From: a virus
Length of the DNA stretch: 64,000 nt
Reading direction: 5' to 3' (one strand)
Virus record (IMG/VR): IMGVR_UViG_3300043313_001352
Location: 32,001 to 96,000 of that record
The notes below the pieces were generated by a model. The model did no database searches and had not been told where the DNA came from. It saw only the letters and a list, made by a program, of their open reading frames with translations. The position numbers were made by a program, and so were the translations under genes. This document shows, piece by piece, positions 1-64,000 of the stretch; the stretch's first letter is position 1; every line of letters begins with the position of its first letter.

Positions 1-458
1 GGATCCACTCCGACTCGGTCGACACGCTCGACATCCGCAAGGCCGCGACGCTCGCCGCCGTGGACTTCACCCGCTTCGACCTCAAGGGCAGCCGCTCACG
101 CGCGCAAGCCTTCGACGTCATCTTGACCGGTGACTCCGGGCGCCAGCAGAACGGCGGCGGCGATGAGGCGGCGTCCTGGGACCAGTGGGGGATCTTCCTG
201 GGCCACCTGTTCCGGCTGGACCAGCACCTCAAGACGCCCTACTACGTCGACGGGGAGCACTTCGTCTGGGTCACCGGCAACCGGTTCACCCCCGACTTCA
301 CCCCCGGTGACTGCCACCGCCGCCACCGGTGGGGGATGGGTCACCCCGCGATCACCGGGACCTACTCGGTCGCCGAGTGCGAAGAGGGCAAGGACCCGTG
401 CGGCGCGGTTCAGCGCTGGATGCTGCACGGGCGCACGTTCGCCGACCTCAACCGCTAG
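1..458 (+). CDS. hypothetical phage protein, 5'-truncated by window edge
   Basis: Frame of ORF 60..458 stays open back to the window start; GC3-rich codons. Confidence 0.7.
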   Translation, partial: IHSDSVDTLDIRKAATLAAVDFTRFDLKGSRSRAQAFDVILTGDSGRQQNGGGDEAASWDQWGIFLGHLFRLDQHLKTPYYVDGEHFVWVTGNRFTPDFTPGDCHRRHRWGMGHPAITGTYSVAECEEGKDPCGAVQRWMLHGRTFADLNR

Positions 459-477
459 CGGAGCGGCGGCACCGGTG

Positions 478-621
478 CTAGTAGTACCGGTGCCGGGTGC
501 CGCCGACGGGCACGAACCAGAGCACCAGGCCGACGATGATCAGGATCGCGCCGATGATCGTCAGCCAGTAGATGCCGAGCACCAGGCCGAGCACCAGAAG
601 GATGAGCCCGAGGATGACCAT
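478..621 (-). CDS. small two-TM membrane protein (DUF6131-like)
   Basis: MVILGLILLVLGLVLGIYWLTIIGAILIIVGLVLWFVPVGGTRHRYY; the GG-x-RH-YY tail resembles an actinobacterial small membrane family. Confidence 0.7.
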   Translation of the reverse strand: MVILGLILLVLGLVLGIYWLTIIGAILIIVGLVLWFVPVGGTRHRYY

Positions 622-638
622 GGGCTCAGGGTACGCCC

Positions 639-654
639 ACTGACGTTTACGCAG
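639..654 (+). promoter_or_regulatory. conserved 16-bp box ACTGACGTTTAYGCAG (first copy of a dispersed repeat)
   Basis: Copies start at 639, 1677, 2481, 3508, 4707 (1 mismatch), 5657, 6778, 7944, 8794, 10532, 13236, 15234, 18232 (2 mismatches) and 20894; one reverse copy at 18772-18787; degenerate copy at 19197. Confidence 0.9.
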
Positions 655-711
655 CTTTCCCACTCTGGAGCGGCCCGCTGGTCTAGTCCCGATTCGCGTG
701 TGTCCGGACAC

Positions 712-764
712 TGGTGTATTGTTCTTCTTGTAAGAACAACGACGCACCGACCGAAGGACACCCC
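712..764 (+). promoter_or_regulatory. extended -10 promoter with overlapping hairpin and conserved leader/RBS (first of about 13)
   Basis: TG-rich extension plus TANNNT at 717, 1746, 2558, 3576, 4785, 5726, 6866, 8003, 9030, 10622, 13304, 15403 and 16785, each followed by an ACGACGAA(A/G)GGAC-like leader and a start codon. Confidence 0.8.
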
Positions 765-1205
765 ATGATCACTGCCGAGTACCTCGCCCTTGTCGAGGGT
801 GGCACCGACCACTTCACCGTGGAGTTCCACAGCGACACGAAGCCTGCGGCCAAGCACGCGAGCAAGCGGCTCCGCAAGGTCGTCACGGCGGTCGTCATGA
901 CCGGCGCGTCGTACGCGAACCTCCGCGTCAACAAGGGCGTCGAGACCGGCCCGCTGCCGTGGGGTTCGTGGATGGACGGTGCCGAGCCGTTCGTGATCCA
1001 GCACAAGGGTCAGGACTACGCCCGCCTGTACTGCATCGAGCACGGCGTGCGGGCGATCTACACCGTGGACGGCGAGGTCGTCACGCGGGACGAGTACGAG
1101 TCCTACCTGACGCCCAGCCAGCGCTCCGCGCCCCGGCCCAACGGCGGCTGCATCACGGTCAAGATGAGCGGCGTGCGGCTCGTCGGCGAACCGGCGTTCG
1201 CATGA
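765..1205 (+). CDS. hypothetical early protein
   Basis: ATG after GAAGGACACCCC leader; typical codon usage. Confidence 0.8.
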   Translation: MITAEYLALVEGGTDHFTVEFHSDTKPAAKHASKRLRKVVTAVVMTGASYANLRVNKGVETGPLPWGSWMDGAEPFVIQHKGQDYARLYCIEHGVRAIYTVDGEVVTRDEYESYLTPSQRSAPRPNGGCITVKMSGVRLVGEPAFA

Positions 1206-1618
1206 CCACGGTCCGCGTCCGCGTCCGCGTTCGTTGTGGCACCTGCGCCGACTGCACAGCCGCCGCTGCCCCGGCCAAGGTGGCCAAGATCGAAGCCCGC
1301 CCGGCTCGTCCGGCTCGTCGGAACGCCTGCGTGTACTGCACCACGCCGGGGTGCGCCGGGGACTGCCCGCGCGCCGTGGCAGCCAAGCGCAAGGCCGAGG
1401 TGCCCTTCTCATGGACGTCGTGGGAGTGGCTGGTGCCGTGGCTGGACTGGTGGCTGACACGGCTGTCCGCCACCAAGCCCCGCACCGCCTCGGCGATCGT
1501 CTACATCGGCCTCGGTCTGGTGATCCTCGCGATCGTCGCCGCCGTGCTTGCCTACTTGGCAGCGATGCTCCTGATGGTCCCGTTCGTGATCATCGGCTTC
1601 CTCATCTTGGTCGACTGA
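1202..1618 (+). CDS. hypothetical protein with Cys clusters and C-terminal TM segment
   Basis: ATGA overlap; CxxCxxC and CxxCxxxxCxxxC motifs; hydrophobic C-terminus. Confidence 0.65.
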   Translation: MTTVRVRVRVRCGTCADCTAAAAPAKVAKIEARPARPARRNACVYCTTPGCAGDCPRAVAAKRKAEVPFSWTSWEWLVPWLDWWLTRLSATKPRTASAIVYIGLGLVILAIVAAVLAYLAAMLLMVPFVIIGFLILVD

Positions 1619-1637
1619 CCCACTGCCCGCCACGCGA

Positions 1638-1660
1638 CCCGGCCCCGAAGAGGGGCCGGG
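1638..1660 (+). terminator. GC-rich hairpin, putative terminator
   Basis: CCCGGCCCC-GAAGA-GGGGCCGGG directly after stop codon. Confidence 0.6.
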
Positions 1661-1784
1661 AAGGAGGCCGCGAGCTACTGACGTTTACGCAGGGCGGCGC
1701 CTGGGCCGCGGGCGCGCCTGGTTGGGGTCTGTCGGGACAGTGTGATATGCTTACGCAGTAAGCAAACGACGAAGGGACACCCCC

Positions 1785-2315
1785 ATGGCACACACCGCCA
1801 CCCGCACCAACCGCTACGCCGCCGCCTGCGCCGACTGCCGCGGCTGGGTGCACGCCGACGCAGGCGTGCTCACCAAGTCCGCCGCTGGCAAGTGGGAGAC
1901 CCGGCACATGGGCGCGTGCCCCGCGCCCAAGGCACCGGCGAAGAACGCCGAGCCCGGCTACTACGTCCGCCCCGCCGACGGCCGCGCGGTCGTCGTGGTC
2001 GCGGGCAAGCGCCACCCCGAGCGCACCTACGGCAAGGTGCTCACCTTCCCGGCCGACGGCAGCCGCCCGTCGTGGGACTACGTGCGCGGCGCGGGCTACT
2101 CGGTCGCCGACCTGCGGCCGATGACCGCCGCCGACGCGGCCGAGATGGGCTTGAGCCATGGCTACTGCATCCGCTGCTGCGCACCGCTGGGCGGCGAGAC
2201 CCTGTCCGCCGCCGTGTCCGCGCTGGTCGGCTACGGCGAGACCTGCGCCAAGCGGATGGGGTGGGCCTACCCGAAGGGCGTCGCGGCCCAGCGCGCTCGC
2301 CTCGCGGAGGGCTGA
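1785..2315 (+). CDS. zinc-binding protein with DUF6011-like C-terminal domain
   Basis: CIRC-x-PL...S...GYGETCA motif; N-terminal CADC; follows conserved leader. Confidence 0.7.
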   Translation: MAHTATRTNRYAAACADCRGWVHADAGVLTKSAAGKWETRHMGACPAPKAPAKNAEPGYYVRPADGRAVVVVAGKRHPERTYGKVLTFPADGSRPSWDYVRGAGYSVADLRPMTAADAAEMGLSHGYCIRCCAPLGGETLSAAVSALVGYGETCAKRMGWAYPKGVAAQRARLAEG

Positions 2316-2326
2316 GCCCCGCGCAC

Positions 2327-2360
2327 GAAGACCCCCGACCCGTGAGGGCCGGGGGTCTTC
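2327..2360. terminator. hairpin terminator, possibly bidirectional
   Basis: GAAGACCCCCG...CGGGGGTCTTC 11-bp stem. Confidence 0.7.
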
Positions 2361-2424
2361 CCATGCCGTGCCATGCCCAACCAAGCCCCGCCTGACCGAG
2401 CCAGACCCCGCCATGCCTCGCCGC
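2361..2424 (-). repeat. single GGY-NN pentamer unit (orphan guide-like element)
   Basis: 12 consecutive perfect GGY-NN pentamers on the minus strand. Confidence 0.8.
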
Positions 2425-2606
2425 GTACTCGGCTCCAGGCTAGCGCCAGCTGAAGGCCAGCTGGGCCGCCGCGGAACGTCACTGACGTTTACGCAGGCGG
2501 CCAACCCTCCAGCTGGGCTTCAGCGTTGCGCACTGTTGCGATGGCGGGACGGTGTGGTATGCTTACTTCAGTAAGCGACACAGAGACACAACGAAGGGAC
2601 ACCCCC

Positions 2607-3458
2607 ATGACCGCCAAGTCCGACGCCCGCGAGGCCCGCCTCGAAGCCATGCACGAGGTGCTGGTTGCCAAGACGGCCGAACTCGCCACGAGCGAGGGCT
2701 GGATGCAGTACTTGGAGTTCGCCTCCAAGTTCCGCCAGTACAGCCTCAACAACACGCTGCTGATCCTCTGCCAGCGCCCCGACGCGACGCACGTCGCCTC
2801 GTACAAGAAGTGGGGCGAGATGGGGCGTCAGGTCCGCAAGGGCGAGCGCTCCATGTCGATCTTCGCTCCGATGATGCGCAAGCGCGAGGACGAGAAGACC
2901 GGCGAGGAGAAGCGCTACATCTCCGGCTTCCGGCTGGTCCCGGTCTTCGACGTCGCGCAGACCGACGGCGACCCGATCCCCGAGCCCGTGCTCCCCGTGC
3001 TGCTCGACGGCGAGGCCCCCGAGGGTCTGTGGGATTCGCTGCTGACGATCGTGGACGCCTCCGGCTACCACGTCGAGCGCGGCGACTGCCACGGGGCGAA
3101 CGGGTTCACCCGCCCGAGCGAGCGGCTGATCATGGTCCGCGAGGACGTGAGCGACGCGCAGGCCGTCAAGACGCTGGTGCACGAGGTCGCGCACATGCTG
3201 CTGCACTGTGGCGAGGAGGGCGGGCTCACCGCCGATGCGATGCTGCACCGCTCAGTCGCTGAGGTCGAGGCCGAGTCGGTCGCGCACATCGTCGCCAACG
3301 TGCACGGGCTGCCGACCGAGACCTACTCGCTGCCCTACATCGCGGGCTGGTCCAACGGCAAGCCCGAGCAGGTCGCAGCGACTGCGGACCGCGTGCTCAA
3401 GACCGCGAAGCAGATCCTCGCGATCACCGAGCCCGCTGAGGAGGAGGTCGCGGCCTGA
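2607..3458 (+). CDS. ArdC-like ssDNA-binding / HExxH metallopeptidase-domain protein
   Basis: F-x-x-YS-x-NN-x-LLI..QRPDAT-x-VASY..W...GRQVRKGE, VFDVAQT, HEVAH, EVEAESVA. Confidence 0.85.
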   Translation: MTAKSDAREARLEAMHEVLVAKTAELATSEGWMQYLEFASKFRQYSLNNTLLILCQRPDATHVASYKKWGEMGRQVRKGERSMSIFAPMMRKREDEKTGEEKRYISGFRLVPVFDVAQTDGDPIPEPVLPVLLDGEAPEGLWDSLLTIVDASGYHVERGDCHGANGFTRPSERLIMVREDVSDAQAVKTLVHEVAHMLLHCGEEGGLTADAMLHRSVAEVEAESVAHIVANVHGLPTETYSLPYIAGWSNGKPEQVAATADRVLKTAKQILAITEPAEEEVAA

Positions 3459-3463
3459 GCGTG

Positions 3464-3492
3464 AGAGCCCGCCCCGAGAGGGGCGGGCTTTC
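3464..3492 (+). terminator. hairpin terminator
   Basis: AGCCCGCCCC-GAGA-GGGGCGGGCT followed by TTC. Confidence 0.7.
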
Positions 3493-3617
3493 TCGCGCCA
3501 GAACAGCACTGACGTTTACGCAGCTCGGCTCTCCTTCAGGGGCCTGGGGCGGTGCGAGGTGCCGCGACAGTGTGGTATGCTTACATCTGTAAGCAGGAAA
3601 CGACGAAAGGACACCCT

Positions 3618-4004
3618 GTGGACATCAACTTCAGCGTCGGTGACGTGGTCGCCTACGAGCCCTTCGGTGGCGGCGAGCGCATCGTGGTGGTCACCGACCG
3701 CGAGGTGCACAACGGGCAGGACGCTTTCGACGCCGACCTGATCGGCGCCGACGAGCCCTTCAAGGTCTGGGGCTACGCCGACCAGATCACCCGCAACCTC
3801 GGACCGGCCCGCATCGCGGTGGTCGAGGGGCAGGCCGACAAGGTCGCCACGATCGCCCGGTACCTGCCCAGCAACTACGCCGCGAGCGTCGACGGCGAGA
3901 ACGTGCGGATCTTCGGATTCGACTCGCGCGGGTGGACGCTGGACGACTACGTGATCCCGCGTCTCGCGAGCGGCATGTGGCGCGCCACTGAGGTGACGGC
4001 ATGA
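3618..4004 (+). CDS. hypothetical early protein
   Basis: GTG start after AAAGGACACCCT leader. Confidence 0.75.
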   Translation: MDINFSVGDVVAYEPFGGGERIVVVTDREVHNGQDAFDADLIGADEPFKVWGYADQITRNLGPARIAVVEGQADKVATIARYLPSNYAASVDGENVRIFGFDSRGWTLDDYVIPRLASGMWRATEVTA

Positions 4005-4204
4005 GCACCGCCACCGTGAGCAAGGCCGCGACAATCATCGCGGGCGCTGACGCGGCGTATGGCCGCGAGGATCAGGCATGGTTCGACGCGCTCCCCACCG
4101 AGTCGCTCACGCTGCTGTGGGGCGTGGCAGTCGCCACCCTCGCCGGGGCGTCATGGGATGACGAGGTGTTCGACGCGCTCGCGTCTCGCGGATGGTTCGA
4201 CTGA
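4001..4204 (+). CDS. hypothetical protein
   Basis: ATGA coupling with upstream gene. Confidence 0.65.
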   Translation: MSTATVSKAATIIAGADAAYGREDQAWFDALPTESLTLLWGVAVATLAGASWDDEVFDALASRGWFD

Positions 4205-4500
4205 TGGCCGTGCGACTGATCAGTCAGAGCGAAGCCAAGCGCGCCACGGCGTCCGGCCACTGGTTGGGTTCGGAGATCTTCTACACCGAGGACGAGGACT
4301 TCTACACCGTCCGGTTCCACGCGCGCACCTACGACGGCATCAAGGTCGCGTCCTCCTACACGACCGGGGAGATCCGCCTCACCGGGCAGGGCGGCTTCCT
4401 CAAGTCCGAGGTCGAACGGCTCTTCCACCAGTTCGCCAGCCTCTACATCACCGAGCCCGATCTTGACGCGGTGCGCGAGTCGCGCAAGGACGAGGGCTGA
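4204..4500 (+). CDS. hypothetical protein
   Basis: TGATG coupling. Confidence 0.7.
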   Translation: MAVRLISQSEAKRATASGHWLGSEIFYTEDEDFYTVRFHARTYDGIKVASSYTTGEIRLTGQGGFLKSEVERLFHQFASLYITEPDLDAVRESRKDEG

Positions 4501-4842
4501 TGGGGCAGAAGTGGTGGCCCACCTCGCCCGGCATCCCGGCGGCAGGACACGTCACCGCCAGCGGGTTCTGGCATCCCGGTGGGGGTCACAACTGCGATCG
4601 CTGCAAGGGCTAGGGTGCGCCGCATGGATCCCCTGATCGCCTACCTCAAGCGTCGCGCCGCCCAGTTCATCACTGGGCGGCGTGTTCGTTTCGCCAGCGC
4701 GAACCCACTGACGTTTACGCCGAGCTGCCCCAGGTGCCTGGCCGCGCATCCCTCGAACTCACAGCGTCTGCCGAGGTGATGTGATAAACTGACGGAGTCA
4801 GAGAGACCAAACGACACAACGACGCACGACGAAAGAGACCAC

Positions 4843-5583
4843 ATGAAGCGCATCACCCTTGCCCTGTTCGCAGGCATCCTGGCCCTGAGTGGGCTGACTG
4901 TCGTCGCAGGCGCTGCCTCGGCCGACACCGCACCGATCCCCGACCCGGTGGGTGGCTCGGTCCGGCTCACCGTGGACGACGTCCGCTACGGGGCCGACGG
5001 CGGCTGCCGCAACGCCCCGGTCCGCATCTCGGTGCAGACTCCGGACGACTACGCCTACATGGAGTACGACTTCGAGTCGACCTATGACGGCCCGACCAGC
5101 CTCGCGGACTGGGTGTCCAGCAGCGGCGAGGGGTTCTCCGGTGTCTTCACCGACTCGTTCGTCGTCTGCCCCGAGTACGACAGCCCCGGCACCTACTACG
5201 GCAGGCTGAACGTCAAGTTCTACGACTACGAGTACAACGTGATCGCCGAGACCGACGCCAGCGATGTCTTCCACGTGCTGCCCCGGCTGCACACCTCCAG
5301 CATCGCGGCCTCGCGTGCCACCTACGGCGCCCACGGCTGGGCGCTCAAGGCAACCGCTCGCTACGACGGGCACGCCTGGCGCAACAAGACCGTGAAGCTT
5401 CAGCGCTACGCCGGGCACAACTCGTGGACCACGCTGCGCAACGTCCGGACCAACCGCTACGGCAAGGCGACGCTGGGCTTCACCCCGGCCAACCGCACCC
5501 TGCGCGGCTACCGAGTCCTGCTGCCCGCCAGCAACGGCGCCCCGAACCACGTGTCCAGCACGCACTGGCTGCGTCGCCGCTGA
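4843..5583 (+). CDS. secreted protein with Sec signal peptide
   Basis: MKRITLALFAGILALSGLTVVAGAASA-D signal; own box plus promoter cassette. Confidence 0.8.
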   Translation: MKRITLALFAGILALSGLTVVAGAASADTAPIPDPVGGSVRLTVDDVRYGADGGCRNAPVRISVQTPDDYAYMEYDFESTYDGPTSLADWVSSSGEGFSGVFTDSFVVCPEYDSPGTYYGRLNVKFYDYEYNVIAETDASDVFHVLPRLHTSSIAASRATYGAHGWALKATARYDGHAWRNKTVKLQRYAGHNSWTTLRNVRTNRYGKATLGFTPANRTLRGYRVLLPASNGAPNHVSSTHWLRRR

Positions 5584-5768
5584 TCGACCCGCATCAACTC
5601 AAGGACCCCCGGCGCCACTGGCGTCGGGGGTTCGTGCGTTCGAGGGGCGAGACGTCACTGACGTTTACGCAGCTCGCCTGCACGGCCGCACCAGGCTGGG
5701 CTTGAGAACTGACGCGACGGTGTGGTATTCTTACGTCAGTAAGAACAACGACGAAGGGACACACCGAC

Positions 5769-6089
5769 ATGAGTTTCTCCATCCCGCGCCCCGACTGGGT
5801 GACCGACCAGTCGATCGGCCGCCGCGGCGAGTACGCCCAGTTCCAGATGTTCACGCGTGAGGCCAACGACGCCGTAGCCACCATGGTGCTGGCGATCCTG
5901 AGCGACGCGGTGCGTCTGGGTCCGCCGCGCACCGTGGTGATCGAGGCGATCCAGCAGGGCGTCCGCAACCTCACCCGGCGCTTCCCCGAGATCCACGACA
6001 CCGAGCCCGAGTGGGCGATCACCGACGCGGTGAACCACTACCTCGACATGCGTGAACTGCCCAAGACGAGCCGCGAGGAGTTGTTCTGA
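5769..6089 (+). CDS. hypothetical early protein
   Basis: Follows promoter/leader cassette. Confidence 0.75.
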   Translation: MSFSIPRPDWVTDQSIGRRGEYAQFQMFTREANDAVATMVLAILSDAVRLGPPRTVVIEAIQQGVRNLTRRFPEIHDTEPEWAITDAVNHYLDMRELPKTSREELF

Positions 6090-6454
6090 TGAGCGAGCCC
6101 GAGATCCACATCGACGTCGACCCGATGCTGTACCTGGCCGCGTTCATCGAGGACAACCTCGACACGATCGACCACCTCAAGAGCGCGGGCGACATGATGG
6201 GTGCGCCGGAGTTCGCCGGTGCTGTGGCGTCGGTGGGCCACGACGCGATCGCACACGCCCACGAGCAACTGGAGTCGCTGATCGCTGCGGACAAGACCTG
6301 GCAGCCCTGCTACGGGACGTGGTGCGTCATGGTCTACGAGGACACCGATCCCGAGATGGGCGACATCAACCGCTGCACGGTGCACAACTACCTGGTGCTC
6401 GGGGACATCTACGTCTGCGAGGGCTACCAAGCCCCGCCGTACGTCGGGCCATGA
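6089..6454 (+). CDS. hypothetical protein
   Basis: TGATG coupling. Confidence 0.7.
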   Translation: MSEPEIHIDVDPMLYLAAFIEDNLDTIDHLKSAGDMMGAPEFAGAVASVGHDAIAHAHEQLESLIAADKTWQPCYGTWCVMVYEDTDPEMGDINRCTVHNYLVLGDIYVCEGYQAPPYVGP

Positions 6455-6738
6455 GCCGCACCAACGTCTACCGGGACGGCAAGGTGCACGTGATGGAGGC
6501 CAAGTGCTCCACGTGCATCTACCGGCCCGGCAACCTGATGCACCTCGAACCAGGTCGCAAGGACGCGATGCAGGCCGACGCGATCGCTGACGAGGGTGTG
6601 ATCCCGTGCCACAAGACGATCCACGGTGCGCGCGAGCAGGAGAGCGTCTGCCGGGGGTTCTTCGATGTCGCCAAGCACGAGGGGCTGCTGGCCGTGGCCG
6701 AGCGGATGGACATCATCGAGTTCACGCCCACCGCGTGA
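6451..6738 (+). CDS. Cys/His-rich small protein
   Basis: ATGA coupling; CSTC...CH...CRG motif. Confidence 0.7.
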   Translation: MSRTNVYRDGKVHVMEAKCSTCIYRPGNLMHLEPGRKDAMQADAIADEGVIPCHKTIHGAREQESVCRGFFDVAKHEGLLAVAERMDIIEFTPTA

Positions 6739-6913
6739 GCCGCACGCCGACAGAGTTCTGTCGGTGCTGCGTGGTGGACTGACGTTTATGCAGAGCTGGC
6801 CCGAGGTCCCCCCGCCACCACCTCCCGATCCCATGGCTGGATTGGGCAATCCAGATTCCCCATGTTACGATTACGAGGTAATCGAACATGACCCAGAGAC
6901 GAAGGACGAAGCG

Positions 6914-7279
6914 ATGACCAGCACGATGGAGAAGCCCGCCAAGGGCAAGAAGGGCAAGGGCGCCAAGACGCCGACCACCAAGGACAGCCGCATCGCGGAC
7001 GTCACTGCGGTGCTCGCCAGCGTCGATGCAGGTGAGGCGCTGCGCGACCGGATCAAGGCCATGCAGGCCGAACTCAAGATCCACGAGGACAACGTCAAGG
7101 ACGCGCTGGGCGAGGCCACCACCGGCGTCGATGCCAAGGGCAAGGTCGTGGTGCGCTACCCGTTCCGCAACCGCTCGGGTCTGTCGAAGGAGAAGGTCAA
7201 GGACCGGCTCTCCCCGACCGACTACGCCGAGTGCGAGACGGTCACCGAGTACCGCACCCTGCTCTACGGCGAGGGCTGA
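6914..7279 (+). CDS. hypothetical protein with coiled coil
   Basis: ATG after GAAGGAC leader. Confidence 0.7.
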   Translation: MTSTMEKPAKGKKGKGAKTPTTKDSRIADVTAVLASVDAGEALRDRIKAMQAELKIHEDNVKDALGEATTGVDAKGKVVVRYPFRNRSGLSKEKVKDRLSPTDYAECETVTEYRTLLYGEG

Positions 7280-7284
7280 GCGCC

Positions 7285-7647
7285 ATGTGGATGAACGAGC
7301 ACGAGGTCGAGGAGACCTTCGACCGCCTCGACAGCGCCCACCCGGCAGTGCCGAACCTCGCGGCCGGAGCATCCGTGCTGGACGCGCTGGTCGCCTGGAC
7401 CAACGCCAACTCCGACGGCTGGCCCTACTGGCAGAAGCCGTCCAAGGCTGCCAACAGCCTGATGACGGTGCTGCACAACCGGGACTACGCGATCCGGTTC
7501 GGCCACGACCGTGAGGGCAAGCCGCTGGAGGACATCACCACGGCTGAGCTGGCCCTGGTGCTGCGCCCGATCAAGGCGTTCCTGACCCGGCAGGAGATCG
7601 ACTGGAACGCCGACCTGCCGTGGGCGGCGCTGTTCCCGGCTGCTTGA
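7285..7647 (+). CDS. hypothetical protein
   Basis: ORF with typical codon bias; W-x-N-x-NSDGWPYW motif. Confidence 0.7.
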   Translation: MWMNEHEVEETFDRLDSAHPAVPNLAAGASVLDALVAWTNANSDGWPYWQKPSKAANSLMTVLHNRDYAIRFGHDREGKPLEDITTAELALVLRPIKAFLTRQEIDWNADLPWAALFPAA

Positions 7648-7744
7648 GCCTGTCGAGAGGATGGACCTAGCCCGGCTTCCGCTGCAGTCCCCCCACTGCC
7701 GGAAGCCGGGTCTAGGCTGTCCCCAAGCGACGAAGGGACGAACG

Positions 7745-7948
7745 ATGTACGTGCACCGGGACAAGCGAGGCGGGGTCACCCTGACCCCCGACGAGGCAGA
7801 GATCACCGACCTGTTCTTGCTGTTCGTCCTCGAAGGCGAGGACATTCCGGAGGCCGCGCAGTACGCCCTCTCGGCGACTCCGAACCCGGACCCCAAGTTC
7901 GCTGCCTGGCTGCGCCAGGGGATGCTCAGCCACGAGCGAGCTGACTGA
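7745..7948 (+). CDS. hypothetical protein
   Basis: ATG after GACGAAGGGAC leader. Confidence 0.65.
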   Translation: MYVHRDKRGGVTLTPDEAEITDLFLLFVLEGEDIPEAAQYALSATPNPDPKFAAWLRQGMLSHERAD

Positions 7949-8040
7949 CGTTTACGCAGCCCAGGCGCACCGCACGAAGCGCAGGCTGTCCACGTCCTGT
8001 GGTAAACTGTCCTTAGACAGAACGACGAAAGGACACCCGC

Positions 8041-8226
8041 ATGGACCCGAACGAGACGCTGCAGATCATCCGCAACACCATCGCGCAGATGCGTGTGGAC
8101 GAGCACCCGGCCATCCGCAAGCAGCACGCTGACGACCTGGCCGAGCACTTCGAGGCGCTCGATGAGTGGCTGTCCAACGAGGGCTTCCTGCCCGGCGCGT
8201 GGGCGATCCCCGGCGAGCGTGGCTGA
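8041..8226 (+). CDS. hypothetical phage protein (MDPN-x-TL type)
   Basis: Follows promoter cassette; LDEWL..GFLP..W C-terminus common in actinophage small proteins. Confidence 0.75.
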   Translation: MDPNETLQIIRNTIAQMRVDEHPAIRKQHADDLAEHFEALDEWLSNEGFLPGAWAIPGERG

Positions 8227-8375
8227 TGGACCCGTACTGCGAGGACTGTGGGCTCAGCCTGCACGCGCAGGCCGAGAAGGCGATCGCCTCCGGTGAGTGG
8301 CAGATGGTCTGGGCCGACGCCGACGGCTCCTGGATCTGCCCGCAGACCGGCAACGAGCACCGGCCGCAGAACTAG
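8226..8375 (+). CDS. small Cys-containing protein
   Basis: TGATG coupling; CEDC...CP..G..H. Confidence 0.55.
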   Translation: MDPYCEDCGLSLHAQAEKAIASGEWQMVWADADGSWICPQTGNEHRPQN

Positions 8376-8620
8376 GCCGAGGCGCTGCTCTGCATCTTGT
8401 TCAGGCGCTCCTGCAGTTCAGCGATCTGCGACTGGATGTGCTCGGCATCCACGCGACCGCGAGGCTTCGGCTCGACACCCTCCAGCGCAGCCTGCTGGCT
8501 GTAGAGCGTGTCGAACTCGCCCTGGTGCTGGTTGATGAGCAGCTGCGTGGCGCGGTAGCGCGCCCGGTTCGCCGCACGCACCTGGGCCTTGTGCTTGTCG
8601 GGATCTGATCGAGTGACCAT
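8372..8620 (-). CDS. hypothetical protein, possible regulator
   Basis: Lone leftward ORF with GAAGGAAG RBS; basic N-terminus, coiled-coil C-terminus. Confidence 0.65.
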   Translation of the reverse strand: MVTRSDPDKHKAQVRAANRARYRATQLLINQHQGEFDTLYSQQAALEGVEPKPRGRVDAEHIQSQIAELQERLNKMQSSASA

Positions 8621-9078
8621 GAGAGTTCTTCCTTCGGGTTGTCTTCCGTCGCTGGGCCAGTTGCTAGACCCCAGACAACCGGCTGTGCCGAATACGACCA
8701 GGGTCTAGGGTCGTGATCCTTGTGCGGATCCTGTTCGGTACTGCTGAGTGTACCGCAGTCCACGTCTCGTTCCGCCAAACAGGCCCAGAAGCTACTGACG
8801 TTTATGCAGACAGGGCTGTACCCGCAACCACGCGGGGCAATCATGCGGGCTGTGGCAGGCTCAGCGTGCTGAGCCGGGACACACCTACTGAGCAGGGCAA
8901 ACGCCGCACGACGTTGTGTCGGTGGGGTGCCCTAGGGTCAGGACCGTTAGCCAACCTCAGTGCTGACCACACATCTAGACCAGCAGCAGACCACCCGCCC
9001 CGCGATTATGGGGTGACGCAATCCTGTGGTAGGCTCTGGGTACAGAGCCAGACAGTGAACGACGAAAGGACGCATGAC

Positions 9079-10416
9079 GTGAGTACCAAGAGCACCGCCG
9101 TGATGATGCAACTCGCCACGGCCGATGGGGATTCCAAGCAGCAGATGGTGGTCTTCGCCAACAAGGCGGTCTACCGCCGCAGCCTGACCGAGGGCACCCG
9201 CACCCGCTGGCGCTACGCCAGCGTGGGCGACCTGCCGACGTGGGTCGAGGGCTACGTGAACCTCACGCAGGCCGCGCCCACCCCGATGAGCATCAGCCAC
9301 GGCGCCACCCTGATGGAGGTCACCGAGGACGAGGCAACCGAGGCCGAGGGCGGCGCGTTCCCGAGGAACGTGGGGCTGCGCTACTCCCGCGTGATCGACG
9401 CGATGGACGCGGACCCGACCAGCAACGTCCCGACACCGGACGTGAAGCAGTACGTGCAGGACTGGCTGGACGCGCAGGGCCGCGACGACAACGCGTGGAT
9501 CGACACGCACGTGCACTCCGCAGGCACGTGCGTGATCAAGCCCGCCGCACCTGAGCCTGAGCCGGAGGAAGAGCCGGAGGTCACCGTGGCCACCACGACG
9601 GGCGGCTGGACCTACCCCGAGACCAAGGGCGGCTACATCACCCGCCCGAACGGGACCAAGTACAAGGTCCGCACGCTGGACGGCACGCCCGACGTGCAGG
9701 TGATCCGCGAGGCTCGCCCCGACCGCGAGCACGTGTTCCTCTACGGCGAGCCGGGGACCGGCAAGACGGCACTGGTCGACTCCGCATTCGGCACCGATCT
9801 GGTGACCATGCTGGGCACCGAGGACACCGAGGTCGCGGACTTCATCGGCGGCTACACCGTGCGCGGTGGCGGCTCCTACGGCTGGACGGACGGCGCGCTC
9901 ACCGAAGCCATGGAGCGCAAGGTCCCGCTGTTCATCGACGAGATTGGGGTGATCGCTCCCAAGGTGCTCACCACCGTGTTCTCGGTGATGGACGGCCGCG
10001 ACGAGATTCGGATCACCGCGAACCCCGACCGGGGCATCGTGACCGCTGGGCACGGCTTCTTCGTGCTGGCAGCCACGAACCCGCACGCTCCCGGCGTGCG
10101 GCTCTCCGAGGCGCTGCTCTCCCGGTTCGCGATCCACCTTGAGGTCGGCAGCGACTACTCCGTGTGCCGCGAGATGGGGGTGCCGGACGTGCTGGTCACC
10201 GCCGCCGAGAACTTGGACAAGCGCCGCGCCACCGGCGAGATTGGCTGGGCACCGCAGATGCGTGAACTGCTCCGCGCCAAGGCGCAGTGGACCAAGCGCG
10301 GCGACGCGTTCGCGATCCGCAACCTGATCAGCGGCGCACCCGAGGACGACCGCGAGGTCGTGGCCGAGGTCATGGCCCGCACCACCGGGAAGAAGTTGAC
10401 CGGGCTGGTCCTCTGA
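9079..10416 (+). CDS. MoxR/CbbQ-type AAA+ ATPase
   Basis: Walker A GEPGTGKT, Walker B LFIDE, AATNP sensor, ALLSRF arginine finger. Confidence 0.9.
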   Translation: MSTKSTAVMMQLATADGDSKQQMVVFANKAVYRRSLTEGTRTRWRYASVGDLPTWVEGYVNLTQAAPTPMSISHGATLMEVTEDEATEAEGGAFPRNVGLRYSRVIDAMDADPTSNVPTPDVKQYVQDWLDAQGRDDNAWIDTHVHSAGTCVIKPAAPEPEPEEEPEVTVATTTGGWTYPETKGGYITRPNGTKYKVRTLDGTPDVQVIREARPDREHVFLYGEPGTGKTALVDSAFGTDLVTMLGTEDTEVADFIGGYTVRGGGSYGWTDGALTEAMERKVPLFIDEIGVIAPKVLTTVFSVMDGRDEIRITANPDRGIVTAGHGFFVLAATNPHAPGVRLSEALLSRFAIHLEVGSDYSVCREMGVPDVLVTAAENLDKRRATGEIGWAPQMRELLRAKAQWTKRGDAFAIRNLISGAPEDDREVVAEVMARTTGKKLTGLVL

Positions 10417-10687
10417 GACTTCCGCCCCGCGTCGTTGCAGGCGCGGGGCGGGGGACCGTTCACAGTGAACGGCTCTGTAGTCGCTGGCGTCAGCTCGCAG
10501 TCGAGCTGGCGCCAGCGCAGCCAGGAACCGCACTGACGTTTACGCAGCCAGGCGCGCTGGACACGGCGCAGGCGTGGACAGGGCGAGGGTGCACCAGTTT
10601 GGTAATGACTGGCTCATGGTGTAAACTGAGGTTACGAGGTCAGGGTGACTCCCGGCCACACAGACAGAACGACGAAAGGACAGGGCC

Positions 10688-12523
10688 ATGGGCCACATCT
10701 TGTACGGCAAGGTCGAGAGCACTGTGAACAAGAGCGACGACGACTGGTACGGCGTCGCGGCGCAGGTCGGCAAGTTCACGAACAAGCGTGCGCACCGCAC
10801 CGATATCACCGCAGTCGTGTCCAGCACTGCTGGCATGGGCGCTCCCGCGTGCTTCATCCCCTCGCTCGCTGAGATGCACATCAACACCGAGGCCGCTCCC
10901 ATGGGTCCTCCCGACAAGGTCAATCTGGACGACCGCATGTGGATGCTCACCTACGCCCCGAGCGTGGGCGCGTGCACCCACGAAGCGGCACACGCCCGCC
11001 ACACGCACTGGGACCCCCGCGACCTGATGGAGAACTACGAGGCCACCCGCAAGATGGTCGACGTGATCACCACGCTGGAAGAGCCGCGCATCGAGGCACA
11101 GGCGCTGCGCTTCCACCCTGACTCGCGTCCCTTCCTGCGGGGCTGCGCGATGGAGATTGTCGGGCGCGACTTCGTGATCCCCGACTCCCGGTACGGCGCT
11201 GCCGCTGCTGCTGGTCTGCTGCTGGCGCGGGTCGATGCCAAGGTGCTCACGCGCCGCGAGGCGTCGACGTTCCGCCGCGATATCGCTGCGGTGCTGGGCG
11301 AGACGCTGGACGTGTTGGAGCCGCTGTGGCAGCGCTTCCTGATGCTGCACGACCACGACTACGCGGGCATGGTGGAGATTGCCGCCGCGTGGCTGGACGC
11401 GCTGGGCGAGGACCCCGAGGACGCCTCCGAGATGGTGGGCGAGTCGATGATGGGCGAGCCGCTTCCCGGCGACCCCGGCGAGGATGACGGCTCTGGCAAG
11501 GGCGAGGGCGGCGAGGGTGAGGGCGACGAGTCCAAGGGTGAGGCGTCCGGCTTCGGCGACAAGATCATGGGCAAGGTGCACATCACCGAGTCCAAGATGG
11601 ACAAGGAGGTCACCGAGGCTCGCGGCGAAGAGCGCGCCGAGCGTGCTCGCGCCGAGCGCCGCACCGACGCCGAGCGCCGCAAGGCTGCCGAGGGTCCGCA
11701 CGCCGAGGCGTTCGCGCACACCGGGCTGCACGGCTACACGCCGGACGGGTTCGCGCACTACGCGGGGTCACGCCCGCCGAGCGCCGACGAGCGCCGTGCG
11801 GCCAAGTCGCTGGCCCGGTCCTTGGAGAAGATCGACTACCGCGACCGTGCGGTGACCAAGGTCCGCAGCGTGGTGCCTCCCGGCCGTCTGGTCGGGCGGG
11901 CTGCGGTGCAGGCCGACGCGATGACCGAGCAGGGCCGGGACGCCTCCGGTGTCGAGGTCTGGTCCGGCAAGCGCCGCAAGCGCGTCGAGTCCACGCCGCT
12001 GACGATCGGGTTCCTCGGGGATATCTCGGGGTCGATGAACGCAGCCATGGAGCCGCTGGCATCGAGCCAGTGGGTCGTGAGCACCGCAGGCGCGCACGTG
12101 GATGCCAAGGTCGCCAGCGTGCACTTCGGTGATCAGGTGCACGGCATCACGCCCGCTGGCGTGCGGGAGAAGGACGTGCGCCTGTTCGCGCCGTACGACG
12201 GCAGCGAGGCGTTCAAGGACGCAGCGCTGGCGATCGACAAGGAACTGAACCTGCTGGACGGGCGGGGTGCTCGCATCCTGTTCATCGCCAGCGACGGGCA
12301 GTACGTGAACGGCACCGATATGGCCTACGCCGCGAAGTGGATTCCGTTGGCCAAGCGCAAGGGTGTTGCGGTGATCTACCTCAACTTCCTCGGGTCGATG
12401 AACCCGACCGGCGTGGCCGGGTCCAAGGTGATCGACTGCGTCCGCAAGTCTCCCGCCGAGGTCGCCGCGCTGTGCGGGAAGATCGCGATCGCGGAGGTCC
12501 GCAAGATCGACCAGCGGGTCTAG
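10688..12523 (+). CDS. VWA-domain partner protein with N-terminal HExxH (CobT-like architecture)
   Basis: HEAAH...LEE-x-RIE, acidic linker, MIDAS DISGSM, SDG; adjacent to the AAA+ gene. Confidence 0.85.
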   Translation: MGHILYGKVESTVNKSDDDWYGVAAQVGKFTNKRAHRTDITAVVSSTAGMGAPACFIPSLAEMHINTEAAPMGPPDKVNLDDRMWMLTYAPSVGACTHEAAHARHTHWDPRDLMENYEATRKMVDVITTLEEPRIEAQALRFHPDSRPFLRGCAMEIVGRDFVIPDSRYGAAAAAGLLLARVDAKVLTRREASTFRRDIAAVLGETLDVLEPLWQRFLMLHDHDYAGMVEIAAAWLDALGEDPEDASEMVGESMMGEPLPGDPGEDDGSGKGEGGEGEGDESKGEASGFGDKIMGKVHITESKMDKEVTEARGEERAERARAERRTDAERRKAAEGPHAEAFAHTGLHGYTPDGFAHYAGSRPPSADERRAAKSLARSLEKIDYRDRAVTKVRSVVPPGRLVGRAAVQADAMTEQGRDASGVEVWSGKRRKRVESTPLTIGFLGDISGSMNAAMEPLASSQWVVSTAGAHVDAKVASVHFGDQVHGITPAGVREKDVRLFAPYDGSEAFKDAALAIDKELNLLDGRGARILFIASDGQYVNGTDMAYAAKWIPLAKRKGVAVIYLNFLGSMNPTGVAGSKVIDCVRKSPAEVAALCGKIAIAEVRKIDQRV

Positions 12524-12654
12524 CCCGCACCCAAGCCGGGGTCCGGCTCACCGACTCGTCATCGGGCTGCGTGAGGTCGTTACGTCCTTTCGTCCCTCAC
12601 CGAGCCGGACCCCACCTAGCACGACAACGACACAACGACAGAACGGAGCACGGC

Positions 12655-12849
12655 ATGTTGAACACAACGATCAAGGACTGGCAGGTGGTCTGCGGGCTGC
12701 GTTGCCGGTGGGGCTTCCGAGCCGCTGACGGCACGGAGGTCTGGCGGCAGCGCGGCATCGCGCTGGCAGTGCTGCGCAAGGACACCACCGTGTTCCTGCT
12801 GCGGGTGCCCTACACGCTGCGCACCTACCCAGGGGTGGTGTGGTCATGA
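12655..12849 (+). CDS. hypothetical protein
   Basis: GGAG RBS; ATGA-coupled to next gene. Confidence 0.5.
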   Translation: MLNTTIKDWQVVCGLRCRWGFRAADGTEVWRQRGIALAVLRKDTTVFLLRVPYTLRTYPGVVWS

Positions 12850-13187
12850 GCACCCCTGACTTCCGCAACGAGGACCCGGTCTGGGTCCGGTACGCCGAGA
12901 TGACCAGCGGCGGGCACGACAAGTTCTACGAGCTGACCATCCACCTGCACGACGACGGCCTCTTCTACGTCCAGAAGCGGTGGGGCCGACGCCCCGACGC
13001 GGGCGGCGGGCAGATCAAGGTCGAGTACTACGCGAGCCTGGACTCCGCGCAGGGCATCGCGATCGGCATGCTCCGCGAGAAGTTGGCCAAGGGCTACCGC
13101 GAGGTCGAGCGCCCCTTCGGCGCCGGGCAGCGAGTCCGCCGTGAGCACGGGCCGGACTTCTACGCCGAGGGCACCGAGGCGTTCTAG
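12846..13187 (+). CDS. WGR-domain protein
   Basis: HDKFYEL...KRWGR...EKLAKGYREV. Confidence 0.85.
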   Translation: MSTPDFRNEDPVWVRYAEMTSGGHDKFYELTIHLHDDGLFYVQKRWGRRPDAGGGQIKVEYYASLDSAQGIAIGMLREKLAKGYREVERPFGAGQRVRREHGPDFYAEGTEAF

Positions 13188-13346
13188 CCGCATCAACCGG
13201 CCGCCGCCTGGCGGCCGGTTTCGGCAGTGACGTCTACTGACGTTTACGCAGCCTGGCGGCTACCTGGTGGGCTGGCCTGGTTTGCCTGCTGATCTAGATG
13301 GTGTAGACTGTTCTCAACAGCCCAACGACGACAAGGACACACTGAC

Positions 13347-13709
13347 ATGGCTACTGCTTACAGCCCGCCCGAGGGTTTCGAGCCCCCGCAGATCACGCTG
13401 GAGAACATGCGTGATGGCTCCTACGAGCGCGAGGAGGCTGCCTTCCTCGAACGGCTCGCCGACCGCGCCAAGATGAACGGCACCAGCCCGCTGCTGGGCG
13501 AGGTGGTCCGCTGGTCGCGTGCCGACGGCTACGCGCAGTACATGGTCTGGAACACCAAGCCGCTGCAACTGATCCACCTCAACCTCATCGACGGCTACTC
13601 GATCGAGCCCGCGCTGATCCGGGGCCTCCGGGTCGCCGACATCCGCGACATGGTCGAGAGCGCTGCCCGGCTGCGCGCGCTGTTCAGCCGGAAGCGGGAC
13701 GAGTCATGA
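13347..13709 (+). CDS. hypothetical early protein
   Basis: Follows promoter cassette. Confidence 0.75.
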   Translation: MATAYSPPEGFEPPQITLENMRDGSYEREEAAFLERLADRAKMNGTSPLLGEVVRWSRADGYAQYMVWNTKPLQLIHLNLIDGYSIEPALIRGLRVADIRDMVESAARLRALFSRKRDES

Positions 13710-13975
13710 GCACGATCTCCCGGACCATCTTCACCTTCGAGGTGCTGCACCGCACCGACCAGCCGTGCGTCGAACTGGACGAGGCGCTGGAGCGTGCCTC
13801 GGACGGCCACGCCGTCGGCATGGTCACCTCCGAGAAGACCGTCGAGGTCCCGGACACCGAGGTGCCCGAGACGCTGATCGACTTCGGCAGCGATGGCGAG
13901 TTCTTCGATGACGACCTGGGTGTCGGCACCGAGACCTACACCGTCGTCATCGACGAGAAGAACTGGGACAACTGA
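13706..13975 (+). CDS. hypothetical acidic protein
   Basis: ATGA coupling. Confidence 0.7.
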   Translation: MSTISRTIFTFEVLHRTDQPCVELDEALERASDGHAVGMVTSEKTVEVPDTEVPETLIDFGSDGEFFDDDLGVGTETYTVVIDEKNWDN

Positions 13976-14214
13976 TGGCCGAGCAGCAGTACACCCAAGA
14001 GCAGGTCAGCGCCGCGCTGAACAAGGCCGCCGACGACATCATCGAGGCCACCGAGGCGGAGGACGAAGGGCTGCGCGACGCGCTGAACCTGATGGTCAAC
14101 GCCGTCGGCTCCTACCTCTGGGACGGCGCTGAGGATCTGGGTGAGGTGGCGGTCAAGAACTACGACGCCGACCTCGACTCGATCGTCGGCTGGATCCAGC
14201 AGGGGACCCGATGA
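13975..14214 (+). CDS. hypothetical protein
   Basis: TGATG coupling. Confidence 0.7.
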   Translation: MAEQQYTQEQVSAALNKAADDIIEATEAEDEGLRDALNLMVNAVGSYLWDGAEDLGEVAVKNYDADLDSIVGWIQQGTR

Positions 14215-14483
14215 GCGAGGAGCCCCGCGATCGGGTCAAGAACCCCTCGATCAACTTCCCGCAGACGGCGGAGGAGGCGCAGCGCGCCATCGTCCAGCAG
14301 GTCCGCCGGATGCTGTTCGAGGAGCACAGCGCGGGCTACTCGCCGCTGACCAAGACCCGCACCGACGACGCTGGCTTCGGCACCGTCCGCAGGCCGCAGC
14401 AGACCAAGTGGCTCAACGACGCCGCCGACCTGATCGGGGCCGTCATCGGCGACAAGCTGGACGAGATCGAGGCGGTGATCTGA
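14211..14483 (+). CDS. hypothetical protein
   Basis: ATGA coupling. Confidence 0.7.
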   Translation: MSEEPRDRVKNPSINFPQTAEEAQRAIVQQVRRMLFEEHSAGYSPLTKTRTDDAGFGTVRRPQQTKWLNDAADLIGAVIGDKLDEIEAVI

Positions 14484-14794
14484 TGACCGACGTGAAGCAG
14501 TGGATCGTGATCGGCACCTCGATGATCATCGAGGACGAGCCGGACGCTGAAGCGGCCATCAACCGCGCCCAGGACATGAGCGGCTGGAACTGGGAGGCCA
14601 TCCCGGCGGTGGACCTGAACCCACTGGTGCACTACGCGAACGTGCTGGAGGCCGCCCAGGAGGCCCAGGACGCTGCGCTGGGCGACTCCAACGACACCGA
14701 GATCGAGTTGCTCCGGGACGCGCTGGAGATGGCGCTGAGCGCACTGCACCTCGAACTGCCCGAGCCCCGCGACCCGGACGACGAAGACGCGTAG
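14483..14794 (+). CDS. hypothetical acidic protein
   Basis: TGATG coupling. Confidence 0.7.
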   Translation: MTDVKQWIVIGTSMIIEDEPDAEAAINRAQDMSGWNWEAIPAVDLNPLVHYANVLEAAQEAQDAALGDSNDTEIELLRDALEMALSALHLELPEPRDPDDEDA

Positions 14795-14805
14795 GTTAGG
14801 TAACC

Positions 14806-15405
14806 ATGGACGGCATCCGGGACGGCTTCGGCGACGACCCCACCGTGGACGAGGTGCTCGCCGAGGAGGAGGAGTTCCTCGTCCGCAACGCCCGCAACGC
14901 GCTGGTCAAGAAACTGGGCCGGGGCTTCCCCGCCGGAGCCGATGAGGACGCTGTCCAGGAGGCCCGCATTGCGGCCTGGCAGTCCTGGGAGAAGAACCAC
15001 AACCGGGCCTACCTGAACATCGCCGCCCGGCAGCGGCTGATGCAGCACGTCTACCGCGACCAGTGGTTCGGCACCAAGCCGACGGCGCACGAGAAGGACC
15101 CGATCCGCCGGGCCAACCGGGACAGCTTCGATGACCCGGACAACGGCATTGACGTTCTGGTCAACTCGGCGACCTGGGTCGACCAGGTGCTGCTCGCCTA
15201 TCACCACGGCGAGATCCACCAGGCGCTGGACGCACTGACGTTTACGCAGCGCGAGTACGTGGTGCTGCGCTTCTGGGGCGGGATGTCGGACACCGAGATC
15301 GCTGCGCACCAGGGGAAGACACGGGGCGGAGTGTCTTCGGTGTGGCACAAGACCATCCGCCCGGCGCTCGCCTCTCAGTTGGAGTTGTTGAGCGACCTGT
15401 GCTAA
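14806..15405 (+). CDS. RNA polymerase sigma-70 (ECF-like) factor
   Basis: Region 2-like EDAVQEARIAAW; region 4-like ALDALT..QREYVVLRFWGGMSDTEIA...T-x-GGV. Confidence 0.8.
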   Translation: MDGIRDGFGDDPTVDEVLAEEEEFLVRNARNALVKKLGRGFPAGADEDAVQEARIAAWQSWEKNHNRAYLNIAARQRLMQHVYRDQWFGTKPTAHEKDPIRRANRDSFDDPDNGIDVLVNSATWVDQVLLAYHHGEIHQALDALTFTQREYVVLRFWGGMSDTEIAAHQGKTRGGVSSVWHKTIRPALASQLELLSDLC

Positions 15406-15446
15406 ACTGTTCCTAGGAACAGACCAACGACGAAGGACGAACTGAC

Positions 15447-15932
15447 ATGACTGATCTCCCCACCGGCTACCGCTGGGCCACCGCCGAAGAGACCGAGGCG
15501 CACGCCGTCACGGAGAACCCGATGATGGTCGTGGTGCCCCGCACCGTGGACTCCTCGGGTACGCCGTACACCGAGGGCGAGGCTGACCTCGCGCTGCCCA
15601 TCGACCTGCCCCGTGACGAGGACGGTTTCATCGAGACCTCCGCCGTGCACGGCGAGATGTGGATGGTGCACATCCAGTGGACCGAGGACCACGACGGCCG
15701 CGTGATCGACCCGGAGCACGAGGAGTACCCGGAGACCTTCCACGGACCGTTCTTCAGCCAGCAGGAGGCTGCTGACTGGTCCAACGCCTACCCGGAGTTC
15801 ACCGAGATCCACGACATGTACGTCAAGAACCTCAACCTGGTACGGCCCACCGGGCTGCCGACGATCACCGCGAAGACCGTGGCGTACGCCGACGGCATGT
15901 CCGCCGCCCGTGCCGACCTGGGGCTCCGATGA
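15447..15932 (+). CDS. hypothetical protein
   Basis: Follows promoter and leader. Confidence 0.75.
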   Translation: MTDLPTGYRWATAEETEAHAVTENPMMVVVPRTVDSSGTPYTEGEADLALPIDLPRDEDGFIETSAVHGEMWMVHIQWTEDHDGRVIDPEHEEYPETFHGPFFSQQEAADWSNAYPEFTEIHDMYVKNLNLVRPTGLPTITAKTVAYADGMSAARADLGLR

Positions 15933-16336
15933 GCACGCTGCCTGCCCTGGTCAAGGACGTCTCCGGCCAGTACTACGGCGGAGCGTTCTGGAACAGCGCC
16001 GACTACCGCGTCAAGATCGTGGCGCTCGACGGCACCGGGAAGAACTTCCGGATGACCGTGGAGACCGCCAGCGGCAGTGAGGTCGGCGAGTACGAGTTCG
16101 GCATGGCCGAGGTCGAGGGCATCGCCCGGATGGCCTCCACCGACCACGGGCTCGGCGCCTACCAGGACGACTGGACCATCCCGTTCGGGATGGGCCGGGT
16201 GCTGACCTGGGACCTGCCCACCATCGAGCACCACCTGGTCACCGTGGACGAGGACGTCGTCGAGGAGATCGCCGCGTGGCTGGAGTACGCCACCGGCGAG
16301 AAGGTCTGGGATGGCGGAGAGGACTGGGAGTACTGA
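15929..16336 (+). CDS. hypothetical protein
   Basis: ATGA coupling. Confidence 0.7.
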   Translation: MSTLPALVKDVSGQYYGGAFWNSADYRVKIVALDGTGKNFRMTVETASGSEVGEYEFGMAEVEGIARMASTDHGLGAYQDDWTIPFGMGRVLTWDLPTIEHHLVTVDEDVVEEIAAWLEYATGEKVWDGGEDWEY

Positions 16337-16569
16337 TGAGCACCTTCATCCGCAGCGCCGAGCACATCATGGCTTCAGTTGCTGACGCCATCGACGCCAT
16401 CGACGACGGCGACATCGACATCCACACGATCAGCCTGGTGCTCAACGGCCAGCACGGGGAGTTCGACCTCCGCATCGAGGCCACCGACGACGACATGGAA
16501 GACCGGCTGTGGACCGGCATCGCACACCGCGGTGGCGGCATCACCGATCTCGGGGAGGTGCTGGACTGA
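16336..16569 (+). CDS. hypothetical acidic protein
   Basis: TGATG coupling. Confidence 0.65.
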   Translation: MSTFIRSAEHIMASVADAIDAIDDGDIDIHTISLVLNGQHGEFDLRIEATDDDMEDRLWTGIAHRGGGITDLGEVLD

Positions 16570-16766
16570 TGGTGCTGCCACTGACGGTCACCGTGGTCGC
16601 CTGCCTGGCCATCATCGTGATGACCAGGCCGACGTTGCAACGCGACGTCGATGGCGTTGTTCAGCCACGCACCGTGGTCGTGCTCGCGAAGCTCTCGATG
16701 CTGGCCGCCATCATCGTCGGCGGCTGGTCGATCTTCGTGCTGATCGCCATCCAACTCACACCCTGA
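16569..16766 (+). CDS. small two-TM membrane protein
   Basis: TGATG coupling; two hydrophobic segments. Confidence 0.6.
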   Translation: MVLPLTVTVVACLAIIVMTRPTLQRDVDGVVQPRTVVVLAKLSMLAAIIVGGWSIFVLIAIQLTP

Positions 16767-16827
16767 CTGACAACAACCCTGTGGTACTCTGTTACCACGC
16801 AACGACGCAACGACAAGGAGAACTGAC

Positions 16828-17697
16828 ATGGCACGTGTGACCCACGTCCGCAAGGCGCAGCAGCGCTACGAGACCGTCCCCGTCATCGACGAGGCCACCG
16901 GGGAGCCCAAGCGCACCCAGGTGATGAAGAACGGCGAGCCCAAGATGACCCGCGCGAAGGCCGGTCGCCCCGCCCGCCCGGTCTTCATGACCGTCACGGT
17001 GCAGGACAAGACCAAGCCGCTGCCGCCGTACACCTGCGACTCGTGCCACCAGCCCATCGAGGTCGGCACGCCGTACAAGCACATCACCCCGAAGAGCGGT
17101 CCGTACGGCGGGCACAAGCGCACTCGGCACGAGTCCTGCCCGACCTGGCAGGTCTGGGAGTACAGCAACTCCTGGAGCGCTCGGATCGCCCAGGCCACGC
17201 ACGACTTCGACGTCAGCAACGCCGAGTCCACCGATGACGTTCAGAGCGCTCTCGACGACGTGGCGGCTGCCATCAAGGAGCTGGCCGAGGAGTCCCGTGA
17301 GACCGCTGGCAACATCGAGGACGGCTTCGGTCACCCGACGTCGCAGTCGGAGGAGGCCGAGCAGCGTGCCGACGACCTGGACGGCTGGGCCGACGAGATC
17401 AGCGGTGCCGACATCCCGGACCTCCCGGAGCCCGAGCCGCGGTGGTTCGTCACCAACGGCGACGGTGTCGCCTCGGACCTGTTCGAGGAGGACGGCTACG
17501 ACTCGGAGATGGACGCCGAGCAGGCGCTCGCCTCTCACCGTGACGACAACGACGAGGAGCCTGGCGAGGACGGCGAGTTCGACGACGGGTTCGAGATCGA
17601 GGAGATCACCCCGGACGAGCCCACCGAGGAGCAGCTGAACGACTGGCGTGACGAAGTCCTGGACGCTTGCTCGATCGTCGACGAGAGCCCCGTCTGA
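16828..17697 (+). CDS. hypothetical protein with Zn-finger and very acidic C-terminus
   Basis: CDSC...H..C; D/E-rich tail; AAGGAG RBS. Confidence 0.8.
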   Translation: MARVTHVRKAQQRYETVPVIDEATGEPKRTQVMKNGEPKMTRAKAGRPARPVFMTVTVQDKTKPLPPYTCDSCHQPIEVGTPYKHITPKSGPYGGHKRTRHESCPTWQVWEYSNSWSARIAQATHDFDVSNAESTDDVQSALDDVAAAIKELAEESRETAGNIEDGFGHPTSQSEEAEQRADDLDGWADEISGADIPDLPEPEPRWFVTNGDGVASDLFEEDGYDSEMDAEQALASHRDDNDEEPGEDGEFDDGFEIEEITPDEPTEEQLNDWRDEVLDACSIVDESPV

Positions 17698-17999
17698 TGG
17701 CCGCCGAGGAACTGACGACCTACCAGGTCGAGGTGCTCGTCGAGGTGAAGATGGCCGGTGACGAGAACGCCGCGTACACCGCGGTCGACGAGATCATGCA
17801 GCGTGCCTGGGACACCGATGACGGTCGCAAGTGGGTGCAGCCCAAGTGGCACTTCGAGATGCTGGAGGGCTGCGTCGGTCTGGCCGATGCGCTCCGAGAT
17901 GTCGTCGGCGATGCGTGTGAGTCGCACGCTGAGTTCGAGCCCGGCTGCTCCACCTGCGTGGCACTGAGCCTGCTCGCCACCCGTGAGGTGACGTCATGA
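17697..17999 (+). CDS. hypothetical protein
   Basis: TGATG coupling. Confidence 0.65.
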   Translation: MAAEELTTYQVEVLVEVKMAGDENAAYTAVDEIMQRAWDTDDGRKWVQPKWHFEMLEGCVGLADALRDVVGDACESHAEFEPGCSTCVALSLLATREVTS

Positions 18000-18349
18000 G
18001 GCAACTGGACCTCACCGTCTTCGAGCCCGGCGACACCGTCGGCACCCTGTCCCAGGACGGCCGGGTCTCACTGTGGACGGTCTCCCCTGAAGGCGGGCTG
18101 ACCCGTGCCGACAACCGGCTGTTCGGAAACGCCACTGGGTTCGACCTGGACACCCCCATCGAGCAGCTCAACCTCCAGGTGCGCACCTTCAACCTGCTCA
18201 AGCGCGAAGACGTCAACACGGTCGGCGACCTGCTGACGTTTACGCACGAGAAGGGCGACGAGGAGATGCTCGCGATCCGCAACATGAGCCAGAAGAACGT
18301 CGACGAGATCAGGAACTGGGCCACCAGGCTGAGGAGCGAACGACCGTGA
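17996..18349 (+). CDS. RNA polymerase alpha-CTD-like domain protein
   Basis: PIEQLNLQVRTFNLLKREDVNTVGDLL...LAIRNMSQKNVDEI follows the RpoA CTD pattern (PI..L.L.VR..N.LKRE...TVG.L...L.IRN.G.K...E). Confidence 0.85.
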   Translation: MRQLDLTVFEPGDTVGTLSQDGRVSLWTVSPEGGLTRADNRLFGNATGFDLDTPIEQLNLQVRTFNLLKREDVNTVGDLLTFTHEKGDEEMLAIRNMSQKNVDEIRNWATRLRSERP

Positions 18350-18567
18350 GCGACGAGAAGCAGCTGCCGCCGGGAGAGAAGCGGTTCATCGCCAAGCCGC
18401 GGACCCAGGGCAAGCACACCACCTGGAACGTCTATGACCGGCAGCGGGCGAGCTTGCCAGCGAGCTTGCCAGGCTTCGGTGTGGTCGCCTCCGGGTTCAC
18501 TGACGAAACCGAGTGCCAGGCTGAAGCTGACCGTCTCGCCGCGTTCGTCGAAGGAGCCACCCAGTGA
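18346..18567 (+). CDS. hypothetical protein
   Basis: GTGA coupling. Confidence 0.6.
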   Translation: MSDEKQLPPGEKRFIAKPRTQGKHTTWNVYDRQRASLPASLPGFGVVASGFTDETECQAEADRLAAFVEGATQ

Positions 18568-18872
18568 GCATGCTGCTGAAGACCGCCCTGGTGCTGTACA
18601 TGCTCGCCACCGCAGCGACCGGTGCGTTGTCGGCCTTCGCCATCGCGGTCGACGCCTGGCCGTTGGCGATCGCCATCATCGCGGTCTGGATGTTCGGCTG
18701 GAGCCCGCTGGTGATCGTGGGCTACGCCGAGCTGGAGCGGCGCCTCGACGCAGAAGCTGGAGCTGGCCCGCCTGCGCAAACGTCAGTGGGACGTCATCGG
18801 GCCGACGGCCCAGCTGACCCAGCTGGCGACCAGGTGGAGCGGTTCCATCTCCTTGAGGAGCTGGCCTCGTGA
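18564..18872 (+). CDS. membrane protein
   Basis: Two TM segments; GTGA coupling. Confidence 0.6.
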   Translation: MSMLLKTALVLYMLATAATGALSAFAIAVDAWPLAIAIIAVWMFGWSPLVIVGYAELERRLDAEAGAGPPAQTSVGRHRADGPADPAGDQVERFHLLEELAS

Positions 18873-19192
18873 GCCCGATGCACGGCGCCGACGGTCAGGA
18901 CCCGTCGGTCCCGCCGAACAGCCGGACCGATGATCAAGAGCTGCTCGACACCAAGCACCGTCGGTTGGCCCTGGTCGGTGTCCTGGAGCTGGTGCAACGT
19001 CAACACACCGACGCGGTCGACCTGGTCACCGTCGTCGACATCCTGGGCTTGAGCGATCAGCTCGACGAGCTGGCTGGAGCTGGGCGGTCAGCTCGACGAG
19101 CTGGGGAACGTCATCGACGTTTGGCCGCAGCTCGCCAGGCAGCTGGCCTGGCGGAGGCCCAGCTCGACGGGACCGTCGGGCGGGTGGAATAA
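18869..19192 (+). CDS. hypothetical protein
   Basis: GTGA coupling; C-terminal part is repetitive. Confidence 0.5.
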   Translation: MSPMHGADGQDPSVPPNSRTDDQELLDTKHRRLALVGVLELVQRQHTDAVDLVTVVDILGLSDQLDELAGAGRSARRAGERHRRLAAARQAAGLAEAQLDGTVGRVE

Positions 19193-19331
19193 CGTCACTG
19201 ACTTTTCCGCTGTAGCTAGCACCGTTGCGCCAGCTGAAGCTACCCGTCGGTCGACATCCCGTGGACCGGTCGGTTAGAGTAGTACAAATCAACCATCAAC
19301 ATGAACCATCAACGACATGAAGGACAGCACC

Positions 19332-19865
19332 ATGACCCGATTCATCACCGTGCACGTCGGCTGCGACTGGCCGACCTGCGAGACCGTCGCCCCTGAAGGC
19401 GAAGGCATCGTCATCGAGAAGGTGCTGTCCATCGACGGCAAGCAGGGACGGTCGTTCCTGCTCTGCAAGAAGCACGTCGACGAGTTCGAGTCGGTCGTGC
19501 TGCCGTTGATGCAGGCCGGGGTCAAGGTCGAGCAGCCCAGCTCCAGCTCGCGGTCGCGGTCGAAGTCGGCCGGAACGTCATCGACGTCCGGCAGCTCAAG
19601 CCCAGCTGCGCCGCTGAAGGCCGACGAGGATGGCACCCATCCGTCGCTGGTCTGCAAGGTCGACGGCTGTGAGCGTCACGGTCGCCCGCTGTCCAACCGG
19701 ACCGGGATGGCCCAGCACGCCATCCGTAGCCACGGCTACGCCGATCTCGCCGCCTACGAGGCGGAGTTCGGGCCGGTCGCCACCGTCCCGCGCAAGAACA
19801 CCAAGAACACCTCACCGTCGGTCGAGGGCACGGTTGCCCCGGTCGACGAACCATCCATCAGCTGA
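19332..19865 (+). CDS. Lsr2-like N-terminal domain fused to C2H2-type zinc finger
   Basis: N-terminus parallels the Lsr2 dimerisation domain (V...D...IDG....L...H...F...V.P...AG.KV); C-terminal C-x4-C...H-x4-H. Confidence 0.6.
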   Translation: MTRFITVHVGCDWPTCETVAPEGEGIVIEKVLSIDGKQGRSFLLCKKHVDEFESVVLPLMQAGVKVEQPSSSSRSRSKSAGTSSTSGSSSPAAPLKADEDGTHPSLVCKVDGCERHGRPLSNRTGMAQHAIRSHGYADLAAYEAEFGPVATVPRKNTKNTSPSVEGTVAPVDEPSIS

Positions 19866-19883
19866 AGGTCCCAGGAGGCCACC

Positions 19884-20636
19884 ATGAGTACCCCGACGCA
19901 CTACGAGCGAGCTGCCGCGGTCGCGGATGAGCTGCTGGCTGCGCACGAGCGTGGTGAGTCGGTCTCCGCGATGGCCGAGGAGCACGGTCTCCGTCGCGAG
20001 GCGATCGCCAGCGAGCTGGCCAAGCACGGCATCGGTGAGCCGTCGCCCGCACGGGAGGCGGTCCTGGAGTACGTCCGGGCCAACCCCGGTCTGTCGGTCG
20101 ACGACCTCTCGCTGCGCCTGGACCTGAGCAAGTCATCGGTCTCCCGGTACCTGCGCGGGACGCCGGAGCATCGGTTGGTGGTCAGCCGCAAGGTCTCGCC
20201 GACGCAGCGGTTCACTGATCAGCAGATGGCGGATGCTCTCAAGGCTGCGTTCCGGCAGCTCGACGATCGGTCGAAGGGCCTGTCCCGGAAGCGGTACCGC
20301 GAGATCATGGAGGGCCAGGACGTGCCCGCGGCGGCCACCTACATCCGTCGCTACGGGACCTGGTCGGAGGCGTGTCGGTTGGCCGGGGTCACCGCGGCGA
20401 AGGCCCGGCGGACCAACTACGTCCAGGACTGGAGCAACGACCAGATCGTCGACGCGGTCGCCGAGTTCGTGAACACCACCGGTCAGCTCAGCTACCACGC
20501 TTACGCAGCGTGGGCGCGCGAGCACGACAAGCCGTCGGGTCCCCTCCTCGTCCAGAGGCTCGGCGGTTGGGCCAAGGCGAAGACCCTGGCCATGTCCCAG
20601 TTCGAGACCGACGACCGGACGGTTGCGGTCGCCTAG
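19884..20636 (+). CDS. HTH DNA-binding protein with two homing-endonuclease-associated-like repeats
   Basis: VLEYVRANPGLSVDDLSLRLDLSKSSVSRYL HTH; two repeats (F/W)(T/S)..Q..DA...P......R.G.W..A. Confidence 0.75.
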   Translation: MSTPTHYERAAAVADELLAAHERGESVSAMAEEHGLRREAIASELAKHGIGEPSPAREAVLEYVRANPGLSVDDLSLRLDLSKSSVSRYLRGTPEHRLVVSRKVSPTQRFTDQQMADALKAAFRQLDDRSKGLSRKRYREIMEGQDVPAAATYIRRYGTWSEACRLAGVTAAKARRTNYVQDWSNDQIVDAVAEFVNTTGQLSYHAYAAWAREHDKPSGPLLVQRLGGWAKAKTLAMSQFETDDRTVAVA

Positions 20637-20655
20637 CGCCTCTCCGGTAGAGGAC

Positions 20656-20704
20656 CAGCAGCCCCGTCTCACGGTCGCCATGTCCACTGAGGCGGGGCTG
20701 CTGT
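20656..20704 (+). terminator. hairpin terminator ending the rightward region
   Basis: CAGCAGCCCCG-TCTCA...TGAGG-CGGGGCTGCTG. Confidence 0.65.
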
Positions 20705-21193
20705 ATGCCCTCTTGGCAAGCGGTTGCCGGTCTAGATAGGCTTAGGTCACCTTGGCCAAGGTGCCGTTGACAAAGCCGGTACCCTCACGCACGGGACGTC
20801 GTCGCGGCGGAAGGGTGCCGAACGGGACGTTCGGTCGCCTCGAATGGTCTGGTACCAGGCCGGTCGCCAGCTGGCGGTCGCCGATCGAACGTCACTGACG
20901 TTTATGCAGGGTGGCCCAGCTCACCGTCGCCTGGCGGCCTCTGCTGAGGATCCACCGATATCGCCCGGCAGCTCGGCGAGCTGGCGGCCAGCTGGGCGCC
21001 CCGGTGCGTTTCGTCAATGACGTTGGCGTTCAACGGGCGCCTGGCGGCCCAGCTGGCCGCGGCCCAGCGACCTGGTCGAGGAGCTACCCGTCGGTCGCGA
21101 TCGCCGATAAGGGTCATTATGTAAGCCAGATACCGGATAAGTCGGACACGGTCGACCCGTTGACGACGGAATCAGTTGTACAGCGGTACAGAT

Positions 21194-21823
21194 TCAGCGG
21201 TCGGGCGGGTGCACGGACGTCCGCTTCAGCGCCTCTGAGAAGCCCATAGCGGCCTTGCCGACGGACTGGAAGGACTCCCGCAGGCTCGGGTTGCTCCAGG
21301 CCGCTGCTGCGTGCGCCAGGGCGTCCAGACGGTCGTTCACGGCCGTGCGCCCAGCGGTTGCTTCGGCACGGTCGGCCTCGTCTTCCTCGATCGCCTGGCG
21401 GATCGAGTCCCACTCACCGTCGTGGCGGGGCGCCATCGCCACCTCCAGGCGCACCAGGTAGAGCCCGTGCGGGTCATCGGGCAGGCTCATCTCCCAGGAG
21501 ATGGACTCGCTGGTGTAACCGTTGGCATCCATGTAGCGCTGCGCGGTCGCCACCAGCCGAGCGCGGGCACCGTCGACCATCGCGGGCTCGTGCGCGTGAT
21601 CACGCAGCAGCTGTTCGACGCCGACCCAGCGGTGCGGCTCCGGGCGCAGCGATCGCGGGCGCCGTCGAGGGCTCCCCATCGGTCCGTAGTCGTAGTCGGA
21701 GAACCCGGCCATGACCTCAGCGTAGGGCTCACCGTCGGCCAGGCGGCGCATCGCTGCGAACAGCTCGCGAGCGGTCGGCTCAACCGGTCGGCGCTCGGGG
21801 CGGAGATCCTCCAGGCTGATCAA
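21194..21823 (-). CDS. hypothetical protein
   Basis: TTGA overlap with upstream gene; coding-like codons. Confidence 0.6.
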   Translation of the reverse strand: MISLEDLRPERRPVEPTARELFAAMRRLADGEPYAEVMAGFSDYDYGPMGSPRRRPRSLRPEPHRWVGVEQLLRDHAHEPAMVDGARARLVATAQRYMDANGYTSESISWEMSLPDDPHGLYLVRLEVAMAPRHDGEWDSIRQAIEEDEADRAEATAGRTAVNDRLDALAHAAAAWSNPSLRESFQSVGKAAMGFSEALKRTSVHPPDR

Positions 21824-22446
21824 CGGTGTGCTGCACACCTCAGCTCGGACTGCTCCTCGTCGATGAACACCGGCCACACATCAGCGGTCTCCCGGCACCG
21901 GGAGATCCCGCAGACACGGGCGCCGTCGACCCAGGCGAACCGTCGCTCCAGCTCCTGCTCGGCCCAGGCCGGGTTGCTCAGTGCGGCCCGGCGCTTGGAC
22001 AAATGGGTCGAGAACGCCCTCAACCCGGTCAGGAACGGGTGTCGTCCGTGGTCCTTGCGGTCGATCGGCAGCCGTTGGTTCCAGTAGCGGTTCGGTCGGT
22101 CGATGTCGGCGATCGGCCGGAACTCGACGCACGGACACGTGGGGTGCACCACCGTGGTCTGCGTCTGCGCCTCCCGGTCCATCGACTTGGTCTCGGTCTG
22201 AAAGCCGCGGTCCGGCATCGCACCGACGCAGCCGTCGAGGATGGCACTCACGGTCACCTCCAGGCCGCCGATGTTCCGCGGGAACGGCGCCGGTACGTGA
22301 TACGCACCGCCGATCGACTCGCCGTGATAGCGGTCGAGGTGGCCACACACGCAGATCTTGAACCAGTTGTGGTACCCAGCTCGCTCACGCTTCCTGGTGA
22401 AGAAATCCTGTCCGAAACTGTTCTTGACCTCGTCCGAGATGCCCAC
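21820..22446 (-). CDS. Cys/His-rich hypothetical protein
   Basis: CVCGH....H, CPC.EF, C....C...C..H motifs. Confidence 0.7.
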   Translation of the reverse strand: MGISDEVKNSFGQDFFTRKRERAGYHNWFKICVCGHLDRYHGESIGGAYHVPAPFPRNIGGLEVTVSAILDGCVGAMPDRGFQTETKSMDREAQTQTTVVHPTCPCVEFRPIADIDRPNRYWNQRLPIDRKDHGRHPFLTGLRAFSTHLSKRRAALSNPAWAEQELERRFAWVDGARVCGISRCRETADVWPVFIDEEQSELRCAAHR

Positions 22447-22907
22447 GGTTGTGACTCCTATGTGCCAATCTGTTCAACGGTTGGTGTGATCTTATCATAG
22501 TCAAACCAGGGTCGTACATGCAAACCAGATTCATACCAGTAGATCAAGCAGGAGACGGCCCAGGAGACGGCCCAGCCTGCGCCCAGCCTGAACCATTCAC
22601 GCAACTCATAGAACGGAATGCTTTTTGGGGGTGCCGCGTGACGAGCTGAGGCGACAAGGATCCGCGCCGACACCCTTTTTGGCTGGGCCACCACTGGGCC
22701 GTCCACTGCTTCATCACTGCTTTGATGTCCGTTTCCTCCCTAGTCACCTGTGCCTCCCGACCCCGTCCTCCCCCACCGTCGCTGACCCCTTAGAACCCGC
22801 ACTCCAGATTGCTCGTCTGAACCCTTAGTCCCCACACTTCCAAGTGGTTGTCCCCGTCCACCATCTCTAGGGATTCACCTGTCGGACGATGTGCTACTCA
22901 GATCCCC

Positions 22908-23435
22908 TCAGACCAGCCGCACCCCGACGAACACCCTCGCCTTCCCGTCCCACGTCGCACCCGCCGCCAGCAGGTGCTCGCGCAGCACCTCGCGCTTCAT
23001 CCGCAGACTTCCCGGCAGCTCCCGGAACCTCTCGCGCTCCGTGAACGCCAGCCAGGTCGCGAACGACACCTCCACGTCCCTCGGCGCCACGGTGTCCCCC
23101 TCCGGCCCCGTCCTCCCGGTCACCTCCACGCACGCCTCCCCCCACGCGCGCACCACCGGCTCCACCTCGGCCCGCCACTTCTCCTCGCGCGTCACCGCGC
23201 CGGGCACCGGCACCGTGTCGACGTGCACGTGCGTGATCCGCCACGCCCCCGGTCGCCCCAGCCAGGACTCGCGCTGGGTCTGGCTCATCAGCAGGAACCG
23301 CCCGAGTGCGGCCTGCCACTCCGCCCCGTACCGGGGCTCGGCCTTCCCCTCCGCGACCGCTGCGTCCCAGCACAGCCCCCAGCCCGCCAGCGCCTTGCTC
23401 AACCTCGCCGTCCCCACCATCTCAGCCGTCTCCAT
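22908..23435 (-). CDS. stand-alone paralogue of the primase-helicase C-terminal (winged-helix-like) domain
   Basis: WGEACVEVTG..DT....D..VSFATW...TWDGKARVFVGVRLV aligns with WSGACLEVTG..DT....D..VSFNTW...TYDKKRKLMVGGRLV of 30348..32633. Confidence 0.7.
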   Translation of the reverse strand: METAEMVGTARLSKALAGWGLCWDAAVAEGKAEPRYGAEWQAALGRFLLMSQTQRESWLGRPGAWRITHVHVDTVPVPGAVTREEKWRAEVEPVVRAWGEACVEVTGRTGPEGDTVAPRDVEVSFATWLAFTERERFRELPGSLRMKREVLREHLLAAGATWDGKARVFVGVRLV

Positions 23436-23520
23436 CGTCGCTCTCCTCCACGTTGATTGGTGATTCACCTGTTGCCAACCTACCGAGCCCGCCCCGCTGG
23501 GCTAGGCTCTCCCCGCCCTC

Positions 23521-23871
23521 GGCAAGTCGGGGCAAGGCTTGGCTTGGCATGGCAGGGCAGGGCTCCCCCTAGGCCAGGCGCGGTCAGGCAGGGTTCGGCT
23601 CGGTCAGGCAGGGCAGGTTCGGCAGGGCGCGGTGTGCTGAGGTCCGGCGTGGCGAGGTGGGGCAAGGCACGGCAGGCTCGGAGCGGCTCGGCACGGCTAG
23701 GCATGGTGAGGCAGGCACACCCAGGCGGGGTCCGGCAGGGCACGTCAGCATTTGGCAGGGCATGGCAGGTGGGGCAAGGCTCGGTGTGGCCTGGCGGCGT
23801 ACGGCATGGTTGGGTTCGGTTCGGCGTGGCAGGCACGGTTAGGCATGGCAAGGTGAGGCGTGGCGAGGCGC
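23521..23871 (+). repeat. second GGY-NN pentamer mini-array (about 5-6 units)
   Basis: GGCAA GGCTT GGCTT GGCAT GGCAG...; GGCAGGY punctuation at about 23612, 23671, 23710, 23764, 23828. Confidence 0.9.
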
Positions 23872-23919
23872 GAGGGAACCCGCTCGCTCGTCGTCAGGGT
23901 GGTGTGTACTCTTCTCCCC

Positions 23920-24324
23920 ATGGGAGGGAACAAGCGCGGGTCGGTATTACGGTCACTGACCTGCCACTACTGCGGTGAGCGGGCCGAGGGCGAAGACCAC
24001 ATCGTGCCGCGAGCCGACCTGCCCAAGCCGCTCTCGAAGCTGCCCTACTGGTTCCGCGCCAACGACGTCGTTCCGGCCTGCCAGCCCTGCAACGGCGACA
24101 AGGCGTGGTTCAGGTCCGACTGCGTCTGCTCGCACTGCACATGGGCTTGGTCCACCGCTCACGCGCTGTTCCTGCCCGAGGGCTACACCGAGCGCGGTTG
24201 GGTCGCCATCCAGCAGAACCCGACCATCGCGATGCCGCTCGCGGTCCCGCGCCCCGACCGGTCCGCCTACCCAGGCACCCGCGAAGGCCGGTCCGACCGC
24301 GAGTCCCAGGCCCTGTCGAACTAG
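23920..24324 (+). CDS. HNH endonuclease
   Basis: CHYCG....EDHIVP...NDVVPACQPCNGDK. Confidence 0.85.
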   Translation: MGGNKRGSVLRSLTCHYCGERAEGEDHIVPRADLPKPLSKLPYWFRANDVVPACQPCNGDKAWFRSDCVCSHCTWAWSTAHALFLPEGYTERGWVAIQQNPTIAMPLAVPRPDRSAYPGTREGRSDRESQALSN

Positions 24325-24462
24325 TCTCCGCCCGCCGCTCCGACTAGCTCGGCAGGGCCGCTCGCGCTCTACCTAGACCACCCCGTCCCCCTGGCGCGAG
24401 CGTTGGTCAAATGAGAGAGTGCCAACTCATTCACCTGTCACTCACCTCCTGGGAGTTCCTCC

Positions 24463-24942
24463 ATGCGCCGTCGACTCGCGCTCCTGCCCACCGTCCTCGC
24501 TGTCGCCTTCACCGGGCTGTTTGCCGCCGCACCAGCTCAAGCCGCACCACCGGTCGACTACACGCACCAGGGACTCAACGACGCGACGGCTCACATCGAG
24601 CTGAAGGGTCCGATCAAGGTCACCGGCAAGACTGCCACCGTCAAGCTCCAGGTCGACTGCACCAAGGGTCGTCAGGCCAGCGTGGGTGGTGGCGTGTACC
24701 TGGACCCAGACAACTCCTGGCCCCCGGTCTACTACTACTACTCGCCCTTGACCAGTGCGTTCACCTGCACGGGTCATCCTCAGAACGTCAGCTTCACCGC
24801 GGTGGCGGGAGCAGGCCCCGCCGAGGGCAATCAGACGCTGGCGCCGACCAAGGGCATCACGCAGTTCTACGCCTATGTCGTCTACGCCAACGAGGACGAC
24901 GTGACCGATGACTTCATCGGAGGCACCGCTCGCCTGGGCTGA
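24463..24942 (+). CDS. secreted protein
   Basis: MRRRLALLPTVLAVAFTGLFAAAPAQA signal peptide. Confidence 0.75.
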   Translation: MRRRLALLPTVLAVAFTGLFAAAPAQAAPPVDYTHQGLNDATAHIELKGPIKVTGKTATVKLQVDCTKGRQASVGGGVYLDPDNSWPPVYYYYSPLTSAFTCTGHPQNVSFTAVAGAGPAEGNQTLAPTKGITQFYAYVVYANEDDVTDDFIGGTARLG

Positions 24943-25407
24943 CTACCGCCCACCCCAGGCCCGGTTCACCTCGTCGAGCACCGTCCACGGCGCCCGCCCG
25001 GCCTCGTTCGAGGTGAACCGGACGATCCGCCAGCCCAGCGCCTCGATCTCGCGCTGCCGCTTGTGGTGCTTGGCCCAGGCTTCCTGCGGCCCGTGGAAGG
25101 CCAGCCCGTCGATCTCGATCCCGAGCTTGCGCCCGGCCAGCCCGAAGTCCAGGTAGTAGCGCCCCACGCGCACCTGACGACGCAGCCCGGCCAGTGCAGG
25201 CCACCGGTCCGGCGATGCCGTGTACGCCGCCCACAGCACGTCCTCGGACGGCCCCACCCACGGTCCGCCGACCTTCTTCTCCCCCGCCCCGCCAGCCGTC
25301 CCAGCCACAGTGAACCGGCCGTCCTTGCCCCGCGCCCGCCCCCGCACCGGGGTCCCCCGGACCAGGATCATCCGGGGAGTCCGCACCACCCTGCGCCGCC
25401 GCGCCAT
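24943..25407 (-). CDS. DUF559/Vsr-like PD-(D/E)xK endonuclease
   Basis: RRQ..VGRYYLDF...IEIDG..FH...R...I...GWRIVRF. Confidence 0.85.
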   Translation of the reverse strand: MARRRRVVRTPRMILVRGTPVRGRARGKDGRFTVAGTAGGAGEKKVGGPWVGPSEDVLWAAYTASPDRWPALAGLRRQVRVGRYYLDFGLAGRKLGIEIDGLAFHGPQEAWAKHHKRQREIEALGWRIVRFTSNEAGRAPWTVLDEVNRAWGGR

Positions 25408-25475
25408 GTGTCCACGCTACGGGACCTTCGGCGTCACCTGTCGCTCACCTGCCGCAACGGTCTACCATCCTCACT

Positions 25476-25856
25476 ATGCGCGCCACTCTCTCGGGCACCC
25501 TCACTGGAGTCCTCTCAGCCCTGCTCACCGTCTCCGTGTTCGCCGCCCTGTGCCTGCTTGCCGCCCCCGCTCAAGCCGCCGACCACCGCCGCTGTGTCAC
25601 CGTGCGTGAGTACCGCGCCGTACACGTCGGACAGCCCGCCCGCCGTGCGGTCCGGATCCTGGACGGTTACGGCGCCGAGGGTGACCTGGGCCGGGTCTAC
25701 CGGATGTGCCGAGGCGGGCACGCGGTCATCGGGTTCTCCGGTGCCCCGGCGATCGTCACGATGAAGTTCCGCCTCGCCCCCGGCTCCGACCCGTGGGGCC
25801 GGGTCTACCTGCTGCCCAGCCTCAGCCCGGCCGCTCCGCTCTCCCAGCTGCTCTAG
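25476..25856 (+). CDS. secreted protein
   Basis: Hydrophobic N-terminus ending AAPAQA. Confidence 0.6.
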   Translation: MRATLSGTLTGVLSALLTVSVFAALCLLAAPAQAADHRRCVTVREYRAVHVGQPARRAVRILDGYGAEGDLGRVYRMCRGGHAVIGFSGAPAIVTMKFRLAPGSDPWGRVYLLPSLSPAAPLSQLL

Positions 25857-26164
25857 CCGTTCTGGACGACCCGCGCCGCTGCGGCGAGCGCCCGCTGCGC
25901 GCTGGTGTTCCCCGCGGCCTGCCGGGCCATCACGCCCAGCTTGCGGACCAGCCGGGTCCGCAGCCGCGCCTCGCTGCGCAGGACGTGCTGGTCGTAGACC
26001 ATCACCAGCTCGTCGGCCACGTGCGCCTTGAACTCGTTTGCCGCGTCCGACCGGGACTCCCAGGTCCCGCACGAGCAGCGTCCGTGGTAGGGCCGGACCC
26101 ACTGCAGCTCGTGCGCCCGGAGCACCCGCATGATGGCCTTGGTCACCGAGTCCGGCTCCGTCAC
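25853..26164 (-). CDS. hypothetical protein
   Basis: H...CSCG...H motif; part of a leftward gene run. Confidence 0.6.
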   Translation of the reverse strand: MTEPDSVTKAIMRVLRAHELQWVRPYHGRCSCGTWESRSDAANEFKAHVADELVMVYDQHVLRSEARLRTRLVRKLGVMARQAAGNTSAQRALAAAARVVQNG

Positions 26165-26167
26165 CGC

Positions 26168-26332
26168 TCAGTCACCTGTGCCTCGGGTCCGCCAGCCGGG
26201 CTCCCCACAGACCGTGCAGACCACCGAGTCGAACGTCGTGATGGGGTACGCCCTGGACCCCCACACCGTCCGCCACCGGTGCGCCCGGTCGAAGCTCTGC
26301 CGCAGCACGTGCTGCCGGATCCAACACCTCAC
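26168..26332 (-). CDS. small hypothetical protein
   Basis: GTGA coupling; CTVCG. Confidence 0.45.
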   Translation of the reverse strand: MRCWIRQHVLRQSFDRAHRWRTVWGSRAYPITTFDSVVCTVCGEPGWRTRGTGD

Positions 26333-26655
26333 TCCACCACTGTCTCTTGGATCTGCTCGATGATGTGCGCCAGCGCACTGAACGCGTCGCGGTAGTTGAT
26401 CTCCCGGAACGCGGGCGGCAGGTGGTTCTGGCCGGTCTTGAAGTCCTCGGGGCGCAGCGCGTCCGCTGCCGCTACCAGCTCGCGCACCCGCTGCAGCTTC
26501 GCCGCGTCCGACGCCTCCGGCTCCTTCGGTGGTGGCGGCGCCTCGCATCCGTCGCACCGGGCCAGGTGGTTGTCGATCACGTCGACCGGCATCGAGGCCA
26601 GCGCCGGGTCGTGGTTCTGCAGCTTGGCCTCGCGCCTCTTGCTCTCCCTGCTCAT
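26329..26655 (-). CDS. hypothetical protein
   Basis: Coding-like ORF in leftward run. Confidence 0.65.
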   Translation of the reverse strand: MSRESKRREAKLQNHDPALASMPVDVIDNHLARCDGCEAPPPPKEPEASDAAKLQRVRELVAAADALRPEDFKTGQNHLPPAFREINYRDAFSALAHIIEQIQETVVE

Positions 26656-26659
26656 CACG

Positions 26660-26941
26660 TCACCGTCCTGGTTCGCTCAGCTCGTGCGGCCGGTCGCACA
26701 CCGTGCGCACCCGCTGCACGGTGGCCCCGTCGTTGTCGGTGTACCAGCAGCCGTTGGCCGGGTTGTACAGGCACAGGGTCCCGTCACCGTGGGAGAACGC
26801 CCGCGACCAGGCCATCGTGGTGCCGTGCTCGTCGGTGCCGTAGTGCCCCTCGATCCCGTGCACCGGACAGTCCGGGGCCGGATTGGACGTCGACAGCGCG
26901 AAGCCAGGACCGCAGGTACACCCAGCCGCCAACGGACTCAC
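26660..26941 (-). CDS. Cys-rich hypothetical protein
   Basis: GCTC...CPVHG motif. Confidence 0.6.
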   Translation of the reverse strand: MSPLAAGCTCGPGFALSTSNPAPDCPVHGIEGHYGTDEHGTTMAWSRAFSHGDGTLCLYNPANGCWYTDNDGATVQRVRTVCDRPHELSEPGR

Positions 26942-26951
26942 CCCTGCCCTC

Positions 26952-27167
26952 TCACGGGTTCATCAGCTCCCTGGCCAGGTCGAGCACCTTGCCCGACAGC
27001 TCTTGACGGACCCGGACCTCGGCCATGTGCGAGCCCAGGTCAGCAACCACCCCGGTCACGTCCAGCACCCCGCGCAGGTGACCGATCGCCGCCATCAGAG
27101 ACTCGGCGTCGTCCTCACGGATGTCCTTCTCCAGCACGACGGTCAGGGTGTGATACCGGTCCGTCAT
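26952..27167 (-). CDS. hypothetical phage protein
   Basis: MTDR...LTVVLEKDIREDDAE; ATGA coupling. Confidence 0.7.
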   Translation of the reverse strand: MTDRYHTLTVVLEKDIREDDAESLMAAIGHLRGVLDVTGVVADLGSHMAEVRVRQELSGKVLDLARELMNP

Positions 27168-27772
27168 CGCTCACTCCGCGGCGTCCCGATCTTGCGGGCC
27201 GGTGACGCCGGACGTCCCCAGGTCCAGCCGCAGCTGTTGCACCACGGTGAGCGCCCGTCTCGGTGCTGCACCTCGTGGTGGGTCGGGCAGTCCGGCGCCC
27301 GCTCCCGCGCCCTCGTCAGCGCCTCTGACACCTCTGACGCCTCGGGCGCCAGCTCACCCTTGCGCCGCCCCACCGCGAGCGCGTCCCCGTCGTCGGGGTT
27401 GAGGTGGTTCGCCGCGTCCCACAGCGCCGCCCCACGGGCGTCGCCCGAGCCGTGCTCGTCGAAGCGCAGCACCGCCGTGTGCCGCAGCTCACCCGCGGCC
27501 CGGTACAGGATCTCCACCTGCGCCGCCTGCTCGGCCGCGTCCACGATCGAGGCCACCGCCGGAGCCAGCGCCGCCACCTGGTTCAGGTCGGCCGCCACCT
27601 CGGTGACCTCATCGACCTGATCGACCTGCATGCTCCCGGCCACCCCGTCCCACCCGGCGCGCCCGATCAGCAGCAGCACCGCATCCGCGGTCTCCCGCGG
27701 TGTCTCCTCGCGGGTCTTCCCGTCCGCGATCCGGCGCGCGATCAGCCGGGACATCCCCTCGACGCTCGGCAC
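27164..27772 (-). CDS. hypothetical protein
   Basis: Coupled ORF; C-terminal CP-x-H...CxxC. Confidence 0.6.
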   Translation of the reverse strand: MPSVEGMSRLIARRIADGKTREETPRETADAVLLLIGRAGWDGVAGSMQVDQVDEVTEVAADLNQVAALAPAVASIVDAAEQAAQVEILYRAAGELRHTAVLRFDEHGSGDARGAALWDAANHLNPDDGDALAVGRRKGELAPEASEVSEALTRARERAPDCPTHHEVQHRDGRSPWCNSCGWTWGRPASPARKIGTPRSER

Positions 27773-28212
27773 TACTGCTCATCCTCCGGCTCGGCCGGTG
27801 CGAGCCCGGCCACCACCGCACGGGCGTAGGAGGCCCAGCGGGCACAGTTGCCGCACTGGTCGGCGGTGTAGCCGTCGCGCTCCATCCAGGAGAACTCGCG
27901 CAGGTGCTCCTCGTGGATCGCCTCCTTGGTCAGCGCCTCGACCACCCGGCCCCGCTCGATCTCCTCGGCGCCCTCGCGGACCGCGGCCAGCCAGCCGGGC
28001 GGGTCCGGGTAGGGCATTTCGGAGCCGTCCAGCCCGCGCAGCACCAGCATCGTCGGCACCCGCGGATCCTCGCGCAGCTCACGCAGCGTCGGCCGGACCG
28101 CCTCGTCCTCGATCGGCGGCACCGAGACCCGCGGTCCGTTCGGGTCCGGGGCCACCTCGTCCACCGGCCCAGGCTCGGGCGCCACCGGCGCCTGCTCGTC
28201 CTGGGTGCTCAC
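27772..28212 (-). CDS. hypothetical protein
   Basis: Coupled ORF. Confidence 0.55.
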   Translation of the reverse strand: MSTQDEQAPVAPEPGPVDEVAPDPNGPRVSVPPIEDEAVRPTLRELREDPRVPTMLVLRGLDGSEMPYPDPPGWLAAVREGAEEIERGRVVEALTKEAIHEEHLREFSWMERDGYTADQCGNCARWASYARAVVAGLAPAEPEDEQ

Positions 28213-28388
28213 AGCACCATCACCAGCCCGTACACCACAGCAGCCATCCCGTTGATCATCATCGTGTTGTCGGCCTCCAGCCGTTCGGTATCCACGTCAC
28301 CCGGCTCGCGCAGGTGGTGCATCCCGAGCACGTCACCTGCTGCCATCGACCCGAAGAACACCCCGAGGATCATGGTCAGGTAGGGCAT
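28209..28388 (-). CDS. small membrane protein
   Basis: Two hydrophobic segments; GTGA coupling downstream. Confidence 0.45.
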   Translation of the reverse strand: MPYLTMILGVFFGSMAAGDVLGMHHLREPGDVDTERLEADNTMMINGMAAVVYGLVMVL

Positions 28389-28426
28389 GCGTGGACAATA
28401 GCGGTTCCCCACTGGAGAATCTGCCA

Positions 28427-28669
28427 ATGTCCGAATCCGAGCCCGAATCCGAGTGCGAGATCTGCCAGCACCCGTTCGACCCGCACGCGATGATCGCCAC
28501 CACCGGCAACCCCCTGGACGGCGGGGTGATGCTGTGCCCGGATCCGGGCTGCATGTGCTTCGCGACCTGGTCAGCACCAGGCAGCGACGGCCGGACCCAG
28601 GTGGTGCTCCCGGACGCCGAGGAGCTGGCCGCGATGCGCGCCTTCATCCAAGGGATGCACCTGAACTAG
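28427..28669 (+). CDS. small Cys/His protein
   Basis: GGAG RBS; CxxC-x-H....H...C....C-x-C. Confidence 0.55.
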   Translation: MSESEPESECEICQHPFDPHAMIATTGNPLDGGVMLCPDPGCMCFATWSAPGSDGRTQVVLPDAEELAAMRAFIQGMHLN

Positions 28670-29072
28670 CTGCCGTCCTCAGCCAGCCCGGAGACCACCG
28701 CCACCATCTCGTGCCCGAGCCCGTAGGCCACCGCGATCACGAACCCCACCAGCACCAGCACACACCCGGCGAAGAGGGCAGCCTGAAGCAGCCCCCGTGT
28801 CGTGATCTTCATCAGGCGGCAGGATCGCCTGGTTGCCCGCGCAGCGTCTCCACCAGGCAGCGCAGCCGGGTCAGCCGGATCTGCCGCGCCCGGTTGGTCT
28901 CCAGGCGCAGCTCGGCCTGCAGTCCGGCGTCCAGCTCGACCAGCAGCATCGCGGTGTCCGGTGGTGTATGTGAGACGCGCGCGCCCGACGAGACGGACGG
29001 GACGGGTGGGATGTCCATGGTGAGGACCATGCTGCCACCCCCGCCTGAGGCAGCGCTACTGGGCCAACACCC

Positions 29073-29765
29073 CTACGGCAGCGGGGCTCCCGGCTCCACC
29101 ACGACCTCGGCGTCCACCGCTGCCTCGGCCTCAGCCGCTGCATCAGCTTCGGCCGCGGCCTGCGCCTCGGAGAGGATCGAGACCGCCTCGGTGTGCGCGT
29201 CCTTGAGTGCGTCCAGCCGGTCCTTGATCACCGCGGTGATGTCCACTGTGGCGATCTGGGCGTCCACCCGGACGTCGACGCCGCGCACGTAGCCGGTCCG
29301 GTCCAGGATCTCCGAGGCAGCCTTGGCGCGCACCCCCATCGGGGAGTCCTCGTCGTCCATCGCCATCTCCAGCGTGCGGGTCGCCTTGGGCACCAGCCGG
29401 GTCAGGTTGGTCGCGGTCTCCTTGGCCACCGCCTCGGCCAGCTCCGGCGGGGCGTAGTAGTCCACCCCCATCTGCCGGGCGTGGTCCAGGCAGTAGCGGC
29501 TCTTGGTCGGGTCGGCCAGCAGCACCTCGCACTGGATCCGCTTGGCCCCGGAGTAGTAGCCGATCCCGTCCTCGGAGTTGCGGTTGAACATGCACGCCCA
29601 CGGGTTGAAGGTGCGCACCTCCCACGGCAGCCCGGCGTAGTAGTCCAGCTCGCTCTGCAGGAGCGGCTTGGCGGGCAGCCACGGGCGCGGCGCACCGGCG
29701 CTCGTCGTCCCCTCCTCGGGCTCAGGAAACGGCGAGGGCTCCATCCCCAGCGGTTCGCTTGTCAT
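29073..29765 (-). CDS. hypothetical protein, possibly terminase-small-subunit-like
   Basis: A..TL...M....P..VR..AA..ILDR-x-G motif seen in TerS-like phage proteins. Confidence 0.55.
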   Translation of the reverse strand: MTSEPLGMEPSPFPEPEEGTTSAGAPRPWLPAKPLLQSELDYYAGLPWEVRTFNPWACMFNRNSEDGIGYYSGAKRIQCEVLLADPTKSRYCLDHARQMGVDYYAPPELAEAVAKETATNLTRLVPKATRTLEMAMDDEDSPMGVRAKAASEILDRTGYVRGVDVRVDAQIATVDITAVIKDRLDALKDAHTEAVSILSEAQAAAEADAAAEAEAAVDAEVVVEPGAPLP

Positions 29766-29854
29766 AGTCGCAAGATACCAACCTTGGGCTCGATTGCACC
29801 CGTCTCAGTGGTTGCAGTTTTCCACAGGTTGTTGACAAACCTGTGGACTCAGGG

Positions 29855-30031
29855 TCAGCCTGCGCCGCCGCACCGGGACACCGAGTAGAACCAGGACAGC
29901 TCGTGCAGCTCGGTGACCTTGGACTGCGCCGAGGTCACCGCGGCGGTGTCGAACGTCTCGTCACGCTCGCGCGCCGCGAGCACGGCCTCCCAGATCTCGG
30001 CCCGACTCGCGGCGCCGTAACCGTAGGTCAC
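29855..30031 (-). CDS. small hypothetical protein
   Basis: GTGA coupling. Confidence 0.45.
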   Translation of the reverse strand: MTYGYGAASRAEIWEAVLAARERDETFDTAAVTSAQSKVTELHELSWFYSVSRCGGAG

Positions 30032-30351
30032 GTCTCCCCGTTGCCCTCGTGCTGGCGTGGACCGTCCTCCTCGACGCGCCGGAACGTCACCGGCGTGCCG
30101 AGCAGCTTGTAGATCTCCTGGGCCTTCTCGGCGTCGATCGCCACCCACAGCCACTTGTCCCCCCACGGCGACATCATCTCGATGTGGAAGTCCTCGCCGA
30201 CGATCCCGGCCAGCACGTCGACGGCCTCACCGTCACCGGTGGCCTCCTCCAGCTGCTCCAGCACCTCGGCGTCCAGCTCGGGTTCCTTGCCGTAGTCCTC
30301 GGCGCCCTCCTGGGTGGTCACCATCACCACCGGCTCGTTCATCTCGCTCAT
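30028..30351 (-). CDS. acidic hypothetical protein
   Basis: ATGA coupling to the helicase gene. Confidence 0.7.
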   Translation of the reverse strand: MSEMNEPVVMVTTQEGAEDYGKEPELDAEVLEQLEEATGDGEAVDVLAGIVGEDFHIEMMSPWGDKWLWVAIDAEKAQEIYKLLGTPVTFRRVEEDGPRQHEGNGET

Positions 30352-32633
30352 ACCAGCCTCCCGCCAACCATCAGCTTCCTCTTCTTGTCGTAGGTCATCC
30401 GCAGTGTTCGGCAGGTGTTCTCCAGCTCGTCGCGGGTCGCTGCCTTGCTGAGCTTGGGTGCATCCTCACCGGCGAACATCACCCAGGTGTTGAACGAGAC
30501 CACCATGTCGGCGTGGGTGAAGGTGTCCAGCGCACTGCCGGTGACCTCCAGGCAGGCGCCGGACCACTTCGCGAAGATGTTGTGCTTGGCCCGCTCGTCG
30601 GTGGCGGTCTCGGCCCACGCCGAGGTGTCGCCCCAGCCGTGCTCGGCCCACGCCTTGGCACCCTCCAGCATCCAGGCCAGCGCCAGTCGTAGCTCGGCCG
30701 GTTGCCGGGTGATCTGTGACCTCAGGTCGGGGATCACCTCGCGCTCGCTCATCGAGTACTCGAAGGGGAAGAACTTCAGCCGCCGCCAGACCGCCTCGTC
30801 GGGGATCTCCAGCGCGTGGTTGGTGGAGAGCCACAGCGAGCACTCCGGCACGAAGGAGATCTCCTCCTTGCCGTAGGGCAGCCGCCCGGACAGCGAGTCG
30901 CCCCCGGACAGGCTCTTCAGCATCGGCAGGTTGACCTCGGCCTTCATCGGCGGCTCGGAGAAGGTCAGCACCCGCTGGCCCACGATCGCGGCCACCGAGA
31001 AGTCCGGGTTGCCCTTGTCCCCGAACAGCAGGTTGTGGCTCATCGCCTTGCCGTAGGAGCCGACCACCTTGAGCAGGATCTCGCTGAACGTCGACTTGCC
31101 CGAGCGGGTCGGGCCTTTCAGCACGAAGACCGCGTCCACGTCGCCGTCCACACCGCGGCGTCCGTACAGCGAGGCTCCGGCCGCGCGTTGCAGCAGCCGG
31201 AGGTTGTCGGGTCCCATCTGGTGTTCCAGGTCGGTGACGAACTTGTGGAACCAGCGTCCTTGCCCACCCTCGGAGGCCACGTCCCACAGGTGCTTGAACT
31301 CCCCACCTGGCCCGTCGTCGTACGGCGCCCCCAACGCCTTCGAGACCCGCCTGGTCCGGGCGTCCAGCTCGCATTCACCTGTCCGCAGATTCACCAGCCG
31401 CCCGATCCCGGCCGTCACCGGCAGCCCGGCGATCCAGCCCTCGGCGTCCCAGTTCAAGGCCGAGGGCACCAGCACCCGCTCGTCGGACTGCAGGTCGCCC
31501 AGGATCGAGGCGGTGGGTCGCTGCTGGGCCTTGCCCGCCCACTTGAACGCGTCCTTGCTCAGAGTGTCCTTGCCGTCCAGCTTGGACTGCCTGCCCTCGG
31601 CCAGGTGGATGTCGGGCATGTCCATGCAGTAGGACTTCAGCATCGTCTCGCTGCGCTCCGGCCCACCCCAGCCGGACTCGGTCCAGACCCGCCAGGACAA
31701 CCCTGGTGTGTAGAGCATCTTGTCGCCGTGGGTGTCGATCAGCCGCCGTACATCGCCGCGTCGGGTGTAGGTCCGCGGATCCCCGCCCACCAGCGGAGTC
31801 CCAGGACGTGTCCGCCACGGGTCGTCCCGGTCGATCCGGGCGACGTCGTCGACCAGCCCGGCCGCGGTCAGACGCATCATCAGCGCCGAGGTGGCATTGG
31901 TCAGTCCGGCGATCGGGTCGACCAGCACCTTCGAGCCGCCGGACCACTCATAGCCTGCCCTGGGCGCCAGTACCGCGAACGCGCCGTCACCGAGCACCCA
32001 GACCCCGGTGACCAGCTCGATCTGGGTGCGGCCACCCATCACCGCCTCGGACTCCCCGATCCGGAAGAACCAGTGCTGGCCCCCCGACGGAGTGGTCTGG
32101 GTGAGCACGTGCCCGGTCATCTTGAACCGCGCCCTGGTCATCTCGGCGTGCTCGCCGACGTCGAGGACCACGATCTTGGACTCCGAGCCGGTCAGCACCG
32201 CCAGCCCGATCCACCCGGCCTTGACCCTCAAGTCCGAGGCGGGGAAGACCCGCTCGACGTCTTCTTCGACGCGGGCCACGCCCAGTCCGGAGACCAGGTG
32301 CTTGCCCCAGGTGGTGCAGGCTTCGCCGTCCTTGCAGCAGCAGCCGACCAGCCCGGAGGCTGCGGCGCCCGGCACCGCGTCCACCGGCATCCAGACCGGC
32401 GCGATCGCCCAGCCGAACTGGGTGATGTAGCCGCGTGCCCAGCGCCACAGGTTCTTGACCGCGTCCGGGATCGGTGGCTCGGCGCCCGCCGGTGGCACCC
32501 CCGGAGGAGTCGGCGGACGTGGCGGGGTCGGCGGGCCACCCACCACACCACTCTCACCAGGCGCCGGTGGCGGTCCTGGTGTTGAGGGCATCCCCACGCC
32601 GGGCGGGGGCGGTGCGGCGCTGTCCACGCTCAC
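30348..32633 (-). CDS. bifunctional primase-polymerase / SF3 (D5-like) helicase
   Basis: Prim-pol motifs C-x-C...C...GKH, VVLDV, TPSGG-x-H; helicase GPTRSGKST, LKSLSGGD, STNH, WRRL; GTGA-coupled start. Confidence 0.85.
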   Translation of the reverse strand: MSVDSAAPPPPGVGMPSTPGPPPAPGESGVVGGPPTPPRPPTPPGVPPAGAEPPIPDAVKNLWRWARGYITQFGWAIAPVWMPVDAVPGAAASGLVGCCCKDGEACTTWGKHLVSGLGVARVEEDVERVFPASDLRVKAGWIGLAVLTGSESKIVVLDVGEHAEMTRARFKMTGHVLTQTTPSGGQHWFFRIGESEAVMGGRTQIELVTGVWVLGDGAFAVLAPRAGYEWSGGSKVLVDPIAGLTNATSALMMRLTAAGLVDDVARIDRDDPWRTRPGTPLVGGDPRTYTRRGDVRRLIDTHGDKMLYTPGLSWRVWTESGWGGPERSETMLKSYCMDMPDIHLAEGRQSKLDGKDTLSKDAFKWAGKAQQRPTASILGDLQSDERVLVPSALNWDAEGWIAGLPVTAGIGRLVNLRTGECELDARTRRVSKALGAPYDDGPGGEFKHLWDVASEGGQGRWFHKFVTDLEHQMGPDNLRLLQRAAGASLYGRRGVDGDVDAVFVLKGPTRSGKSTFSEILLKVVGSYGKAMSHNLLFGDKGNPDFSVAAIVGQRVLTFSEPPMKAEVNLPMLKSLSGGDSLSGRLPYGKEEISFVPECSLWLSTNHALEIPDEAVWRRLKFFPFEYSMSEREVIPDLRSQITRQPAELRLALAWMLEGAKAWAEHGWGDTSAWAETATDERAKHNIFAKWSGACLEVTGSALDTFTHADMVVSFNTWVMFAGEDAPKLSKAATRDELENTCRTLRMTYDKKRKLMVGGRLV

Positions 32634-34012
32634 GGGTCCGGGGTCCCGTGCATCGTCGTGGTGAACGGGCTCTCCAGGGCCTCCAGCTCCCGCTCCCGGC
32701 CCCACTGCTCCATCCAGCTTGTCTCGTCCCGCCATGGTCCCGAGAGCCTCCCCACCACCACGTCACTCCCGTCTTCACCTGCGCTGATACGACGACGTGC
32801 CTCGTCCACATCACCTGCGCAGGCGAGGTCGACCCAGGCACGCCACTTGCTGATCACCCCGACGCCAGCAGCCGTGCCCCGACGCCCAGAGCCCCGTAGT
32901 CCGGACGCGAACCCGGTCGCGGGGGAGTCCGAGTAGACCACCAATAGGTTCGGCATGTCGGCGTAGACCACGGCGGATCGCTCACCGGCGTCGAACCCGC
33001 TGCTTGAGCCCGCGTCGTCGAGCTTCCCCGGACGCTCCCAGATCTGTTCACGTCCGGCGGGGTCCGGGCCGGACACGCACCGCCACCCGAAGGGGACCAG
33101 CACGTCCTCCCAGCCCAGCACTTCATCCGCGATCCTGTCCAGGTCCCCGAGCACTGGGCCAACGCTGGTCCACTCCCCACCAGCCTCATCCGCGCCACCG
33201 GCCCCGTCGGTGTAACCAGGGGAGTAGCGCTCCAGCAGCCAGTCCAGGAAGTCGCCCTCGCCGGGCCAGTCGTCGGTAACGTCAGTGACCTGCGCGGCCA
33301 GAGCGTCAGTGACGTTTGCCAGGCTGAGACGCCCGTCCCAGCTCTTGGACGACCCTGGCCAGCGGATCACACCCGAGGGGCGGGCGGCATCCTCGTCGGG
33401 TCCGGCGCGCCAGTTCAGGGTGCCCGGCATCCGCATCACCCGCGTGGTGTCCCAGACCCGGTCGATCTTCTTGGTCGAGGTCTCCCCGACCCAGCCGACG
33501 AGTGCCCGGACCAGGCGCGAAGCCTCCACCCCTGGCACCGGTTCCCTCAAGGGAACCCAGTACTGCAGCCCCCAGCCGGAGCCGATCACGAGACTCGCCT
33601 CCGCGAGCACGGGTCCCAGGCACATGTCCACGATGTCCACGGCCTCACCGAGGTGGCTGAAGTAGTCGTCGCCCTCGCGTCCGGGCGCCTGGCAGTCGAC
33701 GTCGAGCCACAGCGCTCCGGCGTGTCCACGCAGCGCTGCGCCGCCGCGCGGGTAGGGACGGCTCTTCGAGCCGTGCGGCTTCTCGGTGAGCCCGACGCAG
33801 CCCATGTAGATCTCGCGGCCCTGCTCGGACCACCAGGCCAGCTGCTTGATCGTGTCCGGGGCCAGCAGGGTGGCCACGTCCCAGTGCTGGGCGTGCCACT
33901 TCCCGCGTGGGCTCTTGATCGAGACCTCGACCAGCTCACGTCCAGCCGCCCATCCGTAGAGCCCCATGAGCACCCTGCGGGCGCTCTCAGGCGTGTGGTC
34001 CACCTCGGTCAT
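32630..34012 (-). CDS. RepB-like AEP DNA primase domain protein
   Basis: ALWLDVD, SG-x-GLQ-x-W, D..RVMRMPGTLN. Confidence 0.8.
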   Translation of the reverse strand: MTEVDHTPESARRVLMGLYGWAAGRELVEVSIKSPRGKWHAQHWDVATLLAPDTIKQLAWWSEQGREIYMGCVGLTEKPHGSKSRPYPRGGAALRGHAGALWLDVDCQAPGREGDDYFSHLGEAVDIVDMCLGPVLAEASLVIGSGWGLQYWVPLREPVPGVEASRLVRALVGWVGETSTKKIDRVWDTTRVMRMPGTLNWRAGPDEDAARPSGVIRWPGSSKSWDGRLSLANVTDALAAQVTDVTDDWPGEGDFLDWLLERYSPGYTDGAGGADEAGGEWTSVGPVLGDLDRIADEVLGWEDVLVPFGWRCVSGPDPAGREQIWERPGKLDDAGSSSGFDAGERSAVVYADMPNLLVVYSDSPATGFASGLRGSGRRGTAAGVGVISKWRAWVDLACAGDVDEARRRISAGEDGSDVVVGRLSGPWRDETSWMEQWGRERELEALESPFTTTMHGTPDP

Positions 34013-34331
34013 CGTCGCTCCGTCCTTAGCCCCGGCGCGTGCGGAGCACTGGTCAACGCTCACGGCTTGGGCGAGACAACACTACAGCGGATGGTCAGCC
34101 TGCTCCATCTGGCTACAGCGCTGTTTCATCACCGGATACTCGCTTGCGCCCGCGCTCCTTGTACAGCCAGGTGTACTCGGTTCGGCGCTGCTCGGGGCTC
34201 ATCGCGAGGTACCGCTGGACCCGCACCGAGCGGATCGTCATCACTCGCGACCAGGCCGTCAGCCAGTCGCTGGGATAGCGGTTGTGCATCGAGCGGACGT
34301 CCGAGACCAGGCCCATCGCTCGACCCTAGAC

Positions 34332-34919
34332 CTAGAGGTTTCGGTTCAGCTGGATGGTCAGGTCGGCACCCGGCGCGTCGGTGGAGCCGACCTTCTCCAC
34401 GTAGGCCGCGACGTAGGTGTTCATCGGGTGGTTGGCGACGAAGTCACTCTCGCCCAGCGTGGCCGAGACGTTCTGCCCGGCCGGGATCACCAGCTTCCCG
34501 GCCGCCAGGATGCTGGTCTGGGTGGTCTCGTCGTAGGTCGGGCCACTCAGCGTCCCGGCCACCACCAGGTCCACCTCGACATCGGCATCGGCCGGGGTGA
34601 GCAGGCTGGCCTTGGCCGACTTGAAGGTGGCCGCGCGCTCGGTGACGTTCCAGACCAGCGGCATCAGGATCGTCTGGGTCACGTTCAGCGCCCCGGTCAG
34701 GTACCAGGTGTTGGCCACCAGCCGAGCCTGCTCGATGCTGCCGTCCGCCGCGGTCAGCCCGGCCAGCGTCAGCTCGACCTGGCTCATCCGGGCGGTCAGG
34801 TCCAGCACGGCCCGGTTCACGTCGTTGTGCAGCTCGGAGTGCGAGGGGTTCGTCAGCAGCGCGGTGTTGTCGATGTTGGTCGGCAGGCTGTACTCGACCC
34901 CTGCGGGGGTGACCGTCAT
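34332..34919 (-). CDS. hypothetical protein, probably virion-associated
   Basis: H..LHN.VN.AV..L helix followed by a beta-rich domain ending PGADLTIQL. Confidence 0.7.
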   Translation of the reverse strand: MTVTPAGVEYSLPTNIDNTALLTNPSHSELHNDVNRAVLDLTARMSQVELTLAGLTAADGSIEQARLVANTWYLTGALNVTQTILMPLVWNVTERAATFKSAKASLLTPADADVEVDLVVAGTLSGPTYDETTQTSILAAGKLVIPAGQNVSATLGESDFVANHPMNTYVAAYVEKVGSTDAPGADLTIQLNRNL

Positions 34920-34951
34920 TCAGCCAGGTTAGTCAAACACCGGGCGCCGGT

Positions 34952-35911
34952 CTATGCGCCGTCGAGCACCCGGACCAGCTGCTCGTCGTCCCAGGTGTGC
35001 GCCCCGGTCATGTAGTCCCCTGGCCGGACCTTGACCGCCAGTGCCCGCGCTGCCATCCCGCGCGCCTCGACCCACCGCTCCTGGCCCACGTACAGGTCGA
35101 CCAGGTCCACCACCGCGTCGCGCCGATCGGGAGCCTCGGCCAGCGCCTTGAGCAGCCACCGCTCCGGGTAGTGGTCCATCTTGGCCAGGTACCGGTACGC
35201 CTCGGCACGCTCGGCGGTCCAGGTCGCCTGCGGCATCTCCAGGTAGGACACGAAGGTGTCCCGCGCGATCTCCCAGCGACCCACGAAGAAGTACTCGCGC
35301 GCCAGGTAGAACCGCTGCCGCGGGTTGCGCGGCTCCTCGCGTACCGCCAGCTCCAGCAGTTCCAGGTAGTTCCGGCGCGACTTCGTCGCGTCGGCGTGGT
35401 GCTCGATGGCGAACCCACCCGGAGCCGGGGGTGCGTCCAGGTCACCGCGCGAGGCCGAGGGCACCAGCACCTCGTGCACCGCACCGTGCCACTTCCAGCC
35501 CTCACGCGAGTAGCACCGGTCCGCGGTGAACTGCACGTCGGGCACACCGGGCTCGATCCAGGACCAGACGTAGGTGTAGGACCACCGGCGCGGGTAGGGG
35601 TCCTCGACGATCGCTACCTCCAGTGCGGCGCGCCAGCCGGGCACCAGCACCTCGTCAGCGTCCAGGGTGATCACCACGTCGACCTCGGGTGGCAGCAGCG
35701 CCAGCCCGGCGTTGCGAGCCAGGTCGAAGCGCCACGGCGCGACGTGGATCGGGGTCACGTCGATGTCCAGGTCACTGGCCAGCTCGACGGTGCCGTCAGT
35801 GCTGCCGGTGTCCGCGATCTGCAGCAGGTCTGCCTCCTCGGCCGACTCGGCCCAACGGGGCAGGTTCTTCTCCTCGTTCAAGGTGATCGTGTGCACGGCG
35901 ATCACGCTCAT
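34952..35911 (-). CDS. GT2-family glycosyltransferase with TPR-like C-terminus
   Basis: I-x-LNEE, DTGSTDGT, RFD-x-ARN, LDADE, W...VHE, R..FYLAREY. Confidence 0.88.
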   Translation of the reverse strand: MSVIAVHTITLNEEKNLPRWAESAEEADLLQIADTGSTDGTVELASDLDIDVTPIHVAPWRFDLARNAGLALLPPEVDVVITLDADEVLVPGWRAALEVAIVEDPYPRRWSYTYVWSWIEPGVPDVQFTADRCYSREGWKWHGAVHEVLVPSASRGDLDAPPAPGGFAIEHHADATKSRRNYLELLELAVREEPRNPRQRFYLAREYFFVGRWEIARDTFVSYLEMPQATWTAERAEAYRYLAKMDHYPERWLLKALAEAPDRRDAVVDLVDLYVGQERWVEARGMAARALAVKVRPGDYMTGAHTWDDEQLVRVLDGA

Positions 35912-36096
35912 GCTGGCCTCGGTCCTGGGTTCTTGTTGCCCATCTTGAGGTTCATCGCCCGCCAGCAGGCGTCGCCCTCGGCGCCCTTCTGGTCGTGCGC
36001 GGGGTAGTCGTCACCGAACCAGCGTCGCCACCACGGGCGCGATGGCAGCGGCTCCCCGCAGATCAGGCAGGTCCGCACCTCAGCCTCAGGCATCAC
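35908..36096 (-). CDS. small hypothetical protein
   Basis: CLICG; ATGA coupling. Confidence 0.5.
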   Translation of the reverse strand: MMPEAEVRTCLICGEPLPSRPWWRRWFGDDYPAHDQKGAEGDACWRAMNLKMGNKNPGPRPA

Positions 36097-36107
36097 GGCA
36101 CCCGCGC

Positions 36108-36335
36108 CTATCCACGTCGGGCGATCAGCATGTTCACGTAGTCGACCACCTGCTCCAGATCGGTGGCGTTCTCGATCACCTGGACCAGCTCGGTGCTCTC
36201 CTCATCCGAGAGCGGCGGCAGTGGCGCGGGCTTCTTCGGGGGACGTTCCTGCACCGTGGTGCTCGGGTTGGCGGCGGCCTCGTCGGCCGTGACGTACTGC
36301 CCGGACTCAGAGGAACGACTACGGCTTCTGGACAT
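36108..36335 (-). CDS. small hypothetical protein
   Basis: R-x-S-x-SGQYVT...A..NP-x-TTV-x-E motif of a common small family. Confidence 0.6.
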   Translation of the reverse strand: MSRSRSRSSESGQYVTADEAAANPSTTVQERPPKKPAPLPPLSDEESTELVQVIENATDLEQVVDYVNMLIARRG

Positions 36336-36428
36336 GGGATTCTCACTTTCTGGCAACCTGAGTGGTGTTCACACAACCTCTCAGACCACTACAGTGTTGG
36401 ACAACCGCCGCCGTGTGAAGGGGCTCCC

Positions 36429-37013
36429 ATGTCGCTGTCCATGCACGAAGATCTGCTCTGGCCACAGACCCTGGAGACCGCCTCCGAACGGCACATCCTG
36501 GTTGCCCTCTACAAGAAGACAGAAAGGCTGGAGATCGCAGTGACCGAACTCAGTCAGGCAGTGGAACAGCTCAAGACGTCGGTGGCCGATCTGGCCGACA
36601 CCGTCAACTCTCAGGTCGAGCCGCTCCAGGAGGCCCTGGCTGCAGCGCAGCAGGCACTGGACGACTTCACCGTGGCCGACCTCGCCGAGGACGCCGACTT
36701 CCAGGCCGAGATCGACAGCCTCAAGTCCGACGTGCAGTCCAAGGTCCAGGAGGCCCAGGACGCGGCCAACCAGATCCAGGCGTCGGTCCAGCAGATCCAG
36801 ACGGTGCGCGACGACATCGAGAACCAGACCGGCGAGGAGGCCGGTGCGACCGGTCCCGACGGCGGCGGTGAGGAGACCGGAGCCACCGGCCCGACCGGTC
36901 CCGAGGGTGGTGACGAGACCGGCGCCACGGGTCCCACCGGAGACGACGCCGGTGACACCGACACCGGAGCGACCGGCCCGACCGGGCCGGAGGAGCCCCC
37001 GGTAAACCCCTAG
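36429..37013 (+). CDS. coiled-coil protein with acidic collagen-like tail
   Basis: Heptad-rich core; repeated TGATGPTG. Confidence 0.7.
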   Translation: MSLSMHEDLLWPQTLETASERHILVALYKKTERLEIAVTELSQAVEQLKTSVADLADTVNSQVEPLQEALAAAQQALDDFTVADLAEDADFQAEIDSLKSDVQSKVQEAQDAANQIQASVQQIQTVRDDIENQTGEEAGATGPDGGGEETGATGPTGPEGGDETGATGPTGDDAGDTDTGATGPTGPEEPPVNP

Positions 37014-37138
37014 AGCCCCATCGGGAGTGGCCCAGCTCCTGGTGGGAGATCATCCGGGGCTGGGTCCGCTACTGCTTCAACGTGATGCGCGGGCGCGTCT
37101 GAGGGCAGTGTTCATATAACCTGGCTCCAGGTGATTCC

Positions 37139-38920
37139 ATGAGCCAAGTCGGCGTGACCCCTCTCGTTGATGCACCAGCTGTCGTGACCTACGGACAGGT
37201 CAAGGGACGGTTCGTGCAGTACGTCGCCGACACCACCGACGTCGGCAACATCCCCGACGAGATCCCGCTCGAAGGCCGGGTCACCCTGACCCCGCTGACC
37301 TCGATCGTGCAGTTCCCGAGCACGGTGCCACCCCGGATGGCGGTGGCCTCCACGGTCCAGGCCGTGATCACCGCTGGTGACCTGAAGTCCGCCCAGGGCC
37401 AGGCGCTGTACGTGATCGCCACCGACCAGCCCGCTGGCATCCCCAACAAGGTGCAGTGGCGCGCGGCGTTCCAGCTCGCCGGGATCACCACCCAGCCCGC
37501 CCCGGTGGTCTTCGACGTGCCCGCCAACGGCGTGGTCGACCTGTCCTTGGTCGTCTCGGTGCCCGCCGCACCACCCGTGGTCACCGTGGTCAGCCACGTC
37601 GACGCCACCGCGGCTGCTGCCTCGGCTGCTGCTGCAGCCGCTTCCAAGACCGCCGCCGCCGCCTCCCAGACGGCCGCTGCTGGGTCGCAGACCGCTGCGG
37701 CTACCTCGGCCACCAACGCTGCCGCCTCAGAGACTGCCGCTGCCGGGAGCGCTGCGTCGGCGGCTGCATCCACGATGAACAACGGCTTCCCGGTGATCGC
37801 CACCAACATCACCCCGAACCCGGACTTCGGTGTGGACGGCTCGCAGTGGAGCGTCAGTAGCCTGGTGCTCGGCCGCAGCACTGTGTGGTCTGAGACTGGC
37901 GGCGCATCCGGCAAGGTCACCACCAATGCATCGCCGTCCACGGCCAGCATCTGGCCGTTCCCTACCGCGACACCCCGGTTCCTCGCCAACCCCGGTCAGT
38001 ACGTGCGGGTCATGTACCGCATCCGTTGCATCACCGCTGGCCGAGTCAGCGTCAAGAGCGTCAACTACGACACCGGGGGCAGCACCGGACCCGGCACCAT
38101 CAGTGGTGGCACCTACACGATGAACCCCGGTGACACGTTCACCACCGACGACATCCTCGGTCCGCTGCCCGCCAACACCGTGTCCTTCCAGCCGCGTCTC
38201 TACCTCTACGACCCGGCGATGGCCCCGCCGCTGGGTTCCACCGACTACCTCTACATCGACCGGCAGATGACCCTGCTCGGGGACAGCCCGCAAGCCGTCG
38301 CGCAGGCCGACTACTTCGACGGCACCGGACCGGCGACCAAGTGGACCGGCACCGTGCGCAAGTCCCCCTCGCAGCTGCTCAGCGAACGCGCCACAGACGG
38401 GGCCTTGGCGAACGCTGCCATCGTCGGCAACGGCTCCCCCGAAGCCAGGGTCGCCGCCCTGGTCGGCATGGAGTACATCGACCGGCTTGCCACCAACGGC
38501 GCGGTCAAGTGGATCAAGGCCACCGGCACCGGCGCGACAGGGTGGAAGGTGCTCTACGGCGATACTGGCGAGCGCATCGTGGACGCCTCCATGTTCCTGA
38601 ACGGATGGACCAGCAACGGCAACATCGCTGCGCTTCGGCTGCGGCGCATCGGCACCATGGTCACGCTGAACGGGACCGTTGACTCGACCGCAGCCACTGC
38701 AACCACCTTGTTCCAGTTGCCGGTCGGCTTCCGTCCCATCTCCTACAAGTACGGCCATCTGTGGGACACCGCAAAGGGACCGCTGGCTCGCCTGGAGATG
38801 CGGGAGACAGGTTCAGTCGTCCAGGCCGGACTGGTGACACCTGGACCGTCATCCCTCGTCTTCGACTTTCCGCCCTTCGCCACGAACGACGTCTGGCCCG
38901 CGACCTTGCCGGGAGTCTGA
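37139..38920 (+). CDS. minor tail / tail-fibre protein
   Basis: Ala-rich stalk, CBM-like NPDF domain, G-x-GSPE..V-x-A..G..Y-x-D...TNGA..WIK..GTG-x-TGW motif, LP-x-GFRP tip. Confidence 0.75.
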   Translation: MSQVGVTPLVDAPAVVTYGQVKGRFVQYVADTTDVGNIPDEIPLEGRVTLTPLTSIVQFPSTVPPRMAVASTVQAVITAGDLKSAQGQALYVIATDQPAGIPNKVQWRAAFQLAGITTQPAPVVFDVPANGVVDLSLVVSVPAAPPVVTVVSHVDATAAAASAAAAAASKTAAAASQTAAAGSQTAAATSATNAAASETAAAGSAASAAASTMNNGFPVIATNITPNPDFGVDGSQWSVSSLVLGRSTVWSETGGASGKVTTNASPSTASIWPFPTATPRFLANPGQYVRVMYRIRCITAGRVSVKSVNYDTGGSTGPGTISGGTYTMNPGDTFTTDDILGPLPANTVSFQPRLYLYDPAMAPPLGSTDYLYIDRQMTLLGDSPQAVAQADYFDGTGPATKWTGTVRKSPSQLLSERATDGALANAAIVGNGSPEARVAALVGMEYIDRLATNGAVKWIKATGTGATGWKVLYGDTGERIVDASMFLNGWTSNGNIAALRLRRIGTMVTLNGTVDSTAATATTLFQLPVGFRPISYKYGHLWDTAKGPLARLEMRETGSVVQAGLVTPGPSSLVFDFPPFATNDVWPATLPGV

Positions 38921-39117
38921 TCACACCGCCCGCATCGGGCAGTCCTTCGCGTGCCAGCCGTACTCACCGCAGTGCGTGCCGTCGGGGAACCTCGTCCCCG
39001 GACATGCCCGGACCTTGCGCAGATCCTCGCGCTCCTGTTCCTCCACGTACGCGGTCTCCGCTTCCTCGTCGCGGCGCCGGTACTCCTCGGCGAAGTCTGG
39101 GTCGTCGTAGTAGGAAC

Positions 39118-39588
39118 TCAGCTGGCTTCACCCGCGCTGGCACTGAGGTCGGTGAGCACCTCGTTGGCGAACTCCGCCATGTGCTCGTAGCGCTTCTTGA
39201 AGGATCGCCAGTCACGGCGCATCTGGCGCAGCATCAGCTCGCGCTGGATCGGGTCCGTGATGACCTCCTCGATCGGCTCGTACGCCGAGGTCGGGCTGCC
39301 GTCTTCTCCACGGGTGACCCAGAACGCCCGGAGGTCGGCGCGCTTGTTGCCGACGTCGGCCTTGTACTTCACGCGCAGCAGGTTCCCGGCCTGGTGCAGC
39401 CGCCACTTGTGCGCGGCCACGTCGTCACGCCAGTCGAACCGGTGGTGCAGTGGGTGGTCAGGATTCGAGGCTTCCTCGACCACGACCTCTGGGGTCAGCA
39501 GCCCGCGCTTGTCTCGGATCGCCAGCAGCACGTCACGCAGGTTCTCACCAGCGCTGGGCACTGGGGTCTCGTCGGTTCCGTTCGTCAT
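39118..39588 (-). CDS. accessory protein of the RAMP/GGY-NN locus
   Basis: LTPEVVVEEA-x-NPDHPLH..F-x-W-x-D..AA..WRL-x-QA..L; GGAGGG RBS; directly downstream of the array on the same strand. Confidence 0.8.
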   Translation of the reverse strand: MTNGTDETPVPSAGENLRDVLLAIRDKRGLLTPEVVVEEASNPDHPLHHRFDWRDDVAAHKWRLHQAGNLLRVKYKADVGNKRADLRAFWVTRGEDGSPTSAYEPIEEVITDPIQRELMLRQMRRDWRSFKKRYEHMAEFANEVLTDLSASAGEAS

Positions 39589-39620
39589 TGCGTCCCTCCC
39601 GTTTCAGGTTGGTGAATCGT

Positions 39621-42600
39621 ACCTCACCACACCCGTCTCGTCAGTAGCCGCGCCGGGCCACGCCGAGCCGTGCCCAACCATGCCTTGCCAATCCGCGCCT
39701 GCCGCACCTTGCCGCACCCACCTATCCATGCCGGTCCCAGCCTCACCACGCCTGCCTGGCCGCGCCACGGCGCGCCTTGCCCGGCCATGCCTTGCCAACC
39801 CCGCCTGCCTTGCCCGGCCGCGCCTAGCCTTTCCACACCGCGCCTGCCCCGCCATGCCGAACCTGGTCACGCCTCGCCCAGACGGGCCTGCCAAGCCCAG
39901 CCCAGCCAAACCTTGCCTTGCCGCACCTGGCTGTGCCACGCCTGCCTGGCCGCGCCACACCCAGTCGTGCCAGGTCCCGCCTAGCCATTCCCTGCCTGCC
40001 TCGCCGTGCCTGACCGCACCCCACCATGCCTAGCCCCACCGCGCCTGCCATGCCGTACCAGACCTTGCCGAGCCAACCGGGGCTGCCTTGCCAAGCCCAC
40101 CGCACCTAGCCCTCCGCGCTGCGCCTGTCCATGCCTAGCCCTGCCTGCCTCGCCATGCCGTACCGGACCCTGCCGGACCGGACCACTTCGGAACACACCT
40201 AGCCATGCCCTGCCGAGCCTGCCAAGCCACGCCCCACCGGACCCGACCACGCCTAACGCCACCTGGCCCCGTCAGTCCGTACCTAGCCACGCCTGCCTTG
40301 CCGTGCCGTGCCGGGCCTAACCCCACCCGACCATGCCTTGCCTGCCGCGCCGCGCCCACCCGGCCATGCCTAGCCCCAGGTCACCTCGCCCAGCCTGCCT
40401 CGCCCAACCCGGCCATGCCTAGCCCTGTACGCCGCGCCACGCCTGCCGGACCAAGCCGCGCCTGACCGAACCAAGCCCCGCCGAGCCCACCTCGCCTGCC
40501 GGACCTGGCCGTGCCTGGCCTAGCCGCGCCCATCCATGCCCCGCCTGCCAAGACCCGCCGTGCCGTGCCATCGGTACCGAGCCCTACCAAACCACGCCTG
40601 CCGCGCCGTGCCAGACCGCTGCCGTGCCGACCACGCCTAACCTTGCCCCGCCTGCCGTGCCATGCCCAGTCGCACCCTGCCGCGATCGCCATGCCCAGCC
40701 GTGCCGTTCCTGCCATGCCGGACCTCGCCCTCCCGGCCATGTCGTGCCCTGCCCCGCCTGCCCTGCCGAGACTGGCCGAGCCGTGCCATGCCTTGCTCAC
40801 CTGGCCGTGCCGAGCCCGGACCCGCCTGCCTTGCCATGCCGGGCCGAGCCGTGCCTACCTGACCTAGCCCTGCCTGCCCAGCCACAGCTTGCCGTGCCTT
40901 GCCATCCGCGCCTCGCCTGCCGCACCCCACCTAGCCTGACCGAGTCATGCCCCGCCTGCCTCGCCTTGCCAGGACATGCCTTGCCACACCGCGGTGCACC
41001 AACGCCTCGCCTGCCAAGCCTTGCCTTGCCGTGTGCTGCCAAGCCGGGCCTGGACATGCCCACACGTGCCCTGCCGACCCGAACCACACCGAGCCATGCC
41101 TGCCGCGCCACGCCTTGCCTTGCCATGTCAACCGGGCCTGGCCCTGCCGCCCGCGCCTTGCCACGCCTGCCCGACCACACCACGCCTTGACCTACCCACG
41201 ATGCCCCGCCTGCCGGGCCTAGCCCTGCCTTGCCAGACGATCCTGGCCGCGCCTGCCCTGCCTTGAGCGCCTTGCCTCGACCCGCCGTGCCAGGACTGCC
41301 GGACCGTACCGTGCCCAGCCTCGCCACGCCGTACCTAGCCGCACCTGCCGGACCGTGCCTTGCCCAGCCACTCCATCCGTACCTAGCCTGCCGAGCCGTG
41401 CCTTGTCACGCCACGTCCCGCCCGGACTCGCCCCACCGAGCCATGCCTGCCCAGCCGAACCACTCCTAGCCTGGCCATACCCTGCGCTGCCTGCCGTACC
41501 GAGCCACGCCGTACCGCGGAAGCCACGCCGATGCCTTGCCCCGCCTGCCGAGCCGTTCCTGGCCATGTCCCGCCGCGCCGTGTGCTGCCCCGCCTAGCCC
41601 CGCCTGCCGCGCCATGCCTTGCCGACCTTGCCTCGCCCAACCGTGCCAGACCTGCCCCGCCGCACCTAGCTGCACCGCACCAAGACCCGCCTGCCGCGCC
41701 TGGCCGAACCTTGCCATCCTTGCCCTCCGCGCCGCACCGAGACACGCCTGCCCAGCCCCGTCGTGCCATGCCTGGCCGCGCCCCACCTGACCAAGCCTGC
41801 CGAGCCGGGCCGCACCATCCTCGCCATCCGGTGCCGTGCCCCGCCTTGCCTGCCGCGCCGCGCCCTGCCAAACCTAGCCAAGTCGTGCCCTGCCATGACG
41901 AGCCGTGCCGGACCTGCCGTACCTCGCCACGCCCAGCTCCGCCGAACCTCCCGAGCCCAGCCATGCCTGCCGAGCCGAGCCGCGCCCCGCTTCGCCCTGC
42001 CAGGCCCGACCTTGCCATGCCTGCCACACCCGGCCTTGCCACATACTGCCGCGCCCACCGATCCTGGCCGCGCCCAGCCATGCCTGCCCGGCCCCGCCGC
42101 ACCTCGCCATGCGCTGCGATACCACGCCACGCCCTCCGCGCCTGCCTGGCTCAGCCACACCGTCCCGTGCCACGTATCCCAGACCACGCCATGCCTGCCT
42201 CACCTAGCCCTGCCAAGCCCGGCCAATCCTGGACGTGCCGGACCGAGCCAAGCCTGCCGGACCACGACGTCCATGCCCTGCCGCTGCCATGTGATGCCCT
42301 CCGCACCGAGCCACGCCTGCCTGACCGCACCAGACCCGGCCGCACCCTGCCTAGACCACCGCGCCATGCCTGCCGTGCCGAGCCAGCCCTTGCCTCGTGA
42401 AGCCCAGCCCCGCCTCGCCGTGCCCAGCCAATCCGCGCCTGCCCCACCGATCCAAGCCCTGCCTTGCCTAGGCAAACCACGCCTGCCTGGCCTAGCCGGA
42501 CCAAGCCGAACCCCGCCTATCCCCGACCCGCCTGCCGGACCGCACCTTGCCGTCCGCGCCGCGCCCAACGATGCCCAGCCACGCCTGCCGAACCGTGCCA

Positions 42601-43622
42601 CGCCGTACGCCCCAAGCCGGACCCAACCTGCCCCGCCTCGCCTAGCCCAGTCTCGCCATGCCCAGCCTGGCCGTGCCCCGTTCACCGCGCCTGCCGAGCC
42701 TCGCCCCACCGACCTAGCCAACCCAGACCTAGCCTGCCGCGCCTCGCCCAGACAAACCATCCTCGCCGGACCGCCCGCACCTCGCTGCGCCAAGCCTGCC
42801 GCGCCACGTCATGCCACAGCTCGCCGCCCGTACCAAGCCTCGCCTGCCCCACCTCACCTAGCCAGGACGCGCCGGACAGCACCACGCCTCGCCACACCTT
42901 GCCTGCCGGGCCGCACCGAACGATGCCGAAAGCCACCAAGCCCAATCATCCGAGCCGCACCACGCCTGCCTTGCCCGGCCGGACCGGACCGCGCCGTACC
43001 CGCCCCTGACAAACCCTGCCTAGCCCTGCCAGCTCCCTGCCATGCCTGGCCTGCCAGACCACGCCCCTCCGAACCTGGCCACACCATGCCCTGCCTCGCC
43101 TGCCGTGCCCGACCCTGCCAACGACGCCTAGCCCTGACACACCATGCCCTGCCTGCCACGCCGTGCCCAACCAAGCCCGGCCGGTCCCTGCGATGCCTTG
43201 CCATGCCAAGCCTGCCGTGACCCGCCTTGCCACGCCCCGCTTGCCCCGACGCACCTGGCCTTGCCTAGCCTGCCGAACCTAGCCGAGCCACACCATGCGT
43301 AGCCCCGCCGGACCAACCCGAGCCCCGCCCTGCCTGCCGCGCCTGGCCGTTCCCAGCCCACCAAGCCACACCGTCCCGGCCAAGCCTGGCCGTGCCAAGC
43401 CTGCCCAACCGCGCCTGGCCAGACCAAGCCAAGCCGTGCCATCCGCGCCTTGCCGACCACTCCGTGCCGCGCCCCGCCTGCCGGGCCTGGACTCGCCGTG
43501 CCATGCCTAGACCTGCCTGCCATGCCGCGACGACCGGGCCAAGAATCCCATGCCCCGCCCCGCCTAGCCTGCCCCGCCGAGCGATGCCCTGCCGCGCCTA
43601 GCGTTGCCATCCCGTGCCTGCC
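39621..43622 (-). repeat. ~4-kb GGY-NN pentamer array, about 70-75 unique units delimited by GGCAGGC; putative guide-RNA array
   Basis: 5-nt periodicity of GGC/GGT plus a variable dinucleotide, reset every ~40-65 nt by GGC-A-GGC; ORFs in all frames are low-complexity. Confidence 0.95.
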
Positions 43623-43635
43623 GTGTCCGGACGTG

Positions 43636-43678
43636 GGACGAGGCAGGACGCACCCCCCAGTGGCGCCCTGCCTCGTCC
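43636..43678 (-). other. strong hairpin between the RAMP gene and the array
   Basis: 12-bp perfect stem GGACGAGGCAGG / CCTGCCTCGTCC. Confidence 0.8.
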
Positions 43679-43693
43679 GGCTCTGAGCTGAGG

Positions 43694-44377
43694 TTACTTG
43701 ACCTCGACCGAGCGCGTCGGGTCGATCATGAAGGTGCCCATGTCGCCCTTCTTCTCCGGGCGCCACTCACCGACGCCGACACCCAGGCCACCGGCCTCGA
43801 TCAGCGAGAGCACGCTCTCGCGGGTCAGCATCGACTTCACGTACGTCACCTCCAGCACCGTCGACCACTCGGTGAACTGCGGCCGGTAGCGCAGGTCGGT
43901 GCCGCCGTTGCCGACGCGCACGACGTCCTCGCGCATGATCGGCTCGCCCTCGATCCGGACCATCATCTGGCCCTCGGTCTTGGACATCTCGCCGGAGAAG
44001 AACAACGTCTGCCGGAGGCTGACCATGGTCACGCTCTTGTCGAAGAACCTCGCAGCGCTGACGGTCGCGGCCTTGAACGCGATCGAGGGGAACCCGTAGC
44101 CGCCGTCGTCCATCTTGTAGGCCGCGGCCTCGTAGTCGCCCTCGGGGTCCTTGGGCGCCTTCGGGCTCTTGCGGCCCTGCATCGCATCCAACATCTGCCT
44201 CTTCGCCTTCTCGCTGAACTTGTGCATGATCAACGGCGCGGAGCCGACGATCGGGATCAGCAGCGTCTCGGTGCCGATCCGGGAGATCTCGATCGCCGGT
44301 GCGCTCTCGTCCTCGGCGGGAGGAGGAGTCGCTGCGGTCTTCTTGGCTGCGGTCTTCTTGGCAGGCTTCGTGGCCAT
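43694..44377 (-). CDS. stand-alone Cas7/RAMP-like RNA-binding protein
   Basis: IVG-x-APLIMH strand, GFPSIAFKAA..SAA (compare RAMP IP-x-S-x-(L/F)KG), RP-x-F..W, and C-terminal Gly-rich loop GGLGVGVGEWRP...G-x-F. Confidence 0.75.
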   Translation of the reverse strand: MATKPAKKTAAKKTAATPPPAEDESAPAIEISRIGTETLLIPIVGSAPLIMHKFSEKAKRQMLDAMQGRKSPKAPKDPEGDYEAAAYKMDDGGYGFPSIAFKAATVSAARFFDKSVTMVSLRQTLFFSGEMSKTEGQMMVRIEGEPIMREDVVRVGNGGTDLRYRPQFTEWSTVLEVTYVKSMLTRESVLSLIEAGGLGVGVGEWRPEKKGDMGTFMIDPTRSVEVK

Positions 44378-44402
44378 GTGTCGTTCCGTCCTTGAGGTTG
44401 TG

Positions 44403-44442
44403 TTCCCCACCTTGGGGAATCAGGTGACGGCAACGTAGCACA
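44403..44442 (-). promoter_or_regulatory. putative promoter for the RAMP-array unit
   Basis: Minus strand TGTGC-TACGTT resembles the early promoter TGTGC-TAAACT at 15398; downstream hairpin TTCCCCA-3nt-TGGGGAA. Confidence 0.5.
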
Positions 44443-44471
44443 GGGACCTAGACCATGGTGTGGAGACTCGC

Positions 44472-45398
44472 TCAAGACCAATACGAGTACGTGACTCTCA
44501 AAAGGAAGTTCCCAGCCGGTGAGTCCACCGAGTAGCCGAAGTAGCCGGGGTTGGTGCTCGGCCCCGGCCCGAGAGTGATCCCGCAGAACGAGCTGTACGT
44601 GATGACGGTGGCCGCCCAGCTGGTGATGTCGACCTCGAAGTAGGAGGAGTAGGTCAGATCCTTGCGGGTGCGGTTGGGCACGGTGTCCGCGGTGTTCCAG
44701 CTGCTGGGCTTGGTGGTCTGGTTGTAGAAGTCGCCGACCACCGCGACCCCACCGGCCTTGTCCGACCAGTACGCCCAGCCCGCGTTGCAGTCGAAGATCA
44801 CCTTGGAGACCACCGCACCGGCAGGGAAGGAGGGGTTGAAGTACAGCAGCGACTTCCGGTTGCCGTGCGTACCGGAGTAGTAGCCCTGGTGCACGGCACC
44901 GTCGTGCCCGGTGCCGCTGATCTTGTTGCCCGCACCGTTGTACGCCTGCGTCCAACCGACCGGAAAGTTCACGGTCGTGGTCTTCTGGGTCTGCACCGTG
45001 ACCATCGCAGTCTCCGCGGACGAGGAGGATGCGTGCGTGGTCGAGCCGGTGAACTTGGCGTAGAACTTGGTGGAGGCGACCGGTGACGTGCTGATGGTGG
45101 CAGTGCCGCCACCCGGCGGTGCTGCCGCGGTGGCGAACTTCACCCAGGTGCTGGAGGAGCTGAAGTAGTAGAACTCGATGTTGCCGCCGTTGCGCCCAGT
45201 GGTGCTGGCCGTCAGCGTGAACGAGGAACCCTTGTGTATCGAGGTGGCTGACTTGGTGCACGTGGTCGTCGTCGAGATCAGGCCGCTGCTCCCACCGTCC
45301 TTGATCGACTCGTAGGTCGGTGCCTGCCAGTCACCCGGTGCGAACCGCCACACCGCCCCGTCCCAGACCCGGATCGTGCCGGGTGCATAGCTGGTCAT
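44472..45398 (-). CDS. minor tail protein
   Basis: VWDGAVW N-terminus, Ig-like Thr-rich domain, QGYYS...GN..S motif. Confidence 0.7.
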   Translation of the reverse strand: MTSYAPGTIRVWDGAVWRFAPGDWQAPTYESIKDGGSSGLISTTTTCTKSATSIHKGSSFTLTASTTGRNGGNIEFYYFSSSSTWVKFATAAAPPGGGTATISTSPVASTKFYAKFTGSTTHASSSSAETAMVTVQTQKTTTVNFPVGWTQAYNGAGNKISGTGHDGAVHQGYYSGTHGNRKSLLYFNPSFPAGAVVSKVIFDCNAGWAYWSDKAGGVAVVGDFYNQTTKPSSWNTADTVPNRTRKDLTYSSYFEVDITSWAATVITYSSFCGITLGPGPSTNPGYFGYSVDSPAGNFLLRVTYSYWS

Positions 45399-47728
45399 GC
45401 TGCTCCCATCCTTGCGGCACCGGGCAGGTAGATCACGATCACCCGGTCCCGGTAGACAGTGGCGTTAGGGCCTCCGTGGCCGTACTCGGTGCGGATCATG
45501 TACTTGGTCCCTGCGGTCACCGCCACGATCGAGAACGTGGTGTAGGGGGTCCGGCTGGGCACGGTGTCGGAGGAAGAGATCGCCACGTCTCCAGCGAACC
45601 CGACGTAGCTGCCACCCAACCCGTCGCTGTTCACATCGCTGTAGGCCCCGCACCGCATCAACAGGTAGTCGTCATAGTCCGCACGCCCCGCCCCGGTGGA
45701 GATGGCGATCATCACGCCGTCGGCCGGTGGTGTGGTCACCACCCGGTAGGCGTTCGGCACAGCGGCGTACCCCGAGGCCAGCAGCGGCACGTTGTTCGCG
45801 GTCACACCCATGTAGCCGCCGGTCATCACCGTGATCTTGGACTGCACCGTGGTGGCGTCCAGCCACTGGCTGAACATCGGCCAGGCAGCGAACGGGAAGC
45901 CCAGGTCCGCAGGCTGAGGTGTGGCACCAGGATCACCGGACCACAAGAACCGCGGCGAGACCACGGTCTCATCCGGCAGCAGTCCCAGCGCCCGGTCCAC
46001 GTAGCTGCGCGGTGTCACGTCACCGGCCTGCTCAGGCGGGTCGACCACCGGCCCGATCCGCATCGGCACCACCGGATCGGTGTCGGGCGGACTGATGTCC
46101 GAGGTGGTGATGTCGGGTGCCGTGATCGTGCCCTCGGACGTCACCCATCCAGGCTCCAGTCCATCGGCCATCCGCAGCTCACGTGGTGAGCGGATCACCT
46201 CGTGGGTATCGACCAGCACTTGTCCGGCCGTGCAGGTGATGAACGGACGGAAGAACACCGAGCCGGGCAGCGGGGTGACCGCTGCCTCCACCGCAGCAGT
46301 GGCGCCAGGAGCAGGTTCCTCTCCATCACCGACCGCGAGGTACCCGGCCACGTTCTCCCAGGACGGTTCGACGGTGTAGTAGCTCGACGTGGACATGCGC
46401 GGCTCGCCGTCCCACACGAAGGTCTCGTCCTCCAGCGAGACGGTGTCGCCGTCGAAGTAGGTGCGCCCGTTCGGCAGTGGGTTCTGGCCGAGCCGGAGCA
46501 GCACGTTGTCGAGGTAGGCCACCTTGCCTGCGGCGGGCGCCGCGCAGTCGAGGCCGACGAAGTAGTGGTGGCTTTGACCATCGTTCGGGACGGTCATCTT
46601 CACCTCGCTGTGGACCCACTGGTTCTTGGCGGTGATCGTGGGGCTCTCACCGGCGAAGACGTAGTGCAGCTTGACGTCCGGGTTCCCGGCAGGGACGTAG
46701 ATCTCGGCCGACAGCGTCAACAGCGAGCCCGGTGGGATCGCCTGGGTGTCGATCACGCAGTTGCTGTGCGTGGTCCCTGAGCCCAGGTTGGGCCAGGTCA
46801 CCTTCACCGCCTGGCTCCCGGAGTAGTACCGCTCGGTGGCGTACTCCACCGTGCCGACCGCGCCGGATCCGAAGGTGGGGTTGGAGTGCCACTCGGGTCC
46901 TTCGCCCGCGGTGGGGGAGGCGTCCTCAGCGCCGGGCTTGGTGACCAGGTTCTGGGCGACCAGGATCCCGGTCTCCTTGGTCGGAACGATCGCCACCTGG
47001 TTGCTGCACATCACCGGCCCGAGCAGTTCGTGGTCGGCGTCGTAGCACAGCCAGCCCATCGACAGCGCGGCCGAGCTACCCAGCGCGGAGACTCGTGCGT
47101 TGCTGCGGTAGAGGTTGACCTCCGAGATCGGGATCGGGTCGCCGTCCCAGTAGACCGAGCCACCGGTGCCGATCTGCCAGCCACCACCGACGGTCTGGCC
47201 GGGCAGCTCGGCGATGAAGGTGGACGGAGCATCCAGCTGCTCCCACAGTTCGCGGCTGTACTGCCACCACGAGGTGAGCGCGACGTCGGCGCCGCCCGAG
47301 CTGGGTGTCCCGTGGATGTGATCGGAGCGGGCCAGCGTGGCTGCGGTCCCGTCGGCTGCAGCAGCACCAGCGACCACCGACTCTGCGACCGGTCCGAACT
47401 TCGCATCCAGGCTCACTGCACTGGTGTCGTGGGACCCGTCGTCGGTCACCGTGGCGCCCACCGATGCGGTGGAGCGGAAGTCGAGCGTGCTGCGCTGAGC
47501 ACGGGCAACCCCGTCGTCGGTCACCGTGTCGTAGTAGGACCGACTGCTGATCCAGGCGGTCCCGTCCCAGTACTTCAGCACCTGAGGTGTGCTGGAGGTG
47601 TCGAACCAGAGCTGGCCCTTGGCCGGGTTGGCCGGTGCCGTGCCTCGGTTCTCGGCCCGTGCGCTGATCAGCTGGTTGTGCCGCAGGTCGATGTCGGTGG
47701 CGAACCATTCTGCAGCGGGCGTCGTCAT
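45395..47728 (-). CDS. minor tail / fibre protein with CBM-like domain
   Basis: AP-x-NP..GQLWFDT, ARSDH-x-H, YFDGDT motifs. Confidence 0.75.
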   Translation of the reverse strand: MTTPAAEWFATDIDLRHNQLISARAENRGTAPANPAKGQLWFDTSSTPQVLKYWDGTAWISSRSYYDTVTDDGVARAQRSTLDFRSTASVGATVTDDGSHDTSAVSLDAKFGPVAESVVAGAAAADGTAATLARSDHIHGTPSSGGADVALTSWWQYSRELWEQLDAPSTFIAELPGQTVGGGWQIGTGGSVYWDGDPIPISEVNLYRSNARVSALGSSAALSMGWLCYDADHELLGPVMCSNQVAIVPTKETGILVAQNLVTKPGAEDASPTAGEGPEWHSNPTFGSGAVGTVEYATERYYSGSQAVKVTWPNLGSGTTHSNCVIDTQAIPPGSLLTLSAEIYVPAGNPDVKLHYVFAGESPTITAKNQWVHSEVKMTVPNDGQSHHYFVGLDCAAPAAGKVAYLDNVLLRLGQNPLPNGRTYFDGDTVSLEDETFVWDGEPRMSTSSYYTVEPSWENVAGYLAVGDGEEPAPGATAAVEAAVTPLPGSVFFRPFITCTAGQVLVDTHEVIRSPRELRMADGLEPGWVTSEGTITAPDITTSDISPPDTDPVVPMRIGPVVDPPEQAGDVTPRSYVDRALGLLPDETVVSPRFLWSGDPGATPQPADLGFPFAAWPMFSQWLDATTVQSKITVMTGGYMGVTANNVPLLASGYAAVPNAYRVVTTPPADGVMIAISTGAGRADYDDYLLMRCGAYSDVNSDGLGGSYVGFAGDVAISSSDTVPSRTPYTTFSIVAVTAGTKYMIRTEYGHGGPNATVYRDRVIVIYLPGAARMGAA

Positions 47729-47925
47729 GCAACCACCCGCTGCAGCCGATCACAGATGCAAACCTCGTCGTCACAGAAGCCGTACTGCGGGGCCATCGTC
47801 GTCACCCGGTGCTCGCGCACCAGCTGACGTCCGTGGTGGGTGTGCCCACACTTGCAGGGGTAGCCCGGTGTCACTGCGATCCAGTGCTCCTGGACCGTCC
47901 GGACGATGTCGTTGACGTTGCTCAT
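47725..47925 (-). CDS. small Cys/His protein
   Basis: CKCGH..H...C....C-x-C; ATGA coupling. Confidence 0.55.
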   Translation of the reverse strand: MSNVNDIVRTVQEHWIAVTPGYPCKCGHTHHGRQLVREHRVTTMAPQYGFCDDEVCICDRLQRVVA

Positions 47926-48034
47926 CGCTGCTCACGCTTCTCCCTGGTCTTGTCCGCTGCTCGGATGGTTGCCCAGACCACGCCGATGACGATCACGATG
48001 ATCACCAGCAGCAGTGCACCGAGCACCCAGTTGG

Positions 48035-48529
48035 TCATGACAGGTAGGCCGTTCCGGCAATCGGCTCGGAGAAGTCGATCGTCAGGTTGTCGTTGTTGGT
48101 GTAGGTGACCGCGCCGCGCACGGTGTTACCGGCGGTGTTGACCACGCGCACCTGCGGCTTGTAGTGCATCAGGTGCACGATCGACCAGTGCGTCGCCGCG
48201 GTGGTCTGCGTGTGTTCATAGCGCGAGGGCGCCCCGGCCTCACCGTAGATCGGCACCCAGCTGGAGCCGTCGGAGACGAACGTCGGCTGTGGCACCAGCA
48301 CCGGCGGGCTCTTGATCCAGACGTCACCAGCCACCACGCCGGTGGTGGGCATACCCGCCTGGATGAACACATGCGTCGAGCGTCCTGGTGGTCCTGTGGG
48401 GCCGACCGGGCCGACCCCTTCAGCGATCACCAGCATCTCGAAGTCGGTGGTGGCCAGCTGCACGTCGAGTGCGTCGACGCGCGGCTGCACCTCGACGTTC
48501 TGCTCGCCAGCACCACCGATGTCGACCAC
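48035..48529 (-). CDS. virion-associated protein with short collagen motif
   Basis: GPVGPTGPPG; Y-x-H-x-Q..AA..W-x-I-x-H...F..P..G-x-AYL domain. Confidence 0.7.
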   Translation of the reverse strand: MVDIGGAGEQNVEVQPRVDALDVQLATTDFEMLVIAEGVGPVGPTGPPGRSTHVFIQAGMPTTGVVAGDVWIKSPPVLVPQPTFVSDGSSWVPIYGEAGAPSRYEHTQTTAATHWSIVHLMHYKPQVRVVNTAGNTVRGAVTYTNNDNLTIDFSEPIAGTAYLS

Positions 48530-48543
48530 TGCTCAGTCCTTCC

Positions 48544-48810
48544 TCACGCCTCGGGCGGGTTCACGCCTGAGGCTGGTCCGGCAACGACGTTGCCGTCTTG
48601 GATCTTGGAGACCACCGTGTTCCACGGTGTCACCTGGGACTCGACCCAGAACGCCGCAGCAGCCGTGATCGCACCGATGATCAGCGAGATGATCGCGACC
48701 ACGTCCTTGTCCAGGCCGTCGATCAGTCCGAGCCCACCGTTGATCACCCCGAGCGCGGCCAGGATCGAGTAGACGATCACCACCGGGCGGTTGGTCGTGG
48801 CGTTGTTCAT
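48544..48810 (-). CDS. putative holin
   Basis: Two TM helices then SQVTP; adjacent to the putative lysin. Confidence 0.7.
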   Translation of the reverse strand: MNNATTNRPVVIVYSILAALGVINGGLGLIDGLDKDVVAIISLIIGAITAAAAFWVESQVTPWNTVVSKIQDGNVVAGPASGVNPPEA

Positions 48811-48829
48811 CGTGTGCTCCCTGTTGTCT

Positions 48830-49237
48830 TCATGCCGCGGCCTTCTTGGTCGGCGGCTTGCGGTGCGGGATGGTGACCTCGTTGATGTCCCAGGCCCAGC
48901 CCGCGTACTTCAGCTTCGGCCAGTGCCGTGCAAACCAGCCGATCGGCCGGGTCGCCACCCGCCCCCAACCTGCTGCGTCGGTGGAGCGCACCCGTCCTGC
49001 GCCCATCGAGATGGCGATGTGCCCGAAGCCGCGCGAGCCACCGGTCCAGTAGACCGCCGCGCCGCGCGGTGGCCGCTTGTCCCGGTGCTTGTCGTTGGTG
49101 TTGCGCCAGGCGGTGGCAGCGTCGGGGTAGCGCGCCGGGATCCCGGCCCACTGCCGGGACTGCTGCAGGCACATCCCCGGCGCGTTGCGGGTGGACGCGT
49201 TCGCGTTGCGGGCGGTCTTGGCCGCGTTGTTGGCCAT
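48830..49237 (-). CDS. putative endolysin, CHAP/NlpC-like cysteine peptidase domain
   Basis: GMCL...A..AW...PP-x-GA-x-VYW-x-GG...GHIAIS. Confidence 0.65.
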   Translation of the reverse strand: MANNAAKTARNANASTRNAPGMCLQQSRQWAGIPARYPDAATAWRNTNDKHRDKRPPRGAAVYWTGGSRGFGHIAISMGAGRVRSTDAAGWGRVATRPIGWFARHWPKLKYAGWAWDINEVTIPHRKPPTKKAAA

Positions 49238-49373
49238 CCTCAGCGCCTCTTCTCGTCGTCGTCCTCGGTGGCCGGGTCGTGGGGCTCGGTGGCCTCGCGG
49301 TCCTGCCGGTCCGGCTCGGGTGGTTCGTCGACCGGCTCTTCCTTCTGCCAGGGCGTGGGCATGGGTGGTCCTC

Positions 49374-49913
49374 TCAGTTGTCCGCGGGGTAGCTGATGTT
49401 GGCGATCGAGCACCAGGTCGCGCCGGTCATCGCGACGTTGACCAGCACGTCGCCGTTGGTCATCAGGTTGATCCGGCTCGCTGGGTCAGCCGACGTGGGC
49501 ACGCTGATCACCTGGTTGCCGCCGGGTCGGTAGCCCGTGGGCAGGGTGAAGAGGGTGCTGCCCACCGTGGTGGCGCCGGGCTTGAGCATGCCGCGGAGGT
49601 AGACGACGCTGCCGATCTTGCGGTAACCCGCAGGCTCCCAGGTCGGGGCGTTGTAGTTGGCCCAGCTGCTGAGCAGGATCGGAGTGGTCCATCCGGTGTC
49701 GGCGATCGCCCCCATCGGGCCACTCGGCCCTTCCGGACCTGGCAGGCCGGGAGGACCGATCGGACCGTCGCCGCCCAGGAGCATGTTCAGCGACTCTTGA
49801 GCAGCCAGGGACAGATCCAGGGTGGGCGGCACCGTCGGGACCAGGTCGATCTCGACGGTGACGTCGTTGGGCGGGATGACGACGTCGACATCCCATCCTG
49901 GAGGCTCTGGCAT
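49374..49913 (-). CDS. tail-fibre-type protein
   Basis: Collagen triplets then DTGW...YRKIG..VYLRG...FTLP-x-GYRP. Confidence 0.75.
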   Translation of the reverse strand: MPEPPGWDVDVVIPPNDVTVEIDLVPTVPPTLDLSLAAQESLNMLLGGDGPIGPPGLPGPEGPSGPMGAIADTGWTTPILLSSWANYNAPTWEPAGYRKIGSVVYLRGMLKPGATTVGSTLFTLPTGYRPGGNQVISVPTSADPASRINLMTNGDVLVNVAMTGATWCSIANISYPADN

Positions 49914-49916
49914 CGC

Positions 49917-50204
49917 TCATGCTCCTGCCGGGGGGTCCGGGATGTTCAGGGCCTGCACGGCGGTGAGGATCTTGGTGTCGTTGATCACGTCGTCGCGAGC
50001 CCCGAGGTCCGGGTTCTTGTTGATCGTCAGGGTGTCCTTGGCGTAGGCCCAGTCATCGGACCAGCCCGGCTGAGATGCGAACTCCCACTTCCTGTTGAAC
50101 GCCCAGGTCTGCGGGTCGGGGATCCCTTCGCTTGCGGCACAGGCGGCGATCCTCATGGACAAGCTGCTGCTGTTCGCGATGTCAAGAACGGCTTGGTAGC
50201 TCAC
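49917..50204 (-). CDS. hypothetical tail-region protein
   Basis: RI-x-ACAA-x-EG...A..PGW...I-x-D..IL-x-AVQ motif. Confidence 0.7.
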   Translation of the reverse strand: MSYQAVLDIANSSSLSMRIAACAASEGIPDPQTWAFNRKWEFASQPGWSDDWAYAKDTLTINKNPDLGARDDVINDTKILTAVQALNIPDPPAGA

Positions 50205-50373
50205 TGGCTTCTCCTCGGATGGTGTGTTGAAGGTCTTCGATCTGGAGCTTGAGCGTGGTGATCTCCATCTTCAGATCACTGTTCTCAACGGTCAGGTGAG
50301 CTGCACGACGTTCGCCCCCAGCAGTGATCTCGGCGATCCGTTGGAGGTAGAAGCTCTCTAGTTCTTCGTTCAC
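50182..50373 (-). CDS. small coiled-coil protein
   Basis: Follows the giant fibre gene. Confidence 0.55.
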   Translation of the reverse strand: MNEELESFYLQRIAEITAGGERRAAHLTVENSDLKMEITTLKLQIEDLQHTIRGEASELPSRS

Positions 50374-50383
50374 ACGACGCTCG

Positions 50384-53300
50384 CTAGGTGTTGAGGAAGG
50401 AGGTCGTCAGGTAGATGACGTCACCGTTGGCCACGGTGCCGATCGTGACTCCACCGCCAGAAGAGATCTGACAGTTGACTACCGTGTTGGTGCCGTTGCG
50501 GGCGAGGAGGTTGACGGAGATTACTGGGCGTCCAGCAGTCAGCGGGATCGTCGCCATGGTCGTACCCGAGCCTGAGGCGCGCGAGAAGGTTCCTCGGAAG
50601 TAGACCTGCTCTCCGATGATCTTGTACGCAGGCACGATGTTTCCAGCACCCCACCCCGCTCCGTACGCGAAGGAGTTCCAGCCACCACCTTGCGCGGAGT
50701 CGGCAGGCATGGACTCATCAGTGGCCCACTCGATCCTTCCGGCGTCGATGTTGAAGTACGCGACCAGCACCCAGTTGTTCGGCACCGTGAAGTCGCTGAG
50801 GTAGTTCGTGTACCGGAAGTTTGCGGCCAGTGAGGTCGCAGCAGACCCGAAGGGGATCTCGTACCAGAGAACGTCCCATGAACTCATAGGGACGCCTGCC
50901 GAGGTGACCGTCTTTTGAGTGGCCCCGCCGAAGTTCGGGATCACCGTGCCAACAGGCGGCATGGTGATCTCGAAGTAGCCAGAAGGGGCAAGGTTGACGC
51001 TTCTACCGATACTCATCGGCATGAACCGCGCAGACCACGAGATGTTGTAGTTGATGTCAACGACCTTGACACCGCCACCAGAGAGTTGTGACTGGGCACG
51101 GATGGAGTAGTACAGCTGCTCAAACGCCTTGCCAGTGAAGGAAGTCGCGCCAGCGCCTCCGACGTCCAGGGTCTCGAAGTGAGCGACACCGTCACCAGTG
51201 AGCTTGATCTTGGGGAACCCGCCAGTGCCTGGTGCGTTGGACTCCCATGAGGCTGGAGACGCAGCGATGAAGCTGGTGAGCAGCGGCGGCGCATCGGTGT
51301 CACCTACGGCACCGACGAAGTTCGGGGTGCTGACGGTCGAGTACGTCGCTCCGACTCCAGACGGCAGGAACGCAGGCTGCTCAGGCTGCAGGATGAAGTC
51401 AGTCCGGATCGGCGTGATGTTGAGCGCCGCCCGAGTCAGGTAGAACCGGAACGAGTTCACATCGTTGACAGTCCGTGCCGTGCCCTTACCTGCAGCCGGG
51501 TCTGGCAGGTCCGGCACCGTGACGGTCAGCCGAGCCCGCTTCTTCATCGTGATCGAGGCGTACGCCGAGGCGTTCGACTCCTGGATGGCCCCTTGGGAGT
51601 CGTACCAGGTGAACGCTCCCCACCAGATCGAGGGATCCGTGGCTGCCCAGGTGATCCCGGTGTAGTTGTAGAACTGCGGGCCGTCAGTGGCCGGAGCGGC
51701 CGTGAACCTCGTGAACGCACCAGTCAGCACATCTCCACACGCGCTGACACTCCGGGTCGCTGGGACCGCTGGGAACTCCAGGTCGACCAGACGCGCGGGC
51801 GAGGCAGCGTCAGTGAAGACGTAGTTGTTCACCGTCCCGTGGATCACCCAGATGTCCCGGTCGGTCGTCTCGAAGCCCATCCGCTGCGAGGAGCCGTAGG
51901 TGACACCGCACAGATCCTCGTCCTGGGCGAAGAAGGATGAGTTGATGGTCTTCGTGGCGCTCGGGGTGATCGTGGTGTCGGTGAAGGCCAAGGTGGCGAG
52001 TTCAATGGTGCCACCGGGCCATGGTGCGAACATGTTCCGCTTGGCTTGCGCGACCATGTGTGCGCGGGTAGCACCGGTCGCTGAGAAGCACCGTCCCAGC
52101 CGCCATTGCCAGAACCAGGAGAAGGTACCGTCCTGACGCTCGGCCTTCTTGATCGGGGCGAGAGTGCCCGAGGTGTTCATCGCTGAGTCGTCCCAGCTGG
52201 TGATCATGTACTTCTCGTCGCGGGCTCCAACGTACCCAGCGGTGCGGAAAAATCCGTTGGTGACCTGTCGCTCAAGCCCACCAACAGCGATGACTGAGTT
52301 GCCATGGAAGGTGTAGTACGCAGCTGTCTCCCCGTTGCTGTTCGCGACGCGGGGGACCTGCCACCAGGTGGTCCCCTTCTTCATCGTCGCGTCGTCGAAG
52401 AATGTGTTCGCACAACGGAACGAGCCAGTGGACTCAGCACTGTCCAGGTGGAAGCCCCAGAACGGGTCACACCACTGTCCCCGTGCGAACGCGGACTGGG
52501 GGTAGTCCGTGCCCAGCGAGGGACCTGAGGTGGCACCCACGGTCTGGGTCTGCAGGATGGTCTTGGAGCCCATCGCGAAGGTCGACTGGCCGCGGACATC
52601 CATCCCCTGGCCGACCGTGAGCCCGCGTGCCATGATCTGCGCGTCGATCACCGAAGGCTTCTGTGGATCGTTGGGCAGGTCGACCCGGATCGAGACACCA
52701 TCGGAGCCGTACTGCCTCAAACCCTCGCTGGACAGCTCCATCCGCTGCCCGGACTCAGCCGTCTTGATCTTCCCGATGATGGCGAGGTCAGCGTCCAGCT
52801 TCGCGCCCTTGATCTGAATCGCGTCCACCAGGTTGGTGTAGATGTAGCCGTCGGAGATGTCGGCCTCGGTGATCTGACGCAGGGTGGCCGAGCCAGCAGT
52901 ACCGGGAGCAGCGGAGTTGAACCCGCCACCGATCTTGGCGTCCTTGGCGACGATCCGCACGTAGTAGGTGACCGAGCCGTCCTTGACCAGGAAGGTGCCG
53001 TCCGCCAGCTGCTCACGGATCGTGTAGGAGGTCGCCGTGGTCTCGATCTGCAACGTCGCTGCCGATGGCGTGAACGTGGCACCGGTGGTAGCGCAGTGCA
53101 CCTCGTAGGTCACCGTGTCGTGGTTGAGGATCGCAGGCCACTTGATCCCCAGCGAGGAGACCGAGCCCGTCACCGTAGCTGCGGGTGAGGACGCAGGCGC
53201 AAGAGCATCGGGCGTGGCGGCGTTGTACGCCGAGTCAGCCGTGGCCGGGACGTTCGAGCTGGCCACAGTGAGCAACAGGTCGAAGATGCCAGAAGCAGCC

Positions 53301-56300
53301 GGGATGTCTGTCTCAGGCACCAGCGTGGTGTTCCAGCCTGTCTGCCAGGTGTCAGGTGGCAGGGTGTGTGAGATCTCGGCATCCACTGCTGTGATCTTCG
53401 GGTACTGCCAGTAGTTGCTGGCTGCCTGCGAGGTCAGGATGATGACCAACGTCCCGGTGGAGATGCGTCGAGCTACCCGAACCCCAATCGGCAAGTTGCC
53501 GGTGTTCACTCCCGTCGCGTTCGCGACTGAGGGCGGTGGACCTGCGTAGGAGTAACCGGATGTCTCCAGGTTGAAGGTCCCCTGGGTGGAGGCGTAGTTG
53601 AACCCCGAGAGCTTGATCTTGTACATCCGGTTGGTGAACGTGATCGGGGTGTCGATCACGATGTTGCCCGTCAGGTTCCCAGCCGCGTTCGCGTAGCTGG
53701 TCACGTCTCGGAACAGCTTCCCGTTGGCCCCGATCAGCGAGATCTTGGGCAGCGCCTGAGAGGCAGCCGTGTAGGAGGAACTCTTGGAGACCCCGGTGTA
53801 GGTGAAGGTGAGGTTCGAGTAGGTGATCTTGTTGGTGGTGTACAGCTCGGTGTTGGTCAGGTAGCCAGGCTCGGTCGGGACCCAGGGAGCCACTGGAGTT
53901 GCCACCACCGGTACGGCAGGTGCTGCTGCTCCAACAGGAGTCACCGTGGCGTAGTACGGAGTGACCGCCGTGATGCTGACACCCTGGGCACCAGCACCAC
54001 CGGTCGAGCCCTGTGCTCCCGTGTAGGAGACAGACCAGGCGAAGGTCTTGGTGAAGCTGACACCTCCGACCGTGATCGGAACCGTCAGAGTGCCGCTCTG
54101 GGTCACCAGAGCCGTCGTGACCGTGGCTGTGAACTGCGCCGTCAGACCGGGGTTGTTCTGGTACGTGATCGTCATGCCGGTCGGCGCACCAGTGATCGTG
54201 CCGATCGTGGCGGACTGCTGGACGGCGCCCTTGTACGCCAGCACCTGACTGGTTGTGAACCCGGCCACTGCAGCAGAGACGGTGCCGGGGAACACCTGAG
54301 CTTCGTTGGTCAGGACGACCGTGACTGCGTCCGCGCCTACGAAGCCAGAAGAGCCGTCGGAGATCTTGGAGATCGTCATGGTGTCGGTGACACCCGACGC
54401 GCCCGTTGCCTTGATGGCCAGAGTCTTCGCAGTCATGATCGCGCCGGTGACGGTCACGACATTGCCCGCCACCGAAGCGTAGATCGGAGCAGCACCAAAG
54501 GTGCCGCCGTCTGCACTGAACGTCCACGTCGAAATCGTGGTGCCGGTGGGAGTTCCGGTGATCACTGCCGTTGCAGGAGTTGTCGTAGCAGGTGCGACTG
54601 TGAAGTTGTCCAGCCTGCCAGCGTTGACGCCGAAGTTGTAGAGACCGTGTCGGGTGCCTGTGTAGGTGGCATCGGTGGCGGTCACTACCGTCACGTCGTT
54701 GATCTTGCCTTGCAGTGTTGAGCCAGACGCGGTGATGGAGACCTTGTCGCCGAGCACGGCCAATGCCGTGGACTGGCCAATGGTCGTGTACGTCTCGGCA
54801 CCGTACGCCCCTGCTGACCGATAGATCTGCAAGGACCCGTTGTTGTTGATGACCAGCACGTAGCCGTTCAGGTTGGTCAAGTTGTGCCGGAACGCTATCC
54901 CTCCAGAGAGTAGGCCGGTGATGACAAAGGAGACGGTGACGTCCGCGGTGCCACACTCCACGTCCGCGTAGGACTGACCACCCGTAGCGCCAGCCGTCGC
55001 GATGTACGCCTTGCCGCCGCTGACACCCCACACCGAACTGTTGTCGTTGCGCCACGCCTGACCCGTCTCAGTGGTACCGAGCGAGGTGGTTGAGTCTCCA
55101 CGGTTGAACGAGTCGAGGATCGTGGGAGCAGGAGCAGACAGTGCCTGTGTGGTGGCGGTCAGGTCAACGATCGTGGCCGCCGCGCCAGTCGCTCCACCCG
55201 CACCTGTGAAACTCAGCGCCCACGTGAAGACCTGGTTGAACGTCATTCCGCCCACGGTCACTGGGATGGTGAACGTTCCAGTCGCTGTTGCCAGAGCAGT
55301 CGTCACCGTGAAGGTGATCAGAGGTGCTGTAGTCCCGTTGTTGGTCACCGCTGCTGTGATGCCGGTAGCGCCACCAGTGATCGTTCCGACCGTGGCTACC
55401 TGAGCCACCGTGCCCTTGTACGCGATGACCGTCGTGGTCGCTGTCGTAGCCAGCGCGTTGGTGAGACCAGCAGGGAAGCTCTGTGACTCGTTGGACAGCA
55501 ACACGGTATAGGCGTCTGCTCCTGCGGGACCTGATGGTCCCGTGCCTCCGGTGGCGCCAGTTGCACCGGTGAGCACCTTCGCCACCGTGAGCGAGTCCGC
55601 GACACCCGCGTTGTTGCCTGCCCGCACCGCGATCGTGCTGGCCGTCATCGTCGCCCCGGTGATGGTCACCACGTTCCCGGCGATCGACACGCCAGGTGGT
55701 GCTGTCCCGGACCAGGCACCGCTGTTGACGCTGTAGTCCCACACCGTGATCGTGGTGTTGACCGGGGTGCCCGTGATGGTTGCCGTGGCCGGGGCGGTAG
55801 CACCGGTCCCACTTGCAGGAGAGACCAGAACCTGAGCCGTCGAGGTCAGCGTGATCGTGGCAGCGTTAGATCCAGGAAGACCCTGTGGACCTTGGGTCTG
55901 GGTCCACTCGTACAGGTTCGCATCGGTACTCTCGACGGCGGTCGTCTGGTTGTACGCGAGGCCCATGTGAGTGCCCACAGCGCTGTCGGTGACGTTCTTG
56001 ACAGCGTGGTAGACCTCCTTGATGAAGACCTTGATTCCGACAGCCTTGTTGTACGACAGGAGAGCGAGACGGACAGCAGTGGGAGCGCCCGCTGGAACGG
56101 TTGCCACACCGCTGTAGTCCGCGTAACTCGTGGTGATTCCACTGGGCTGCAAGCTAGTGAAGCGAACGACTTCTGTAGTACCGGCAGCGTTCAGCAGGAT
56201 CGCGTAGATCCCCGACCCATCCCCTATGACGGTGCTTCTCATCCTGATGCGGAGGTAGATCACGTCGCCCGGAACCACGTCAAGCGTCTGCATGGCCGTG

Positions 56301-59300
56301 GCGCCATTCGTTGCGAGAAGGCCAGAAGTGAGGGCGAGAGCACCTTCGGTTGCATCCCACGCGACCGTGTGAGCAGCGTTGTACCACTGCATCCCGTTAA
56401 CGCTGCGCTGCCAGTCAGCGGGCAGCGTCGGGTCAACCGTGTCCAGCTTGGCGAAGTCACCGTTACGGATGATGTCGTTGCCGTACTTGATCCAGGTGTA
56501 GGTGGGCTGTCCGTTAGGACCAATGGGACCTTGCACGCCCTGGTTTCCCTGGGGACCTTGGATCAGTGACCAGTCATAGTCGGTGTAGATGGACGACTCA
56601 GTGGCAGAGGACTTGTTGTAGGCCAAGCCCATGTAGATCTTGCCTGCAGGTAGGTCACTCATCCCCGTCGAAGGCGTGTCCGCGTACTTCAGCCACGTGT
56701 AGGTGGGCAGACCGTTCGCGCCGGTCGGACCTTGGATCCCTTGAGACCCGGTGGCACCGGTGAAGGCCAGCGACCAAGAGAAGATCTGGTTGAAGGTCAG
56801 CCCGCCTACGGTCACCGGGATGGTAAAGGTCCCCGTGGCCGTGCTCAGTGCTGTCGTCACGGTGAAGGTGATCAGTGGCGCGGTGGTGCCGTTGTTGGTC
56901 ACCGCTGCGGTGATGCCGGTAGCGCCACCGGTGATCGTCCCGACCGTAGCGGTTTGTGCCACCGTGCCCTTGTAGGCGATGACGGTGGAAGTGGCAGACC
57001 CCGCTAGAGCGTTGGTGAGCCCAGCAGCAAAGCCCTGAGACTCGTTGCTGAGGAGGACCGTGTAGGCGTCAGCACCTGCAGGTCCAGTGCTGCCAGTAGA
57101 GCCGGTAGCACCGTCGGAGACCTTCGCTACGGTCAGCGTGTCACTGTTGCCGGAAGCCCCGATCGCCTTCACCGCGATGGTCTTGGCCGTCATGGTCGAG
57201 CCAGTGATCGTGACCACGTTCGATGCAGCGGGCCTGGAGACACCAGGTGGAACGGTCCCGGAGAAGGCAGCTCCGTCCACGCTGTACTGCCAGCCTGCCG
57301 TGGAGTCCGGGATCGTGGTGTTCGTCGCTACAGCCGTCACTGTCGCAGTCGCGGGTGTGATCGTTCCGCCTACACCAACTGCCAGCACCTGCGTGCTCGC
57401 TGTCAGGTCGACAGTCGAGGCAGGAGCACCAGCCACACCCTGGGAGCCTTGTGGACCCTGAGGGCCTTGGATGAGCGACCACTCATAGTCGGTAGGAACG
57501 GTCGTCTCGGTAGCAGTGGTCTTGTTGTAGGCAATACCGATGTAGGTCTTGCCTGCGGGCAGGTCGGAGATGTCAGCGACGATCGGGGTAGCGCTGGTGG
57601 CGTACTTGATCCAGGTGTAGGTGGGCTGTCCGTTCGGACCAGTCGGACCTTGCAGACCGGTGTTGCCCTGTGGGCCAGTAGTCAGGTTCCACTCATAGTC
57701 GGTGTAGATGCTGGACTCGGTAGCAGTGGTCTTGTTGTAGGCGATACCCAGGTACGGCTTGCCAGCAGGCAGGTCGCTCATCCCGGTGGTAGGCGTGTCG
57801 GCGTACTTGACCCAGGTGTAGAGCTGCTGCCCGTTCGGCCCGATCGGACCTTGCACACCTTGAGACCCGGTCAGACCCAGCGACCAGGAGAAGGTCTTGG
57901 TGAAGGTGATCCCACCGACGGTGATCGGCACCGTCAACGAACCTGAGGTGGTCACCAGCGCGGTGGTCACCGTGACGGTGAAGCCAGCCGCCGTCGTGCC
58001 GTTGTTGGTCAGTGCCGTAGTCAGACCAGTGACCTGCCCGGTGATCGTGCCGATCGTGGCCGTCTGCTGAACAGTCCCCTTGTACGCCAGCACCTGGCTG
58101 GTGGTTGATCCAGCGACAGCTGCGGTGGTGGAGCCAGGGAACACCTGGGCTTCGTTGGTCAGCTGCACGGTGTAGGCATCAGCGCCCGCACTGCCGTCCA
58201 TGGACTTGGCCACGGTCAAGGTGTCAGCGACCCCGTTGGCGTCGGACATGCGCACCGCGATCGTGCGCGCGGTCACGGTGCCGCCGGTGACGGTGACCAC
58301 GTTGCCGCTGCGCGAGACGCCCGTGGGGACCGAGGTCGAGAACACCCCACCGTCGACGCTGTAGTCCCACACCGTGATCGTGGTGTTGATCGGGGTGCCG
58401 GTCACCACGGCCGTCGTGGGCGTGGTGGCCCCTCCGGTCGCCGGGGAGGTCAGAACCTGGCTGGTCGAGGTCAGGCTGATGGTCGCAGCGGGAGTGCCAG
58501 GCACGCCGTTGGCACCGATCGGCCCGGCGAACGACAACGACCAGCTGAACACCTGGTTGAACGTGATGCCGCCTACCGTGACCGGGACGGTGAAGGTCCC
58601 GTTGGCAGTGACCAGCGCGGTAGTGACCGTGAACGTGATCAGGGGTGCCACAGTGCCGTTGCTGGTCACCGCGGCGGTGATGCCCGTGGCTCCGCCGGTG
58701 ATCGTCCCGACGGTCGCGGTCTGCTGCACCGTCCCCTTGTAGGCGATCACCGTCGTCGTCGCCGTTGCGGCCTGAGCGTTCGTGGTACCAGCGGTGAAGG
58801 TCTGCGACTCGTTCGAGAGCACGACGGTGTACGCGTCGGCTCCTGCCGCACCGGTCGCACCGGTCGAGCCGTGCGCGGAGACCGAGTAGGCAGTCGACGT
58901 CGTGGTGTCGGAGTAGGTGGTGATCGTGCGCGTCCACAGGAACTGTCCAGGGATGGTCGCCTGCGGCGTCGATTGCCACGTCCCGACTGGTGCCGTCGTG
59001 CCGGTCGAGCCGACCTGGTAGGTGACCGCAGTGCCGGTGACACCGACACCTGGTGCCCCGGTGGAGCCCGAGGTGCCGTGTGCGGAGACTGAGTACGCCG
59101 TCGAGCTGGTGGTGTCGGAGAAGGTCGTGACCGTCCTGGTCCACAGGAACTGCCCAGGGGAGGTGGCCTGCGGACTGGACACCCAGGTGCCTGTCGGCGC
59201 AGTGGTGCCGGTTGAACCCACCTGGTAGGTGACGGTGGTGCCGGTGACGCCAACGCCCGGCGCTCCGGTACCGCCAGTGCTGCCGGTGGCGCCGTCGGAG

Positions 59301-62300
59301 ACCTTGACCACGGTGAACGTGTCGGCCAGCCCAGCAGCATCGGCCATCTTGATCGTGATGGCCCTCGCCGTCATGGTCGTGCCGGTGATCGTCACGACGT
59401 TGCCGGTGCGACTCACACCCGCAGGAAGCGCGGGCAAGAAAGTGGCGCTACCGTCCACGCTGTAGGTCCAGGCCGTGATGGTGGTGTTCGTGGCGACACC
59501 TGTCACGGTGGTCGTTGCGGGAGTGGTGGCTCCCCCGGCTGCAGGGACCGCCAACACCTGCGAGGTAGCAGTCAGCGAGATGGTCGGAGCAGCGGCACCA
59601 GGCACACCCTGGGAGCCTTGTGGACCTTGCGGTCCTTGGATCAGCGACCAGGTGTAGTCGGTAGGAACCGTGGTCTCCACGGCAGTGGTCTTGTTGAACG
59701 CGAACCCGATGTAGGGCTTGCCTGCCGGGGTATCGACCAGCCCGCCGCCATTGATGTCATCGGCGTACTTCACCCAGGTATAGGTGGGCTGACCGTTAGC
59801 CCCAGCAGGCCCCTGGATGCCCATGTTCCCCTGAGGCCCCTGGATCAGGCTCCAGTCATAGTCCGTGTAGATGCTGGACTCGGTAGAGCTGGTCTTGTTG
59901 TATGCCACACCCATGTAGGTCTTACCGGCAGGCAGATCGCTCATCCCAGTAGTCGGCGTATCGGCGTACTTCAACCACGTGTAGAGGCTTGCTCCGTTAG
60001 CACCAGTCGGACCCTGGATGCCTTGTGATCCTGTTGGACCTGGTGGTCCTTGGATGAGCGACCACTCATAGTCCGTGGTGATCGTGCTCTCTGCAGCCGT
60101 GGTCTTGTTGTACGCGATGCCCATGTAGGTCATGCCGACCGGAGAGTCACTGATCTGTGGAGTGGTGGGCGCTCCGTTGGGCGCGTACTTGATCCAGGTG
60201 TAGGTCGGTTGCCCGTTGGGACCGATCGGCCCCTGGATCCCCGTGTTCCCCTGGGGTCCCTGAATCAACGACCATTCGTAGACGTTGTAGTTGACGCTGT
60301 CCTCGGTCTGGGTCGTCTTGTTGTAGGCGATGCCCATGTACTTCTTGCCCGTGGGGTCATCGTTCATCCCCGTGGTGGGGGTGTCCGCGTACTTGATCCA
60401 GGTGTAGGTCGGCAAGCCATTCGCACCGACAGGCCCCTGGATGCCCTGTGAACCCTGAGGGCCTTGCGGACCCTGGATGAGTGACCACTGGTAGTCGGTG
60501 GGGATCGTCGTCTCGGTGGGCGTGGTCTTGTTGAACGCGAGACCGATGTAGGTCATCCCAGCCGGTACATCCACGATCTGGCCAGCGGTGGGGTTGCCGT
60601 TCGGTGCGTACTTGACCCACGTGTACGTGGTGACACCATCAGCCCCAGGAGTACCTGGGATGCCCTGGTTTCCTTGTGGACCCTGGATCAAGCTCCAGGT
60701 GTAGTCGGTGTACACCGTGGTCTCAATCGCTGAGGTCTGCCCAACCGCGATCCCCATCCAGGTCTTGCCCGTAGGAGAGTCAGACATGTCAGCAGGGATC
60801 GGAGTAGCGCTGGATGCGTACTTCAACCAGGTGTAGTAGGTGATCCCCGGAGAGCCTTGGATGCCCTGAGAGCCAGCGGGTCCTGGTGGGCCTTGGATCA
60901 AGGCCCACTCATAGTCGGTCGTGACCGTGGACTCTGTGGCCGTCGTCTTGTTGTACGCGATGCCGATGTAGCTCATCCCGACCGGCGAGTCGCTGATCTG
61001 GCCGGTGGTGGGTGCTCCGTTGGGCGCGTACTTGATCCAGGTGTAGGTCGGTTGCCCGTTGGGGCCAGTGGGTCCTTGCACACCGGTGTTGCCCTGGGGG
61101 CCTTGAATCAACGACCAGCCATAGTCGGTGTAGATGCTGGACTCGGTGGAGCTGGTCTTGTTGTACGCCAGACCCATGTAGGTCTTCCCGGCTGGGAGAT
61201 CGCTCATCCCAGTCGTCGGTGTGTCGGCGTACTTCAGCCAGGTGTACATCGGCTGGCCGTTGGGACCGGTCGGTCCTTGGATTCCTTGTGACCCGACCGC
61301 GCCAGCGAGGCTCAGCGACCAGGCGAACGCCTTGGTGAACGACTTGCCGTCTGCCGTGATAGGCACCGTCAAGGTGCCGTTGACGGCCGTCAGCGCCGAC
61401 GTGACATCAATCGTGAAGCCCGCCGTGGTGGTGCCGTTGTTGGTCAACGCGGTGGAGATACCTGCCACCTGGCCGGTGATCGCACCGATCGTGGCCGGGA
61501 TCTGGGTGACGCCCTTGTAGGCGATCACCTGGCTGGTGGCGCTCGCGCTCACCGCAGCTGTGGCCGTTCCCGCGAAGCTCTGCGCCTCGTTGGTGAGCAG
61601 GATCGTGTACGCATCGGCGCCAGCCGGTCCGGTGCCACCTGCTGCGCCGTCGGAGATCTTCGCGATGGTCATGGTGTCTGCGTTGCCAGCAGCGTCAGCT
61701 GCCTTCACCGAGATCGTCTTGGCCGTCATCGTGGCACCAGTGATGGTCACGCTGTTGCCGGTGCGGCTCACTCCGGCAGGGACCGTTCCGGAGTAGGTGG
61801 CTCCGTCCACCCCGTAGGTCCAGTTGATGATCGTGGTGTTGATCGCTGCCCCGGTCACCGTGGTCGTGGCTGGGGTCGTCGTACTACCGCTCGCAGGCAC
61901 GGCCAGCACCTGCGAAGTAGCCGTCAAGGTGATGATGGCTGCGTCGGATCCAGGTGGGCCTTGGAACAAGCTCCACTCATAGTCGGTGGCGACGGCGCTC
62001 TCGACGTCGGTGCTCTTGTTGTAGGCGATACCGATGTAGGTCTTGCCTGTCGGGGAGTCGCTCAGCCCAGCTCCGGTGGCGCTGTCGCCGTACTTGATCC
62101 AGGTGTAGGTGGGCTGACCGTCGGGACCCGCCGGGCCGGGTATGCCGGGCTCGCCGGGCTCTCCGGGCGTACCGGCGGGACCAGGCGTGCCACGGATCGG
62201 ACCGATGTTCGACCACCCGGTGCCGGTCCACTTCACACCATCGCCGACCGCAGCAGCGGTGCCGTCCATGGCCGGAGGGACCCAGCCAGGCACCGGCGTA

Positions 62301-62734
62301 CCGACGATCCAGATCTGGCCCGGTAGGGGAGCGGTGGGTGCCGTCTGGGGTGTGGTGCCGATGATGCTGACGCTGGCGCCGCTGTTGCCCGTCAGACCGG
62401 ACGGACCAACCGGTCCCGTGGGTCCGGTGGCTCCGCGCGGCCCGGTCGCACCGATCTGGCCTTGCGCACCCTGGGATCCTGTCGGCCCCAGCGGACCAGG
62501 GACGCCGACCGGGCCAGTCGGTCCGGTCGGACCCAGAGCACCCGGTGTGCCGACCGGCCCGGTAGGGCCAGGAACACCCTGTGGCCCCTCGGTGCCGGGG
62601 ATGACCAGGTCGATCTCATTGGGATCGCTGGAGACCAGGTTGACGCTGACCCGCGGCTCTCCGGAGATGATGTCCAGCTCGATCTCCCCCAGGACGCTGG
62701 ACAGCGTCACATTGTCCGTATTGTCAACGGTCAT
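50384..62734 (-). CDS. giant modular tail fibre / host-specificity protein (4116 aa)
   Basis: Collagen GXY linkers, 13 YTW(I/L/V)KY modules, 6 T(I/V)-x-LT..(S/T)Q-x-L modules, 6 ADA(Y/V)T..L-x-NE-x-Q modules, FN3-like and tip domains. Confidence 0.9.
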
Positions 62735-63117
62735 GGCGCACCCGAGTTCGTGACGTCGATGACGCAGAGCACGTCACCCTTGGCCACGGTGCGGATGTCA
62801 CCGTTGGGGAACGTCACCTCCAGGTCCCAGATCCCCTTGAACTCCGAGCCGTCGCCCTGGGCTGGCAGCGTGGCGGTCTCGGTCGGTGACAGGCTGAGAA
62901 TCACCGCTTCGTTGGGGAAGTCAGGATCAGGGGTGGTGACGAAGTCAGCCACCGCCACACGGTCGGAGAGCTTGGCGACCTGGGCTTGGAACTCGTACTC
63001 GGTCAGCGGCAGTGCGTTGGCGGTGTCCGGGTCGACCACTCGGATCCGGATCCGGAAGGTGTCTCCCGCCACGAAGGACAGGTCGACCACATCGGGAAGC
63101 TGACTCAGCGAAGCCAT
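62731..63117 (-). CDS. BppU-like baseplate/tail protein
   Basis: GDTF...L-x-L....T..L...WDLEV....G...T...G. Confidence 0.65.
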
Positions 63118-63132
63118 CTCGTCACGTCCTTG

Positions 63133-64000
63133 TCAGTGCCACGTCGGGGGGAGTTCGGGGGAGGTGTACTTCCACTTGACGAGCACCTTCAGCTGCCAGT
63201 CCGCGTCGACACTGGTCGTGGGCGCCGACGCCCTGGCCGAGCGAAAGACGGCGTAGCCGTTGTAGCCCGTGGTCGAGCTGCCCGAGGCGGTGCCGTTGTA
63301 GATCAACATGCCGTTGTGCAGCGGAGCTGGCTTGATCCACTCGGTGGCCCAGGCAGTCAGCTTGGAGATGGCCGTGTCGAGCCGGGCCTTGTTGACGGCC
63401 GGGGAGACGAACGTGGTTCCGTCCGTGGTGCCGCCGTAACCAGCAGGCCGCGCGGTGACGCTGCGGTTGATCTTGGAGGGGTAGACCTTGATGGTCGGGG
63501 TGCCACTACCACCCGGCTTGCGGTAGATCTGAGCGATCTTGGCGTCGCTCAGCACGACAGTGTTGAGCACGTTGGTGAGTTCGTCCGCGGAGATGCCAGG
63601 GTGCTTGCCGACGATCCAGTTGCTCAGCTGAGTGCGCGCTGTGCTGTACTCAACGGCGCCGCGGGCGTTGCGGGTGGCTGCAGTGCCCGAGATGTACCCC
63701 TGTTGGACGTCGTAGCGGGTGCCCCAGTTGTAGCTGGTCGTCCAGGAACCCGTCCCGGCAGCGTTGATAGTCATCGGGTCAGGCTTGCCCGCCGGGAATC
63801 CAGTCGGGTCGGCGCCGTAGCTGGGGTTCTGGAACACCCGCGCGTCGTGCCCGGTGAGCAGGACCGGCACCGTGGTGGAGTAGGAACTGGTGGCGTAGGT
63901 GCCGTCGGCCATCGTCCGCCTGGCGTGGATCTTGAACTGGTACTCGTAGTTCTGCTGCAGGACGCTCACCGACATGGAGTTCTGCGGGGTCCACTCGTTC
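63133..64000 (-). CDS. minor tail protein, 5'-truncated by window edge
   Basis: Frame open to the window end; Thr/Gly-rich virion-like composition. Confidence 0.7.
   Translation of the reverse strand, partial: NEWTPQNSMSVSVLQQNYEYQFKIHARRTMADGTYATSSYSTTVPVLLTGHDARVFQNPSYGADPTGFPAGKPDPMTINAAGTGSWTTSYNWGTRYDVQQGYISGTAATRNARGAVEYSTARTQLSNWIVGKHPGISADELTNVLNTVVLSDAKIAQIYRKPGGSGTPTIKVYPSKINRSVTARPAGYGGTTDGTTFVSPAVNKARLDTAISKLTAWATEWIKPAPLHNGMLIYNGTASGSSTTGYNGYAVFRSARASAPTTSVDADWQLKVLVKWKYTSPELPPTWH

What the first reader, a model, noticed from the sequence alone, without database searches (positions are those of the whole stretch)
23521..23871. Second, orphan GGY-NN mini-array directly upstream of an HNH nuclease gene
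Seen: same pentamer grammar and GGCAGGY punctuation (about 5-6 units), on the plus strand ~16 kb from the main array, with no RAMP gene beside it. It lies divergent from 22908..23435 and ~50 nt before the HNH ORF. Inference: a trans-acting guide cassette for the RAMP protein expressed separately; the HNH link could be a nuclease partner, a mobility aid or chance.
Basis: partly seen in the sequence, partly recalled or inferred. Interest (0 to 1): 0.8.

Follow-up and report, generated by a model that had tools for sequence, protein, structure and literature searches.

The report
Second VIPR guide-RNA array beside HNH
The 350-base stretch is a real second guide-RNA array of the phage's VIPR system (a CRISPR-like RNA-guided DNA silencer first described in 2026), and one of its guides is aimed at rival phages' versions of the HNH nuclease gene next door, so it is an instructive new example of a known kind of system.

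Summary
Window 23521-23871 (+) holds about 67 GGY-NN pentamers in strict 5-nt phase (lag-5 count 51 against 2.8±1.6 in shuffles). Five GGCAGGY register shifts divide it into seven candidate guides.

The grammar is that of published VIPR systems (bioRxiv 10.64898/2026.04.26.720920), in their "staggered array" form. This scan has already met VIPR in at least 21 other genomes.

The 114-kb uncultured soil phage has three array loci:
- one vipr gene (43697-44377, minus), which folds as a Cas7/Csm3-like RAMP;
- one accessory gene;
- a 4-kb main array with 71 marks;
- this mini-array;
- a single guide at 2358-2422.

The HNH link is not one of the three options it offered. Guide 4 (23768-23831) matches the catalytic DH-motif codons of the HNH family under the published 1-nt-skip rule and is wobble-aligned. 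It scores 20-21/24 on relatives' alleles and 19/24 on the phage's own gene. Shuffled guides never exceed 17/24, and other skip lengths give at most 15/24.

A syntenic relative carries a homologous guide with the same self-below-non-self pattern. Arrays lie beside the HNH gene in six related contigs. No targets were found for the other six guides.

Verdict: a new member of a known kind, of moderate interest.

The parts
23521..23871 (+). Second VIPR vrRNA array (staggered type), seven candidate guides
   Evidence: 5-nt phase of GGY and GGCAGGY marks. Homologous arrays in L127, L128 and L129 keep GGY better than NN: 0.84 vs 0.68 (L127), 0.85 vs 0.69 (L129) and 0.67 vs 0.48 (L128).
23768..23831 (+). 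Guide 4: 12 pentamers plus a terminal GGCA; NN string GG AA TC GT CT GG AC AT TG TC TC GT
   Evidence: Under the 1-nt skip rule it matches HNH-family genes 19-21/24. Shuffled guides reach at most 17/24 in 300 trials, and skip 0, 2 or 3 give at most 15/24.
23989..24023 (+). Near-cognate site of guide 4 in the phage's own HNH gene (codons G-E-D-H-I-V-P-R-A-D-L-P, catalytic DH motif). Skipped bases are the codon third positions.
   Evidence: 19/24, the unique best match in the 114-kb genome (next best no more than 16). Shuffled guides reach 19 or more anywhere in the genome in 5 of 500 trials.
23920..24324 (+). HNH endonuclease gene (134 aa), a packaging-type family
   Evidence: CxxC..DH..N..CxxCN..K motif. 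The family profile hits PDB 4h9d HNH endonuclease (E 2.5e-4). 7 of 17 members hit Pfam HNH. More distant homologues lie beside a TerL homologue.
22908..23435 (-). Divergent upstream gene (175 aa), no family hit; partial paralogue of the C-terminus of the 795-aa ORF 30348-32735
   Evidence: tblastn E 3e-5. Absent from syntenic L128, present in L129.
23462..23472 (+). GATTCACCTGT box 49 nt before the array; candidate promoter or regulatory box, function unknown
   Evidence: Three of the window's four copies lie at 22872, 23462 and 24428, all on +. It is conserved before the L129 array, but lies after the L128 array.
43697..44377 (-). vipr: the single RAMP (Cas7-like) protein gene presumed to load all three guide loci
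   Evidence: phrog_4652; AlphaFold pLDDT 86; Foldseek hits to Csm3/Cas7; G-loop GVGEWRP aligns with GVGDWRP of the Felixounavirus homologue; single copy.
39640..43646 (-). Main staggered vrRNA array, about 4.0 kb, 71 GGCAGGY marks (43622 to 39703)
   Evidence: No guide is shared with the mini-array.
39118..39588 (-). Candidate vap accessory gene (156 aa, phrog_15946 family)
   Evidence: The same family follows vipr plus array in many IMG/VR loci and in Donkeykong gp50. The model has pLDDT 88, but only weak winged-helix-like PDB rows.
2330..2422 (-). Third locus: a single vrRNA of 12-13 pentamers (2358-2422) followed by a GC-rich hairpin (2330-2357)

Best explanation
The stretch is a second array of VIPR guide RNAs (vrRNAs) of the 'staggered' kind. 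It is used in trans by the phage's only Vipr protein, which is encoded 20 kb away.

Proposed mechanism. The plus strand is transcribed and cut at or near the GGCA|GG junctions into seven RNAs of roughly 40-64 nt. One Vipr protomer binds each pentamer. The GGY bases are flipped out and held by the G-loop and thumb. The NN pairs are presented to pair with double-stranded target DNA while every third target base is skipped. This forms an R-loop that blocks transcription.

Guide 4 is directed at the catalytic DH-motif codons of the packaging-type HNH endonuclease gene of related, rival phages. The phage's own HNH gene, 150 bp downstream, differs at the first codon of the site (Gly GGC instead of the family's usual Thr ACC). 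It therefore scores lower than the rivals' alleles.

Shown here: the grammar, the RAMP fold, conserved GGY-reading residues, the target match, its dependence on skip 1, self scoring below non-self, and recurrence in relatives.

Shown only in the literature, for SUSP1 and P. fulva systems: RNA processing, protein binding, triplex R-loop formation and silencing.

Inferred: that all of this holds in this phage, and that the other six guides have targets not present in the data I could search.
For: - Periodicity and punctuation are identical to the main array.
- Vipr has a RAMP fold: pLDDT 86, with top Foldseek hits all Csm3/Cas7/Cmr4 at E 7e-7 to 1e-4.
- Its YRP and GVGEWRP segments align with YRP and GVGDWRP of Felixounavirus CL1_20. 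These positions correspond to R138, D177, W178 and R179, which read GGY in SUSP1 Vipr.
- There is one vipr gene and three arrays in the genome.
- More than 120 IMG/VR contigs carry the same arrays next to the same protein family.
- Published VIPR rules are given.
- Guide 4 scores 19/24 on its own HNH gene, the unique best hit in the genome. Shuffled guides reach 19 or more in 5 of 500 trials.
- Guide 4 scores 20-21/24 on 11 homologous HNH genes. Skip 0, 2 or 3 give at most 15/24, and shuffles reach at most 17/24.
- The match is in codon phase and ends at the GGCAGGY marks.
- The syntenic relative L128 has a homologous guide scoring 20/22 on other alleles and 17/22 on its own.
- Arrays lie beside the HNH gene in L127-L131 and L134.
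Against: - There is no expression or binding data for this phage.
- No promoter or terminator was detected by the simple scan.
- Six of the seven guides have no identified target.
- Even the best rival alleles leave three half-mismatches (21/24). No perfect target was found in IMG/VR or GTDB genomes.
- The self versus non-self gap is only 1-2 of 24 positions. The 0.8 cut-off is a search convention, not a measured binding threshold.
- The relatives come from short metagenome contigs, so it is unknown whether they carry vipr.
Confidence: 0.8

Rival explanations
1. Autoregulation. Guide 4 acts on the phage's own HNH gene (a 79% match may suffice) to hold this nuclease off until late infection. 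On this view the array is a local regulator rather than a weapon.
For: The best own-genome match of any guide lies 150 bp from the array, in the adjacent gene. Published VIPR acts as a transcriptional repressor on either strand.
Against: Other alleles match better than the phage's own in both phages that carry such a guide. Published systems show no self-targets at 0.8 or above and report self scores below non-self scores as autoimmunity avoidance. The other six guides have no own-genome match above shuffled level.
Confidence: 0.12
2. Decoy or counter-VIPR cassette. The array's RNAs mainly load rivals' Vipr proteins and redirect them, as satellite solo vrRNAs do, rather than arming the phage's own Vipr.
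For: Solo vrRNAs with a redirecting role are documented (abstract). The array lies far from vipr.
Against: The phage has its own vipr, and the main array has identical punctuation. Guide 4 aims at a conserved catalytic core of a phage gene, not at a repetitive host site.
Confidence: 0.07
3. HNH is a nuclease effector (vap-like) that works with the guides, cutting DNA marked by Vipr-vrRNA complexes.
For: Some VIPR types carry nuclease vap genes, including HNH domains. The array and the HNH gene are adjacent in several relatives.
Against: The vipr gene already has a conserved neighbour of another family. More distant members of this HNH family lie beside TerL without arrays, as packaging HNH proteins do. 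HNH orientation relative to the array flips between relatives. A guide aimed at the family's own catalytic codons fits a target better than a partner.
Confidence: 0.05
4. The stretch is a non-functional remnant, slippage product or structural leader (for example a G-rich 5' UTR of HNH) with no guide role.
For: No promoter or terminator was detected. The fold of the 3' flank is not better than shuffles (z +1.2). Several pentamers are degenerate.
Against: GGY is maintained while NN varies between relatives. Guide 4's target match is specific to skip 1. The array is on the opposite strand to HNH in L130, L131 and L134, so it is not simply an HNH leader.
Confidence: 0.03

Closest known systems
VIPR systems with staggered vrRNA arrays (bioRxiv 10.64898/2026.04.26.720920, fig. 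S18)
   Same: A minimal RAMP protein of about 20-25 kDa, an adjacent accessory gene, and GGY-NN pentamer guides. Neighbouring guides overlap by one base (GGCAG/GGC, read as GGCAGGC). The element is phage-encoded, follows the 1-nt-skip wobble-aligned target code, and has no self-target at 0.8 or above.
   Different: Three separate guide loci serve one vipr gene. The main array is about 4 kb with 71 marks, the longest of the 159 arrays I measured (the next is 1.6 kb). The host is an uncultured soil actinophage. I could not assign the VIPR type (I-VII) without the authors' tree.
Type II VIPR of Escherichia phage SUSP1 and Felixounavirus relatives (same preprint; structures in 10.64898/2026.04.26.720927)
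   Same: The C-terminal thumb and G-loop segment aligns at 36% identity over 55 aa (E 5e-11 to CL1_20). The GGY-reading Arg, Trp and Arg are kept and Asp becomes Glu. Guides lie both upstream and downstream of the genes.
   Different: SUSP1 guides are separate RNAs of about 100 nt, each with a 3' pseudoknot tail, and use GGT more than GGC. Here the guides abut without tails. The accessory proteins are unrelated by BLASTP.
Solo or orphan vrRNAs of satellites and VIPR-null phages (bioRxiv 10.64898/2026.10.15.759431)
   Same: Guide loci lie away from any vipr gene. Targets sit in catalytic cores and are wobble-aligned. Self-match scores are lower than non-self scores.
   Different: This phage is VIPR-positive. 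The array holds seven guides rather than 1-2. The identified target is a packaging-type HNH gene, not vipr, vrRNAs or a satellite recombinase. The array sits directly beside the phage's own diverged copy of the target.
Class 1 CRISPR-Cas (Cas7/Csm3 backbone with crRNA)
   Same: RAMP fold with thumb and G-loop, a protein filament along a guide RNA, and periodic base flipping.
   Different: There are no identical repeats separating spacers, no cas1/cas2, no contiguous guide, and a period of 5 rather than 6. It is not a CRISPR array.

Membership tests
VIPR system | Vipr protein: small stand-alone RAMP (RRM core, G-loop, thumb) | tested here: met
   The model has pLDDT 86 and pTM 0.78. There are 112 PDB matches at E no more than 0.001, and the top matches are all Csm3/Cas7/Cmr4. 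No Pfam hit; phrog_4652.
VIPR system | Residues that read GGY in SUSP1 Vipr (thumb R138; G-loop D177, W178, R179) | tested here: met
   YRP and GVGEWRP align with YRP and GVGDWRP of Felixounavirus CL1_20, whose numbering fits the published residues. Asp is replaced by Glu. The G-loop G..E.R and the thumb Arg are invariant across 19 family members; the G-loop Trp is Gly or Tyr in a majority of members. The mapping onto SUSP1 numbering is my inference.
VIPR system | vrRNA made of at least 4 (typically 9-16) GGY-NN pentamers, with GGY conserved and NN variable | tested here: met
   Seven runs of 7-12 pentamers. The lag-5 count is 51 against 2.8 expected. 15 of the 16 dinucleotides occur at NN. 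GGY is more conserved than NN between homologous arrays (the alignment of repeats is imperfect).
VIPR system | Staggered array: the end of one vrRNA overlaps the start of the next by 1 nt | tested here: met
   Five GGCAGGY junctions, all gaps equal to 4 mod 5. The 12-NN footprint of guide 4 on HNH genes runs exactly from one junction to the next.
VIPR system | Targets follow the 1-nt skip rule (identity at least 0.8), usually with skipped bases at codon third positions | tested here: met
   Met for guide 4 only: 0.83-0.875 on 11 HNH homologues, in codon phase, with skips 0, 2 and 3 at background. The other six guides have no target in the data reachable here.
VIPR system | No self-target at 0.8 or above | tested here: met
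   No credible own-genome target. Across the 35 guides, own-genome best scores match shuffled guides (mean 0.73 vs 0.74, maxima 0.93 vs 0.89), and the few short guides that reach 0.8 do no better than their own shuffles, for example the 8-NN trailing mini guide at 0.81. The one match that exceeds its shuffles is guide 4 on the HNH gene at 19/24 = 0.79, just below the cut-off.
VIPR system | Accessory vap gene next to vipr | tested here: inconclusive
   A conserved 140-190-aa family (F-x-W-D-D..A-A motif) follows vipr plus array here, in many IMG/VR loci and in Donkeykong. The fold has pLDDT 88 but no PDB match at E no more than 0.001; only weak winged-helix rows appear. It is unrelated to the Felixounavirus accessory protein.
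VIPR system | RNAs are transcribed, processed and bound by Vipr; the complex represses targets | not testable with these tools
   Needs small-RNA sequencing, pull-down and reporter assays.
HNH endonuclease (phage packaging type, HK97 gp74-like) | HNH motif with CxxC pairs, DH, N and CN..K | tested here: met
   C15, C18, D26, H27, C54, C57, N58 and K61 are invariant in 17 homologues. Pfam HNH E 0.017 for this protein, and 7 of 17 members reach as low as 4.7e-6. PDB 4h9d E 2.5e-4.
HNH endonuclease (phage packaging type, HK97 gp74-like) | Gene adjacent to the terminase genes | tested here: not met
   In this genome TerL is at genome 2556-4061 and HNH at genome 55920-56324. Adjacency holds only for the more distant homologues L137 and L138.
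CRISPR array | Identical direct repeats of 20-40 nt separating unique spacers, with cas1/cas2 nearby | tested here: not met
   The only conserved unit is GGY. No Rfam CRISPR repeat or other family hit.

The most novel reading that the evidence does not exclude
The mini-array and the HNH gene form a linked 'silence-and-rescue' cassette. A guide represses the catalytic-core codons of the HNH packaging nuclease of related phages. It is inherited together with a recoded HNH allele that escapes that guide (Thr to Gly here, Thr to Ser in relative L128, at the first codon of the site). In mixed infections and recombinants the pair would behave like a toxin-antidote selfish element. This would explain why array and HNH stay adjacent while their relative orientation changes.
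Probability: 0.25. Interest if true: 0.6.

Novelty: new member of a known kind. Interest (0 to 1): 0.35.

Why it matters
It extends the newly described VIPR systems to an uncultured high-GC soil phage with an unusually large guide repertoire spread over three loci. It also gives a concrete, testable natural target. The target is the active-site codons of a phage packaging-type HNH nuclease, with the phage's own allele one codon away from being targeted. That supports the published idea that the gapped code is aimed at catalytic cores that cannot escape by synonymous change. It suggests, but does not show, that guides and resistant alleles of their targets may travel together. A practical point also follows: vrRNA arrays are currently annotated as hypothetical protein genes in deposited actinophage genomes.

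Tried and rejected
- Before finding the literature I considered three ideas: a TRAP-like ring-binding RNA (11 triplets per 54 nt), G-quadruplex tracts, and a terminase pac site. I dropped all three once the RAMP fold and the published code explained the grammar.
- Rfam gave no hit in 22800-24400 or in four related loci.
- The promoter/terminator scan found none. The fold of the 3' flank is no better than shuffles.
- I scanned the phage's own genome with 35 guides at skips 0-3. Nothing exceeded shuffled guides except guide 4.
- Mini-array guides are not copies of main-array guides, and no two main-array guides are alike.
- IMG/VR exact scans were unproductive. The 11-NN core of guide 4 gave 0 hits. 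The 8-NN cores of guides 1 and 3 and of the trailing guide gave 23, 2 and 17 hits, with chance-level extension and unrelated GC contents.
- A GTDB scan with a 9-NN core of guide 4 gave three hits, none in an HNH gene.
- I scanned 27 guides against 1.48 Mb of fetched loci. Only guide 4 stood out.
- A search for close HNH relatives in IMG/VR found nothing real.
- No supplementary files were held for the VIPR preprint, so the VIPR type could not be assigned.
- The fold of the accessory protein had no significant PDB match.

Full report
**What is there**

The window is bases 32001-96000 of a single 114,034-bp, 67% GC virus record. It carries tail genes, a 4116-aa ORF and a terminase large subunit.

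At 23521-23871 the plus strand is a run of GGY-NN pentamers. GGY recurs at lag 5 a total of 51 times, against 2.8±1.6 in shuffles. GGCAGGY occurs five times, at gaps of 59, 39, 54 and 64 nt.

The same grammar fills 39.64-43.65 kb on the minus strand. That array has 696 GGY, 71 marks and a modal gap of 53-54 nt.

A genome-wide scan finds only one more locus. It is a single run of 12-13 pentamers at 2358-2422 (minus), followed by a GC-rich hairpin.

The mini-array parses into seven candidate guides of 7-12 pentamers. None duplicates a main-array guide.

**Surroundings**

- Upstream and divergent lies 22908-23435 (175 aa, no family). It is a partial paralogue of the C-terminus of the 795-aa ORF 30348-32735.
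- Forty-eight nt downstream starts a 134-aa ORF with a CxxC..DH..N..CxxCN..K motif. Its family profile hits the HNH endonuclease 4h9d, and 7 of 17 members hit Pfam HNH.
- Next come a secreted-looking 159-aa ORF and a DUF559/REase_MTES_1575 endonuclease gene on the minus strand.
- No consensus promoter or terminator was found.
- A GATTCACCTGT box lies 49 nt before the array. Two more copies lie at 22872 and 24428. Their function is unknown.

**What kind of thing it is**

Their GC content ranges from 43% to 73%, and almost all hold arrays of 140-1650 nt.

In these contigs the arrays lie directly after a gene ending in ...GIGEGRPD... or ...GIGEWRPEK... This is the family of 43694-44410 here (phrog_4652). 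They often also lie after the next gene, which carries an F-x-W-D-D..A-A motif (the family of 39118-39588, phrog_15946).

A literature search then showed that this is a published system, VIPR, described in bioRxiv 10.64898/2026.04.26.720920. In that system:
- a minimal RAMP protein (Vipr) binds vrRNAs made of 9-16 GGY/NN pentamers;
- the NN pairs read double-stranded DNA while skipping every third base, usually the codon wobble;
- rival phages and satellites are silenced as a result.

The preprint describes "staggered arrays", in which neighbouring vrRNAs overlap by one base. That is what GGCAG/GGC, read as GGCAGGC, amounts to. Companion preprints give the cryo-EM mechanism and describe solo or orphan vrRNAs.

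This scan has already reported VIPR loci in at least 21 other genomes.

**Tests of membership**

- The protein of 43697-44377 folds with pLDDT 86. All its best PDB matches are Csm3/Cas7/Cmr4 RAMPs, with E from 7e-7 upward.
- Its thumb and G-loop segment aligns with the Felixounavirus CL1_20 protein (E 5e-11). It keeps the Arg of YRP and the E/D-W-R of the G-loop, which read GGY in the SUSP1 structure.
- The CL1 locus has GGTNN runs on both sides of the gene pair.
- The gene is single-copy in this genome.
- The accessory gene family is conserved, for example in Donkeykong gp50 (E 7e-19). Its fold has only weak winged-helix-like matches.

**Does the mini-array carry working guides?**

I converted each guide to an NN-x-NN pattern and scanned the phage's own genome, with the arrays masked, at skips 0-3. 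On average, real guides score like shuffled guides, so there is no self-targeting.

One guide stands out. Guide 4 (23768-23831) has a unique best hit of 19/24 at 23989-24023. This lies inside the adjacent HNH gene, antisense, with the skipped bases on codon third positions of G-E-D-H-I-V-P-R-A-D-L-P, the catalytic DH motif. Shuffled versions reach 19 or more anywhere in the genome in 5 of 500 trials. The chance that such a hit also falls in the 405-nt neighbouring gene is of order 1e-4 for the seven guides together. This is my estimate.

HNH homologues were found in soil metagenomes. On them the same guide scores 20-21/24, because most carry Thr (ACC or ACG) where this phage has Gly (GGC). Skips 0, 2 and 3 give at most 15/24. 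In 300 shuffles the maximum over all 16 genes never exceeds 17/24.

L128 is syntenic with window 17.5-26.4 kb, with up to 94% protein identity. It has an array in the same place and a homologous guide. That guide scores 20/22 on four other alleles, 19/22 on the L127/L129 allele, and only 17/22 on L128's own Ser-type allele.

So in both phages that carry an HNH-directed guide, the linked allele deviates from the family consensus at the first codon of the site and scores lowest. The same self-below-non-self pattern and the same preference for catalytic cores are reported for SUSP1-family guides.

**The array-HNH link**

Arrays lie beside the HNH gene in six contigs:
- L127, L128 and L129, with the array upstream on the same strand;
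- L130, L131 and L134, with the array on the opposite strand.

They are absent in L126 and in the short contigs of more distant homologues.

More distant homologues (L137, L138) lie next to a homologue of this phage's TerL. This is the usual place of packaging HNH proteins.

Together with the guide match, this makes "target, with a linked escape allele" more likely than "nuclease partner". I cannot exclude autoregulation of the phage's own gene.

**What failed**

No targets were found for the other six guides. The searches covered IMG/VR exact-core scans, one GTDB scan, and 1.48 Mb of fetched loci. The VIPR type could not be assigned.

**Verdict**

The element is a new member of a known kind. 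Two features deserve a specialist's attention: the size and dispersal of the guide repertoire, and a guide placed next to a diverged copy of its own target.

Noticed in passing
window 39640-43646 (minus): The main vrRNA array is about 4.0 kb with 71 GGCAGGY marks. It is the longest of the 159 arrays I measured in 120 IMG/VR contigs; the next longest are 1.6, 1.3 and 1.2 kb. No two of its 28 register-clean guides are alike.
   Followed up: partly
window 2330-2422 (minus): A single stand-alone vrRNA of 12-13 GGY-NN pentamers, immediately followed by a GC-rich hairpin. It is the third guide locus in the genome, 41 kb from vipr. No target was found.
   Followed up: partly
L001 7657-7965 (Gordonia phage UmaThurman gp40); L124 3499-3842 (Mycobacterium phage Donkeykong gp48): In deposited actinophage genomes the GGY-NN arrays next to the vipr homologue are annotated as hypothetical protein-coding genes. 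These look like mis-annotations of guide arrays.
   Followed up: partly
window 22872, 23462, 24428 (+): Three copies of a GATTCACCTGT box cluster around the mini-array. One lies before the array, one 25 nt before the start of ORF 24463, and one just past the 3' end of the minus-strand gene 22908-23435. It may be a promoter or regulator box, or a cassette boundary.
   Followed up: no
window 22908-23435 (minus) and 30351-30578: The gene divergent from the array is 33% identical over 82 aa (E 3e-5) to the C-terminal end of the 795-aa ORF 30348-32735. This is a detached domain copy. It is absent from the syntenic relative L128.
   Followed up: partly
window 24943-25407 (minus): A DUF559/REase_MTES_1575 (Vsr-like) endonuclease gene lies two genes after the array. 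It is conserved next to the HNH gene in L126, L127, L128 and L131. The array therefore sits in a small nuclease-gene island.
   Followed up: no
L099 8640-10560: In many IMG/VR contigs three arrays separate three consecutive genes (unknown gene, vipr, accessory gene). Each array is preceded or followed by a hairpin, suggesting one operon processed into mRNAs and guides.
   Followed up: no
L134 449-506 (minus): A short vrRNA-like run lies just downstream of, and opposite to, a 61%-identical HNH homologue. The adjacency therefore extends beyond the closest relatives.
   Followed up: no
window 14806-15405 (+): This ORF matches a phage RNA polymerase sigma-factor family (phrog_1740, E 1e-8).
   Followed up: no

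What the first reader, a model, noticed from the sequence alone, without database searches (positions are those of the whole stretch)
39118..44442. Stand-alone Cas7/RAMP-like gene plus ~4-kb GGY-NN array plus accessory gene: candidate non-CRISPR RNA-guided system
Seen: on the minus strand, a putative promoter, a 227-aa gene, a strong hairpin, ~4 kb of GGY-NN pentamers, then a 156-aa gene, all inserted among tail genes. No cas1/2/3/5/6 genes or CRISPR repeat-spacer array occur in the window. Knowledge: the protein has RAMP hallmarks (PLIMH strand, FP-x-x-AFK helix start, C-terminal Gly-rich loop), and Cas7-family RAMPs polymerise along RNA at a fixed nucleotide step. Inference: each subunit grips a constant GGY and displays the variable NN, so each unit would be a guide whose target is spelled non-contiguously by its dinucleotides, plausibly against competing phages or host genes. 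I recall a similar architecture being described recently under the name VIPR, but cannot verify that here.
Basis: partly seen in the sequence, partly recalled or inferred. Interest (0 to 1): 0.98.

Follow-up and report, generated by a model that had tools for sequence, protein, structure and literature searches.

The report
Phage VIPR system with giant guide array
This uncultured 114-kb actinobacterial phage carries a VIPR system, a CRISPR-like RNA-guided DNA silencer first described in 2026. It is a lone Cas7-like protein, a partner gene and an unusually large 4-kb array of about 72 five-letter-repeat guides, one of which appears aimed at a suspected bacterial anti-phage gene.

Summary
On the minus strand lie a 227-aa gene, a strong hairpin, about 4 kb of GGY-NN pentamers and a 156-aa gene.

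- **Protein.** It is a Vipr protein. It matches the solved SUSP1 Vipr (profile E 3e-12; hhalign 97.8%), keeps the residues that read GGY, and folds as a Cas7/Csm3-type RAMP (pLDDT 94).
- **Array.** It has 693 pentamers (G .94, G .91, Y .95, NN about 2 bits each). They form 72 units of 8-14 repeats, separated by a 4-nt GGCA step. This is the "staggered" vrRNA architecture of the VIPR preprint.
- **Linkage.** 53 of 57 related viral loci carry a same-strand array, and all 57 carry a homologue of the 156-aa gene, which is winged-helix-like and unrelated to SUSP1 Vap1.

So this is a new member of a published class, not a new class. This scan has already noted VIPR loci in at least 292 other genomes.

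What stands out here:
- The array is the largest of the 58 related loci compared.
- The genome holds two extra solo arrays.

Most guides were never searched for a target outside two phage genomes, and none of those searched apart from this one gave a match. Transcription and binding are untested.

The parts
44378..44465 (-). Conserved leader and probable promoter region of vipr. It holds TGCTACGTT (extended -10-like), a small hairpin (TTCCCCAAGGTGGGGAA) and an AAGGA ribosome-binding site.
   Evidence: 100% identical over 87 nt to the relative G001/L002, while the flanking genes are 90-92% identical. The promoter assignment is an inference; the sigma-70 consensus scan was negative.
43694..44377 (-). 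vipr: 227-aa Vipr protein, a stand-alone RAMP/Cas7-like protein, with a lysine/alanine-rich N-terminal tail (residues 1-30).
   Evidence: phmmer against PDB 36pp 'SUSP1 Vipr protein' gives E 1.6e-5; a profile gives E 3.2e-12. hhalign probability is 97.8%. The GGY-reading residues are conserved. AF2 pLDDT is 94. Foldseek puts Csm3/Cas7 on top. It matches phrog_4652.
43636..43681 (-). Strong stem-loop between the vipr stop codon and the first repeat, with no U-tract. It is a candidate attenuator, processing element or stability element.
   Evidence: -45.8 kcal/mol, z -2.8. The stem is kept in L002 although the loop differs.
39650..43640 (-). vrRNA array: 693 GGYNN pentamers in 72 units of 8-14 repeats, punctuated by a 4-nt GGCA step (66 exact GGCAGGC). 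This is the 'staggered' architecture.
   Evidence: No Rfam family matches. ORFs inside it have no Pfam family. No 18-mer from the array is among those occurring three or more times in the genome.
40146..40219 (-). One unit of 14 repeats. Its NN series, read with one skipped base, spells (antisense, in codon phase) the P-loop motif of Bub-type E1 (DUF6791+ThiF) genes.
   Evidence: 25/28, 24/28, 24/28 and 23/28 matches in the four homologues found among 401 Actinomycetota genomes. Nothing comparable appears for other skip rules or other guides. Controls gave 0 hits.
39118..39588 (-). vap: 156-aa Vipr-associated protein, with a winged-helix-like N-domain and a C-terminal helical hairpin.
   Evidence: A homologue lies next to vipr in 57 of 57 related viral loci. 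It matches phrog_15946. AF2 pLDDT is 87. Winged-helix matches have Z 5-6.3, which is weak. There is no similarity to SUSP1 Vap1.
23492..23897 (+). Second GGYNN array of about 7 units with GGCA junctions, 16 kb from vipr.
   Evidence: An orthologous array with one unit fewer is present in G001.
2325..2425 (-). Solo vrRNA: a single tract of 12-13 pentamers followed by a G+C-rich terminator-like hairpin.

Best explanation
The locus is a VIPR (Viral Interference Programmable Repeat) system of the 'staggered array' kind, carried by an uncultured 114-kb, 67% G+C phage of an actinobacterium.

How it most likely works:
- vipr, the array and vap are read from the minus strand.
- The array RNA is cut or partitioned at the GGCA|GGY register shifts into about 72 vrRNAs of 8-14 pentamers.
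- Vipr protomers polymerise along each vrRNA, one per pentamer. They bury GGY (H52, R165, E204-W205-R206) and expose the NN pairs.
- The filament binds double-stranded DNA whose sequence reads NN-x-NN-x (one base skipped per repeat) and blocks transcription there.
- The winged-helix-like Vap assists on DNA.

The guides are directed at DNA other than the phage's own. At least one seems directed at a host Bub-type E1 gene, in a suspected anti-phage operon. The others have no identified target and may be aimed at rival phages or other host genes.

Shown here: homology, fold, conserved residues, array grammar, gene linkage, absence of self-targets.

Inferred from the published SUSP1 work: RNA binding, the filament, the 1-nt-skip reading, repression.

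My own inference: processing at GGCA, and the role of the hairpin.
For: - Protein homology to the founding Vipr and conserved GGY-reading residues.
- RAMP fold.
- Array statistics that match the published vrRNA grammar of 9-16 YNNGG repeats: GGY conserved, NN near 2 bits.
- A GGCA|GGY junction conserved down to 38% protein identity, as GGCAGGC in high-GC phages and GGCAGGT in lower-GC phages. This fits the preprint's fig. S18 legend on staggered arrays with a 1-nt overlap.
- Arrays on the vipr strand in 53 of 57 loci and vap in 57 of 57.
- Terminator hairpins after arrays in L052, L057 and the solo vrRNA.
- NN positions are 49.7% G+C in a 67% G+C genome. They fit codon positions 1-2 (KL 0.10) far better than 2-3 (0.74) or 3-1 (1.10).
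- No self-target in the phage's own genome, as published for other VIPRs.
- One 14-repeat guide matches Bub E1 genes at 82-89% of NN positions, only under the 1-nt-skip rule.
Against: - No RNA data exist for this phage or for any staggered array. The preprint confirmed only the ribozyme arrays and single-vrRNA systems by sRNA-seq.
- Targets: outside the phage's own genome and its relative G001, only about ten guides were searched for a target, and only one of those has a candidate target. That match is imperfect (25/28 at best) and lies in sampled genomes that need not be the host.
- Six exact-pattern scans of public collections with this phage's guides gave nothing beyond chance. A seventh, with a guide of Mycobacterium phage Saal, found nothing either.
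- 42 of 72 units contain one or more internal 4-nt steps at variable positions, so many units may be decayed or read differently.
- A uniform NN composition fits as well as codon positions 1-2 (KL 0.088).
- The winged-helix assignment of Vap rests on Z 5-6, below the level the tool calls distinctive.
Confidence: 0.88

Rival explanations
1. The system is chiefly an anti-defence guide library. The mega-array would silence host immune and mobile-element genes by reading their most conserved motifs in codon phase, rather than attacking rival phages. This is a rival only as to the targets; the machinery is the same VIPR.
For: - Guide 40219 reads the invariant [AV]IVGLGGTGSYILD P-loop of DUF6791+ThiF genes that sit next to DUF6527/BubE.
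- The gene is rare, present in 4 of 401 sampled genomes.
- Bub operons are suspected anti-phage systems (bioRxiv 10.1101/2024.11.21.623953).
- There is no target in the close relative G001.
- Other agents of this scan report similar readings in other genomes (unchecked leads, not support).
Against: - It rests on one guide of about 72, and the best match is 25/28.
- No second guide converges on the same operon, unlike the published cases where many vrRNAs hit one element.
- Bub has not been shown to protect against phage.
- A similar claim on another genome partly fell on later checking.
- Conserved motifs are easy to hit with degenerate patterns. The 18-base scan, for example, gave chance-level hits, several of them in one aldose-epimerase-like family.
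Confidence: 0.35
2. The 4-kb tract is a largely decayed or non-guiding repeat. It could be a G-rich, G-quadruplex-prone satellite, an RNA sponge or scaffold for Vipr, or an assembly artefact. Only a few units, if any, would act as guides.
For: - 58% of units carry internal frame slips at variable positions.
- Related phages with short arrays have clean units of 49, 54 or 59 nt.
- GGN3 repeats can form two-tetrad quadruplexes (general knowledge).
- Almost no targets were found.
Against: - The same unit lengths, slips included, recur in an independently assembled relative, so this is not an assembly artefact.
- The aligned parts of the two arrays are about 95% identical while the genomes are about 77% identical. 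NN positions diverge less (6-7%) than the freely exchangeable C/T position (11%).
- No 18-mer from the array is among those occurring three or more times in the genome.
- The preprint itself notes frequent internal degeneracy of vrRNAs.
Confidence: 0.07
3. It is a remnant or minimal form of a class 1 CRISPR-Cas system: a solo Cas7 with a degenerate CRISPR array.
For: The best structural matches are Csm3/Cas7 of types III and VII.
Against: - There is no repeat-spacer array and no Cas1.
- The period is 5 nt, not 60-79 nt.
- Sequence homology is to Vipr, not to any Cas7 family. Pfam finds nothing, while the profile hits PDB 36pp.
- The family has 3,633 representative clusters of its own.
Confidence: 0.02

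Closest known systems
VIPR systems with staggered vrRNA arrays (bioRxiv 10.64898/2026.04.26.720920, fig. S18 legend)
   Same: A stand-alone Vipr RAMP, one vap gene and a GGY/NN pentamer array in a phage. Adjacent vrRNAs overlap by one base, which here shows as GGCA|GGC (a 4-nt step). There is no 3' tail and no ribozyme between units.
   Different: - Size: about 72 units over 4 kb, against 0.2-1.3 kb in most of the 57 relatives compared.
- Gene order: vipr-array-vap instead of the usual vipr-vap-array.
- More than half of the units have internal 4-nt steps.
- The genome holds two further arrays elsewhere.
- The VIPR type number (I-VII) could not be assigned, because the preprint's supplementary tables are not held.
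- The preprint did not confirm this architecture by RNA sequencing.
Type II VIPR of Escherichia phage SUSP1 (KT454805.2; PDB 36pp; bioRxiv .720920, .720927 and 10.64898/2026.10.15.759431)
   Same: The Vipr proteins are homologous, with the same GGY-reading residues. The vrRNAs have a similar number of repeats. A small accessory gene lies next to vipr. Solo vrRNAs occur elsewhere in such genomes. Neither system targets its own genome.
   Different: - Identity is only 22%, and only the C-terminal 60-70 residues align significantly.
- SUSP1 has four vrRNAs, each with an invariant pseudoknot tail. This locus has none.
- Vap here shows no similarity to Vap1 (hhalign probability 0.3%).
Class 1 CRISPR-Cas backbone subunits (Cas7/Csm3/Cmr4)
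   Same: RRM core, thumb hairpin and glycine-rich loop. The protein polymerises along a guide RNA at a fixed step, with thumbs interrupting the pairing.
   Different: The step is 5 nt, with 3 bases hidden and 2 read. There are no CRISPR repeats, no Cas6 or Cas5, no adaptation genes and no effector nuclease in the locus.
TIGR-Tas tandem interspaced guide RNA systems
   Same: A phage-borne, non-CRISPR array of short guides beside a single RNA-binding effector.
   Different: TIGR arrays have an 18-nt period and a Nop-domain Tas protein. Neither is present here.

Membership tests
VIPR | Vipr protein with a RAMP fold (RRM core, thumb, G-loop) | tested here: met
   AF2 model pLDDT 94, pTM 0.85. Foldseek puts Csm3/Cas7 chains on top, E 1e-6 to 1e-4, probability 1.0, TM about 0.5.
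VIPR | Sequence homology to a characterised Vipr | tested here: met
   PDB 36pp_D 'SUSP1 Vipr protein': phmmer E 1.6e-5, profile E 3.2e-12. hhalign against the SUSP1 genome-encoded protein: probability 97.8%, E 1.1e-12.
VIPR | Residues that read G1, G2 and Y3 (SUSP1 H17, R138, D177, W178, R179) | tested here: met
   Alignment A5 pairs H52, R165, E204 (D to E), W205 and R206. All but E204 are invariant across the seven aligned sequences. This is by alignment only, not by structure of a complex.
VIPR | Adjacent same-strand array of GGY/NN pentamers, 9-16 per vrRNA | tested here: met
   693 pentamers with GGY 91-95% and NN 1.95-1.98 bits. 72 units of 8-14 steps.
VIPR | Array linked to the protein family in other genomes | tested here: met
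   53 of 57 related viral loci, always on the same strand as vipr. Also in the cultured Gordonia phage UmaThurman and Mycobacterium phage Saal.
VIPR | Accessory vap gene beside vipr | tested here: met
   A homologue is present in 57 of 57 loci. It is not related to Vap1 of SUSP1.
VIPR | vrRNAs expressed and co-purifying with Vipr | not testable with these tools
   No RNA or protein data exist for this uncultured phage.
VIPR | Targets read by the 1-nt-skip rule | tested here: inconclusive
   One guide of the roughly ten searched outside phage genomes matches Bub E1 genes at 23-25 of 28 positions, only under skip 1. All other searches were negative or at chance level.
VIPR type II (SUSP1-like) | Invariant structured 3' tail (pseudoknot) after each repeat tract, and a vap1 gene | tested here: not met
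   Units abut directly through GGCA|GGC. Vap is unrelated to Vap1.
CRISPR-Cas class 1 | Repeat-spacer array and cas1/cas2 or other cas genes | tested here: not met
   No Cas1 (PF01867) in the genome, while the search rang in 7 control genomes. No regularly spaced repeats of 18 nt or longer.
TIGR-Tas | 18-nt-period array with a Nop-domain effector | tested here: not met
   The period is 5 nt. Neither protein has a Pfam family, Nop domains included.

The most novel reading that the evidence does not exclude
The 4-kb array is a guide library that a large, probably lytic phage uses against its host's immune genes. The wobble-skipping code would let one guide recognise a whole gene family through its invariant motif (here the Bub E1 P-loop). 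The conserved GGCA register shift would be a punctuation mark that yields unit-length guides without tails, ribozymes or a Cas6-like enzyme. Both points would go beyond what the VIPR preprints have shown.
Probability: 0.3. Interest if true: 0.75.

Novelty: new member of a known kind. Interest (0 to 1): 0.5.

Why it matters
VIPR is only months old as a concept and has been worked out in one E. coli phage family. This locus adds three things.

**Scale.** It shows how far the system can be scaled: about 72 unique guides in one operon, plus solo arrays. That makes it a good source for defining the grammar of the "staggered" arrays, whose processing nobody has yet measured.

**Tractable relatives.** The same Vipr-Vap-GGCA clade sits in cultured, widely distributed teaching-collection phages: Gordonia phages UmaThurman, Pipp, ODay and Ecliptus, and Mycobacterium phage Saal with 26 further Mycobacterium phage records. 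There the genes are annotated as hypothetical, and part of the array is annotated as a protein-coding gene. This gives tractable systems in Mycobacterium smegmatis and Gordonia terrae.

**A host target.** If the Bub-directed guide is real, it would link VIPR to the silencing of host defence and give the first hint of what opposes Bub operons. It would also illustrate why a code that skips the wobble base is useful to a virus.

Tried and rejected
**Target searches that found nothing**
- Own genome, and the 177-kb relative G001, under skip rules 0-3 and two ways of reading the 4-nt steps. No excess for skip 1.
- The 57 related loci. The only hits were array-to-array matches under skip 3.
- Exact gapped patterns in viral contigs for four guides of this phage and one of Mycobacterium phage Saal.
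- Two metagenome scans. One gave 0 hits. The other gave 16 hits for an 18-base pattern, about the chance number, several of them in one aldose-epimerase-like family.
- Guide 40293 in 401 Actinomycetota genomes: 0 hits.
- Guide 40219 in 121 genomes of the order of G098: no further hit.

- The claim was that an orphan-array guide matches the adjacent "HNH endonuclease" gene.
- The site is that guide's best match in the genome, at 19/24. Only 1% of permuted guides do as well.
- With about 80 guides that is expected by chance.
- Pfam and PHROGs find no HNH family in that ORF.

The DNA of the many public Bub E1 homologues with the AIVGLGGTGSYILD motif, which could match 26/28, could therefore not be read.

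**Readings rejected**
- Coding repeat: ORFs in the array have no Pfam family and no period 3.
- Known RNA family or hammerhead-interspersed array: no Rfam match.
- CRISPR remnant and TIGR-Tas: see the membership test.

**Left unsettled or unused**
- Vap: Foldseek gave no match with E below 0.001. The winged-helix reading rests on VIA-align Z 5-6.3 only.
- megablast of 9 kb of the window against GenBank phages found nothing. The host genus is unknown.


Full report
**1. The observation**

The window is bases 32001-96000 of a 114,034-bp IMG/VR virus record, 67% G+C and estimated 92% complete.

- a 227-aa ORF (43694..44377) with an AAGGA ribosome-binding site;
- a stem-loop of -45.8 kcal/mol right after its stop codon (z -2.8, no shuffle as stable);
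- a G-rich tract from about 43640 down to 39650;
- a 156-aa ORF (39118..39588) with a GGGAGG ribosome-binding site.

The tract has a clear 5-nt period. Autocorrelation is 0.52 at lag 5 and 0.24 at lag 3, and the peak drifts to 49, 54 and 59 at longer lags.

A dynamic-programming parse gives 820 steps: 693 pentamers, 121 tetramers and 6 hexamers. In the pentamers the five positions are G 94%, G 91%, C/T 95% (C 74%, T 21%), then two positions with 1.95 and 1.98 bits of entropy.

Seventy-three of the tetramers are GGCA, and 66 occur as exact GGCAGGC. They divide the tract into 72 units of 8-14 steps, with modes at 11, 10 and 9.

No 18-mer from the tract is among those occurring three or more times in the genome. 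A simple detector finds nothing comparable in shuffled genomes. The tract is therefore not a plain amplified satellite and is far beyond chance.

**2. The protein is a Vipr**

Pfam finds nothing and PHROGs gives only a family of unknown function.

Against the sequences of solved structures, the protein matches one entry, 36pp "SUSP1 Vipr protein", with E 1.6e-5. A profile of 65 relatives raises this to 3.2e-12.

I located the SUSP1 gene in its genome (KT454805.2). The profile aligns to it with 97.8% probability.

In a joint alignment, the residues that the cryo-EM paper identifies as gripping the GGY bases all have counterparts. SUSP1 H17, R138, D177, W178 and R179 pair with H52, R165, E204, W205 and R206 here. 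All but the D/E position are invariant.

The AlphaFold model is confident (pLDDT 94). Its best structural matches are Csm3/Cas7 subunits of type III and type VII CRISPR complexes (E about 1e-6, probability 1.0, TM about 0.5).

The family is very large: 4,033 hits in the 90% clusters and 3,633 representative clusters at 50%.

**3. Linkage**

Fifty-seven related loci were fetched from viral contigs, at 28-96% identity.
- 53 have a GGY-period-5 array beside the gene, always on the same strand.
- All 57 have a homologue of the 156-aa protein.
- The usual order is vipr-vap-array. The window, its close relative L002/G001, L003 and L004 have vipr-array-vap.
- Arrays are mostly 0.2-1.3 kb. The window's is 4.07 kb by that detector (about 4.0 kb on the parse of section 1) and the largest, followed by G001 (3.6 kb), L004 (about 2.6 kb from first to last repeat block) and L032 (2.25 kb).

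The GGCA step is kept throughout the clade. It appears as GGCAGGC in high-GC phages and GGCAGGT in lower-GC ones where most pentamers are GGT-NN. In several relatives the spacings are clean at 49, 54, 59 or 64 nt. In L052, L057 and the window's solo vrRNA, the array is followed by a terminator hairpin.

Cultured phages carry the same system. Gordonia phages UmaThurman, Pipp, ODay and Ecliptus, and 27 Mycobacterium phage records including Saal, have a Vipr homologue; the array and neighbouring genes were read only in UmaThurman and Saal.
- In UmaThurman, the CDS annotated as gp40 is the array, and gp41 is vap.
- In Saal, the array lies upstream and overlaps the annotated start of gp51.
- In both, the locus sits next to the immunity cassette.

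Cellular hits are in Actinomycetota and a few other phyla. The window's phage has only distant cultured relatives: its primase is at most 31% identical to those of Microbacterium, Streptomyces and Mycobacterium phages. The host genus is unknown.

**4. What is known**

The system is in print as VIPR (bioRxiv 10.64898/2026.04.26.720920).
- It consists of a Vipr RAMP, vrRNAs of 9-16 YNNGG repeats and a vap gene, mostly in phages.
- The NN pairs read double-stranded DNA with one skipped base per repeat.
- The outcome is transcriptional repression, and the natural targets are rival mobile elements.
- There are seven types and several array architectures, including "staggered arrays with overlapping vrRNAs", where vrRNAs derive from positions overlapping by 1 nt. 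That architecture was not among those confirmed by RNA sequencing.

Related papers add the following.
- The companion paper gives the filament structure.
- A third paper shows Vap1 is needed in vivo and describes solo vrRNAs.
- A fourth recovers VIPR arrays from sequence periodicity.

The GGCA|GGC junction is exactly what a 1-nt overlap of GGCAG and GGCNN looks like. I therefore file the locus under the staggered kind.

It is not type II. There is no tail after each tract, and Vap has no similarity to SUSP1 Vap1. The type number cannot be assigned without the supplementary tables, which are not held.

**5. Vap**

The model (pLDDT 87) has three helices and a beta wing at residues 12-111, then a long helical hairpin.

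The best structural matches are winged-helix DNA-binding domains: forkhead, MarR, ArsR, Fur and ESCRT-II winged helices. They score only Z 5-6.3, and Foldseek finds nothing significant.

This agrees with the preprint's statement that several vap families are winged-helix-like, but it is weak evidence.

**6. Comparison with the relative G001 (177 kb, complete)**

| Region | Identity to G001 |
|---|---|
| Whole genome (82% aligned) | about 77% |
| Leader upstream of vipr | 100% (87 of 87) |
| vipr | 92% |
| Aligned parts of the array | about 95% |
| vap | 81% |
| Next 600 nt downstream | 73% |

- The arrays differ mainly by gain or loss of whole units. They share the odd unit lengths (43, 53, 135 and others), which rules out assembly error.
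- Mismatches per repeat position are G1 3%, G2 6%, Y3 11%, N4 6%, N5 7%. The guide letters change less than the freely exchangeable C/T position.
- Only 14 of 67 in-phase guide segments are letter-identical in both phages.

**7. Irregularities**

Thirty units are clean, 32 have one internal 4-nt (rarely 6-nt) step at a variable position, and 10 have more.

Many of these steps look like repeats lacking the pyrimidine (GGAT, GGAG, GGGA). Whether such units work is unknown. The preprint notes frequent internal degeneracy of vrRNAs.

**8. Targets**

The NN positions are 49.7% G+C in a 67% G+C genome. Their dinucleotide usage fits codon positions 1-2 of the phage's own genes far better than the other two phases or bulk DNA, although a flat distribution fits equally well.

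No guide matches the phage's own genome or G001 beyond what other skip rules give. Seven public exact-pattern scans (six with this phage's guides, one with a guide of phage Saal) found nothing beyond chance.

One search with mismatches allowed did hit.
- The 14-repeat unit at 40219..40146 matches one place in 401 sampled Actinomycetota genomes at 25 of 28 positions. The backwards-pattern control gave no hit. My rough expectation by chance is about 0.003.
- The site is antisense and in codon phase, with every skipped base on a wobble position.
- It encodes VIVGLGGTGSYILD, the nucleotide-binding loop of a 394-aa DUF6791+ThiF protein. The next gene downstream is a DUF6527 protein.
- This is the gene pair of Bub operons, bacterial ubiquitination-like systems suspected but not shown to be anti-phage.

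The genome with the 25/28 match (G098) is flagged unpublished. The claim of 25/28 rests on it, although the identical protein is listed in NCBI nr as a MAG ThiF-family adenylyltransferase of an Actinomycetota bacterium.

Further points on this match:
- Only 4 of the 401 genomes have the gene. The other three, which are not flagged, match at 24, 24 and 23 of 28 at the same motif.
- In 120 public homologues the motif is almost invariant, most often AIVGLGGTGSYILD.
- In 73 kb around three of these genes, no other guide and no other skip rule gives anything comparable.
- A second 14-repeat guide gave no hit in the same genomes.

I read this as a credible lead, about 40%, that this guide is aimed at Bub-type E1 genes. 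It is also the only direct support here for the 1-nt-skip rule in this clade. It is one guide of about 72, and a similar claim elsewhere in this scan partly failed a later check.

**9. Verdict**

The locus is a new member of a known and very recently described kind.

It is notable for three things: the largest array among the relatives compared, the clear GGCA punctuation, and a possible host-defence target.

This scan has already noted VIPR loci in at least 292 other genomes, including arrays of about 40 and about 57 guides. The size here is therefore extreme but not unique.

Noticed in passing
window 23492..23897 (+) and 2325..2425 (-): Two further GGYNN arrays lie far from vipr. One has about 7 units with GGCA junctions; its orthologue in relative G001 lacks one unit. 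The other is a single 12-13-pentamer vrRNA with its own terminator hairpin. They resemble the 'solo vrRNAs' of the October 2026 preprint.
   Followed up: partly
window 23989..24023 (+), inside ORF 23860..24324: This is the best match in the genome for one orphan-array guide: 19 of 24 positions, codon-phased, over the peptide GEDHIVPRADLP. Only 1% of permuted guides do as well, but with about 80 guides that is expected by chance. Neither Pfam nor PHROGs calls the ORF an HNH endonuclease.
   Followed up: yes
L072 (Gordonia phage UmaThurman, NC_031249.1) 3612..3935; L073 (Mycobacterium phage Saal, NC_023580.1) 2596..2850: GenBank annotation treats vrRNA arrays as protein-coding. UmaThurman 'gp40' is the array, and the annotated start of Saal gp51 runs into its upstream array. 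In both temperate phages the VIPR locus sits beside the integrase/repressor/excise cassette.
   Followed up: partly
window 44287..44377 (-), residues 1-30 of Vipr: An N-terminal lysine/alanine/proline-rich tail (AKK and PAKK repeats, as in actinobacterial nucleoid proteins) is present only in the closest relatives. Most homologues are 205-207 aa and lack it. It may add unspecific nucleic-acid affinity.
   Followed up: no
window 50384..62734 (-): A giant 4,116-aa ORF with collagen triple-helix repeats near its N-terminus and internal repeats (18-mers present six times). It is probably a huge tail or fibre protein.
   Followed up: partly
genome 28.3-52.9 kb (window up to about 20.9 kb), e.g. window 2472..2490 (+): A dispersed 18-mer box (CACTGACGTTTACGCAGC and variants, 9 or more copies) on the plus strand. 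One copy lies back to back with the solo vrRNA. Other readers of this scan noted it as a promoter-linked box.
   Followed up: no
window 39589..39650 (-): The spacer between the last repeat and vap is conserved in G001. It holds a TACGAT (-10-like) motif about 35 nt before the start codon, so vap may have its own promoter rather than depend on read-through of the 4-kb array.
   Followed up: no
L089, L094, L096, L097 (metagenome contigs): The 18-base pattern of guide 41797 hits four homologous genes at the motif YLHGAHITGW, in an aldose/hexose-phosphate epimerase-like context. The total number of hits was at chance level, so this was not pursued.
   Followed up: partly

What the first reader, a model, noticed from the sequence alone, without database searches (positions are those of the whole stretch)
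39621..43622. Internal grammar of the array: about 70-75 unique units punctuated by GGCAGGC
Seen: the 5-nt register is reset by a 1-nt spacer (GGC-A-GGC) every ~40-65 nt; my hand count is about 73 such marks including variants. Example 42025-41965 (minus): GGCAGGC AT GGC AA GGT CG GGC CT GGC AG GGC GA AGC GG GGC GC GGC TC GGC TC GGCAGGC, i.e. 10 dinucleotides or 20 variable bases. All 16 dinucleotides appear and the units I compared differ from each other, unlike a slippage satellite. Inference: GGCAGGC is a processing or filament-boundary signal, and ~14-22 variable bases per unit is enough to specify a unique site. If targets are read as NN-x-NN-x, the skipped base could fall on codon wobble positions, making synonymous escape ineffective.
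Basis: partly seen in the sequence, partly recalled or inferred. Interest (0 to 1): 0.92.

Follow-up and report, generated by a model that had tools for sequence, protein, structure and literature searches.

The report
Giant VIPR guide-RNA array in phage
A soil phage carries a 4-kb array of about 74 guide units for the recently described VIPR RNA-guided DNA-silencing system; it is the largest such array among about 200 loci compared, and one guide matches, codon by codon, the E1 enzyme gene of a bacterial ubiquitin-like (Bub) operon.

Summary
On the minus strand, 39650-43625 is a run of GGY-NN pentamers cut into 74 units by the four-letter step GGCA (66 exact GGCAGGC). Each unit has 7-17 repeats, most often 9-10.

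It is a "staggered" vrRNA array of a VIPR system, described in 2026 bioRxiv preprints.
- The upstream gene (43694-44377) is a Vipr protein. Its family profile hits the solved SUSP1 Vipr (E 5.8e-7), its model is Cas7/Csm3-like, and the GGY-binding residues are kept.
- The downstream gene (39118-39588) is a winged-helix-like accessory protein.
- In about 200 related loci the array always lies on the vipr strand. Arrays there have a median of about 250 nt and a maximum of 1.6 kb, so this one is exceptional.

A 96%-identical relative shares 49 units with near-unchanged NN, while whole units are swapped (18) or missing (7).

Unit 40150-40223 matches the ATP-loop motif of Type II Bub E2-E1 genes at codon positions 1-2: 28/28 letters for the relative's allele and 26/28 for ours, in 38 metagenome contigs. 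Targets of the other guides were not found, and no RNA data exist.

Verdict: a new, unusually large member of a known kind. The scan's first readers had also flagged this locus in other windows.

The parts
43694..44377 (-). vipr gene: 227-aa RAMP (Cas7-like) protein that would coat the guide RNA, one protomer per pentamer. An upstream GTG at 44410 would give 238 aa.
   Evidence: A profile of 30 homologues hits PDB 36pp 'SUSP1 Vipr protein' at E 5.8e-7 over the G-loop region. The AF2 model (pLDDT 80.6) gives Foldseek top hits Csm3, type VII Cas7 and Cas7-11 at E 2e-6 to 1e-4. E204-W205-R206 and R165 are invariant and align with SUSP1 D177/W178/R179/R138, which hold the GGY letters. 4473 homologues were found and none has a Pfam domain.
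43636..43678 (-). GC-rich stem-loop between the vipr stop codon and the first unit. It has no U tail. Possible attenuator, terminator or 5' processing/stability element.
   Evidence: RNA fold gives -39.3 kcal/mol, z -3.15, and 0 of 200 shuffles fold as well. A stem-loop that also folds is present in the relative L122, with sequence differences in the stem. The consensus scan found no sigma-70-like promoter or U-tailed terminator in 38900-45600.
39650..43625 (-). Staggered vrRNA array: 74 GGCA-delimited guide units of 7-17 GGY-NN repeats (mode 9-10).
   Evidence: Periodicity is about 4.9-5 with no period-3 signal. There is no Rfam match.
40150..40223 (-). Unit 63: a 14-repeat guide whose NN letters, read with a 1-nt skip, match the ATP-binding loop codons (S/A-I-V-G-L-G-G-T-G-T/A-Y-I-L-D) of Type II Bub E2-E1 (BubBD) genes.
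   Evidence: The metagenome scan gave 61 exact hits to the 11-NN core. All are in frame at codon positions 1-2 of DUF6791+ThiF proteins. With flanks, 38 contigs match the relative's allele 28/28 and ours 26/28, and the wobble letters vary freely. Neighbouring genes are Multi_ubiq and DUF6527, which together form a Type II Bub operon.
39118..39588 (-). vap-like accessory gene: 156 aa, with an N-terminal winged-helix-like domain and a C-terminal helical hairpin.
   Evidence: A homologue sits next to vipr homologues in 71 of 80 genome loci and 57 of 75 viral loci. The AF2 model has pLDDT 88.8. VIA-align top rows are forkhead, MarR and ESCRT-II winged helices at Z 5-6.4 over residues 10-111, which is middling. 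No Pfam domain; phrog_15946.
23520..23870 (+). Orphan vrRNA array of about 7 units, 16 kb from vipr on the other strand.
   Evidence: The unit at 23764 has its best own-genome NN-x match (19/24) in the adjacent HNH gene at 23989-24024, in codon phase.
2362..2431 (-). Solo guide-like unit of about 11 GGY-NN repeats, followed by a GC-rich hairpin.

Best explanation
The region is the guide-RNA array of a phage-borne VIPR (Viral Interference Programmable Repeat) system. It has three parts on the minus strand: vipr (43694-44377), a 4-kb staggered vrRNA array (39650-43625) and a winged-helix-like vap gene (39118-39588).

Inferred mechanism, following the published SUSP1 system. The array is transcribed in the sense of its G-rich strand and cut at or near the GGCA steps into about 74 guides. 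Vipr protomers bind one per pentamer and bury each GGY. The exposed NN pairs read double-stranded DNA, skipping every third target base, so the skip falls on codon wobble positions. Binding blocks transcription of the target.

What is shown here:
- the anatomy of the array;
- the identity of Vipr;
- the linkage of array, vipr and vap across about 200 loci;
- cassette-like evolution of the units, with NN preserved;
- one in-silico target, the E1 ATP-loop of Type II Bub operons.

What is inferred: transcription, processing at GGCA, filament formation and silencing.

The array is about 15 times the usual size. Unit turnover is concentrated at the vipr-proximal end.
For: - Vipr identity: SUSP1 Vipr, E 5.8e-7; Cas7/Csm3 fold; GGY-contact residues kept.
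- Array grammar.
- Linkage: 160 of 160 arrays near vipr homologues lie on the vipr strand. 63 of 80 loci found by the protein have an array, and 75 of 120 loci found by the array pattern have the protein. In Gordonia phage Pipp the annotated 'gp43' between the two homologous genes is itself a 244-nt array.
- Evolution against relative L122 (Vipr 96% identical, 3.5-kb array): 49 units shared, 18 replaced, 7 absent. In shared units, substitutions are NN 27/877, GG 39/877, Y 41/438 and mark 0/196. Heads change while NN stay. Soil contigs show unit-sized skips at the same units.
- Target of unit 63. 1 of 331 Actinomycetota genomes has a match within 3 mismatches and the reversed-pattern control has 0; the single positive genome, G093, is unpublished.
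- No self-target: main-array guides do not match the phage's own genome better than shuffled guides.
- NN composition is 50% GC in a 67% GC genome. It fits codon positions 1-2 (logL -1924) far better than phases that include the wobble base (-2266, -2406) or contiguous dinucleotides (-2043). Strand coherence within guides gives p 0.02.
- Literature.
Against: - Only one of about 80 guides has an identified target. Seeds from units 8, 25, 47, 57 and 63 and from the orphan HNH guide gave nothing real in viral contigs. Unit 47 gave nothing in 401 Actinomycetota genomes.
- Our own allele of unit 63 matches the common Bub allele at 26/28, not 28/28.
- A uniform NN model fits the composition as well as codon positions 1-2 do.
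- 43 of 74 units carry internal four-letter steps whose effect on target reading is unknown.
- There is no invariant 3' tail or pseudoknot between units, unlike the characterised type II vrRNAs.
- No promoter was found by the sigma-70 scan.
Confidence: 0.9

Rival explanations
1. It is a genuine VIPR-type array, but most units are not active guides. They could be fossil or decoy units, for instance a sponge that titrates Vipr proteins of competitors, or a reservoir for recombination, with only a minority directing silencing.
For: - 43 of 74 units have register-breaking tetramers.
- Many heads are degenerate (GTC, GAC, CGC, AGC and so on).
- Only one target was found.
- Published satellites use solo vrRNAs to redirect a phage's VIPR.
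Against: - NN letters are kept in 49 units shared with a diverged relative, including units with internal tetramers, and the tetramers are themselves conserved.
- The array sits between the phage's own vipr and vap genes.
Confidence: 0.07
2. It is a decayed pentanucleotide satellite or a structural DNA/RNA element (G-quadruplex tract, R-loop former, packaging or replication signal) with no guide function.
For: GG occurs every 5 nt on one strand, with GC skew of about -0.33 on the plus strand. In principle such a sequence could form two-tetrad G4 structures (own knowledge, not tested).
Against: - A decaying satellite would lose GG and NN alike. Here NN are the best-kept variable letters in shared units and are replaced only as whole units.
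- The array is tied to a Vipr gene on the same strand in 160 of 160 cases.
- One unit matches a conserved protein motif 28/28 in codon phase.
Confidence: 0.02
3. The region codes for low-complexity proteins, for example the 485-aa plus-strand ORF at 41763-43220.
For: Several ORFs of 100-485 aa overlap the array.
Against: - The period-3 signal is 0.57, against 2.5-4.8 in the flanking genes, while the period-4.9 signal is 5.6.
- Token-shuffled arrays give stop-free runs of 355 +/- 68 codons (maximum 557), against 516 observed.
- The four longest ORFs have no Pfam match.
Confidence: 0.01

Closest known systems
VIPR systems with staggered vrRNA arrays (bioRxiv 10.64898/2026.04.26.720920, fig. S18; structures in 10.64898/2026.04.26.720927)
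   Same: - A Vipr RAMP protein of about 20-25 kDa with a G-loop, next to a small DNA-binding-like accessory gene.
- Guides made of GGY/NN pentamers, about 9-16 per guide.
- Units that abut, so that one ends where the next starts.
- NN letters that read DNA with a 1-nt skip on wobble positions.
- Phage-borne.
   Different: - Size: 74 units in one 4-kb array, against a handful per locus in the published examples. The median in about 200 loci here is about 250 nt and the maximum 1.6 kb.
- The one target found is a Bub ubiquitin-like operon, not a satellite, prophage regulator or rival VIPR.
- Which of the seven published types this clade belongs to could not be checked, because the supplementary tables are not held.
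SUSP1 / P. fulva type II VIPR (the experimentally characterised systems)
   Same: Homologous Vipr: a profile hit over the thumb and G-loop, with the same GGY-contact residues W, R and R, and E in place of D. The pentamer code is the same.
   Different: Type II vrRNAs are separate transcripts of about 100 nt, each ending in an invariant tail with a pseudoknot. Here there is no tail between units, only the one-letter-short step GGCA. Sequence identity is low: only 64 residues align.
Class 1 CRISPR-Cas (Cas7 backbone on crRNA)
   Same: The RAMP fold; one protomer per fixed number of guide nucleotides; a thumb that flips bases periodically; an array of unique guides that evolves by gain and loss of units.
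   Different: There are no 23-50-nt direct repeats, and no cas1/cas2 or other cas genes in the window. The guide is noncontiguous (2 of every 5 letters). The system is phage-encoded, and how new units arise is unknown.
Phage-encoded RNA counter-defences (e.g. RNA anti-CRISPRs; own knowledge)
   Same: If the Bub match reflects function, a phage noncoding RNA array would act against a host or mobile-element immune-type operon.
   Different: Those RNAs mimic host CRISPR repeats to poison the host's effector. Here the phage brings its own effector and would silence the gene at the DNA level.

Membership tests
VIPR system | Vipr protein (stand-alone RAMP with RRM core, thumb and glycine-rich loop) encoded next to the repeats | tested here: met
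   The HMM profile hits PDB 36pp SUSP1 Vipr at E 5.8e-7. Foldseek gives Csm3/Cas7 at E 2e-6. The G-loop reads GGLGVGVGEWRPE.
VIPR system | Residues that hold G1, G2 and Y3 (SUSP1 D177, W178, R179, R138) | tested here: met
   They align with E204, W205, R206 and R165, all invariant in 30 homologues. D to E is a conservative change. The H17 equivalent could not be placed.
VIPR system | vrRNA made of tandem GGY/NN pentamers with conserved GGY and hypervariable NN, 9-16 per guide | tested here: met
   698 pentamers, of which 82% have GGC or GGT heads. All 16 NN occur. Units have 7-17 repeats, mode 9-10.
VIPR system | Accessory vap gene with a DNA-interaction fold | tested here: inconclusive
   The partner gene is conserved in 128 of 155 loci that hold a vipr homologue. 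It resembles a winged helix only at Z 5-6.4, with no Foldseek hit below E 0.6.
VIPR system | NN letters specify a DNA target with a 1-nt skip (xNN), usually on codon wobble positions | tested here: met
   Met for one guide only. Unit 63 matches Bub E2-E1 genes at 26-28 of 28 letters, in frame, in 61 contigs of 35-69% GC. Other guides have no target yet.
VIPR system | No self-targeting at 80% NN match or more | tested here: met
   Main-array guides match the phage's own genome no better than shuffled guides. The best orphan-guide match is 19/24, or 79%.
VIPR system | vrRNAs are expressed, processed and bound by Vipr, and the complex represses transcription | not testable with these tools
   Needs RNA sequencing, pull-down and reporter assays.
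VIPR type II (SUSP1-like) | Each vrRNA ends in an invariant 3' tail with a conserved fold or pseudoknot | tested here: not met
   Units abut directly. The only invariant letters between them are GGCA-GGC. So this is not a type II array; it fits the 'staggered' architecture of the preprint.
CRISPR array | Identical direct repeats of 23-50 nt separating spacers, with cas1/cas2 nearby | tested here: not met
   No such repeats were found. The neighbouring genes are a 308-aa Ig-like protein, a 777-aa protein with weak matches to virion structural and minor head proteins, and tail proteins.

The most novel reading that the evidence does not exclude
The array is a phage-borne counter-defence library. 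Many of its roughly 74 guides would silence immune-type or mobile-element genes of the host, with the Bub ubiquitin-like operon as the first example. The concentration of unit turnover at the vipr-proximal end would reflect a directional way of adding new guides without Cas1/Cas2. If so, VIPR would serve as programmable anti-immunity as well as a weapon between phages, and Bub operons would be marked as relevant to phage infection.
Probability: 0.3. Interest if true: 0.85.

Novelty: new member of a known kind. Interest (0 to 1): 0.6.

Why it matters
VIPR was described only in 2026, and characterised loci hold a few guides. A 74-guide array between vipr and vap, with a 3.5-kb sister array that shares two thirds of its units, gives a natural data set for three questions: how such arrays gain, lose and exchange guides; whether acquisition is polar; and what the internal four-letter steps do.

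The codon-phased match of one guide to the E1 ATP-loop of Type II Bub operons is the first hint, in the literature held here, of a VIPR guide aimed at a predicted immune operon rather than at a phage or satellite. It also bears on an open question, because the authors of the Bub study could not show what Bub operons do. A phage that keeps a guide against them suggests they matter during infection, and this is directly testable.

The locus also shows that short 'hypothetical proteins' in actinophage annotations, such as Pipp gp43, can be vrRNA arrays.

Tried and rejected
- Near-identity DNA search of the flank in the phage collection: no match.
- Rfam on 38500-45000: nothing.
- Local gap-model test (skip 0-3 against shuffled NN) on the phage's own genome plus 120 array loci: no model above controls. 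The database was too small to be informative.
- The same test on the 61 Bub loci: only unit 63 at skip 1 stands out (26/28, z 7.2). That set was selected with the skip-1 pattern, so it is not an independent comparison of gap models.
- Exact NN-x seeds in viral contigs. Units 8 and 63: 0 hits. Units 25 and 47: 19 and 20 hits with no extension match. The orphan HNH guide: 3 chance hits. Unit 57 (guessed JAB motif): 1 hit with an in-phase stop.
- Unit 47 with up to 3 mismatches in 401 Actinomycetota genomes: not found in those searched.
- Guide sharing with about 200 other arrays: none beyond chance, apart from L122.
- Host assignment: the primase has only 24-31% identical relatives in isolated actinophages. 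The closest genomic Vipr homologues (68-72%) are in MAG contigs of mixed labels. The host remains unknown, probably a soil actinobacterium.
- No RNA holder was listed among public runs, so RNA ends could not be mapped. Contigs of four soil runs were laid instead.
- PADLOC hits of the Bub E2-E1 protein are weak matches of its ThiF domain to CBASS E1-E2 models. They are not evidence that it is a CBASS gene.
- Decoding the other guides to peptides by eye gave no motif I could name with confidence.
Full report
**What is there.** On the minus strand, between a 227-aa gene (43694-44377) and a 156-aa gene (39118-39588), lie about 4.0 kb with no period-3 signal and a strong signal at about 4.9-5 nt. 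The sequence is a chain of GGY-NN pentamers. A dynamic-programming parse gives 828 tokens: 698 pentamers, 123 tetramers and 7 longer tokens. The commonest tetramer is GGCA (74 copies, 66 of them as exact GGCAGGC). It divides the region into 74 units of 7-17 tokens, most often 9-10. 43 units carry one or more further tetramers (GGTG, GGAT, GGAG and others) at variable places. All 16 NN occur. The units are not copies of each other. The GG letters flanking the mark are 95-100% conserved, and the head after it is GGC in 93% of units. Two refinements apply: register resets also occur inside units, and units carry 14-34 variable letters.

**What the genome is.** The window lies in a 114,034-bp single-contig virus record of 67% GC. 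It has primase, tail and glycosyltransferase genes and no close isolated relative. Soil metagenomes from several studies hold the stretch, some contigs letter for letter.

**The flanking genes.**
- The upstream protein has 4473 homologues and no Pfam domain.
- A profile of 30 of these homologues hits one solved structure, 'SUSP1 Vipr protein' (PDB 36pp), at E 5.8e-7. The alignment runs through ...YRP...W... and the glycine-rich loop GxGxWRP.
- Its AlphaFold model (pLDDT 80.6) matches Csm3, type VII Cas7 and Cas7-11 (Foldseek E 2e-6 to 1e-4).
- The residues that hold G1, G2 and Y3 in the SUSP1 cryo-EM structures (D177, W178, R179, R138) align with invariant E204, W205, R206 and R165.
- The downstream protein folds confidently (pLDDT 88.8) into a winged-helix-like domain plus a helical hairpin. 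Structural matches are only middling: Z 5-6.4 to forkhead, MarR and ESCRT-II winged helices.

**Literature.** A full-text search for 'pentanucleotide repeat' with 'phage' and 'noncoding' led to the 2026 preprint that defines VIPR systems. These consist of a Vipr RAMP protein, a vap accessory gene, and vrRNAs of 9-16 YNNGG repeats whose NN letters read double-stranded DNA while skipping one target base, usually the wobble base. They are mostly phage-borne and are used to silence competing elements. [quoted passage not shown] Companion papers give the filament and triplex structures, the role in phage-satellite conflict, and recovery of 5-nt arrays with a language model. The kind is therefore known. 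The supplementary tables are not held, so the type number of this clade could not be looked up.

**Linkage across loci.**
- Homologues of the two genes are neighbours in Gordonia phages (Pipp, UmaThurman, ODay, Ecliptus) and in 27 Mycobacterium phage records. In Pipp the annotated 270-nt 'gp43' between them is itself a 244-nt array.
- A pattern scan of viral contigs returned 120 loci. 102 have arrays and 75 have a vipr homologue within the fetched stretch.
- A protein scan of species-representative genomes returned 80 loci from Actinomycetota, Alphaproteobacteria, Clostridia and other groups. 63 have a recognisable GGY array within 2.5 kb, and 71 have the vap homologue.
- All 160 arrays lie on the vipr strand. 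Gene order varies: array-vipr, vipr-array-vap or vipr-vap-array.
- Median array length is 234-296 nt and the maximum 1,585 nt. The present array (about 3,980 nt) and that of its relative L122 (3,477 nt) are far outside this range.

**How the array evolves.** L122, a 177-kb viral contig, has a Vipr that is 96% identical.
- Unit-by-unit alignment gives 49 shared units, 18 positions where the unit is a different sequence, and 7 units absent from L122.
- In shared units, substitutions are 0/196 at the mark, 27/877 at NN, 39/877 at GG and 41/438 at Y. In several units most heads differ while NN are unchanged.
- Non-shared units are concentrated in the 18 vipr-proximal units: 11/18 against 14/56, Fisher p 0.009.
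- Soil contigs show skips of 49, 53, 70-74 and 107 nt that remove exactly the units missing in L122.
- This is the behaviour of a cassette array whose information lies in NN, not of a slippage satellite. No guide is shared with the other roughly 200 arrays.

**Testing the NN-x reading.**
- Local searches with skips of 0-3 against the phage's own genome and the fetched loci gave nothing above shuffled controls. This shows absence of self-targeting but is otherwise uninformative.
- Exact seeds from four guides found nothing real in viral contigs.
- Earlier first-reader notes on this genome suggested decoding guides as codons, and pointed to an orphan array. I confirmed that array at 23.5-23.9 kb and a solo unit at 2362-2431. 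The orphan unit at 23764 has its best own-genome match (19/24, reached by 1% of shuffles) in the DHIVP motif of the adjacent HNH gene, in codon phase. No better target was found elsewhere.
- Decoding all units showed that unit 63, read on the opposite strand, spells S-I-V-G-L-G-G-T-G-T-Y-I-L-D, and that the L122 allele spells A-I-V-G-L-G-G-T-G-A-Y-I-L-D.
- A metagenome scan with the 11-NN core gave 61 exact hits. All are in frame, with NN on codon positions 1-2, in proteins of about 400 aa. 38 contigs match the L122 allele at 28/28 letters and ours at 26/28. The 14 skipped letters differ freely among contigs of 35-69% GC.
- The proteins are DUF6791+ThiF. Their neighbours are Multi_ubiq and DUF6527 genes and, in one of the two loci examined (L267), a fused HTH + M78 peptidase protein. 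This is the Type II Bub operon (BubA, BubBD, BubE, often with CapH+CapP regulators), whose biological role is still open.
- In a sample of 331 Actinomycetota genomes, one has the site within 3 mismatches, and the reversed-pattern control has none. That claim rests on genome G093, which is unpublished, and no detail of it is used.
- The two NN differences between the phages' alleles correspond to S/A and T/A codon changes.
- Indirect support: NN are 50% GC in a 67% GC genome. They fit codon positions 1-2 far better than phases with the wobble base, although a uniform model fits equally well. Guides show modest strand coherence, p 0.02.

**Limits.**
- There is one target for about 80 guides. Unit 47 was not found in 401 genomes, and unit 57 gave a chance hit.
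- Transcription, processing and silencing are inferred from the homologous SUSP1 system.
- The stem-loop after vipr (-39 kcal/mol, also present in L122) and the absence of consensus promoters or terminators leave the transcript structure open.
- The meaning of the internal tetramers is unknown, though they are conserved in L122.

**Rivals.** Protein coding is excluded: there is no period-3 signal, ORF lengths are as expected from shuffled tokens, and there are no Pfam hits. A decaying satellite or a purely structural element is contradicted by NN conservation, strict linkage to vipr, and the 28/28 codon-phased match. A mostly inactive or decoy array remains possible but is not favoured.

**Verdict.** The new points are the scale, the polar cassette turnover, and a guide aimed at a Bub ubiquitin-like operon.

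Noticed in passing
window 23520-23870 (+): A second, orphan GGY-NN array of about 7 units lies far from vipr and on the other strand. Its 12-repeat unit at 23764 best matches (19/24, in codon phase) the DHIVP motif of the adjacent HNH endonuclease gene at 23989-24024. It may be aimed at homologous HNH genes of other phages, with the phage's own copy just below the 80% match level.
   Followed up: partly
window 2362-2431 (-): A solo guide-like unit of about 11 GGY-NN repeats, followed by a GC-rich hairpin. It resembles the 'solo vrRNAs' described for Enterobacteriaceae phages.
   Followed up: no
L001 (Gordonia phage Pipp, MN234179.1) 5611-5880: The annotated CDS 'gp43, hypothetical protein' is a 244-nt GGY-NN array between the vipr and vap homologues (gp42, gp44), so it is probably a mis-annotated vrRNA array. 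The homologous gene pair also occurs in Gordonia phages UmaThurman, ODay and Ecliptus and in 27 Mycobacterium phage records.
   Followed up: partly
window 50384-62734 (-): A single 4116-aa ORF. It was not examined.
   Followed up: no
L265 7661-9930; L267 3396-5921: The loci hit by unit 63 are Type II Bub operons (Multi_ubiq, DUF6791-ThiF, DUF6527). In L267 a fused HTH + Peptidase_M78 protein (CapH/CapP-like domains) and a ResIII helicase lie next door, which suggests a defence-island or mobile-element setting.
   Followed up: partly
window 39650-43625 vs L122 8735-12211: Unit replacement and loss are concentrated in the 18 vipr-proximal units (11/18 against 14/56, p 0.009). This resembles leader-proximal turnover in CRISPR arrays, although no acquisition genes are evident.
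   Followed up: partly
L162-L241: Vipr homologues of this clade (29-72% identity), with the same vap partner and same-strand arrays, occur in genomes labelled Actinomycetota, Alphaproteobacteria, Clostridia, Bacteroidota, Chloroflexota and others. 17 of the 80 loci had no GGY array by my detector and may use other repeat consensus sequences.
   Followed up: no
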